A stretch of 39,626 bases of DNA, taken from the NCBI GenBank assembly GCA_030426505.1, contig JAUHYN010000001.1, positions 1 through 39,626 on the forward strand. Reading direction: 5' to 3'. The stretch's first letter is position 1. Each line of letters starts with the position of its first letter. The notes under the pieces are model-generated. The model did not search any database and was not told where the DNA came from. It saw nothing but the letters and a program-made list of their open reading frames with translations. This document shows positions 1 to 39,626 of the stretch, piece by piece. Both the position numbers and the translations under genes were made by a program. This DNA is from a bacterium. Lineage in GTDB: Bacteria; Myxococcota; Kuafuiibacteriia; Kuafuiibacteriales; Kuafuiibacteriaceae.

Positions 1-1
1 C

Positions 2-355
2 GACGCTCAGTTCGTCATCAAGGCCGGCCTGGAGCGTTCTGACCTCCAACCCAACGACACGATCGACCTCACACGACATGCCAAAGCGTGGCTCGCCAAC
101 CACGCGAGGCTGAAGGGCGCGGGCCAGGTCCTCAAGGCATGTCTCGAGTTGACCAAACTCGAGAGTGAAGACTTGAAGACGTTCGTCGGACGCACCTGGG
201 AGTGGTTCGATCAACACGAGGAGTTCGAGCACGCAAAGTTCGTTCTCAAGGCGCTTCTCGACCGCACGGATCTCGATGAGCAGCACTCTCGAGAGGCAAG
301 AGCGTATGCTCTGAGTTGGCTCGAACGGAACATCGAGCTCCCAGATTCGGAGTAG
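2..355 (+). CDS. 5'-truncated helical-repeat protein (about 38-aa repeats), upstream part; ends at TAG 353-355
   Basis: The frame of track ORF 149..355 stays open back to the window edge (DAQFVIKAGLERSDLQPND...). It contains three repeats with the core xxFVLKxxLxxxxL...WL: DAQFVIKAGLERSDL, AGQVLKACLELTKLES, AKFVLKALLDRTDLDE. Third codon positions are visibly less G/C-biased than in the rest of the window. Confidence 0.6.
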   Translation, partial: DAQFVIKAGLERSDLQPNDTIDLTRHAKAWLANHARLKGAGQVLKACLELTKLESEDLKTFVGRTWEWFDQHEEFEHAKFVLKALLDRTDLDEQHSREARAYALSWLERNIELPDSE

Positions 356-391
356 GTTCTGAAGCGCACCGACCTTTCGCCACAGGACATC

Positions 392-1063
392 TTGACGGCG
401 ATCCCGATCGCCCACGCTTGGCTCGACCTTCAGGGTGAAAATGTGGGGGCTCAGTTCATCCTGAAGGTCCTCTTGGGGTTGCCTCACGACGACCCGAAGC
501 ACGGTGCAGCCACGGACAAGGCATCCTTCCGCTGGCTCGCCGCGTTCAGCACGAACCCTGATGCCTCCTACGTCCTCGTTCCCTTCTTGAAGCGAGAGAT
601 CTCCGATCCAACGCAGCGCAGTGGACTGCTCTCAGCGATTCTCATTTGGCTCGACGCAAACTGGGACAAATCCGATACTTCCTGGGTCCTCAAGAAAGTG
701 ATCTTTTGGCCCGATGCACCGCCCAGCCTGATTCGTAGGATCGCCAAGTTGCTGATGGAGCGACCCTGGGACCCCGAGTTCGGGTGGAAGCTCAGCAGGC
801 TGCTCACACGCAAACCTCCCATCGAGTTCGATATCTGGGCCCGGGCTGCGTTGGTGCTCGCCGATCGTCTTCACGCACGACAGGCGGATCGCCGACTGAT
901 CGGACATCTCGGCGGCGCCGTCGCAAAGCGCCTCGGGAGCGGAGACGCTGAGGAGGCTCGATCGTGGCACTCCATGGTTGCGGACTGGAGATCGGCCAAG
1001 CCCGACGCCACGGCGACGCTCATCGACGCGCTGATTCTGACCGAGCCGGCGCCCGACCCATGA
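392..1063 (+). CDS. helical-repeat protein, downstream part (same frame and same repeat family as 2..355)
   Basis: The TTG start of the track ORF is only the first alternative start in frame. 392-353=39, so this ORF is in frame with the preceding one across a single TAG. It carries further repeat copies: AQFILKVLLGLPHDDP, ASYVLVPFLKREISDP, TSWVLKKVIFWPDAPP, FGWKLSRLLTRKPP. No catalytic motif was recognised. Confidence 0.55.
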   Translation: MTAIPIAHAWLDLQGENVGAQFILKVLLGLPHDDPKHGAATDKASFRWLAAFSTNPDASYVLVPFLKREISDPTQRSGLLSAILIWLDANWDKSDTSWVLKKVIFWPDAPPSLIRRIAKLLMERPWDPEFGWKLSRLLTRKPPIEFDIWARAALVLADRLHARQADRRLIGHLGGAVAKRLGSGDAEEARSWHSMVADWRSAKPDATATLIDALILTEPAPDP

Positions 1064-1064
1064 C

Positions 1065-2231
1065 TCACACGTGTCCGTTCGGCTTCCCGTTCTTCGGCGC
1101 CGAGCGCGACCAGATCTCCGTCACCTCGCTCGTCGCGTGGCGCACCAGCCAGCGCTCGACCACCGGGAAGACCTCGTCCGGGGCTTGGCGGCCGAGGAGG
1201 AGGCCGCCGTGGCCGTACTCCACGTCGCAGCCGCGGTCCTTGCCCATGACCACGAACTGCACGTCCTCGCTGCCCACGCGGTCCGCGACGAACTTCACCG
1301 CGCGCGGGGGCGCGAGGGAGTCCTTCGAGCCGGCGATCAGGAGGGTCGGCACCTTCAGGTTCTCGAGGCCGTCCTCGAGCTTGGTGCCGTCCATCGAATG
1401 TAATCCACCCGAGCGAACCCACGACAGCATCAACCGGATGATGCCCGGCGGGATGTCCTCCGCGAGGGACGCGAACAAGCGACGCAGCAGCGGATCGTCG
1501 AGCGGCGCGATCTTCGACAGCAGGATCTTCGGGAACAGGTTCAGCCAACTCGAGATCGGGACGCCGAGGCGGCCGAGCCACGCGAGCGGCAGCGGCCGAC
1601 GGAACAGGTGCGCCAACACCCAGCCCGGCGCGCGCAACGCGCGAAGATACTTCTGATGGGAGATCGTCCCCGGGCTCCCGATCGCGACGACCCCCGCGAT
1701 GCGCGACGTCAGCGGGTGCGCCTTCGCGAAGAAGAAGTACTGCAGGATCCCGCCCCAGCTGTGACCGACCCACAGCACGCGCTTCGCGGCCGTCAGATCC
1801 AGCACCGTCTCGATCGCCGTCGCGACGTCCTGCTCGACCTCGTCGTCGAGCGTCCAGTCCGCGCCCTTCGGCACCGTCGCGCGGCCGTGGCCCCGGGTCT
1901 CGAGGACCCAGACGTCGAAGCCCGCCCGCGCCAACGTGCGCGCGAGCGACATGCGGTCCCCGGACACCCCGTCGTCGAAGAAGTCCATGTTGAACCGGTT
2001 CGCCCCGAGGCCGTGGCACAGGATCACCGGCTCGCCATACCGTTGGAGCTCCGGCGGGTGGTGGTAGAGCGCGATGTGATGCCCGACATCCGACAGCTCG
2101 ACGGTCAACGTCTCGACCGAGCCCGCGTCATCGAGCCGGAACGAACGCGAGAACGCCTCCGCCATGAAGACGTACGCGACCCCGGCCACGACCAGGGCCA
2201 TCAGCGCGTAGAACAGCGTGTCGCCCGTCAT
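1065..2231 (-). CDS. alpha/beta-fold hydrolase with N-terminal membrane anchor
   Basis: Track ORF 1065..2399 is trimmed to ATG 2231 (MTGDTLFYALMALVVAGVAYVF). The longer form would run over the divergent pssA upstream region. It has an HG oxyanion motif (VILCHGLGAN) and the nucleophile elbow GHSWGG. Confidence 0.8.
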   Translation of the reverse strand: MTGDTLFYALMALVVAGVAYVFMAEAFSRSFRLDDAGSVETLTVELSDVGHHIALYHHPPELQRYGEPVILCHGLGANRFNMDFFDDGVSGDRMSLARTLARAGFDVWVLETRGHGRATVPKGADWTLDDEVEQDVATAIETVLDLTAAKRVLWVGHSWGGILQYFFFAKAHPLTSRIAGVVAIGSPGTISHQKYLRALRAPGWVLAHLFRRPLPLAWLGRLGVPISSWLNLFPKILLSKIAPLDDPLLRRLFASLAEDIPPGIIRLMLSWVRSGGLHSMDGTKLEDGLENLKVPTLLIAGSKDSLAPPRAVKFVADRVGSEDVQFVVMGKDRGCDVEYGHGGLLLGRQAPDEVFPVVERWLVRHATSEVTEIWSRSAPKNGKPNGHV

Positions 2232-2289
2232 GTCGTTACGATCATCGCACGTCCTGTGCTGCGATGCTCGTTCGAGCGTGCTAGCGTGA

Positions 2290-3180
2290 ATGGCCTTGGC
2301 GCGGACTGGCCAGCCCCGGAAGAAACGCCGGCGTCGCATTCGCTTCGACCTGCAGAAGGCGATGTTCGTCCTGCCGAACGCCTTCACGGTCTCGAGCATC
2401 TTCTGCGGCTTCTACGCCATCACCCTCTGTATGGGAGACGCCGAGCCCGGCGACCTGTACCGCGCCGCCATCGCGATCTTCTTCGGCATGTTCTTCGACA
2501 TGTTCGACGGCCGCGTCGCGCGACTGACGAAGACGCAGAGCGAGTTCGGCATGCAGCTCGACTCGCTCGCCGACCAGGTCTCGTTCGGCGCCGCGCCGGG
2601 CGTACTCCTGTGGCGGTGGTGCCTCTACGAGCTCGAGTTCATCGGGCTCTTCATCGCGTTCCTCTACGTCGCGTGCGGCGCGCTCCGCCTCGCGCGGTTC
2701 AACGTCCTCGCGACGCGTGAACCGGGCTCGTCGAAGTACTTCGTGGGCCTCCCGATCCCGCTCGCCGCGGGCACCGTCGTCGCGATGGTCATGGCGAGCT
2801 ACCCGTTCGGCGAACCCAAGTACGGCGGGCCGCCGAGCGTCGCGGCCGTCGCGCTCGTCCTCGCGGCGCTCATGGTGTCCAACGTGCGCTACCGCACGTT
2901 CAAGGATCTCCGCCCCTCGAAGAAGTCGGTCTCGATCGCCTTCGTGGTCTGCATCGTCTTCGCCGCCGTCTCCGCGCAGCTCAAGCCCACGGTGGCCCTC
3001 GCGGTGCTCTTCATCGGCTACATCTCGCTCGGCCTCACCGAGGAGGTCGTCTTCTTCAAGCGCCGCCGCGCCGAGAAGGAGGCCGTGCTCCCCGAGGACG
3101 ACGAGGGCGAGAGCGACGAAGAGTTCGACGACGACGACGACGACGAGGAAGAGCTCGAAGAGCCCCCCGCCCTCGCCTGA
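2290..3180 (+). CDS. pssA: CDP-diacylglycerol--serine O-phosphatidyltransferase (CDP-alcohol phosphatidyltransferase family)
   Basis: It carries the signature DGRVARLTKTQSEFGMQLDSLAD (D-G-x2-A-R-x8-G-x3-D-x3-D). The N-terminus is basic (RKKRRRR) and is followed by LPNAFT and several hydrophobic helices. Confidence 0.85.
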   Translation: MALARTGQPRKKRRRRIRFDLQKAMFVLPNAFTVSSIFCGFYAITLCMGDAEPGDLYRAAIAIFFGMFFDMFDGRVARLTKTQSEFGMQLDSLADQVSFGAAPGVLLWRWCLYELEFIGLFIAFLYVACGALRLARFNVLATREPGSSKYFVGLPIPLAAGTVVAMVMASYPFGEPKYGGPPSVAAVALVLAALMVSNVRYRTFKDLRPSKKSVSIAFVVCIVFAAVSAQLKPTVALAVLFIGYISLGLTEEVVFFKRRRAEKEAVLPEDDEGESDEEFDDDDDDEEELEEPPALA

Positions 3181-3298
3181 GCCCCGCGAAACCCGAGGAG
3201 GCGCGTGTCCTACCCGAGCCCTCGACGCGTGCCATAACGGGCGGTCCGCACCCTGACCGATGGTTTGTGATCCCCAGGCGCGGTGCCCTGTCTCTAGA

Positions 3299-4726
3299 AT
3301 GCGATGGAGTCTCCTCCCGGCCGCCACGGCGGTCGTGTTGCTGGCGTCCGACGCGTGGGCTCTGCCCGTCGCGCCCGGCGCCTTCTGCGACGCCTACCCC
3401 GAAGCCCCGACGTGCCTCGCCGGACTCCCGGCCTGCACGTACTGCCACGCCGGCACACCGCCCACGCGCAATCGATTCGGTATGGCGCTCGAAGCGAAGA
3501 TCCTCCCGGCGATGTCGCGGCCGTTGTCGGCCGAAGACTTCCTCGGCGCGCTCCCCACGGCGCTGATGGAGCTCGAGGGCGAGGACGCCGACGGCGACGG
3601 GTACACGAACCTCGACGAGATCCTCTCCGGCACGTTGCCCGGTGACGACCTCTCGCGCCCCGACGAGATCGAGTGCGTCGGCAAGACCGGGACGAACAAC
3701 CAGTACGACGTCTGCAACTGGGACGCGCGCTACGCGTTCAAGAAGGTCAGCCTCGACTTCTGCGGCCGCTCCCCGACGTGGGAACAGATGCAAGCGTTCG
3801 AGGCCGCCGCCGATCCGCGCGCCGCGGTCCACGCGCGACTCACCGAGTGCCTCGACAGCCCATTCTGGATCGGACAGGACGGCCAGCTCTGGGAGCTCGC
3901 CCACAAGAAGATCCGCCCCATCCAGGCGATCAAGTCCGGCGACGACGGCGGCGTCATCCCGCTCGCCGACTACTACGACGACTACCGCCTCTTCGTGTAC
4001 GCGCAGACCGACGACCACGACGCCCGCAGCGTCCTCACCGCGGACTTCTTCACCGTCGCGCGCACCAACGCGAACGGCCAGACCACGCACTACGACGTCG
4101 CGACCGGCGGCGACCGCACCGGCCGCCAGGACGTCTCGACCGACCGCCGCGCGGGCATGATGACCACGCGCTGGAACCTCGTCCTCAACGTCATGTTCAC
4201 CGCGCTCCCGCGCACGGCCGCCGCGCAGGCGTACCGGTCGTTCCTCGGTATGGACATCGCGCGGCTTCAGGGCCTGAACCCGATCGCGAACGAGCCCGTC
4301 GACTACGACGACAAGGGCGTGCAGGCGGACGCGTGCAAGGTCTGCCACTCCACGCTCGACCCGGCGTCGTACCCCTTCAAGAACTACCAAGGCCTCACCG
4401 GCAGCGTCGGCACGTACGACCCTAACCGCATCGAGGACGACTTCCGCAACGAGGGCGCGAACATCACCGCGATGCCGGAGCAGGGCTACGTGCTCGGGCA
4501 GCCGGTGAGCGACCTCACCGAGTGGGCCCAGGTCGCCGCGAACAGCGAGGCCTTCGCCGCAGCGTCCGTCATGGAGTACTGGCGCCTCCTCCTCGGACAC
4601 GAGCCGCTCGCGTCCGAGCAGGAAGAGTTCAACGCGCTGTGGACCACGCTGATGGGCCGCAACAACTACCGGATCGAGCGGATGCTCCACGATCTGATCG
4701 ACACGGAGGCCTACGGTGTTCCGTAA
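3299..4726 (+). CDS. secreted protein with two CXXCH haem-binding motifs (planctomycete-type PSCyt / DUF1585-1588-like)
   Basis: The track ORF is trimmed to ATG 3299 (MRWSLLPAATAVVLLASDAWA signal peptide). It has CTYCH near the N-terminus and CKVCHSTLDP later, plus a DADGDGYTNLDE calcium-binding-type motif. The family name is a motif-level guess. Confidence 0.7.
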   Translation: MRWSLLPAATAVVLLASDAWALPVAPGAFCDAYPEAPTCLAGLPACTYCHAGTPPTRNRFGMALEAKILPAMSRPLSAEDFLGALPTALMELEGEDADGDGYTNLDEILSGTLPGDDLSRPDEIECVGKTGTNNQYDVCNWDARYAFKKVSLDFCGRSPTWEQMQAFEAAADPRAAVHARLTECLDSPFWIGQDGQLWELAHKKIRPIQAIKSGDDGGVIPLADYYDDYRLFVYAQTDDHDARSVLTADFFTVARTNANGQTTHYDVATGGDRTGRQDVSTDRRAGMMTTRWNLVLNVMFTALPRTAAAQAYRSFLGMDIARLQGLNPIANEPVDYDDKGVQADACKVCHSTLDPASYPFKNYQGLTGSVGTYDPNRIEDDFRNEGANITAMPEQGYVLGQPVSDLTEWAQVAANSEAFAAASVMEYWRLLLGHEPLASEQEEFNALWTTLMGRNNYRIERMLHDLIDTEAYGVP

Positions 4727-5408
4727 GACGTACGCGGTCCTCGCTCTGTCCTCGTTCCTCTACGCGTGCCCGTCGGCCGAGCCCACGCCCGGCGACAACC
4801 CCACGCGCGACGGCGGCACTTCCGTCGACGACCCCAACCGCGACGGCGGCGTCACGACGACCACGCCGAGCTTCCTCGCGTCGGAGAAGGGCAGCGTTCG
4901 CTTCAAGCGAAACCGCCGCATCCAAGCCGACTTCGCGACGGCGCTCGACCTGAACGACGCCGCGGTCTGCAACGAGCTCGGCCAGTACTCCTGCGCCGAC
5001 TTCATCCACCGCATCACGCTCGGCGGCGTCGAGGCGTACGTGCAGGGCTTGAACGAGCCGCTGCCGTTCACCTCGGTCACCACGCCGCTCGCCGTGGAGC
5101 GCATGGCGCTGTTCGCCTGCCGCGAGCGCGTCACGACGGACCTCGCCGACTCGGACAACGCGCGCATCTGGGGCGGGCTGCCGCTCGCCAACGGGGCGCT
5201 CGCGGACGTGGAGGCCGAAGAGGTCGCCGCCGCCGTCCAACGTCTCTACCAGCGCGCGTTGCTGAGGAACCCCACGCCCGACGAGGTCGCGCACCATCGT
5301 CAGCTCTATCGCGACATCGAAGCCGACGGGCAGCCGAACGCTGCGCGGGACTGGGCCATCCTGTCCTGCCACGCCGTCCTCACTTCGATGGAGTCGCTGT
5401 TCTACTGA
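4716..5408 (+). CDS. lipoprotein of unknown function, co-operonic with the CXXCH protein
   Basis: The GTG start overlaps the upstream stop (TAA 4724-4726) by 11 nt. It has a lipobox (SSFLYAC) followed by an RDGG-type linker (NPTRDGG, PNRDGG). The C-terminal part (LYQRALLRNPTPDEVAHH) resembles the DUF1592/1595-type modules that accompany PSCyt proteins. Confidence 0.65.
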   Translation: MFRKTYAVLALSSFLYACPSAEPTPGDNPTRDGGTSVDDPNRDGGVTTTTPSFLASEKGSVRFKRNRRIQADFATALDLNDAAVCNELGQYSCADFIHRITLGGVEAYVQGLNEPLPFTSVTTPLAVERMALFACRERVTTDLADSDNARIWGGLPLANGALADVEAEEVAAAVQRLYQRALLRNPTPDEVAHHRQLYRDIEADGQPNAARDWAILSCHAVLTSMESLFY

Positions 5409-5421
5409 GGAGAGCCCAGAC

Positions 5422-6903
5422 ATGCGCGATCTCAACCGACGTAACTTCCTCAAGGGCCTCGGCGCCGCCTCACTCGGTGGCGCCGTGTCGCCGCTCCTCG
5501 CGAAGCAAGCCTTCGCGCAGGACGGCAAGAAGCCCAAGTTCCTGATCGTGATCGCGGGCGCCGGCGGCGCTTCGCTGATCGACAGCTTCCTCGCGATCCG
5601 CGAGTCCGAGGCCGGCAACGCCGCGCCCACGCTCAACTGCTTCCGCGACGCGGAGGTCGAGTCGTGGACGGACACGCCGTTCCGCGCGGTGAACCTGCAG
5701 CGCAACCAGGTCGGCGCGATCCCGATCCCGTTCCGCACCAACCAGTCCGCGTTCGTGCGCAAGCACATGAACGACCTCATGGTCGTCACGCACACGGGCA
5801 CGAGCGTGAACCACACCGTCGCGCAGAAGCGCGCGATCACCGGCAACGAGGCCTGGAACGGGCGCACGCTGCAGGAGGCCGTCGCGGCCGAGTACGGCGC
5901 CACGCTCGCGCTCCCGAACGTGAACATGGCGGCGGGTGGCTACCTCGAGCCGGGCATCGACCGCACGCTCCCCGCGTACGCGGTGGGTGAGCCGGTGGCG
6001 CGTCCCGACTTCTGGCCGCTGTCACTCGACGGTGCGCGCGGGATCAAGGACACGCCGTCGCGCTCACGGCTCGAGCTCGCGCGCACGCTGCGCAACGAGA
6101 AGCTCGATCCCGAGTCGACGTTCTTCCGCACCTTCGAGGAGAGCCCGCGGCTTCAGCGCTGGACCGAACAGCGCCGCCTCGCGAAGGGCCTCGAGATGCA
6201 GGACCTGATCACGAAGCTCAACGCGTACCCGAACATCCCCGGGAGCATCCCCCTCAACGAGTACGGGCTCGACGAGTCACCGGACGGCCAGGTCGTGCGC
6301 GACGCGTTCCCGAAGTTCACGCAGGATCCGCTCGAGGCGCAGGCGATGCTCGCCTACCTCCTCATCAAGAACCGGGTCTCCTGCACGGTGACGATCTCGC
6401 CGTCGTTCAACGTACTCCTCACGACGTCGCCGCCGGCGCTCACGAACCCGCCGCTCGCTTTCGACTTCTCGCACCAGTCGCACCGCGACGCGCAGGCCGT
6501 GATGTGGCAGCGCATCACCGGCATCGCGGATCGGCTCGTGGACCTGTTGAAGGCGGAGGAGTTCGAGGCCGGCGAGTCGCTGTGGGATCGCTCGATGATC
6601 TTCTTCGCGAGCGACTTCGGCCGCACGAAGCGGCGCCCCGCGAACTCGCAGAGCTTCGGGTCGTCGCACGACCTCAACAACGGCTTCGCGGTGCTCTCAC
6701 CGTTCGTGAACGGCAACAAGGTGCTCGGCGGCGTCGACCCGGCGACCGGCCTCACCTACGGCTTCGACCCGACCACGGGCGAGCCGGACCCCGGCCGCAC
6801 GATGCAGGAGAAGGAGATCTACGCAGGCCTCCTCCACGCGCTGGACGTCGACACGACCGGCGCGGGACTCCCCGACATGCGCGCGATGCGCAAGAACGCC
6901 TGA
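5422..6903 (+). CDS. Tat-exported DUF1501/DUF1552-like protein
   Basis: A GAGGAG ribosome-binding site lies 8 nt upstream of ATG 5422. The twin-arginine signal is MRDLNRRNFLKGLGAASLGG...AFA. The motifs FASDFGRT and GSSHD resemble the sulfatase-like DUF1501 core. Confidence 0.75.
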   Translation: MRDLNRRNFLKGLGAASLGGAVSPLLAKQAFAQDGKKPKFLIVIAGAGGASLIDSFLAIRESEAGNAAPTLNCFRDAEVESWTDTPFRAVNLQRNQVGAIPIPFRTNQSAFVRKHMNDLMVVTHTGTSVNHTVAQKRAITGNEAWNGRTLQEAVAAEYGATLALPNVNMAAGGYLEPGIDRTLPAYAVGEPVARPDFWPLSLDGARGIKDTPSRSRLELARTLRNEKLDPESTFFRTFEESPRLQRWTEQRRLAKGLEMQDLITKLNAYPNIPGSIPLNEYGLDESPDGQVVRDAFPKFTQDPLEAQAMLAYLLIKNRVSCTVTISPSFNVLLTTSPPALTNPPLAFDFSHQSHRDAQAVMWQRITGIADRLVDLLKAEEFEAGESLWDRSMIFFASDFGRTKRRPANSQSFGSSHDLNNGFAVLSPFVNGNKVLGGVDPATGLTYGFDPTTGEPDPGRTMQEKEIYAGLLHALDVDTTGAGLPDMRAMRKNA

Positions 6904-6942
6904 CGCCGGGCGCGGAGGGCGTATGATGCCCCCGCCCGCGCG

Positions 6943-8496
6943 ATGACCGACACCCTGAAAGATCCGGACGCGTACCTGCAGGGGCGCGTCGCGCTCTTCT
7001 CCCGTGCCGCTGCGCTGTTCTTCGGGGTCATGTTCGTCCTCGATATGGCGTCGCCGTCGGTCGCGGACGAGGCCACGTGGTCATCGACGCGCGTCGTCGG
7101 GCTCTCCGTCACCGCGACCTTCGGGTTGATCTGGCTCGCCACGCGCCGCGGGCGACGGCCGGCGCGCGTCTCTCGCACGCTCGAGCTAGGCGGGATGCTC
7201 GTCGCGATGACGATGTTCGCCGCGCTGCCGCTGTCGCCCCCGATCACCGGCGCGGGGGGCGTCATGGGCATGATCGTCGCGATCCCGATGGGTGTGATCG
7301 TGCTGTTGCGCGCCGCGGTGATCCCGAGCGTCGCGTGGCTCTCCGCACTGATCGCCCTCGTGTGGGGCGCGGCGATCACGGTGACCTCGGTGCTCGGCTG
7401 GGAACACGTCGTCGTCACCATCCCGGTAGACGAGACGTTCGACTCGCGCGCGCTCCCGCTCACGGTCAACGGCTTCGCGACGGTCGGCTTCGCGTTCGTG
7501 GCCGGCGTGATCTCTCGGGTCGTCCACGGCCTCGAGACACGCGTCCGCGACTTCATGCAGCTCGGCCAGTACACGCTCGAGGCCAAGCTCGGCGAAGGCG
7601 GGATGGGCGCCGTCTACCGCGCGCGTCACGCGATGCTTCGGCGGCCCACGGCGGTGAAGTTGCTACCGCCCGCGAAGGCCGGAGAAGAGGCGATCGCGCG
7701 CTTCGAGCGCGAGGTCCAACAGACGAGCCGCCTCACGCACCCGAACACCGTCGCCATCTTCGACTTCGGGCGCACGAGCGACGGCGTCTTCTACTACGCG
7801 ATGGAGTACCTCGACGGCGTCAGCCTCGAGCAACTCGTCGCGCGATTCGGGCCGCTCCCCGAGGGCCGCGTCGTCCACATCCTCCGGCAGGTCGCGAGCG
7901 CGCTCGCGGAGGCGCACGGCGTCGGCCTGGTCCACCGCGACATCAAGCCGGACAACATCATCCTCTGCGAACGCGGCGGCGTCGCGGACGTCGTGAAGGT
8001 CGTGGACTTCGGGCTCGTGAAGGACATCCAGACCTCGAGCGATCCCGGCGTGACCACCGCGAACACCGTGCAGGGCACGCCGCTGTACCTCGCGCCCGAG
8101 GCGCTCACGGATCCGGACGCCGTCGACGCGCGGACGGATCTCTACGCGCTCGGAGCGGTCGCCTACTTCCTCCTCACCGGCTCGCCCGTGTTCGACGGCA
8201 ACGTGGTGCAGGTGCTCGGCCACCACATCCACACCGCGCCCACGCCGCCGAGCGAACGGCGCGACGACGCGATCGATCCGCAGCTCGAACGGATCGTGTT
8301 GAAGTGTCTCGCGAAGGCGCCCACGGATCGGTTCGCGTCGGCGGGGGATCTGATCGAAGCGCTCGACGCCTGCACGGCCCGCTGGACACGCGCCGACGCG
8401 ACGGGGTGGTGGAGTCAGCACCGGGCCCAGATCGGCGAGGCGCGAGAGGCGTCGGTCGAGACTTCACACAAGACCATCGCGCGCGACCTCGCCTGA
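6943..8496 (+). CDS. membrane-anchored Ser/Thr protein kinase (about six N-terminal TM helices plus a Hanks-type kinase domain)
   Basis: Kinase motifs present: GEGGMGAVYRA ... AVKLL (Gly loop and Lys), HRDIKPDNIIL, DFGLVK, GTPLYLAPE. The first ~210 residues are hydrophobic helices. Confidence 0.9.
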   Translation: MTDTLKDPDAYLQGRVALFSRAAALFFGVMFVLDMASPSVADEATWSSTRVVGLSVTATFGLIWLATRRGRRPARVSRTLELGGMLVAMTMFAALPLSPPITGAGGVMGMIVAIPMGVIVLLRAAVIPSVAWLSALIALVWGAAITVTSVLGWEHVVVTIPVDETFDSRALPLTVNGFATVGFAFVAGVISRVVHGLETRVRDFMQLGQYTLEAKLGEGGMGAVYRARHAMLRRPTAVKLLPPAKAGEEAIARFEREVQQTSRLTHPNTVAIFDFGRTSDGVFYYAMEYLDGVSLEQLVARFGPLPEGRVVHILRQVASALAEAHGVGLVHRDIKPDNIILCERGGVADVVKVVDFGLVKDIQTSSDPGVTTANTVQGTPLYLAPEALTDPDAVDARTDLYALGAVAYFLLTGSPVFDGNVVQVLGHHIHTAPTPPSERRDDAIDPQLERIVLKCLAKAPTDRFASAGDLIEALDACTARWTRADATGWWSQHRAQIGEAREASVETSHKTIARDLA

Positions 8497-8502
8497 ATCC
8501 GA

Positions 8503-9645
8503 TCAAAGCGCGTGGCGCCAGATCCCGTTCCGCGCGTCGTCCGGCGCGGCCACTGCGCGCACCAAGAAGAACAGCTGCCCGTTCGCGACGACGCCCGGAG
8601 CCGCGAAGCGATCCAAGACGCGATCGTCGTTGGTGACGAGGTCGCGCACGTTGCAGCGCGCCGACCTGCGGGAACGGCGGGCCGGCGGCGGCGTCGACCG
8701 TGTAGATGAGCTGCGTGCTCGACGGTCCGAAGAACATCCCGGTCCGCGAGGGCGACGACACCGGGATCGTCACGGTCGTGGAGAGCGCGAAACCGTAGAC
8801 GACGATCGATGTCCCGCCGAAGAACGCGAGGCGGCTCGAGTCAGGTGAGATGACCGGCGGCGGGCCGGAGGTCGGGACCGCCGCGATCGGCGAAGTGATC
8901 TGCGTCGCGACGTCGTAGCGCGCGACCTGATCCGCCGAACTCACGAAGACCAGCACCGAGCTGTCCGGCGCGAACACCGGCGGGTAGAGTGGACGAGGAG
9001 CACGTCGCCCGCCGAGCGCGCGGCGTGGACGACGACGTCGTCGCTCGCGAGGAGCTGCTGCGACGCGAGCAGATCGATCCGCGGCACTTCGAAGACGCCG
9101 GGGAGCACCACCACGTCGTCCATGCGCTCGGTGAAGCGGCCCGCGGTCGAGACCGTGAGGCGGTAGACGCCCACCGGCAAGCCGCGGAACGTGTACGCGC
9201 CGCTCGAGCTCGTGACCGTCGTCGCGAGGATCTCGGAGGCGCTGCTCGTCGCGACGCGGCGGAGTTGGACGTCGATGCCGCCGTGCTGCGTGGCCCCCTC
9301 GCGGAGCGCGATCCCCACGACGTCGCCGGTCAGGTCCTCGGGCGTGCCGCCGCCCGCGCCCGAGCAAACGTACGTGGTCGACGCGATCTCCGCGTTCGAG
9401 AGCGCGCCGTCGCCGTCCGCGTCGACGCCGACGTGAATCGCGGCGCCACCCGCCGGACAATTCGCGCCCGCCGGCTCCGGGTCGACGCGCACGAGGCTCC
9501 CGGCCGCGCCCGGCGTACCCATCGCGCCGGTGGCGCCCGCGGGACCTGCGGGGCCGGAAGCGCCCGTCGCGGGTTCGAAAGGCGGTCCGTGACCGCGGTC
9601 GTTCGGGGACGTCCTCTTGGGGCCATCGAACGCGCGTGCTAGCAA
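8503..9645 (-). pseudogene. collagen-like / carboxypeptidase-regulatory-like / beta-propeller surface protein readable only with two frame changes; no signal peptide
   Basis: Segment 1 (frame of track ORF 8941..10098) reads GASGPAGPAGATGAMGTPGAAG, EPAGANCPAGGAAIHVGVDADGDGALSNAEIASTTYVCSG, SGAYTFRGLPVGVYRLTVS and ...AGDVLLVH, then junk and TGA at 8941. Segment 2 (frame of track ORF 8174..9853) reads LYPPVFAPDSSVLVFVSS...PVISPDSSRLAFFGG...MFFGPSSTQLIYTV...PFPQVGAL. Segment 3 returns to the first frame: NVRDLVTNDDRVLDRFAAPGVVANGQLFFLVRAVAAPDDARNGIWRHAL, stop TGA at 8503-8505. The shifts lie near 8985-8995 and 8650-8660. Confidence 0.5.
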
Positions 9646-10232
9646 ATCGAGCCGTGAGACGCGTCGCGATCGCCCTCCTCCTCGCCGCCGCGTGCAGCGG
9701 CAACTCCGACGACGACGACGACGCGACGTCCCCGCGCGACGCGGGCGCGGTGACCCGGGACGCCGGCGTGCGCGACGGCGGCGCGACGCCGTACGACGGC
9801 GGCCCGCTCCCCTCCTTCTGCGAGGCGCGTTGCGACTTCGAGACCCGCTGCAACCCCGGCGAGACGAGCGACTACTGCGGCGCGCCGTGTACGCCGTGGT
9901 CCGAAGCGATCCGCCCCGCGGCCCTCGAGGAATTGGCGAGCTGCCTCGGCGTGGGCGCCGACTGCTCCGCCGCCGGCGACGAAGACAGCTGCTTCGCCAT
10001 GGCCGCGCAGGCCGCGGGCACGCGCGCGCTCGACACGATGCTCCGCGACGCCTGCACGACGAAGCACACCGCGTGCGGCGACACGTTCCCCGTCGCAATC
10101 TGCGCCGACACGAACAACATCGAGCTGTACGTCGACTCGGTGTTGGTCGCGTTGAACGGGTGCTTCGCGCCGAACGCCGACTGCATGGACGTCTTCGACT
10201 GTTTCCTGGCGGCGATCCCGTCGATCGACTGA
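9636..10232 (+). CDS. Cys-rich lipoprotein of unknown function
   Basis: GTG 9636 (or in-frame GTG 9654) gives (MLANRAV)RRVAIALLLAAAC, a signal peptide with lipobox. An acidic/RDAG linker follows (SPRDAGAVTRDAGVRDGG), and the mature part has about 16 Cys. Confidence 0.65.
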   Translation: MLANRAVRRVAIALLLAAACSGNSDDDDDATSPRDAGAVTRDAGVRDGGATPYDGGPLPSFCEARCDFETRCNPGETSDYCGAPCTPWSEAIRPAALEELASCLGVGADCSAAGDEDSCFAMAAQAAGTRALDTMLRDACTTKHTACGDTFPVAICADTNNIELYVDSVLVALNGCFAPNADCMDVFDCFLAAIPSID

Positions 10233-10245
10233 GGCCGGGAGCGCG

Positions 10246-11184
10246 TCAGCGTTTCGCGGCGAAGCGCCCGACGATCGGGACGTGATCCGACAGCCCGTCC
10301 CACGGCCCGGGCGCGCCGAATGGGTGCGTGTCCTCGAAGTCGAGCCACCGGAGGCCAGGCCCCGCGAAGATGTGGTCGAGGCGCATCCGGTAGCGGAGGA
10401 ACCCCGCGGTCGGCCACGCCGTACGGAGCGCGTCGACCGAAGATCCAAGGACCTCCGGGAACGGGTCGCGCACGTGCAGCACGTCTTGGATCTGATCGTA
10501 GACCGGCGAACCCGGGAGCGAGTTGAAGTCGCCGACGATCAAGTAGCGATCGCTCGACTTGTTCTCCTCGACGAACGACGCGAGCGCCGCGATCTCCCGC
10601 GACTGGTTCTTGCCGTAGCCCATGCGCCCCGGGATTCGATAGAAGTCTTTTGAAAAGAACGCTGGCAGGGACAGGTGCGTGTTGAAGATGTCGACGTCCC
10701 AGCCGTCGCTCGTCGCGACCCGGACGTGCGCGCAGATCCGCGACTGCTTCCATCGCGCCGAGGGCCCCGCGCGCCGATGCGTGATCTCGCCGTGACCGCC
10801 GACCGCGGCGATCACACGATCGTCGTCGCGCACGAGGACCGCGAGGCCCGTCGTGTAGATGTGCGCCTTCCCGAGGCGATAGGTGTGCGCGGGGAAGTAG
10901 TGCGGGCGGTAGCGGTGATAGCGGTCGGCGTGGTGGAGCGCCCAGTCGAAGCGCTTCATGAACGCCTCGATCTGCGTCTCGCCCATGTGACTCGGCGTGT
11001 GCGAGAGCGTCGAGCGGAGCGAGCGCGTCTCGACCTCCTGCAGGCAGATCACGTCCGGTAGCGTGTCGAGCTTCGCGATGGCGTCGGTGATGCCGTCGAT
11101 CGCGATTCGCCGCGACGCGGCGCCGCGCATGGGCGCCACGTGTCCGAAGTACCGGACGTTGTATGTCATCACCCGGAGCGTCAC
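10246..11184 (-). CDS. endonuclease/exonuclease/phosphatase (EEP) family metal-dependent hydrolase
   Basis: EEP motifs present: MTYNVRYF, VICLQEVE, FNTHLS, GDFNS, DHIF, SDHVPIVGRF. The GTG start at 11184 lies 3 nt downstream of the preceding stop (11188-11190). Confidence 0.8.
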   Translation of the reverse strand: MTLRVMTYNVRYFGHVAPMRGAASRRIAIDGITDAIAKLDTLPDVICLQEVETRSLRSTLSHTPSHMGETQIEAFMKRFDWALHHADRYHRYRPHYFPAHTYRLGKAHIYTTGLAVLVRDDDRVIAAVGGHGEITHRRAGPSARWKQSRICAHVRVATSDGWDVDIFNTHLSLPAFFSKDFYRIPGRMGYGKNQSREIAALASFVEENKSSDRYLIVGDFNSLPGSPVYDQIQDVLHVRDPFPEVLGSSVDALRTAWPTAGFLRYRMRLDHIFAGPGLRWLDFEDTHPFGAPGPWDGLSDHVPIVGRFAAKR

Positions 11185-11187
11185 GGA

Positions 11188-12252
11188 TCAGTTCGGCGGG
11201 CGCGTGTCGTCGTAGATCCGGCGGAGCAGCTCGAGGCCCGGGCGCAGCTCACCGTCCGCGATGCGATGCACCGTGCGCTGGAGGATGTTGTTCACCGGGA
11301 CCGCGATCCCGTGCCGGTCCGCGCGCGAGACCACTTCACCGTTGAGGTAGTCGACGGCGGGGCGACGGCCGCGCTCGATCGCCGCGAGCATCGACGAGCG
11401 GAGCCGACGGTAGCGCGCGCCGACCGCGAGGAGCAGCGCGTGCTTCTTCACGAGTGAAGCGGAGCCGCTCGACGTCTTCTCTTGCTCGGTGAGCGCGAGC
11501 TTCTCGAGGTTGAGCGTCCCGGCGACCTTCTCGAGGCGGACCTCTTCTGCGCGCGCGACCTCGACCGTCTCGGTCATGACCTCCAGCGCGAGGCGCCGCA
11601 CGAAGCGGTGCGCGAGGAGGTTACCGAGGCGATCGCCGCCGACCGTCCCGAGCGTGGAGATCGCGCAGTTGATCGCGAGCTTGCTCCAACGCGCGCCGCG
11701 CAGGTTCTCCGTGATCTGCACGGGCCCGATGCACTCGAGCAGCGTGGAGAGCTCGTCGCAACGCTCTTCGGCGACGCCATCGAGGCACCCGAGCGTGAAG
11801 CCACCGGACGACGTGCGCTGGTAGCGACCAGGGCCGACCATCGACGCGCCCCAGGCGATGATGCCGCCGACCACGCGCTCGCGACCGACGAGCTGCGCGA
11901 CGCGCTCTTCGCAGAGGCCGTTCTGGAAGCACACCATCACGCCGTCCTCGGCGAGCGCGGCCATCGCGGTGCGCGCGGCGACTTCGACCTGCGGCGGTTG
12001 CGTGGCGAGGAGGATGTATTGGTAGCCGGGCCCGTCGATCGGCGGCTCGGCGTACGCGGTGCCGGGGATGATGCGGGTCTCGCCGTCGCCGCCGACCCAG
12101 AAGCCGCTGCGCTCGATGGAGTCGCGGATCGCCTGGTTCGTGCTGACCGGTGTGACGGTGCAGCCTTGTTCGATCAAGTGCGCAGCGACGATCCCACCGA
12201 TGCCGCCGAGCCCCATCACGAGGACGCGGGGGGACTGGTCGTCCGTGATCAT
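11188..12252 (-). CDS. ketopantoate reductase (PanE/ApbA) family NAD(P)-dependent oxidoreductase
   Basis: The track ORF is trimmed to ATG 12252, which overlaps the upstream stop as ATGA. It has a Rossmann motif (VLVMGLGGIGG), WSKLAINC, and the C-terminal SSMLAAIERGRRPAVDYLNGEVV block typical of the family. The position that I recall as the TE(I/V)D Glu seems to read AVD, so true ketopantoate specificity is doubtful. Confidence 0.8.
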   Translation of the reverse strand: MITDDQSPRVLVMGLGGIGGIVAAHLIEQGCTVTPVSTNQAIRDSIERSGFWVGGDGETRIIPGTAYAEPPIDGPGYQYILLATQPPQVEVAARTAMAALAEDGVMVCFQNGLCEERVAQLVGRERVVGGIIAWGASMVGPGRYQRTSSGGFTLGCLDGVAEERCDELSTLLECIGPVQITENLRGARWSKLAINCAISTLGTVGGDRLGNLLAHRFVRRLALEVMTETVEVARAEEVRLEKVAGTLNLEKLALTEQEKTSSGSASLVKKHALLLAVGARYRRLRSSMLAAIERGRRPAVDYLNGEVVSRADRHGIAVPVNNILQRTVHRIADGELRPGLELLRRIYDDTRPPN

Positions 12253-12602
12253 CCGAGCGGCGCTCCGACTTCGAACACCAAGTGCGGCGCGGGGCGGAAG
12301 TAGAAGATGCGCCAACCCCACTCGGTGTCTTCGGGGCGATCGTCCACGCGCAACTTCGACGCGAGGAGCTGACCGTAGATGCGATCGACCTCTTGCGGCG
12401 TCGCGACCTGGAGCGTCACGAGGACGTCGTTCTCACCGAGGTCGCCCGCCGGCGGGTGGTGCGCGACGGTGGAGTGGCCCATGTGGAAGGACAACAAACT
12501 CCCGTTGTCGATCTCCACTTGGCCGGAGACGATCTGACAGAATCTCTTCAGTGGATCGCCGTTCGTGTTGAACAGGCAGACCTGTGCGAGGTGGGCGGGC
12601 AT
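12249..12602 (-). CDS. small VOC (glyoxalase/bleomycin-resistance-like) family protein
   Basis: The track ORF is trimmed to ATG 12602 (MPAHLAQVCLFNTNGDP...). The size (117 aa) and beta-alpha-beta pattern fit the family, and GC3 is high. It is the first gene of a three-gene minus-strand operon. The family call is weak. Confidence 0.5.
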   Translation of the reverse strand: MPAHLAQVCLFNTNGDPLKRFCQIVSGQVEIDNGSLLSFHMGHSTVAHHPPAGDLGENDVLVTLQVATPQEVDRIYGQLLASKLRVDDRPEDTEWGWRIFYFRPAPHLVFEVGAPLG

Positions 12603-12915
12603 CGGCGTTCGCAGATACCTCCGATCGCAGCGTCCGGCTACCGGTCCGTCGGCCGGCCACGGCACACGGATTCAGTACCGAAATGTACGGGCGCTTCCGA
12701 CGCGTCGGTAGGTCAGGGATGGTTCGACAAAACGGTGGCTTGGCGGAAACCGTCTGAAAAGTCGGTGGGTTGTGCGGCCCCGCACGTTCCAAATGGCCGT
12801 TGACGGGCTGATCGGCGGGGGGCATATCAGCGGCGCCTTGACCACTGAATCGTCATTCATTTCCGACCCGTGCGCCGGGAATGCAGACCTCACGATGGAT
12901 ACGAAGGAGTACGGC
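12603..12915. promoter_or_regulatory. 313-bp divergent intergenic control region between the VOC-reductase-EEP operon and the FAAL-PKS operon
   Basis: This is the longest non-coding gap in the window and is visibly less GC-rich. An AAGGAG ribosome-binding site (12904-12909) lies 6 nt before ATG 12916. It also contains the palindrome CCGACGCGTCGG (12697-12708), GTAC-N6-GTAC (12675-12688) and a hairpin GTGCGG-CC-CCGCAC (12772-12785). No promoter can be assigned with confidence. Confidence 0.4.
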
Positions 12916-14727
12916 ATGACGCAGACGCTCGTCGACGGGCTCGCGGCCGCCGCGGCTATCGACCACAAAGGCTACACGTTCCTCGACGACCGCCTCGAGG
13001 GCGAGGAGTGGTCGTTCGCGCGGATCAGCGCGGAGGCCGACCGCCGCGCGCGTTACTTCCGTTCGCTCGGTCTCGAGAAAGGCGATCGCCTCGCGATGAT
13101 CGTCCCGGACGGTGAGGACTTCGTGCTCTCGTTCTTCGGCGCGGTGCGCGCCGGGATCGTTCCGGTCCCGATGTACCCGCCGCTCGCGCTCGGCAAGCTC
13201 GACAGCTACATCGACACGGCCGCGCGCATCCTCGGCACCGCCTCCGCGAAGATGCTGCTCACCACGAAGCAGGTCTCGCCGATCCTCTGGTCGCTGCTCT
13301 CGCGCGTCGAGACGCTCGAAGAGATCGTGCTGACCGAGAAGGTCCGCGACCACGACGACAGCACCATCACCGCGACGCTCGACGACATCGTCATCGAGCC
13401 GAGCGACGCGTGCTTCCTGCAGTTCACGTCCGGCTCCACGTCGGATCCGAAGGGCGTCATCGTCTCGCACGAGAACCTCGTCGCGAACGCGAACGCCATC
13501 ATGTACGACGGGCTCGACTGCGATCCGGAGACGGACCGCGGCGTGAGCTGGCTGCCGCTCTACCACGACATGGGGCTCATCGGCTTCGTGATCTCCCCGC
13601 TCATCGCGCACGTCCCGGTGGTGTTCATACCCACGCTGTCGTTCGTGAAGCGGCCGCCGGTGTGGCTCGACGTCGTCAACGAGTACCGCGGCACGATCAC
13701 CTTCGCGCCGAACTTCGCGTTCGGCCTCGCGACGAAGCGCGCCACGCCTCAGAAGCTCGCGCAGCTCGACTTGTCCTGCATCCGTGTCCTCGGGTGTGGC
13801 GCCGAGCCGATCAACCCGACCACGATGCGCGCGTTCGTCGACAAGTTCGCGACGGCCGGCTTCTCGCCCAACGCCTTGATGCCTTGCTACGGGATGGCGG
13901 AGGCGACGCTCGCGATGTCGTTCGATCGCCTCGATCGTCCGATGAACACGCTGACGATCGACCGCGACGCGTACGAGGGCGACAAGGTCGCCAAGGAAGC
14001 GGCCGAGGGCCTCGAGCTCGTCGGCTGTGGCGCGACGTTCCCGAACCACGACGTGGCGATCATGGGCGCGAAGGGCGAGCTGCTCGAAGACGGCCAGGTC
14101 GGCGAGATCGTGTTCCGCGGACCGAGCGTCACGCGCGGCTACTTCGAGAACGCCGACGCCACGAAGGATCTCCTCGCGGGCGGCTGGCTGCACACGGGTG
14201 ACCTCGGGTTCAAGAAGAACGGCACGCTGTACATCTCGGGGCGCCAGAAGGACCTCGTGATCCTCAACGGCCGCAACTACTACCCGCAGTCGATCGAGTG
14301 GGAGGTCGAGCAGATCGACGGGATCCGCAAGGGCAACGTCGTCGCGTTCTCGACCCCGGGCGACAGCTCGGAAGAGCTGGTCGTCGTCGCGGAGACGAAG
14401 GTCGCGGAGAAGGACCTCCTCGAGGCCGCGGTGAAGCGCCGTGTCCACGACGCGTTCGGCATCCGGCCGCGCGAGATCGTCCTGGTGGGCCCCGGAGGTC
14501 TGCCGAAGACGTCGAGCGGCAAGCTGCAGCGCCGAAAGACGAAGCAACTGTTCGAAGAAGGCACGCTCGGTACGGAGAACCGGTTGATGGGTTCGACGGC
14601 GACGCGGGTCGCTCTCGCGCGTCACCTGACGCGCTCCGCGTTCGCGCGGTTCACTCACAACATCAAGAAGACGGCGCGTCCGGCGAAGAAGCTCGTCGAC
14701 GTCGTGCGTCGCGCCGAAAGCAGGTAA
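12916..14727 (+). CDS. fatty acyl-AMP ligase (FAAL, FadD32-like)
   Basis: The start is chosen at ATG 12916 behind AAGGAG. FAAL-type blocks present: GDRLAMIVPDGEDFVLSFFGAVRAGIVPVPMYPP, FLQFTSGSTSDPKGVIVSHENLVAN (13426-13455 covers TSGSTSDPKG), WLHTGDLGF and LPKTSSGKLQR. Confidence 0.9.
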   Translation: MTQTLVDGLAAAAAIDHKGYTFLDDRLEGEEWSFARISAEADRRARYFRSLGLEKGDRLAMIVPDGEDFVLSFFGAVRAGIVPVPMYPPLALGKLDSYIDTAARILGTASAKMLLTTKQVSPILWSLLSRVETLEEIVLTEKVRDHDDSTITATLDDIVIEPSDACFLQFTSGSTSDPKGVIVSHENLVANANAIMYDGLDCDPETDRGVSWLPLYHDMGLIGFVISPLIAHVPVVFIPTLSFVKRPPVWLDVVNEYRGTITFAPNFAFGLATKRATPQKLAQLDLSCIRVLGCGAEPINPTTMRAFVDKFATAGFSPNALMPCYGMAEATLAMSFDRLDRPMNTLTIDRDAYEGDKVAKEAAEGLELVGCGATFPNHDVAIMGAKGELLEDGQVGEIVFRGPSVTRGYFENADATKDLLAGGWLHTGDLGFKKNGTLYISGRQKDLVILNGRNYYPQSIEWEVEQIDGIRKGNVVAFSTPGDSSEELVVVAETKVAEKDLLEAAVKRRVHDAFGIRPREIVLVGPGGLPKTSSGKLQRRKTKQLFEEGTLGTENRLMGSTATRVALARHLTRSAFARFTHNIKKTARPAKKLVDVVRRAESR

Positions 14728-14732
14728 CCACG

Positions 14733-15584
14733 ATGGGCTCCACAAAAGACGAAGTCCAAGTCAGCTACGACGTCTCCAACGAGTTCTTCCGCCTCTGGCT
14801 GGATGAGCGGATGAACTACACGTGCGGTGTCTTCGAGGGGACGGACAACCTCGAAGAGGCGCAGGTGAAGAAGCTGAACGTCATCCACGACTTCGCGAAG
14901 ATCACCCCCGAGAAGCGCGTGCTCGACATCGGCTGCGGCTGGGGCGCGAACATCGAGTTCCTCGCGATGGACAAGGGCGTGAAGGACGTCAACGGCGTGA
15001 CGCTCTCCTCGGCGCAGTTCGAAGAGATCCAGCGCCGCAACGTCCCCGGTGTGACCGCGGAGTGCGTGAACTTCTTCGACTACGAGCCGAAGGAGAAGTT
15101 CGACGCGCTGACGTCGATCTGCATGATCGAGCACGTCGCGTCGCCGGAGGAGGCCCGCAACGGCCGCGCGGTCGATCTCTACCGCCGCTACTTCAAGCGC
15201 GCGCACGAGCTCACGAACCCGGGCGCGTACTTCGGGCTCCAGACGATCCTCCGCAACTTCGTCCCGCGCACGAAGAAGGACATCCAGGACATCGGCTGGG
15301 TCACGTACAAGATCTTCCCCGGCGGCATCACCCCGCGCATGGAAGACATCGTGATGGGCGTGAACCCGTACTGGGAGGTCGTCGAGGTCAAGACGCGCCG
15401 CGAGGACTACGGCAAGACCTGCTGGCACTGGCGTGACCGCCTCCGCAAGAACGAGACGCTGATCCGCGAGAAGTGGGGCAACGAGGTCTTCGACGACTAC
15501 GACCGTTACCTGTCCACGTGCGTCACCGCGTTCGACAAGCACTACCAGTCGCTCGCGCAGTGGTCGCTCCGCCGCATCGACTGA
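14733..15584 (+). CDS. cyclopropane-fatty-acyl / mycolic-acid-type SAM-dependent methyltransferase (CMAS family)
   Basis: ATG 14733 lies 5 nt after the FAAL stop. Family motifs present: SYDVSNEFFRLWLDERMNYTCGVF and the SAM motif I VLDIGCGWG (14919-14945). The 283-aa length matches mycolate methyltransferases. Confidence 0.9.
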   Translation: MGSTKDEVQVSYDVSNEFFRLWLDERMNYTCGVFEGTDNLEEAQVKKLNVIHDFAKITPEKRVLDIGCGWGANIEFLAMDKGVKDVNGVTLSSAQFEEIQRRNVPGVTAECVNFFDYEPKEKFDALTSICMIEHVASPEEARNGRAVDLYRRYFKRAHELTNPGAYFGLQTILRNFVPRTKKDIQDIGWVTYKIFPGGITPRMEDIVMGVNPYWEVVEVKTRREDYGKTCWHWRDRLRKNETLIREKWGNEVFDDYDRYLSTCVTAFDKHYQSLAQWSLRRID

Positions 15585-15625
15585 TCTCGATCTCTGAGTA
15601 CAAGGACCAAGAAGGAATTATCGAA

Positions 15626-15865
15626 ATGAACGATCAACAAATCATCGCCCTGTTCCAAGAGGCCGTCGCGGAAGTCGACGGCAACGTGAAGCTCGGCGAG
15701 ATGACGGCGGCCACCGAGCTCTCCTCGCTCGGCCTCGACTCGGTGATGACGATGGAAGTCATCGGCGTCATGGAAGAGAAGCTCAACGTTCGCTTCCCCG
15801 ACGAGGACCTCGCGACGCTCAAGAACATGGGCGATCTCACCAAGCTGATCCACCGCCTCAGCTGA
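15626..15865 (+). CDS. discrete acyl carrier protein
   Basis: ATG 15626 follows a GAAGGAA ribosome-binding site. The protein is 79 aa with the phosphopantetheine motif LGLDSV (Ser codon 15740-15742). Confidence 0.9.
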   Translation: MNDQQIIALFQEAVAEVDGNVKLGEMTAATELSSLGLDSVMTMEVIGVMEEKLNVRFPDEDLATLKNMGDLTKLIHRLS

Positions 15866-15879
15866 GTCAGGAACCGACC

Positions 15880-16686
15880 GTGGCCAAGAACCGAGCCTTT
15901 CGCGAGGCGATCTATCGCGAGTACATGGAGTTCTTCGAGCGAGCGGAGAGAAACCGCCGCTGGAGCGTCTTCACGGACATCCCGTGGGACCAGCTCGCCG
16001 AAGAGAACAACGACGAAGAAGCCGCGTTGAACGCGGAGACGTTCGTCGGCGTGGAGTCGTATCTCCCCGACTACGTGTCGCAGGGGATCAACGTCGTCCG
16101 CGAGATGTTCGGTCAGGCCTGGTTCTCCGCGAACTGGGGCTACGAGGAGTCGAAGCACGCGCTCGCGCTGCGCGAGTACCTCGTACGCTCCGGGCAGCGG
16201 ACGTCGGAGCAGATGTTCGACTACGAGGAAGAGATCCTCGGCAAGAAGTGGACGCTGCCCTTCGAGACCGCGCGGCAGATGACCTTCTACGGCGCCGTCC
16301 AGGAGCTCGCGACCTTCATGATGTACAAACATCAGGAGAAGCTCGCGCGCGATCGCGGCGACGAGGTGCTCGCCACGATCTACGGCTACGTGGGTCGCGA
16401 CGAGGCGGCGCACGCCGACTTCTACCGGAAGGTCACCCAGCTCGAGATCGTCGAGGACCGCGAAGGCGCGATCCGTGACATGGCGCTGGTCTTCAAGAAC
16501 TTCCGGATGCCCGGCACGCTCCTCGTCCCCGACTACGACGCGCGCACCGAGGTGATGCGCAAGACAGGCGGCGTGGACCGCGGCGTCTTCTTCAAGGAGG
16601 TGTGGTTCCCCACCCTCAAGAAGGTCGGCGTCACCCGCGAGGAGATCACGCGCGCCAGCGCCGAGCTCCGCAAGTCCGCCGCCTGA
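15880..16686 (+). CDS. soluble di-iron acyl-ACP desaturase family protein
   Basis: There are two EXXH motifs: EESKH (16147-16158) and DEAAH (16402-16413). Single Glu ligands sit at the expected spacing (NAETF about 37 residues before the first motif, QELATF 33 residues before the second). The start is GTG at 15880. Confidence 0.85.
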   Translation: MAKNRAFREAIYREYMEFFERAERNRRWSVFTDIPWDQLAEENNDEEAALNAETFVGVESYLPDYVSQGINVVREMFGQAWFSANWGYEESKHALALREYLVRSGQRTSEQMFDYEEEILGKKWTLPFETARQMTFYGAVQELATFMMYKHQEKLARDRGDEVLATIYGYVGRDEAAHADFYRKVTQLEIVEDREGAIRDMALVFKNFRMPGTLLVPDYDARTEVMRKTGGVDRGVFFKEVWFPTLKKVGVTREEITRASAELRKSAA

Positions 16687-16699
16687 GTTCTCCCCTCCC

Positions 16700-16716
16700 C
16701 CTTTCGCCCCGAAAGG
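16700..16716 (+). other. small hairpin CCTTTCG-CCC-CGAAAGG in the desaturase-PKS spacer
   Basis: A 7-bp perfect stem with a 3-nt loop lies 11 nt upstream of the PKS ATG. There is no U-tract, so it is not an intrinsic terminator. The function is unknown. Confidence 0.25.
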
Positions 16717-16727
16717 CGCTTCGAAAA

Positions 16728-19700
16728 ATGACCATGACCTCAGACCCCATCGCGATCGTCGGCATCGGTTGCCGCTTCCCTCGGGCCAAGGACGCCGACC
16801 AGTTCTGGAGCCTCATCGCGCGCGGCGAGACCACGTTCTCACGCGTGCCGGCGGACCGGTGGAATCACGAGGCGTTCTACTCGAAGAGCCAGCGCGACAT
16901 CGACAAGGCGTGGGTCGACGCCGGGTCGTTCCTCGAGGAGTACCGGGAGTTCGCCGCGATGCACTACGGCATCGCGCCGCGGCGCCTTGAAGTCATGGAC
17001 CCGCAGCAGCGCCTCCTCATCGAGATGACGCGCTCCGCGATTCAAGACGCGGGCTACGAGCTCAAGGGGTTCGAACGCAAGAACACCGGCGTGTACGTCG
17101 GCGTCTCCATCAGTGAGTTCCAGAGCATCATCCAGGCGCGCATGGGCGCCATGCGCATGATCAGCGGTGAGTTCGGCGGCGCGGCCGGGAACCAAGAACT
17201 CATCGACGCCATCCTCGCCCTCTCCGCCAACATCGCGCCGATCCGCGCCTTCACGCTCAGCGGTAATCTCACCGCGCTCGCCGCCGCAGCCGTCGCGCAG
17301 GTCCACGACCTGGGCGGACCGGCCTACACACTCGACTCCGCGTGCGCCTCGGCGTCGCTCGCCGTCCACGACGCGGTCACGCAGCTGCGCGCGCGGCAGG
17401 TCGACGCCGCCGTCGCGGGCGGCGCGTACGTGAACCTCGCGCCCGACAACCTCGTCGCCTTCACGAAGATCGGCGCCATCAGCTCGACCGGCGCGTGCCG
17501 CCCGTTCGAAGCGCGCGCGGACGGCTTCGTCCAGAGCGACGCGGTCGGCCTCGTGTTCCTCAAGCGCCTCGAAGACGCGCTCTCGGACGGCGACCGGGTC
17601 CACGCCGTGATCCTCGGGTCCGGCGCCAACAACGACGGCCGCGGCGAAGGCCCGATGACGCCGAAGGTCGACGGCCAGCTCGACGCGCTGAAGCGCGCGT
17701 ACGCCGATGCAAACGTCTCGCCCGCGTCCGTCTCCTTCTTCGAGGCGCACGGCACCGCGACCACGATCGGCGACCCCGTCGAAGTCGAAGCGCTCTCCAC
17801 CCTCCTCGCCGCGCACGGCGTCGAGCAGGCGGACGCCCCGTGGCTCGGTTCGGTGAAGGGCAACATCGGCCACGCGATGTCCGCCGCCGGCATCGCCGGG
17901 CTGATCAAGGCGATCAAGGTCGTCGAGCACCGCACCGCGCCGCCGCAGCCGAACTTCGAGGCGCCCAACCCGGGCCTCGCGTTCGAGACGCGCCCGATCC
18001 GCGTCAGTGACCGCACCACCAAGCTCGAAGCTCGCCCCGATCGCTTGCGCGTGGGCGTGAGCTCGTTCGGCTTCGGCGGGACGAACTCTCACCTCGTCCT
18101 CGAAGAGGCGCCGGCCGCCGAGCGCCGCGTCGCCGTCGCCGTCCCACTCGCGACCGTCGCAGAAGAAGTCCTCCCGGAGGCCGTCCTCGTCACCGGCGCC
18201 ACGCGCGAGCTCCTCGACGCGCACCTCGGCGCGCTCGCCGACTGGCTCGAGGGCGATGGCGCCGAGTCCTCGCTCGCCGACGTCGCGTACACGCTCAACG
18301 CGCGCCGCACCCGCGAGCGCTTCCGCGCTGTCATCGGCGCGCGCTCCGGCGCGGAGCTGATCGAAAACCTCCGCCGCGCGGCGAAGGGCGAGGTGTCCAA
18401 GGACGTCGCCTTCTTCGACGTCGGCCTCGCCGACGACGCGCCGCAGAAGATCGCCTTCCTGTTCCCCGGCCAGGGCGCGCAGAAGGTCGGCCTGCTCGGC
18501 GCGCTCCGCGCGCGCTTCGCGTCGTTCGGCGCGACGTTCGACGCACTCTCCGCGGGCGCGAACCAACACCTCGACCGCCCCCTCGCGGACTACCTGTTCG
18601 CCGAAGACGCGACCGAGGACGCCCTCACCGCGACCGAGGTCTGCCAACCCGCGATGGCCGCGCTCGGCCTCACGCTCGACCGCCTCCTCGCCGATGCCGG
18701 TGTGCGCCCCGACGTCACGCTCGGCCACAGCCTCGGTGAGTTCGCCGCGCTCGCCGCGGGCGGCGCGATCGATCCGGCCGCCGCCGTCGAGCTCGTCGCG
18801 AAGCGCGGCGCCGCGATGCGCGCGCTCGACCTCGAGGACACCGGCACCATGGCCGCCGTGATGACCGACGCCGACACCGCGCGCGAGATCGTGCGGGACG
18901 TCGAGGGCGTCGTCGTCGCGAACGTGAACCACCCGCGCCAGACCTCGATCTCCGGCACCACCGCGGGCGTGAAGGCCGCGCTCGAGGCGTTCGCCGCGCG
19001 CGGCGTCGACGCGAAGCCGCTGTCCGTCTCGCACGCCTTCCACTCGCCGCTCCTCGACGGCGTCGACACCGCTGTGCGCGGGCTCCTCGACGACGTCGCG
19101 CTGAACGCGCCCTCCACCGTCGTCGCCTCGTGCATCGCCGCCGAACCGCACGGCGGCCCCGACGCGATCCGCGAAGTGCTCGTCGCGCATGCGACCGCGC
19201 CCGTGGAGTTCGTGCGCGGCCTCGAGCAGGCCCGCGACGCCGGCGCGACGGTGTTCGTGCAGGTCGGCGCCGGCGCGATGCTCACCAGCTTCGCCCGCGC
19301 GACGCTCGGCGGTGCGCACACGCTCGTCACGCTCTCCACGAGCGACGACGACGGCGGGTACGAGTTCCTCCGCGGAGTCGCGACGCTCGCCGCGCTCGCC
19401 GCGCCCGTCGACTTCGAACCGCTCTACGCCGGCGAAGGCCGCCGCGTGGTCTCGCTCCCCGAGACGCCGATCGAGCGGCAGTCGTACTGGCCCGTGAAGG
19501 ACCAGCCGCAGCCCATCGCCGAGATGACGCCGCTCGCGCGCGAAGGCGTGCGTTCGGTCGCGCTCGCCGCGGCCGCGAACGTCGACACCGAGCGCGCCGT
19601 GCCGCAGTCGCTCGTCGAGTTGTTCGCGCAACAGAACCGCCTCCTGCAGCAGCAGGCGGAGGTGATGGCGCAGCAGAACCGCTTGCTCCTCGGCGGGGAC

Positions 19701-22700
19701 GCCGCCGGGTTCGACGCGGTCGCGATCGCGCCCGCGCCGACGGCGCTCCCCACGCCCGCGCCGATCGCCGAGCGCGTGGCCGCGACGATCGCGGAGCCCG
19801 AGCCCGCTGCGCCGGCACCCTCTCCCGAACCCGTCGCCGCCGAAGTACCCGCGGACGACGACGTGCGCGAACAGGTCTTCGGGATCGTCGCGAAGATCTC
19901 CGCGTTCCCGCGCGACAGCCTCCGCGGCGAGCAGCGCCTCGTCGACGAGCTCGGCTTCGACTCGCTGATGGTCGCCGACCTCGGCGGCGCGCTCGAGAAC
20001 TCGTACCCGAACCTCGGCGGCCTCCCGCCCGAGCTGTTCAACCTGAAGACCACGCTCCTCGACGTCGCGAACCACGTCGTGAAGACGGTGACCAACGCGC
20101 CCGCGACGCTGGCCGCCGCGGCCGAAGAGATCGAGGAGGCGCCGAAGGTCCCCGCCACCGCGTACCGCGTGAAGGCGGTCGTCCGCTCGCGCCCGGAGCT
20201 CGGCTTCGCGGACGTCACCGGTCAGACGTGGCTCGTCACCGAAGACGACACCGAAGCGAGCGCGGCGATCAGCGCCGAGTTGTTGAAGCGCGGCGCGACG
20301 GTCCTACGGGTGCGCTTCGCGCGCGACGGCGTCGCGGCGACCGCGCGCCTCGTGAAGAACGCGCTGAACCTCTGGCCGCAGTCGTTCGTCGACGGGCTGC
20401 CGGAGGCGATCGCGAACGTCGGCGTCACGCTCGACGGCTTCGTCCACGCGGCGTCCCTCGGGCTCGGCGACGCGTCCGACTTCGACAACCCGGTCGTCGT
20501 CCTGCACCCGCTCGTCGCGCAACTCGACGTGAAGCGCCTAGCGGTCGTCACCGGCCTCGGCGGTCGGCTCGGCCTCGAGCGCAGCCCGCGTCTCGCGCGC
20601 AACATCCTGCAGAGCGCGCTCCACGGGTACACGAAGTCCATCGCGCGCGAGCGCCCGGACACAATCGTCCGCGCCCTCGACGTCGACGACACGCTCCCCG
20701 CGGCGCAGATCTGCCGCTGGGTCGTGGACGAGCTCCTCGGCGCCGACCGCACGACCGCCGTCGGCTTCGACGGCGAACGTCACGTCGCCGAACTCGTCGC
20801 GGCGCCGGTCGGGCTCCCCGCGAAGCGCAAGATCGACAAGGACGACGTCGTCGTCATCACCGGTGGCGCCGGGGAGATCGGTTCGGTCGTCGCGCGCTGG
20901 GTCGCCGCGCAGAAGCCGAAGGCGCTCCTGCTCGTGGGCCGCCGCGCCCAGGATGACCGCATCTCGAAGCTGCTCGCGGAGCTCGGCGACAAGGCGATCT
21001 ACGTCGCCGCCGACGCCGCCTCGACCGAGGCCCTCCGCGCCGCCACCAAACCGCACCTCGAAGCGTTCGGGCCAGTGACCGTCGCGTTCCACGCGGCCGG
21101 CGTGATCGACGACGCCCCCGCCACGAAGAAGTCGGTGGCCAGCGTCGAGCGCGTGATGAACGCGAAGGTGAAGGGGATGCAAGCTCTCTTGCAGACCTTC
21201 CCGACCCTCCGCGACCTCGTGCTGTTCTCGTCGTGGGCCGGCCACTTCGGCAACGCGAGCCAGTCCGACTACGCCGCCGCGAACGAGCTGCTCGATCGCA
21301 TCGCGATCGCCGGCGTCGGCGCGACGCGCGTGCTCTCGCTGGCGTGGCCGCCGTGGAGCTCCACCGCGATGGTCGCGAGCATCCCGAAGGCGCTGCAGAA
21401 GGCGATGGCCTCGCAGGGCGTGACGTTCCTCGACGACGACGAGGGCCTCGAGCGCCTCGAGCGCGCGTTCGCGGAAGGAGCGCAGGGCCTCGTGCTCGTC
21501 GGCCGCGACCTCCCCGTCCGCGACACCGCGGTGCGCGCCGAGGTCGACTTCGCGACCGCCACGCACCCGTACCTCCTCGATCACAAGCTCAACGGGCGAC
21601 CCGTGGTCCCGCTCGCGTCGGCGACCGACCTCATCGCGTGGTCCTTCTCCGAGGCCGCGAGCACCGCCGGCTCGATGGTGGTGACGGACCTCGACTTGGT
21701 GCGCGGCGTGTTCGGCGACGACACGGTTCAGGCCACGCTCACCGGGCGCCGCACCGGCGAGACCGAGGAGGCGCGCGTCGAGCTCGCCGTCGGTGACTCC
21801 ACCGCGTACCGCGCGAGGGTCGCGACCGAACGCCTCCAGGATCCGCCCGAGCTCATCACGCTCACGGGCACCGTCGAGACGCCGCAGACCACGCTCGATC
21901 GCTTCTACGAGGCGCAGACCTTCCACGGCCCGATGCTCCGCGGCATCGAGTCGATCGAGCGGATGACCACGAACGGCATCAAGGGGATCGTGCGCACGTC
22001 GAAGATCGGCGAGTGGATCCTCGGGACGGAGCGCACCGGCTGGACGATCGATCCGCTGGTGGTCGACGGCAGCTTCCAGCTCGCCGGCTACTGGCTCTTC
22101 GCGCACCACGGCCGCGCCGGGTTCCCGATCGGCTTCGACCGCTTCGTGCTCGTGCGCCCATTCGGCGACCAGCCGATCCACTGCACGATCGAGCTCGACG
22201 CGATCGGCGACGACACGTTCGCCGGGCGCATCGTCTACACGAACAGCTCCGGCCAACTCTTCGGGTGGGTCGACGGGATCCGCGGACGCTTCGCGGAGCT
22301 CGCGCCGCAGACCAAGAAGAACGGCCACGAGACCGTCGTGGACGACGTCGCGCGCGAGGCGTGGGACATCGGCTCGTTCCCGGAGGTCGAGCTCCTCGAG
22401 CAGCGCTTCGAGATGGCGCGCCTCATCGGGCTCGACAACCCGTACTTCGCGATGCACGCGGGGACGGCGAAGGACACGAGCGTCATCGACGGCGTCGAGA
22501 TGCTCAACTACTCGAGCTACAACTACCTCGGCTTCTCCGGTCACCCGGAGGTCGTCGCCGCCGCGCAGGAGGCGATCGAACGGTACGGAACGTCCGTGTC
22601 GGCGAGCCGCGTCGCGTCGGGCGAGCGCCCGCTCCACCGCGACCTCGAGACGAAGATCGCGGACCACGTCGGCGTCGACGACTCGATCGTGTACGTGAGC

Positions 22701-23597
22701 GGACACGCGACGAACGTCACGACGATCGGGCACATGTTCGATCGCAACGACCTCATCGTCCACGACTCGCTGATCCACGACAGCATCCTCCAGGGCATCT
22801 ACCTGTCGGGTGCCACGCGTCGCCCGTATCAGCACGGCGACCTCGACGCCCTCGAGCGCACGCTGTCGCAGGTCAGGAAGAACTACCGCCGCGTGCTGGT
22901 GTGCGCGGAGGGGATCTATTCGATGGACGGCGACATCTGCGATCTGCCGCGGCTCATCGACATCAAGAAGCGCTACAAGGCCCTCCTCCTGATCGACGAA
23001 GCGCACTCGATCGGGGTCCTCGGCCACCAGGGTCGCGGGATCGCGCATCACTTCGACGGCCTCGACCCGCGCGACGTCGATCTGTGGATGGGCACGCTGT
23101 CGAAGTCGTTCGCGAGCTGCGGTGGCTACATCGCCGGCAGCGAGAAGTTGGTGCGGTACCTGAAGTACACCGCGCCGGGCTTCGTGTACTCGGCGGGTAT
23201 CACGCCGCCGAACGCCGCAGCGGCGCTCAAGTCACTCGAGCTCATGCAGAGCCACCCGGAGGTCGTCGAGCGACTCCGCGCCCGCTCGCGGTTCTTCCTC
23301 GACTACGCCAATCAGCGCGGCCTCGACACCGGGCTCGCGATGGGTGCGGCCGTGGTGCCCGCGATCATCGGCAACTCGATGGACTGCATGAAGGTGAGCC
23401 AGGCGCTCAAGAAGCGCTGCATCAACGTGCAACCGATCGTGTACCCGGCCGTCGAGGACGACGCGGCGCGCCTGCGCTTCTTCATCAGCGCGCTGCACTC
23501 CGAGGAGCAGCTTCGGCACACCGTCGATGTGTTGGTGGAGGAGCTGGCGAAGGTCCGTGCGGAGAGTGGCACGGACCAGCCGAGTGCTTCGGCGTAA
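16728..23597 (+). CDS. PfaA-like type I polyketide synthase fused to an alpha-oxoamine synthase: KS-AT-ACP-KR-DH-AONS (2289 aa)
   Basis: The track ORF is trimmed to ATG 16728 (MTMTSDPIAIVGIGCRFP). Approximate domain spans: KS 16743-18110 (Cys 17343-17345; EAHGTATTIGD; KGNIGH); AT 18447-19332 (GHSLGE Ser 18729-18731; HAFH 19032-19043); ACP 19863-20097 (GFDS Ser 19962-19964); KR 20169-21522 (GGAGEIG; YAAAN Tyr 21270-21272); DH 21534-22302 (HKLNGRPVVP His 21582-21584; DGSFQ); AONS 22374-23594 (YNYLGF, IDEAHS, GTLSKSF Lys 23103-23105). Confidence 0.95.
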   Translation: MTMTSDPIAIVGIGCRFPRAKDADQFWSLIARGETTFSRVPADRWNHEAFYSKSQRDIDKAWVDAGSFLEEYREFAAMHYGIAPRRLEVMDPQQRLLIEMTRSAIQDAGYELKGFERKNTGVYVGVSISEFQSIIQARMGAMRMISGEFGGAAGNQELIDAILALSANIAPIRAFTLSGNLTALAAAAVAQVHDLGGPAYTLDSACASASLAVHDAVTQLRARQVDAAVAGGAYVNLAPDNLVAFTKIGAISSTGACRPFEARADGFVQSDAVGLVFLKRLEDALSDGDRVHAVILGSGANNDGRGEGPMTPKVDGQLDALKRAYADANVSPASVSFFEAHGTATTIGDPVEVEALSTLLAAHGVEQADAPWLGSVKGNIGHAMSAAGIAGLIKAIKVVEHRTAPPQPNFEAPNPGLAFETRPIRVSDRTTKLEARPDRLRVGVSSFGFGGTNSHLVLEEAPAAERRVAVAVPLATVAEEVLPEAVLVTGATRELLDAHLGALADWLEGDGAESSLADVAYTLNARRTRERFRAVIGARSGAELIENLRRAAKGEVSKDVAFFDVGLADDAPQKIAFLFPGQGAQKVGLLGALRARFASFGATFDALSAGANQHLDRPLADYLFAEDATEDALTATEVCQPAMAALGLTLDRLLADAGVRPDVTLGHSLGEFAALAAGGAIDPAAAVELVAKRGAAMRALDLEDTGTMAAVMTDADTAREIVRDVEGVVVANVNHPRQTSISGTTAGVKAALEAFAARGVDAKPLSVSHAFHSPLLDGVDTAVRGLLDDVALNAPSTVVASCIAAEPHGGPDAIREVLVAHATAPVEFVRGLEQARDAGATVFVQVGAGAMLTSFARATLGGAHTLVTLSTSDDDGGYEFLRGVATLAALAAPVDFEPLYAGEGRRVVSLPETPIERQSYWPVKDQPQPIAEMTPLAREGVRSVALAAAANVDTERAVPQSLVELFAQQNRLLQQQAEVMAQQNRLLLGGDAAGFDAVAIAPAPTALPTPAPIAERVAATIAEPEPAAPAPSPEPVAAEVPADDDVREQVFGIVAKISAFPRDSLRGEQRLVDELGFDSLMVADLGGALENSYPNLGGLPPELFNLKTTLLDVANHVVKTVTNAPATLAAAAEEIEEAPKVPATAYRVKAVVRSRPELGFADVTGQTWLVTEDDTEASAAISAELLKRGATVLRVRFARDGVAATARLVKNALNLWPQSFVDGLPEAIANVGVTLDGFVHAASLGLGDASDFDNPVVVLHPLVAQLDVKRLAVVTGLGGRLGLERSPRLARNILQSALHGYTKSIARERPDTIVRALDVDDTLPAAQICRWVVDELLGADRTTAVGFDGERHVAELVAAPVGLPAKRKIDKDDVVVITGGAGEIGSVVARWVAAQKPKALLLVGRRAQDDRISKLLAELGDKAIYVAADAASTEALRAATKPHLEAFGPVTVAFHAAGVIDDAPATKKSVASVERVMNAKVKGMQALLQTFPTLRDLVLFSSWAGHFGNASQSDYAAANELLDRIAIAGVGATRVLSLAWPPWSSTAMVASIPKALQKAMASQGVTFLDDDEGLERLERAFAEGAQGLVLVGRDLPVRDTAVRAEVDFATATHPYLLDHKLNGRPVVPLASATDLIAWSFSEAASTAGSMVVTDLDLVRGVFGDDTVQATLTGRRTGETEEARVELAVGDSTAYRARVATERLQDPPELITLTGTVETPQTTLDRFYEAQTFHGPMLRGIESIERMTTNGIKGIVRTSKIGEWILGTERTGWTIDPLVVDGSFQLAGYWLFAHHGRAGFPIGFDRFVLVRPFGDQPIHCTIELDAIGDDTFAGRIVYTNSSGQLFGWVDGIRGRFAELAPQTKKNGHETVVDDVAREAWDIGSFPEVELLEQRFEMARLIGLDNPYFAMHAGTAKDTSVIDGVEMLNYSSYNYLGFSGHPEVVAAAQEAIERYGTSVSASRVASGERPLHRDLETKIADHVGVDDSIVYVSGHATNVTTIGHMFDRNDLIVHDSLIHDSILQGIYLSGATRRPYQHGDLDALERTLSQVRKNYRRVLVCAEGIYSMDGDICDLPRLIDIKKRYKALLLIDEAHSIGVLGHQGRGIAHHFDGLDPRDVDLWMGTLSKSFASCGGYIAGSEKLVRYLKYTAPGFVYSAGITPPNAAAALKSLELMQSHPEVVERLRARSRFFLDYANQRGLDTGLAMGAAVVPAIIGNSMDCMKVSQALKKRCINVQPIVYPAVEDDAARLRFFISALHSEEQLRHTVDVLVEELAKVRAESGTDQPSASA

Positions 23598-23602
23598 CCG
23601 GA

Positions 23603-23857
23603 TCAGACGCCGGGGATCGTGTGGTAGATGCGAACCTCGAGCGGCTGGGTGAACGTCACTTCTTCGACGTCCAGTGCGCCGGTCGCCATCGGCGCGTCTT
23701 CGATCTGATTCACGATGACGTAGGTGTCGTCGAACTCGAGGTGTTCGACGGAGGCCGCGTGTGACGTGGCGGCGGCGGGGGCGCTCGTGATCGCGAATCC
23801 GATCGCGAGCAGCGCGGGGGCGGAGAGGATAGCGAGGGCACGAATCATCTTCTTCAT
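23603..23857 (-). CDS. small secreted acidic protein (84 aa) of unknown function
   Basis: The track ORF is trimmed to ATG 23857, with an AAGGAGA ribosome-binding site on the minus strand at 23867-23873. The signal peptide is MKKMIRALAILSAPALLAIGFAITSAPAAA. Its stop lies 5 nt from the convergent PKS stop. Confidence 0.6.
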   Translation of the reverse strand: MKKMIRALAILSAPALLAIGFAITSAPAAATSHAASVEHLEFDDTYVIVNQIEDAPMATGALDVEEVTFTQPLEVRIYHTIPGV

Positions 23858-24054
23858 AGTGTCCCGTCTCCTTCGCATTCGCCGTGCCAGCGCGAGCGCG
23901 CGACGCGGCTCACGCGCCCCGACGAGGATCCGCGGACTTGCGCGACAGCGCTGAGGATCCGACGCGAGAAAGCGACAACGAAAATTCACCGCCGTCGTCG
24001 CGGCACCACGGTTCCGCGAGAGCGACCGCCGTCTGTTAGGCTGAGCGCGGACGC

Positions 24055-25179
24055 ATGTTCGTGACGCTCGTCGCAGCGCACCTGGCCGCCGCCTCGGCGC
24101 CGGGCCTACCGACCAACCGCACCTGGGATCGCCTGGACGGGTCGCGGGACGCCCGCGCCCGCTTCGTCCAGGTGGCGGCGGAGCTCGGCGAACAGACGAT
24201 CGTCCTGGACGGCGTTCAGTGGGACGCCGACCGATTCGCGAAGCTCGCCCGCGCCCACCCCGACGAGCCGTTCGTGCGGGTCGTGCGGGAGGCGATTCGT
24301 CGGCCGCTCGATCTCGAGGACTTCCTCTACTTCGTCGACGACGTGATGGTGGCCACGGCGACGAAGACGCGCTCCATCTGGTTGCCCGCGAGTCGCGCGC
24401 GGCGCGCTGGGATTTACGTCCACCCCGACGACGTCTTCGAAGGCGGCTCGCCGCGTCGCTACGGGGAGAAGGGCGACGCATTGGAGACGGACCGCCCGCG
24501 GCGGATCCGTCGCGTGGGGCGCGCCAAGGACGGCGAGCCGCTCGGGCCGCGGTGGTGCCGGCGGTTCCCGAACCCATCGGGGCGGCGCGCGAAGCTGGCG
24601 GCGCTGCGTCGGCTCAACCCCTCGAAGACGTTCCACCGCCGCGTGTGGAGCCTGATGCGGCAGCTGAAGCGCCAAGGCGCGTCGGTGCTGCTCTACTCGA
24701 CCGTCCGGGATCGGCGACGCGGGTACCTGATCTGGGGCGCATACTCGATGAGCCGGAAGACGACGGAGGCCGAGGTCGACGCGCACGTCGCGCTCCTCGA
24801 TTCGCTCCGCACCGAGTGGGACCTCGACGTCCCGATCCGGTGGCGACACCCCGACGGCTGGGAAGCGACGGTCGAAGCCGCGCGTCTGATGGCGGACGCG
24901 TACCACGTCGCGTTCGCGACGCGCTCCGGTGCGGAGTCGTCGAACCACTACGACGGCGTGGCGGTGGACCTGAACGTGTTCGGGCTGCCGCGATCGCTCA
25001 CGCTGACCGCACCCGACGGCGCGAAGCGGACGTTCGATCTCTCGGGCGCGGACGAGCCCCGGGATCTCAGCCTGACCCCGAGGCTCATCGAGTGGATCGA
25101 GGAACACTTCGGGATGTCGAAGCTGCGCGAGGACTACCCACACTGGGAGGACGCGCTGTCGCTCGCGAAGGAGGAGTGA
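24055..25179 (+). CDS. protein with C-terminal LAS/peptidase-M15-like (VanY / hedgehog-fold) metallopeptidase motifs
   Basis: It has SSNHYDGVAVDL (the S-x-H-x2-G-x-A-x-D type zinc motif) and a distal His in EDYPHWED. The N-terminal ~200 residues are very basic (RRIRRVGRAK, RRAKLAALRR) and I could not recognise them. Confidence 0.65.
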   Translation: MFVTLVAAHLAAASAPGLPTNRTWDRLDGSRDARARFVQVAAELGEQTIVLDGVQWDADRFAKLARAHPDEPFVRVVREAIRRPLDLEDFLYFVDDVMVATATKTRSIWLPASRARRAGIYVHPDDVFEGGSPRRYGEKGDALETDRPRRIRRVGRAKDGEPLGPRWCRRFPNPSGRRAKLAALRRLNPSKTFHRRVWSLMRQLKRQGASVLLYSTVRDRRRGYLIWGAYSMSRKTTEAEVDAHVALLDSLRTEWDLDVPIRWRHPDGWEATVEAARLMADAYHVAFATRSGAESSNHYDGVAVDLNVFGLPRSLTLTAPDGAKRTFDLSGADEPRDLSLTPRLIEWIEEHFGMSKLREDYPHWEDALSLAKEE

Positions 25180-25227
25180 GCGCAGGGCCGCCTTTTCCGG
25201 CCTCCGGGTCCGCGCTACAAACGCGGC

Positions 25228-39626: not shown

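What the first reader, a model, noticed from the sequence alone, without database searches (positions are those of the whole stretch)
12603..23597. Compact FAAL / CMAS-methyltransferase / ACP / acyl-ACP desaturase / PKS-AONS operon: candidate pathway to a tailored sphingoid-like amino lipid
Seen in sequence: five same-strand genes with 5, 41, 14 and 41-nt gaps lie behind a 313-bp divergent intergenic region. They are a FAAL (TSGSTSDPKG 13426-13455; VPMYPP), a CMAS-type methyltransferase (VLDIGCGWG 14919-14945), a 79-aa ACP (Ser codon 15740-15742), a soluble di-iron desaturase (EESKH 16147-16158, DEAAH 16402-16413, plus both single Glu ligands), and a KS-AT-ACP-KR-DH megasynthase ending in an alpha-oxoamine synthase domain. 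Established knowledge: FAALs pass acyl-AMP to carrier proteins rather than CoA. Soluble desaturases act on acyl-ACP. CMAS/mycolate methyltransferases alkylate cis double bonds, and in mycobacteria they act on carrier-bound chains. AONS enzymes off-load an acyl thioester by PLP-dependent decarboxylative Claisen condensation with an amino acid; examples are serine palmitoyltransferase, CqsA/LqsA, the C-terminal domains of PigH and SxtA, and fungal Fum8. Inference: a carrier-tethered fatty acid is desaturated, methylated or cyclopropanated, extended, and released as a 2-amino-3-keto lipid. I do not know a characterised pathway with this exact gene set. No TE, reductase-release, ER, PPTase or N-acyltransferase gene is in the window.
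Basis: partly seen in the sequence, partly recalled or inferred. Interest (0 to 1): 0.85.

Follow-up and report, generated by a model that had tools for sequence, protein, structure and literature searches.

The report
PKS-fused sphingoid-base-like amino-lipid operon
Five adjacent genes in an uncultured myxobacterium-type genome look like an assembly line that tailors a fatty acid, lengthens it by two carbons and joins it to an amino acid, probably giving an unsaturated, branched sphingosine-like lipid base by an uncharacterised route.

Summary
All five genes, their spacings and every quoted motif sit at the stated coordinates. The megasynthase is KS-AT-ACP-KR-DH-AONS with all catalytic motifs intact.

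The core logic is widespread. FAAL + ACP + an SPT-like alpha-oxoamine synthase (AONS) occurs in at least 586 species genomes of Acidobacteriota, Planctomycetota, Cyanobacteriota and Myxococcota. It mirrors the Caulobacter AasR/AcpR/Spt start of sphingolipid synthesis. In Myxococcota MAGs the AONS is fused behind a one-module PKS. This gives about 40 clusters at 50% identity, none from a cultured organism.

The methyltransferase and desaturase genes are optional add-ons. The closest relative (94% identical in the AONS domain) lacks exactly the methyltransferase gene. The full set recurs in at least three other genomes. A conserved divergent reductase gene is a candidate 3-ketoreductase.

Most likely product (inferred, not shown): a mid-chain unsaturated, cyclopropyl or methyl-branched 2-amino-3-oxo-4-ene lipid, reduced to a sphingosine-type base. 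The amino acid used and the methyltransferase outcome are unresolved.

I found no paper describing this architecture. The closest characterised analogue is RedL (prodiginine pathway). Verdict: a new variant of known kinds. It is interesting, but rests entirely on in-silico evidence.

The parts
12916..14727 (+). Fatty acyl-AMP ligase (FAAL), 603 aa. Presumed to load a fatty acid onto the stand-alone ACP.
   Evidence: Pfam AMP-binding 2e-65. Best NCBIfam model is 'fatty acyl-AMP ligase' PRK09192, 523 bits. Best solved structures are E. coli FAAL 3pbk, FAAL domains 7r7e-g and FadD32. Adjacent to the AONS gene in most related loci.
14733..15584 (+). CMAS-family SAM methyltransferase, 283 aa, short form. 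An optional tailoring gene.
   Evidence: PF02353 1.9e-56. PDB hits are CFA synthases, UmaA and CmaA2. SAM motif VLDIGCGWG at 14919-14945. Bicarbonate-site Cys, Glu and Tyr are kept but His is Gln (GLQTIL). The gene is absent from L001 as a clean 902-bp indel. It is present in L002-4, L018, L021, L029 and L082.
15626..15865 (+). Stand-alone acyl carrier protein, 79 aa, Ser39 in LGLDS.
   Evidence: PF00550 3.6e-11. Ser codon at 15740-15742. Conserved next to the FAAL in Myxococcota loci; fused to the AONS in Acidobacteriota.
15880..16686 (+). Short soluble di-iron acyl-ACP desaturase homologue, 268 aa. An optional tailoring gene.
   Evidence: PF03405 9e-20. Ligands E59, E90, H93, E142, E175 and H178 are invariant in 34 homologues. 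AF2 pLDDT 90; Foldseek best hits are ivy and castor acyl-ACP desaturases, TM 0.76-0.82. More than 2000 homologues of 260-290 aa.
16728..23597 (+). Single-module type I PKS fused to an alpha-oxoamine synthase: KS-AT-ACP-KR-DH-AONS, 2289 aa.
   Evidence: Pfam. Motifs: DSACAS/HGTAT/GNIGH, GHSLG+HAFH, LGFDSL, GGAGEIG with IDD, HxxxGxxxxP + DGSFQ, TLSKS.
16728..18311 (+). KS domain (residues 1-528).
   Evidence: PF00109, PF02801 and PF16197. Cys206, His341, His382.
18456..19310 (+). AT domain, malonyl-type (GHSLG, HAFH).
   Evidence: PF00698 1e-37. Motifs.
19872..20078 (+). Internal ACP (Ser1078 in LGFDSL), placed before KR and DH.
   Evidence: PF00550 23.6 bits against a cut-off of 20.8 when scanned alone.
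20850..21359 (+). KR domain with an IDD (LDD-type) motif, read as B-type.
   Evidence: PF08659 4.8e-34. Motifs. The B-type reading is my own knowledge.
21495..22283 (+). DH domain (His1619, Asp1780).
   Evidence: PKS_DH_N 32 bits and PS-DH 28.4 bits, both above cut-off. HxxxGxxxxP.
22497..23534 (+). AONS (SPT-like PLP) domain, Lys2126.
   Evidence: PF00155 5.6e-45. Best PDB hit is S. multivorum SPT, 246 bits. All PLP-site residues are invariant in 50 family members.
12603..12915 (.). Divergent intergenic region. It holds a conserved palindrome CGACGCGTCG(GT) at 12698-12709 and a conserved TTGACG-17 nt-CATATC promoter-like element at 12800-12828 (+ strand).
   Evidence: Alignment of WIN, L001, L082, L084 and L015. 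Coordinates. The generic sigma-70 scan found nothing, so the promoter reading is an inference from conservation.
12249..12602 (-). Conserved 117-aa protein of unknown function, first gene of the divergent operon.
   Evidence: No Pfam or NCBIfam hit. Conserved beside the cluster in L001, L015, L003, L082 and L084. AF2 model not usable, pLDDT 49.
11188..12252 (-). ApbA/PanE-family NAD(P)H oxidoreductase, a candidate reductase for the 3-keto group. Its start overlaps the stop of the 117-aa gene (ATGA).
   Evidence: PF02558 and PF08546; TIGR00745 156 bits against a cut-off of 141. Conserved divergently in L001, L015, L082 and L084. The role is inferred.
25228..27842 (+). Possible clade-specific extension: a PigA/RedW-like carrier-protein-type acyl-CoA-dehydrogenase homologue (25228-26376) and a stand-alone amino-acid adenylation domain (26361-27842).
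   Evidence: NCBIfam PigA 437 bits (cut-off 500), RedW 429, TIGR01733 337 against a cut-off of 317. The pair directly follows the PKS in L082/L083 and is present in L001, but absent from L084 and more distant loci. No PCP lies nearby. Membership in the pathway is uncertain.

Best explanation
The five genes form one operon for a thiotemplated pathway to a tailored long-chain amino lipid.

Proposed steps:
1. The FAAL adenylates a free fatty acid and loads it on the 79-aa ACP.
2. On that ACP the soluble di-iron desaturase introduces a cis double bond.
3. The short CMAS-type methyltransferase alkylates a double bond with SAM. The outcome (cyclopropane, methylene or methyl branch) is undecided.
4. 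The KS takes the acyl chain and extends it once with malonyl (HAFH-type AT) on the internal ACP.
5. The B-type KR and the DH convert the beta-keto group to an (E)-2-enoyl thioester. There is no ER.
6. The C-terminal SPT-like PLP domain off-loads the chain by decarboxylative Claisen condensation with an amino acid, most likely L-serine. This gives a 2-amino-3-oxo-4-ene lipid.
7. The conserved divergent ApbA-type reductase (an SDR in other clades) then reduces C3. The result is a sphingosine-type (4-ene) long-chain base made without a sphingolipid delta-4 desaturase.

Shown at sequence level: gene and domain identities, intact catalytic residues, conserved gene order and the modular presence or absence of the tailoring genes.

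Inferred: all substrates, the order of steps 2 and 3, the amino acid, the reductase role and the fate of the base.
For: - Domains and active sites are intact.
- The FAAL is closest to true FAALs.
- The desaturase has the expected ligands and fold.
- The CMAS member is the short form typical of carrier-bound mycolate MTs.
- The AONS is closest to SPT/LCB2: 246 and 219 bits, against KBL 216, BioF 155 and CqsA 80. It has SPT-like S-A-S-R and T-x-S-K motifs and a complete PLP site, invariant in 50 relatives.
- The FAAL-ACP-AONS core recurs in at least 586 species genomes, with the gene maps.
- It parallels AasR/AcpR/Spt of Caulobacter (PMC9386255, PMC11324152).
- An HpnA/OleD-like SDR is adjacent in 16 related loci. 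A GNAT-like 400-aa protein lies next to the AONS in Acidobacteriota.
- ApbA plus the 117-aa gene are conserved divergently in the window's clade.
- The full five-gene set recurs in L002, L003 and L082. Sub-sets lacking the methyltransferase and/or desaturase occur in L001, L004, L006, L011, L015, L019/20 and L084.
- Streptomyces locus L085 repeats the FAAL-ACP-desaturase-ACP-AONS logic.
- Precedent for KS-AT-ACP-AONS off-loading: RedL (PMC11188435).
Against: - Nothing is experimentally shown.
- The AONS domain is below the curated cut-off of every NCBIfam SPT, BioF and KBL equivalog. In a small NJ tree it forms its own clade and is not nested in a known SPT group.
- It is only 36-37% identical to solved SPTs against 32% to KBL, so the amino acid is not fixed.
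- No N-acyltransferase (ceramide synthase) or PPTase gene is in the window.
- The ApbA family is not a known 3-ketosphinganine reductase family.
- The methyltransferase carries Gln in place of the bicarbonate-site His of cyclopropane synthases.
- Condensation of an alpha,beta-unsaturated thioester by an AONS has no characterised precedent that I know of.
Confidence: 0.55

Rival explanations
1. Same assembly-line chemistry, but the AONS uses glycine or alanine, or the product is not a membrane sphingolipid precursor. It would then be a released specialised metabolite: a 1-deoxy or nor-sphingoid 'sphinganine-analogue' toxin or antimetabolite, or an amino-ketone or hydroxyketone signal.
For: - The AONS is equidistant from several subfamilies by NCBIfam scores: bioF 341, SPT-CFB 321, KBL 305, all below cut-off.
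- No ceramide synthase-like gene is in the window or in the Myxococcota loci.
- The accessory genes vary between close relatives, as in secondary-metabolite clusters.
- The Streptomyces analogue sits with an O-methyltransferase and an MMPL exporter.
- The family occurs only in some lineages.
- Fungal PKS + AONS clusters make sphingolipid-inhibiting analogues (PMC7376913, PMC13612406).
Against: - The residue preceding the conserved Arg is Ser, as in SPT/LCB2. It is not the beta-branched Val of KBL.
- CqsA-type synthases are remote, 80 bits.
- The neighbourhood in the window's clade is lipid-metabolic: pssA-like CDP-alcohol phosphatidyltransferase, alpha/beta hydrolase, a GpsA-like gene in L084.
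- Acidobacteriota relatives carry an SDR plus a GNAT like the ceramide genes.
Confidence: 0.27
2. The desaturase and methyltransferase are merely co-located. They act on general acyl-ACP or phospholipid pools, while FAAL-ACP-PKS-AONS handles an unmodified fatty acid.
For: Both genes are dispensable for the cluster in many relatives. Short acyl-ACP desaturase homologues are very common (more than 2000).
Against: - They are inserted inside the operon, between the FAAL, ACP and PKS genes, with 5-41 nt gaps.
- The insertion is at the same positions in independent genomes.
- The methyltransferase lacks the N-terminal domain of phospholipid CFA synthases.
- The desaturase sits between two carrier proteins beside an AONS also in Streptomyces.
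Confidence: 0.1
3. The operon belongs with the downstream PigA/RedW-like dehydrogenase and stand-alone adenylation domain. Together they make a pyrrole-containing (prodiginine-like) lipid, with AONS-driven cyclisation as in RedL/PigH.
For: The ACAD scores best to PigA and RedW, and the neighbouring gene is an amino-acid adenylation domain. The pair directly follows the PKS in L082/L083. RedL and PigH are AONS-terminated (PMC11188435, PMC3870968).
Against: - No PCP lies near the pair.
- No PigC/RedH-type condensing enzyme, PigJ-type KS or O-methyltransferase was found in the window.
- KR + DH remove the beta-keto group needed for RedL-type pyrroline formation.
- The pair is absent from L084 and all more distant PKS-AONS loci.
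Confidence: 0.05
4. The AONS domain is a housekeeping BioF or KBL that happens to be fused or adjacent, or the gene adjacency is chance.
For: The sources annotate homologues as '8-amino-7-oxononanoate synthase'. The best NCBIfam raw score is to bioF.
Against: - The domain is below the bioF cut-off (341 against 426) and only 28.5% identical to E. coli BioF.
- It is covalently fused behind a complete PKS module in about 40 clusters at 50% identity.
- No biotin or threonine-catabolism genes lie nearby.
- The gene order is conserved across phyla.
Confidence: 0.02

Closest known systems
Bacterial sphingolipid initiation module AasR (acyl-ACP synthetase) / AcpR (dedicated ACP) / Spt, followed by CerR and CerS (Caulobacter; PMC9386255, PMC11324152)
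   Same: A dedicated adenylating enzyme loads a fatty acid on a dedicated small ACP. An SPT-type PLP enzyme then condenses the acyl-ACP with an amino acid. A separate NAD(P)H reductase gene lies beside the cluster. Related Acidobacteriota loci also carry an SDR and a GNAT-like gene.
   Different: - Here a complete KS-AT-ACP-KR-DH module sits between loading and condensation and is fused to the AONS.
- The ligase is FAAL-type.
- The AONS is a separate clade, below all SPT equivalog cut-offs.
- The reductase is ApbA-type.
- No ceramide synthase gene is nearby.
- Desaturase and methyltransferase genes are embedded in the operon.
RedL of undecylprodigiosin biosynthesis (A-ACP-KS-AT-ACP-AONS). Also PigH (ACP-ACP-AONS) and SxtA (MT-GNAT-ACP-AONS). 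Sources: PMC11188435, PMC3870968, and my own knowledge of Mo et al. 2008.
   Same: A fatty acyl chain is loaded on a carrier and extended once by KS-AT with malonyl. It is released from the internal ACP by a C-terminal alpha-oxoamine synthase through decarboxylative condensation with an amino acid.
   Different: - RedL keeps the beta-keto group, uses glycine, and the product cyclises to a pyrroline.
- Here KR and DH are present and the ACP precedes them, which predicts an enoyl substrate and an open-chain amino-enone.
- Loading is in trans (separate FAAL and ACP).
- No other prodiginine genes are present.
Fungal sphinganine-analogue and sphingoid pathways: PKS + separate AONS (Fum1/Fum8, sphingofungin, myriocin clusters; PMC7376913, PMC13612406). 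Also fungal 9-methyl-4,8-sphingadienine tailoring by delta-4 desaturase, delta-8 desaturase and a CFA-synthase-family C9-methyltransferase (my own knowledge, Ternes et al. 2006).
   Same: A polyketide or fatty chain is condensed with an amino acid by an AONS to give a sphingoid-like base. The set of modifications, namely a 4-ene, a mid-chain double bond and a methyl group added by a CMAS-family enzyme, matches what this operon could install.
   Different: - In fungi the tailoring happens after condensation, on ceramide. It uses membrane desaturases, and the PKS and AONS are separate proteins.
- Here the tailoring is predicted to happen before condensation, on acyl-ACP. It uses a soluble desaturase, and the 4-ene comes from the PKS KR-DH.
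Mycolic-acid tailoring on AcpM (DesA1/2 soluble desaturases, CmaA/MmaA/UmaA methyltransferases, FadD32 FAAL, Pks13)
   Same: The enzyme families and the logic are the same: FAAL, a short CMAS methyltransferase without a lipid-binding N-domain, a soluble acyl-ACP desaturase homologue, and a terminal condensing PKS.
   Different: No mycolate condensation is involved. Release is by a PLP enzyme, not a thioesterase or transfer to trehalose. The organism is Gram-negative, Myxococcota-type. The methyltransferase has Gln for the bicarbonate-site His.
PfaA-type PUFA synthase subunit / HglE-type synthases (KS-AT-ACPn-KR-DH)
   Same: The unusual domain order, with the ACP ahead of KR and DH, is shared. 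The NCBIfam PfaA model is the second-best hit to the KS-AT part, 570 bits.
   Different: The score is below the PfaA cut-off of 1010. There is a single ACP and no partner subunits (PfaB/C/D). A C-terminal AONS is present.

Membership tests
Serine palmitoyltransferase (SPT subfamily of alpha-oxoamine synthases) | Complete PLP/AONS catalytic set (SmSPT His138, Ser185, Asp210, His213, Thr241, Ser243, Lys244, C-terminal Arg) | tested here: met
   All are conserved in the window (H2017, S2065, D2090, H2093, T2123, S2125, K2126, ARLRF) and in 50 of 50 family members.
Serine palmitoyltransferase (SPT subfamily of alpha-oxoamine synthases) | Scores above the curated cut-off of an SPT equivalog model | tested here: not met
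   NF047600 321 against 640, NF047599 249 against 500, NF047603 190 against 670. Also below the bioF and KBL cut-offs.
Serine palmitoyltransferase (SPT subfamily of alpha-oxoamine synthases) | Phylogenetic placement inside a clade of characterised SPTs | tested here: inconclusive
   The best PDB hits are SPT and LCB2. An NJ tree with only four references gives a separate clade next to LCB2. SmSPT and KBL group together with only 60% support. A full reference set was not available.
Serine palmitoyltransferase (SPT subfamily of alpha-oxoamine synthases) | Uses L-serine and a long-chain acyl thioester to give a 3-keto long-chain base | not testable with these tools
   Only indirect evidence: Ser-Arg and Ser-Lys motifs as in SPT, not Val or Gly as in KBL/BioF.
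Bacterial ceramide gene set (Spt + CerR + CerS, with AasR/AcpR) | Dedicated acyl-activating enzyme and dedicated ACP encoded with the AONS | tested here: met
   FAAL and ACP are in the operon. The association is conserved in most of 80 loci. Homology of the FAAL to AasR itself was not tested.
Bacterial ceramide gene set (Spt + CerR + CerS, with AasR/AcpR) | CerR-type reductase and CerS-type N-acyltransferase encoded nearby | tested here: inconclusive
   The window has an ApbA-type reductase but no acyltransferase. An SDR (PF01370) lies in 16 related loci, and a weak-GNAT 400-aa protein in Acidobacteriota and two Planctomycetota loci. Their homology to CerR and CerS could not be checked.
AONS-terminated PKS (RedL type) | KS-AT extension module and ACP in the same polypeptide as a C-terminal AONS | tested here: met
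AONS-terminated PKS (RedL type) | Non-reducing module (beta-keto retained for cyclisation) and fused loading A-ACP | tested here: not met
   KR and DH are present with intact motifs. There is no A domain or loading ACP in the PKS.
Fatty acyl-AMP ligase | Closest to FAAL rather than acyl-CoA ligase families | tested here: met
   FAAL models score 523, 331 and 316 bits, against 224 or less for CoA-ligase models such as PRK06187 (PRK07768, named a CoA ligase, scores 418). All are below the equivalog cut-offs. The top structures are FAALs. The FAAL-specific insertion was not examined separately.
Soluble acyl-ACP desaturase (PF03405) | Six carboxylate/His di-iron ligands in a four-helix bundle | tested here: met
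   E59, E90, H93, E142, E175 and H178 are invariant. The AF2 model (pLDDT 90) matches acyl-ACP desaturases with TM 0.76-0.82.
Soluble acyl-ACP desaturase (PF03405) | Full-length match to the family profile (about 325 positions) | tested here: not met
   Only profile positions 96-237 match. The protein is 268 aa, a short bacterial form shared by more than 2000 homologues.
Cyclopropane-fatty-acyl / mycolic acid methyltransferases (PF02353) | Family profile and SAM-binding motif | tested here: met
   192 bits against a cut-off of 27. VLDIGCGWG is present.
Cyclopropane-fatty-acyl / mycolic acid methyltransferases (PF02353) | Bicarbonate-binding residues of cyclopropane synthases (E. coli CFAS C139, E239, H266, I268, Y317; residue list from my own knowledge) | tested here: not met
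   Cys, Glu, Ile and Tyr align, but His266 (LLHTI) is Gln (GLQTIL) here. The same holds in the L004, L021 and L029 homologues. Product type is therefore open.
PfaA-type PUFA synthase | Score above the family cut-off, tandem ACPs, partner subunits | tested here: not met
   TIGR02813 570 against 1010. One internal ACP. No pfaB/C/D-like genes in the window.

The most novel reading that the evidence does not exclude
Uncultured Myxococcota make sphingosine-type (4E-unsaturated) long-chain bases without a sphingolipid delta-4 desaturase. The double bond would be written in before the amino acid is attached, by a PKS KR-DH pair fused to the serine-condensing enzyme. Mid-chain unsaturation and a methyl or cyclopropyl group would be pre-installed on acyl-ACP by plug-in genes. 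This would be a convergent, thiotemplated counterpart of the fungal 9-methyl-4,8-sphingadienine pathway. It could also be a source of unusual environmental sphingolipids.
Probability: 0.3. Interest if true: 0.78.

Novelty: new variant of a known kind. Interest (0 to 1): 0.6.

Why it matters
If the prediction holds, it defines a second way for bacteria to build sphingoid bases. Chain length, the 4-ene and mid-chain branching would be programmed on carrier proteins before condensation, not by post-condensation desaturases.

It would also:
- assign a function to a large, generically annotated family ('aminotransferase class I/II' or 'BioF') found only in uncultured Myxococcota;
- link that family to the much wider FAAL-ACP-AONS cassette of Acidobacteriota, Planctomycetota and Cyanobacteriota;
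- help assign producers to the structurally diverse sphingolipids seen in environmental lipidomes (PMC11334938);
- supply an AONS that accepts enoyl-ACP, plus a short acyl-ACP desaturase and methyltransferase pair, as biocatalysts for designer long-chain amino alcohols.

Tried and rejected
- **Foreign origin of CMAS/ACP/desaturase.** The composition profile showed a lower-GC stretch there. Per-gene GC3 is 0.875-0.95, like the host, so this was rejected.
- **SDR fused to the PKS-AONS.** Precomputed PF01370 hits in homologues suggested a fused SDR. The hits overlap the KR domain, so this was rejected.
- **Exact-sequence look-up of the window desaturase.** It is not in the collection, so the source contig was not identified.
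- **Structure of the 117-aa protein.** The single-sequence AF2 model has pLDDT 49, so no fold search was attempted.
- **Regulatory scans.** Rfam found no family. The sigma-70 and terminator scan found no promoter and no convincing terminator.
- **Carrier protein for the downstream A/ACAD pair.** None lies in 23500-30500.
- **Homology of the downstream genes to the Streptomyces L085 genes.** The window A domain and ACAD are only 24-27% identical to them, so they are not specifically related.
- **PDB relatives of the Acidobacteriota GNAT-like protein.** None were found.
- **Stankeviciute et al. 2022.** The paper is not held, so the CerS and CerR family assignments rest on PMC11324152 and my memory.
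- **Literature.** Searches for PKS-AONS, FAAL-AONS and myxobacterial SPT fusions found nothing on this architecture. The Nostoc 'SPT' Npun_R3567 paper concerns a true BioF, not this family.
- **Halogenase reading of the desaturase.** A CylC-type dimetal halogenase was considered. It is not supported, because Pfam, the ligands and the fold all point to acyl-ACP desaturases.
- **First NJ bootstrap run.** It timed out and was redone with a faster distance routine.

Full report
**1. Observation**

The window has about 69% G+C. Gene starts were placed by ORF listing and inspection of start codons. All genes below are on the + strand.

| Gene | Coordinates | Size |
|---|---|---|
| FAAL (ATG six bases after AAGGAG) | 12916-14727 | 603 aa |
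| CMAS-type methyltransferase | 14733-15584 | 283 aa |
| ACP | 15626-15865 | 79 aa |
| Desaturase | 15880-16686 | 268 aa |
| PKS | 16728-23597 | 2289 aa |

The gaps are 5, 41, 14 and 41 nt. The upstream intergenic region, 12603-12915, is 313 bp and divergent from a minus-strand gene at 12249-12602.

Pfam confirms each assignment above its curated cut-off. When scanned alone, the internal ACP (23.6 bits against 20.8) and both halves of the DH also pass. All quoted motifs translate as claimed at the quoted coordinates.

**2. Anatomy of the megasynthase**

The domain order is KS-AT-ACP-KR-DH-AONS. The motifs found are:
- KS: DSACAS (Cys206), HGTAT, GNIGH.
- AT: GHSLG with HAFH. I read this as malonyl-specific from established PKS knowledge.
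- ACP: LGFDSL (Ser1078).
- KR: GGAGEIG, with HAAGVIDD. This is an LDD-type motif, which I read as B-type; B-type KRs feed DH domains that give E-olefins.
- DH: H1619xxxGxxxxP plus DGSFQ.
- AONS: TLSKS (Lys2126).

There is no ER, TE, thioester reductase or loading domain. The KS must therefore be primed in trans, and the chain leaves as a 2-enoyl thioester.

The ACP-before-KR-DH order is that of PfaA-type synthases (my own knowledge). The PfaA model is the second-best NCBIfam hit to the KS-AT part, but it scores far below its cut-off (570 against 1010).

**3. The individual enzymes**

*FAAL.* The best NCBIfam models are all FAAL families. The best structures are E. coli FAAL 3pbk (351 bits), FAAL domains 7r7e-g, FadD32 and the Legionella FAAL.

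*Methyltransferase.*
- It has 283 residues, the size of mycolic-acid methyltransferases. It aligns only to the C-terminal catalytic domain of phospholipid CFA synthases (residues about 108-373 of 5z9o). It therefore lacks their N-terminal domain.
- Of the bicarbonate-site residues of cyclopropane synthases, Cys, Glu, Ile and Tyr align.
- The His of 'LLHTI' is Gln ('GLQTIL'). The same substitution is in the homologues read out from L004, L021 and L029. I therefore do not commit to cyclopropane, methylene or methyl as the outcome.

*Desaturase.*
- The protein is short and matches only the core of PF03405.
- E59, E90, H93, E142, E175 and H178 are invariant in 34 homologues.
- An AlphaFold model from that alignment has pLDDT 90.
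- Its best structural matches are ivy, castor and Thunbergia acyl-ACP desaturases (TM 0.76-0.82), then M. tuberculosis DesA2.
- More than 2000 homologues of 260-290 aa exist.

*AONS domain.* Scores against solved structures, with identity where measured:

| Structure | Bits | Identity |
|---|---|---|
| Sphingobacterium SPT | 246 | 36% |
| Plant LCB2a | 219 | 37% |
| E. coli KBL | 216 | 32% |
| Human SPTLC2 | 211 | – |
| Cysteate acyltransferase | 175 | – |
| ALAS | 167 | – |
| E. coli BioF | 155 | 28.5% |
| Sphingomonas SPT | 154 | – |
| CqsA | 80 | – |

- It is below the curated cut-off of every NCBIfam equivalog, whether SPT, BioF or KBL.
- In an NJ tree the whole family forms its own clade.
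- The PLP site is complete and invariant in 50 family members.
- The substrate-side motifs (SYNYLGF, S-A-S-R, T-L-S-K) resemble LCB2 and SPT rather than KBL or BioF.
- The structural work on S. multivorum SPT shows that serine recognition is largely water-mediated (PMC10196870). Sequence therefore cannot fix the amino acid.

**4. Comparative genomics**

A scan of one genome per GTDB species with the AONS domain found at least 586 relatives, of which 80 loci were kept. Mapping the window's proteins onto them shows a recurrent core of FAAL + ACP + AONS.
- *Acidobacteriota.* The ACP is fused to the AONS (about 510-aa proteins). An HpnA/OleD-like SDR and a 400-aa weak-GNAT protein are adjacent.
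- *Planctomycetota and Cyanobacteriota.* The same core sits in other contexts. Some cyanobacteria have KS-AT-KR-AONS versions.
- *Myxococcota MAGs.* The AONS is fused behind KS-AT-ACP-KR-DH.

Among the PKS-fused loci the tailoring genes vary.

| Gene content (beside FAAL, ACP and PKS-AONS) | Loci |
|---|---|
| Full five-gene set | window, L002, L003, L082 |
| Methyltransferase only | L004, L018, L021, L029 (the last three with an SDR gene inserted) |
| Desaturase only | L001, L019, L020, L084 |
| Neither | L006, L011, L015, L035, L048, L056, L065, L069, L077 |

L001 is the closest relative: 94% identical in the AONS domain and 86-89% at nucleotide level. It is colinear with the window, except that window 14724-15625, the methyltransferase gene, is replaced by 13 bp.

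In the window's clade, the 117-aa gene and an ApbA/PanE-type reductase are conserved divergently upstream (WIN, L001, L015, L082, L084). The two genes share an ATGA overlap. A pssA-like CDP-alcohol phosphatidyltransferase and an alpha/beta hydrolase are syntenic further upstream.

The intergenic region holds a conserved palindrome, CGACGCGTCG (12698-12709). It also holds a conserved TTGACG-17-CATATC element (12800-12828).

A search of 1.84 billion cluster representatives with the DH-AONS segment gave about 40 single-stretch DH+AONS matches among the best 150. Most are 2000-2400 aa long. All members I looked up come from Myxococcota MAGs or metagenomes and are named generically.

A Streptomyces locus (L085) has AMP-ligase, ACP, desaturase (59% identical), ACP, AONS, then an adenylating enzyme, an O-methyltransferase, an ACAD and MMPL. 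The desaturase-between-carriers-before-AONS logic therefore crosses phyla. That AONS, however, is only 34% identical to the window's.

**5. Mechanism**

The best-supported reading has seven steps:
1. The FAAL loads a fatty acid on the 79-aa ACP.
2. The desaturase acts on that acyl-ACP.
3. The methyltransferase acts on that acyl-ACP.
4. KS and AT add C2 on the internal ACP.
5. KR and DH give an (E)-2-enoyl-ACP.
6. The AONS condenses it with an amino acid, losing CO2. The product is a 2-amino-3-oxo-4-ene lipid.
7. The ApbA-type reductase reduces C3. The adjacent SDR would do this in other clades.

With serine the product is a sphingosine-type base whose 4-ene derives from PKS chemistry.

Sequence shows the domain identities, the intact catalytic residues, the conserved order and the modular accessory genes. 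Everything about substrates and products is inference.

The model parallels AasR/AcpR/Spt followed by CerR and CerS in Caulobacter (PMC9386255, PMC11324152). It also parallels RedL, where a KS-AT-ACP-AONS releases a beta-ketoacyl chain with glycine (PMC11188435).

Cyclopropane-containing and monounsaturated long-chain bases are known from Sphingomonas glycosphingolipids. Fungi use a CFA-synthase-family C9-methyltransferase on sphingadienine. Both statements are my own knowledge. They make a desaturase/CMAS pair in a sphingoid context chemically plausible.

**6. Rivals**

- *Same chemistry, different amino acid or role.* The AONS might use glycine or alanine, or the product might be a toxin, antimetabolite or signal. 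I cannot exclude this, because there is no ceramide synthase gene and the AONS subfamily is ambiguous.
- *Mere co-location of the tailoring genes.* This is unlikely, given their intra-operon position at identical sites in independent genomes and the short form of the methyltransferase.
- *A pyrrole or prodiginine link.* This is suggested by the downstream PigA/RedW-like dehydrogenase and stand-alone adenylation domain. It is weak: no PCP is nearby, no other prodiginine genes are present, KR and DH would remove the beta-keto group, and the pair is restricted to the closest relatives.
- *Housekeeping BioF or KBL, or chance adjacency.* Effectively excluded.

**7. Known versus new**

In-silico surveys have listed A-CP-AONS and PKS-AONS proteins since 2013, with only PigH characterised at that time (PMC3870968). 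Spt-like proteins are known to be spread over about 40 phyla, some as 'parts of longer proteins' (PMC11334938). A second, 571-aa AOS was noted in ceramide-producing cyanobacteria (PMC8895605).

I found no description of the KS-AT-ACP-KR-DH-AONS architecture, nor of its association with FAAL, ACP, a soluble desaturase and a CMAS methyltransferase. The library searched is incomplete, and MIBiG and antiSMASH were not available.

I classify it as a new variant of known kinds: the bacterial SPT initiation module and AONS-terminated PKSs. It is not categorically new.

**8. Verdict**

It becomes sharper in four ways:
- it belongs to a large cassette family;
- the tailoring genes are optional;
- a 4-ene is predicted;
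- a candidate reductase is present.

Interest is moderate to high for lipid and natural-product specialists. It is tempered by the complete absence of experimental data and by the unresolved amino acid and methyltransferase chemistry.

Noticed in passing
window 25228-27842: An ACAD scores best to PigA (437 bits) and RedW, the prolyl-carrier-protein dehydrogenases. A stand-alone amino-acid adenylation domain (TIGR01733, above cut-off) appears to overlap its end by a few bases (4 bases in L082; the window A-domain start is not fixed). The pair directly follows the PKS-AONS in L082/L083 and is present in L001. No PCP lies nearby.
   Followed up: partly
window 12698-12709 and 12800-12828: A perfect palindrome CGACGCGTCG and a TTGACG-17-CATATC element are conserved in the divergent intergenic region of five related loci. 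They are a likely operator and promoter of the operon. The generic promoter scan missed them.
   Followed up: partly
window 12249-12602 (-), 11188-12252 (-), 10246-11184 (-): A divergent operon: a 117-aa protein with no family match, an ApbA/PanE-type reductase (ATGA start/stop overlap) and an Exo_endo_phos phosphoesterase (the superfamily of sphingomyelinases C). The first two are conserved beside the cluster in five genomes. In L084 the third is replaced by a GpsA-like gene.
   Followed up: partly
window 14733-15584 (residue in GLQTIL): The CMAS-family methyltransferase and the cluster-linked homologues read out from L004, L021 and L029 carry Gln where cyclopropane synthases have the bicarbonate-binding His (LLHTI). 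The product type may differ from canonical cyclopropanation.
   Followed up: partly
window 1065-3180; L082 1-741; L084 1-1536: An alpha/beta hydrolase and a pssA-like CDP-alcohol phosphatidyltransferase (TIGR00473 141 bits against a cut-off of 107) are syntenic upstream of the cluster in related genomes. This gives the locus a membrane-lipid neighbourhood.
   Followed up: no
L085 6079-16787 (Streptomyces sp. NPDC059679): The locus reads AMP-ligase (40% identical to the window FAAL), ACP, short acyl-ACP desaturase (59%), ACP, stand-alone AONS (34%), second adenylating enzyme, O-methyltransferase, ACAD-like, MMPL. It is an actinobacterial cluster with the same desaturate-on-carrier-then-AONS logic.
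   Followed up: partly
L005, L007-L010, L012-L014 (Acidobacteriota); L041, L052 (Planctomycetota): FAAL plus a fused ACP-AONS. In the Acidobacteriota loci an HpnA/OleD-like SDR and a 400-aa weak-GNAT protein lie beside them; L041 and L052 carry the GNAT-like protein only. The set resembles Spt/CerR/CerS. Sphingolipid synthesis in these phyla may run through this cassette.
   Followed up: partly
L053, L055, L060, L063, L068 (Lyngbya, Capilliphycus, Arthrospira, Limnoraphis): The cyanobacterial FAAL-ACP-AONS loci carry an Asp/Asn beta-hydroxylase-family gene, a second FAAL and a B12-binding radical-SAM (DUF4070) gene. This is a different tailoring set on the same core.
   Followed up: no
window 24055-25179: A 374-aa ORF without any family match lies between the PKS and the ACAD. 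It is present in L001 (72% identical) but absent from L082/L083, where the ACAD follows the PKS directly.
   Followed up: no
window 23433-23444 (PKS residues about 2236-2239) and family alignment: The SPT 'PAVP/PATP' loop reads PAVE in the window and in the Acidobacteriota and Planctomycetota members inspected. The cyanobacterial member inspected (L053) keeps the second Pro.
   Followed up: no
window 28519-30354: An asparagine-synthase homologue scores best to the XrtA/PEP-CTERM-system amidotransferase model (586 bits, below the cut-off of 817). The neighbouring A domain also hits the exosortase-A-associated ligase model weakly. The downstream block may belong to a separate surface-polymer locus.
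   Followed up: no

Follow-up and report, generated by a model that had tools for sequence, protein, structure and literature searches.

An ER-less PKS module fused to a serine palmitoyltransferase-like domain in a Myxococcota operon that may make sphingosine-type bases

The stretch of Myxococcota DNA analyzed here (39,626 nucleotides, hereafter the window) encodes, at positions 16728-23597 of the plus strand, a 2,289-aa protein in which a PKS module is fused to an AONS domain. Translation of the window gave an uninterrupted reading frame from the ATG at 16728 to the stop codon at 23595-23597; the frame stays open in the 5′ direction as far as a GTG at 16602, and the starts of homologues correspond to the methionine of MTMTSDP. 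Annotation with Pfam HMMs recovered all six domains in the order KS-AT-ACP-KR-DH-AONS, as an earlier note on this DNA had read from motifs, with matches to ketoacyl-synt (1.7e-64), Ketoacyl-synt_C, Acyl_transf_1 (1.1e-37), PP-binding, KR (5e-34), PKS_DH_N (6.4e-7) and Aminotran_1_2 (5.8e-45) following one another along the chain. The PP-binding match, to the in-line ACP, is weak (3.3e-3). Full-length homologues, 89-41% identical, fall into over 100 clusters at a 90% identity threshold and come nearly all from Myxococcota; because they share this architecture, the domain order lies far beyond chance. The nearest relative (89% identical) is found in a Logan assembly, and the top match among species-representative genomes reaches ~62% identity, in Myxococcota MAGs. 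All ten homologues that were looked up are MAG-derived. NCBI names members of the family only as ‘aminotransferase class I/II-fold PLP-dependent enzyme’, and our literature search found no description of a KS-AT-ACP-KR-DH-AONS protein or of a myxobacterial PKS-SPT fusion.

Conservation of the KS, AT, ACP, KR and DH was scored in 118 full-length homologues and that of the AONS domain in a 25-sequence family alignment. The catalytic residues were invariant in both sets, in agreement with the claim that they are intact, and every motif coordinate given in the earlier note was reproduced exactly from the sequence. All features of a reducing type I PKS module are present, namely the KS Cys-His-His, the AT GHSxG, the ACP DSL serine, the KR Lys-Ser-Tyr-Asn and the DH HxxxGxxxxP and DxxxQ motifs. 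The KS (16743-17960, plus strand, as are all domains of the protein) contains the triad Cys206/His341/His382 (residue numbers count the Met at 16728 as 1), with the Cys codon TGC at 17343-17345 and the histidines at 17748 (EAHGTATTIGD) and 17871 (KGNIGH). In the AT (18456-19310), GHSLGE with Ser668 (18729-18731) is found in 118 of 118 homologues and the malonyl-type motif HAFH (residues 769-772; 19032-19043) in 116 of 118. The KS-AT sequence is nearest to cis-AT modular, non-iterative PKSs such as CurL and GfsA. A helix-like segment and a Pro/Ala-rich linker follow (19590-19870). The duplicated AQQNRLL heptad remarked on earlier does occur there, at 19626 and 19668, but forms no meaningful repeat: both copies lie within the helix-like segment, which is kept across the family (consensus roughly LVALF.xQ..LL..HAEI..xQN..L), whereas the linker is variable. 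We therefore dropped the heptad as a repeat or docking element. The one ACP of the protein (19872-20078) carries the phosphopantetheine serine Ser1079 (19962-19964) in GFDSL, within a nearly invariant G-F-D-S-L-M.

An ACP placed ahead of the reductive domains, in the order KS-AT-ACP-KR-DH, is also characteristic of PfaA, of the heterocyst glycolipid HglE and of the enediyne PKSE. The earlier designation of the module as ‘PfaA-type’ holds for this Pfam-defined order but not for the sequence, which scores 570 bits against TIGR02813 (cut-off 1010) and has a single ACP in place of the tandem ACPs of PfaA; PfaB/C/D-like partner genes were absent from both the window and related loci.

The KR (20850-21359) has GGAGEIG at 20862 and the residues K1480, S1502, Y1515 (21270-21272, in YAAAN) and N1519. 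An invariant xDD aspartate (D1462) and Phe, not Trp, at the Tyr-8 position indicate a KR that is predicted to be B-type, consistent with a trans-2-enoyl product. The DH (21510-22340) has the invariant residues H1619 (21582-21584), P1628, HGP 1733-1735, D1780 (22065, in DGSFQ) and Q1784. Searched against PDB sequences, the KR-DH region matched KRs but no DH, so the DH was examined by modelling. The AlphaFold model (pLDDT 92.9) is a canonical double hot-dog, and its top Foldseek matches are the DH domains of CurJ (best), GphF and CurK; together with the invariant residues, the model upholds the proposed competence of the DH. No PKS-AONS homologue has an ER in cis (no insertion exceeds 100 aa), and ER-type genes are absent from the window, with none conserved across six annotated neighborhoods, so that the assignment of KR and DH without ER stands.

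The C-terminal AONS/SPT-like PLP domain (22353-23597) displays YNYLGF at 22518, a histidine in SLIHDS, IDEAHS with its His at 23004, and the PLP lysine K2126 in GTLSKSF (23103-23105). The hallmarks of an alpha-oxoamine synthase of fold-type I are all present: the Aminotran_1_2 match, the T-x-S-K lysine, a PLP-stacking His and D-x-A-H. As had been suggested for the release domain, it was modelled as an SPT-like fold-type I PLP domain with the lysine within the PLP motif. The model (pLDDT 87.8) finds its best fold match in the S. multivorum SPT (TM 0.90-0.95 to SPT, with 0.92-0.95 to 3A2B/8GUH), and residues H138, D210, A212, H213, T241, S243 and K244 of 8GUH align to H, D, A, H, T, S and K of the domain, invariant in 25 members. 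The best PDB sequence match is likewise an SPT, that of Sphingobacterium (S. multivorum) (246 bits), followed by plant LCB2a (219) and KBL (216). SYNYLGF, EGIYSM(D/E)G, DEAHSIG and KSFxSCGGYIAGS are shared with plant LCB2a (AtLCB2a) but not with E. coli KBL, which has other residues there. By PDB sequence match and by model, the domain is closest to serine palmitoyltransferases. None of the NCBIfam SPT models passed, with SerpalmtaseCFB at 321 bits (cut-off 640), BetaP at 249 (500) and AlphaP at 190 (670). The bioF (341 bits) and KBL (305 bits) models score close to SPT-CFB and are also under cut-off, and these near-equal, sub-cut-off values leave the amino acid uncertain. SPT and KBL pockets are moreover so alike that specificity cannot be read from them (PMC10196870).

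The genes around the PKS-AONS, which the earlier note did not include (FAAL, free-standing ACP, methyltransferase, desaturase and candidate 3-ketoreductase), suggest how the module is primed. On the plus strand, the conserved operon runs in the order FAAL, CMAS-like methyltransferase, free-standing ACP, diiron desaturase-like protein and PKS-AONS. The fatty acyl-AMP ligase (FAAL, 12895-14727), presumed to load the starter acyl chain, was recognized by Pfam AMP-binding, a DIP2-like C domain and NCBIfam (525 bits); in most Myxococcota loci with enough upstream DNA it immediately precedes the PKS. The methyltransferase, an accessory SAM-dependent protein of the CMAS family (14733-15584; Pfam CMAS 6e-56), gives a sub-cut-off NCBIfam match to cyclopropane fatty-acid synthase-like proteins and occurs in 16 related loci. 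Across the family a free-standing ACP sits between FAAL and PKS; here it is an ORF of 79 aa with the motif LGLDS (15626-15865; Pfam PP-binding 3.6e-11). The other accessory protein (15880-16686; Pfam FA_desaturase_2 9e-20) resembles soluble diiron acyl-ACP desaturases, with two ExxH motifs and PDB matches to acyl-ACP desaturases at 1e-11, and is also present in the related loci L001, L002, L005 and L013. A FAAL and a free-standing ACP in a conserved operon indicate that the starter is a fatty acid, which the FAAL would load. In M. xanthus, an operon with sphingolipid-type AasR-like and AcpR-like genes has been noted in a ‘different genomic context’ (PMC9386255); these genes probably correspond to the FAAL and ACP of the PKS-AONS operon.

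Divergently oriented on the minus strand is an NAD(P)H reductase of the ApbA/PanE family (11188-12252; Pfam ApbA and ApbA_C; TIGR00745 at 156 bits, above cut-off). It occupies the equivalent position in L001, L004 and L005 and is a candidate 3-ketoreductase whose conservation does not extend to the whole PKS-AONS family. Upstream of it, also on the minus strand, lies a small conserved protein of 117 aa (12249-12602; 58-92% identity by tblastn in L001, L004, L005 and L006). A by-eye impression of a glyoxalase/VOC-like protein was dropped, there being no Pfam match. Two clade-specific genes are found 3′ of the PKS-AONS on the plus strand. One encodes a PigA/RedW-like acyl-carrier-protein dehydrogenase (25228-26376; Pfam ACAD domains) that scores 437 bits against NCBIfam PigA (cut-off 500) and 429 against RedW, both sub-cut-off, and comes straight after the PKS in L001 and L002. 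The other is a stand-alone NRPS-type adenylation (A) domain (26361-27842; TIGR01733 at 337 bits, above cut-off), whose best single-domain PDB matches are the PltF prolyl ligase and LgrA A2, at ~245 bits each, and whose A5 core motif, NVYGQPEAN, is atypical. We dropped a glycine-type assignment of this domain based on 455 bits to LgrA, since two LgrA A domains together make up that score and the better of them (245 bits) ties with PltF. A CDP-alcohol phosphatidyltransferase is encoded in the window and in L005, and PLD-like and PhoD proteins in L007.

Our leading interpretation, held with slightly less than even confidence, is that a lipid operon conserved in Myxococcota centers on an ER-less single-module PKS with SPT-like release, which gives a serine-derived 2-amino-3-keto-4-ene base. 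In this scheme the FAAL would adenylate a long-chain fatty acid and transfer it to the free-standing ACP; tailoring of the starter chain in this clade probably falls to the desaturase-like protein and the CMAS-like methyltransferase. The KS would accept the acyl chain for one condensation with malonyl carried on the in-line ACP, as loaded by the HAFH-type AT. A B-type KR would then afford a D-3-hydroxyacyl-ACP and the DH a (2E)-enoyl-ACP. In the PLP domain, predicted to act as a dimer, a small amino acid, for which L-serine is the likeliest candidate, would form a quinonoid that attacks this thioester, and decarboxylative release would yield the 2-amino-3-keto-4-ene long-chain base, which a neighboring reductase (ApbA/PanE-like here) could reduce at C3 to a sphingosine-type base. 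We infer that the module extends the chain once, that serine is the amino acid, that an enoyl thioester is what is released, and what each accessory gene does. A related AONS fusion has an ER built in cis where saturation is wanted. The Myxococcota form, which adds KS-AT-ACP-KR-DH only to a FAAL/ACP/AONS scheme, would contribute two carbons and a 2-ene.

Several readings of the same genes compete with this scheme. The module could instead cycle on a FAAL-derived or short starter until the AONS domain released an amino-keto polyene. Such a product would fit a fully competent KR and DH without an ER, the iterative enediyne PKSE and PUFA-synthase PfaA have the same domain order, and the PfaA model is partially matched (570 bits). 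We nonetheless consider iteration unlikely: the conserved dedicated FAAL and ACP point to a long-chain starter, the sister FAAL-ACP-AONS works without any extension, and the KS-AT is nearest to non-iterative cis-AT modules such as those of CurL and GfsA. The choice of amino acid gives rise to a further possibility, that the PLP domain takes glycine, L-alanine or another amino acid to give 1-deoxy or 1-nor amino-enone lipids. Its signature motifs agree with those of SPT catalytic subunits (SmSPT, AtLCB2a) and not with KBL, and some loci have phospholipid head-group genes nearby, the products of which would need a serine-derived C1 hydroxyl for the head group. This outcome therefore also seems improbable, despite the similar bioF, SPT-CFB and KBL scores, the mere 30 bits by which KBL trails SPT in the PDB search, and the precedent that SPT-fold enzymes take Ala and Gly, albeit poorly (PMC10196870).

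Saturation by an ER encoded elsewhere and acting in trans, as with PfaD or LovC, would reduce the contribution of the PKS to two carbons and lead to a saturated 3-ketosphinganine analogue. Trans-acting ERs are established for PfaA-type and some iterative PKSs, and only 40 kb of this genome is in view. Against this, ER-type genes neither occur in the window nor recur in the six annotated neighborhoods, AONS fusions of related type have the ER in cis where one is needed, and a 1,900-aa module would be unjustified for two carbons when the FAAL can choose chain length; we judge a trans-ER quite improbable. Highly improbable, in our estimation, is a role for the A domain and the PigA/RedW-like dehydrogenase in making a pyrrole-2-carboxyl-S-carrier starter, which the PKS-AONS would convert to a pyrrolyl amino-ketone in the manner of PigJ/PigH or RedX/RedN. 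The ACAD scores against PigA (437 bits) and RedW (429), the adjacent stand-alone A domain whose top single-domain PDB match is tied with PltF, and the location of both genes directly 3′ of the PKS in L001 all suggest such chemistry. However, this gene pair does not adjoin the PKS in any more distant family member, where FAAL and ACP are conserved; there is no separate PCP, the A5 core is atypical, and KR and DH would strip the beta-keto group required for HBM-type ring closure.

The serine-derived enoyl route also suggests a broader proposal, which we regard as possible though rather doubtful: Myxococcota would make 4E-unsaturated sphingosine-type bases without a delta-4 desaturase, KR and DH setting the double bond on a FAAL-primed chain before a cis-fused, SPT-like Claisen release, and the clade’s desaturase-like protein and CMAS-family methyltransferase introducing another double bond and a methyl branch. 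The C9-methyltransferase of fungal 9-methyl-sphingadienine also belongs to the CMAS family, and this parallel would be convergent. Sphingolipid synthesis in bacteria is being actively studied, and release of the enoyl chain with serine would constitute a desaturase-free route to the sphingosine 4-ene. We know of no AOS enzyme that has been shown to take an alpha,beta-unsaturated thioester, and this one, if the proposal is true, would to our knowledge be the first. The FAAL, ACP and PKS-AONS make up a compact three-protein system, and the existence of FAAL-ACP-AONS, fully reducing PKS-AONS and ER-less PKS-AONS proteins amounts to a natural experiment in recombining chain-release domains with reductive loops.

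Enediyne PKSEs are iterative, and in them KS-AT-ACP-KR-DH is followed by a C-terminal PPTase, with an associated thioesterase. The PKS-AONS ends in an AONS domain instead and lacks both the PKSE PPTase and the thioesterase, and is thus not a PKSE. In prodiginine RedL, RedN and PigH and in saxitoxin SxtA, a C-terminal AONS domain condenses an ACP-bound chain with an amino acid in a decarboxylative Claisen reaction and so off-loads it; these domains act on beta-keto or short acyl chains and lead to pyrroles or a saxitoxin precursor. Unlike the PKS-AONS, none of these is known to have KR-DH between ACP and AONS. The prodiginine MBC cassette comprises a prolyl-AMP ligase, a dedicated PCP, a prolyl-PCP dehydrogenase, a KS and an ACP-AONS acting on a beta-keto thioester. 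The present locus differs from such a cassette in its PigA-like ACAD (437 versus 500 bits), in having no dedicated PCP and in the presence of KR and DH. In fungal Fum1/Fum8 (fumonisin) and SphB/SphA (sphingofungin), a PLP-dependent AOS also releases a polyketide chain to give sphinganine analogues, but there the iterative PKSs are of the highly reducing kind, and the AOS, a separate protein, uses alanine or aminomalonate as its amino acid.

AOS enzymes on carrier-protein assembly lines have been tabulated (PMC3870968). In the Caulobacter-type system, an SPT with dedicated AcpR and AasR, an acyl-ACP synthetase-like enzyme similarly loads a specialized ACP that feeds an SPT-fold enzyme, but there is no PKS module, the SPT is free-standing and the product is saturated 3-oxosphinganine (PMC9386255). 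Pseudomonas fluorescens MYb115 makes sphinganines with the PKS PfSgaA and the AOS PfSgaB, as published in 2025 (PMC12134224). There, too, a type I PKS feeds an SPT-like AOS and a nearby reductase is proposed for the 3-keto group, in a non-canonical route to sphingoid bases; in contrast to our locus, PKS and AOS are not fused, the PKS is said to work iteratively, and saturated C24-C28 sphinganines are made (PMC12134224). Compared by description only, the Myxococcota protein differs in its fused AOS, the absence of an ER, the order KS-AT-ACP-KR-DH, and priming by a FAAL and free-standing ACP. The nearest AONS domains outside the Myxococcota family, at 53-59% identity and in the same AONS clade, are those of Planctomycetes. 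They occur in a FAAL-ACP-AONS protein (locus L062, 7709-11257), a form listed as A-CP-PLP in PMC3870968, and in a KS-AT-DH-ER-KR-ACP-AONS protein of Blastopirellula marina DSM 3645 (locus L070, 3581-11269). Like the PKS-AONS, these fuse a carrier-protein-dependent AONS to acyl-supplying machinery, but they have either no PKS module or a canonical, fully reducing one that includes an ER and places the ACP beside the AONS. Overall, PKS-derived sphingoid bases and AONS-terminated PKSs are already known, and the Myxococcota PKS-AONS fusion is a variant of these systems.

The gene at 16728-23597 (+) encodes PKS-AONS, a polyketide synthase ending in a PLP-dependent alpha-oxoamine synthase (AONS) domain, as a single unbroken frame of 2,289 codons in a window of ~69% G+C with strongly GC3-biased coding. 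The open frame reaches back to a GTG at 16602, and homologues start at the Met of MTMTSDP. Pfam analysis recovered ketoacyl-synt and Ketoacyl-synt_C, KAsynt_C_assoc with a CurL-like linker, Acyl_transf_1, a weak PP-binding match, KR, PKS_DH_N and Aminotran_1_2, confirming the KS-AT-ACP-KR-DH-AONS order that the earlier note had read from motifs, all of which were found in place. Full-length homologues of 2,180-2,500 aa numbered more than 100 in a database search; they have an identical Pfam set and are 89-41% identical to the window protein. Their named sources are Myxococcota, Myxococcaceae, Archangium and 'Deltaproteobacteria' MAGs, and their NCBI name is only 'aminotransferase class I/II-fold PLP-dependent enzyme'. 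Both AQQNRLL copies (19590-19700 (+)) lie within a segment between AT and ACP kept in all homologues inspected, possibly a helix for dimerisation or docking; the Pro/Ala linker behind it is variable in both length and sequence.

Alignment of 118 homologues revealed that KS Cys206, His341 and His382, AT GHSLGE and HAFH, ACP GFDSLM, KR Lys1480, Ser1502, Tyr1515 and Asn1519, and DH His1619, Pro1628, HGP 1733-1735, Asp1780 and Gln1784 are invariant or nearly so. The final Asp of the KR xDD motif is invariant, and the position eight residues before the catalytic Tyr is Phe, not Trp. An xDD Asp without that Trp is a hallmark of B-type KRs, which are associated with D-3-hydroxy products and with double bonds in trans. 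AlphaFold predicts a double hot-dog for the DH (pLDDT 92.9), which Foldseek matches best to the dehydratases CurJ, GphF, CurK, AlnB and PpsC, and the C-terminal domain model (pLDDT 87.8) fits onto SPT of Sphingobacterium multivorum (SmSPT; TM 0.92-0.95, rmsd 2.0-2.6 Å). Alignments and models gave no sign that KR or DH lacks catalytic residues or that the AONS lysine lies outside a PLP pocket, either of which would have refuted the earlier reading, and the domain competence previously claimed is upheld. Aligned to the window protein, none of the homologues shows an insertion exceeding 100 residues, and an ER domain is therefore absent from all of them.

PKS-AONS is the fifth gene of a tightly packed operon (gaps of 5-41 nt), preceded by a fatty acyl-AMP ligase (FAAL, ~12895-14727; NCBIfam 'fatty acyl-AMP ligase', 525 bits), a CMAS-family methyltransferase (14733-15584), a free-standing ACP of 79 aa (15626-15865; PP-binding 3.6e-11) and a soluble diiron acyl-ACP desaturase-like protein (15880-16686). 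A conserved 117-aa protein, an ApbA/PanE-family reductase and an EEP (endonuclease/exonuclease/phosphatase)-family protein are encoded divergently upstream. We compared six annotated homologue neighbourhoods (77% to 42% identity) and 80 genome loci. FAAL and ACP genes lie immediately upstream of the PKS in nearly all Myxococcota loci with sufficient flank, and among the compared loci 16 hold a CMAS-like gene and four a desaturase-like gene. Closer clades hold the ApbA-like reductase and the 117-aa protein, and one Myxococcaceae locus has an SDR in the position of the reductase. These priming and accessory genes had been missed in the earlier account. Caulobacter has an acyl-ACP synthetase (AasR) and an ACP (AcpR) that serve SPT specifically, and López-Lara and colleagues reported an AasR-like plus AcpR-like operon in M. 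xanthus, Stigmatella and Sorangium 'in different genomic contexts' (PMC9386255). That myxobacterial operon is probably the FAAL-ACP pair upstream of PKS-AONS.

The 117-aa protein (12249-12602 (-)) matches no family, has 58-92% identity in L001 (the 77% relative), L004, L005 and L006, divergently upstream of FAAL, and has DD.PE(D/S)T(E/D)W as a conserved C-terminal motif. The EEP protein (10246-11184 (-)) adjoins the ApbA-like reductase and also occurs in L001; in L003 an EEP gene lies ~7 kb downstream of the PKS. The EEP fold family takes in neutral sphingomyelinases. In L005, a GpsA-like glycerol-3-phosphate dehydrogenase adjoins the reductase. A CDP-alcohol phosphatidyltransferase gene (2290-3180 (+)) is found 10-14 kb upstream of the PKS operon and may code for a transferase that adds the head group of the lipid product, with a 48% identical counterpart ~7 kb upstream in L005 (1-686) and a 36% relative (~15354 (-)) near a FAAL-ACP-AONS gene in the Planctomycete locus L073. 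The genes flanking the cluster include one of the penicillin-amidase family (32716-35571 (-)) and one for an asparagine synthetase (28519-30354 (+)); their synteny in L001 makes them probable ordinary neighbours outside the pathway. For a RecQ-like helicase, the longest ORF (36175-38568, within 36175-39257 (-)) overlaps an FG-GAP repeat protein gene on the same strand (37758-39257); since its helicase domains do not start before residue 289, the true start is probably near 37700.

The closest solved relatives of the AONS domain by sequence are SmSPT (246 bits), Arabidopsis LCB2a (219), E. coli KBL (216) and human SPTLC2 (211), with BioF, ALAS and CqsA far more distant. The eight SmSPT residues holding PLP and the carboxylate of the substrate (His138, Ser185, Asp210, Ala212, His213, Thr241, Ser243 and Lys244; PMC10196870) all have identical counterparts in the aligned domain. 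Furthermore, it shares SYNYLGF, EGIYSM(D/E)G, DEAHSIG and KSFxSCGGYIAGS with LCB2a, where KBL has ANNYLGL, DGVFSMDG, DDSHAVG and KALGGASGGYTA. The sequence thus suggests an SPT-like domain, with serine the most probable substrate.

Outside Myxococcota, the nearest AONS domains are in Planctomycetes (53-59% identity), with a few elsewhere; isolated matches occur in Nostoc, Kibdelosporangium, Kuenenia and one Clostridia MAG. The same AONS clade includes a 1,182-aa FAAL-ACP-AONS (Planctomycete locus L062, 7709-11257) and a 2,562-aa KS-AT-DH-ER-KR-ACP-AONS of canonical order (L070, 3581-11269, Blastopirellula marina DSM 3645), whose gene is preceded by a PPTase gene. Both types are uncharacterised megasynthases widespread in Planctomycetes, and a B. 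marina A-CP-PLP protein already appeared in a 2013 survey (PMC3870968). One release-domain clade occurs in three settings: no extension, a fully reducing module with its own ER, and the Myxococcota module ending at the enoyl stage. We regard this comparison as the strongest indirect argument for the 2-enoyl substrate proposed in the earlier note, which appears plausible.

We infer a pathway in which FAAL would load a fatty acid onto the free ACP, the KS would perform one malonyl extension, and the B-type KR and then the DH would form a (2E)-enoyl-ACP. The PLP domain would join this thioester to serine, releasing a 2-amino-3-keto-4-ene base, and a neighbouring reductase would convert the 3-keto group to the 3-ol. 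One rival is iterative polyene synthesis, favored by a domain order that PKS-AONS shares with PfaA and that recurs in enediyne PKSE. The 'PfaA-type' label holds for this order but overstates kinship, as the PfaA model scores 570 versus a cut-off of 1010 and KS-AT most resembles cis-AT modular PKSs, a resemblance that speaks against iteration. An ER encoded elsewhere could instead act in trans, a rival to the 2-enoyl reading that the three-architecture comparison supports. Similarly, the PLP domain might take another amino acid; its SPT-like residues point to serine, and no curated NCBIfam model settles the subfamily (bioF 341 bits, SPT-CFB 321, KBL 305, every one under cut-off).

A further rival reading, a pyrrole-type starter confined to the window clade, is prompted by two downstream genes. 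An acyl-CoA-dehydrogenase-family protein (25228-26376 (+)) matches the prolyl-carrier-protein dehydrogenases PigA (437 bits) and RedW (429 bits), and a stand-alone NRPS-type adenylation domain (26361-27842 (+)) overlaps it by 16 nt, with an A5 motif of NVYGQPEAN versus NxYGPTE. The pair immediately follows PKS-AONS in L001, but it is absent beside the PKS in the more distant compared neighbourhoods and has no dedicated PCP nearby; we treat it as a clade-specific accessory. In the window, PKS-AONS is separated from the dehydrogenase (stretch 23598-25179) by a spacer of 457 nt and an ORF of 374 aa (24055-25179). This ORF (GC3 0.90) has no Pfam or NCBIfam match; L001 lacks it at the syntenic position, and it seems to have been inserted into the operon recently.

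No description of the KS-AT-ACP-KR-DH-AONS architecture was found in the literature searched, which covered few subscription papers, so that this is absence of evidence only. AONS domains end carrier-protein lines in prodiginine and saxitoxin biosynthesis, and in the fungal fumonisin and sphingofungin pathways a separate AOS releases the polyketide. Among characterised systems the nearest is PfSgaAB from Pseudomonas fluorescens, which makes saturated C24-C28 sphinganines with an iterative PKS plus an unfused AOS that has SPT activity (PMC12134224). In contrast to known systems, PKS-AONS has its AOS fused to the PKS behind an ER-less KS-AT-ACP-KR-DH module, is apparently primed by FAAL and ACP, and is predicted to present its AOS with an unsaturated substrate.
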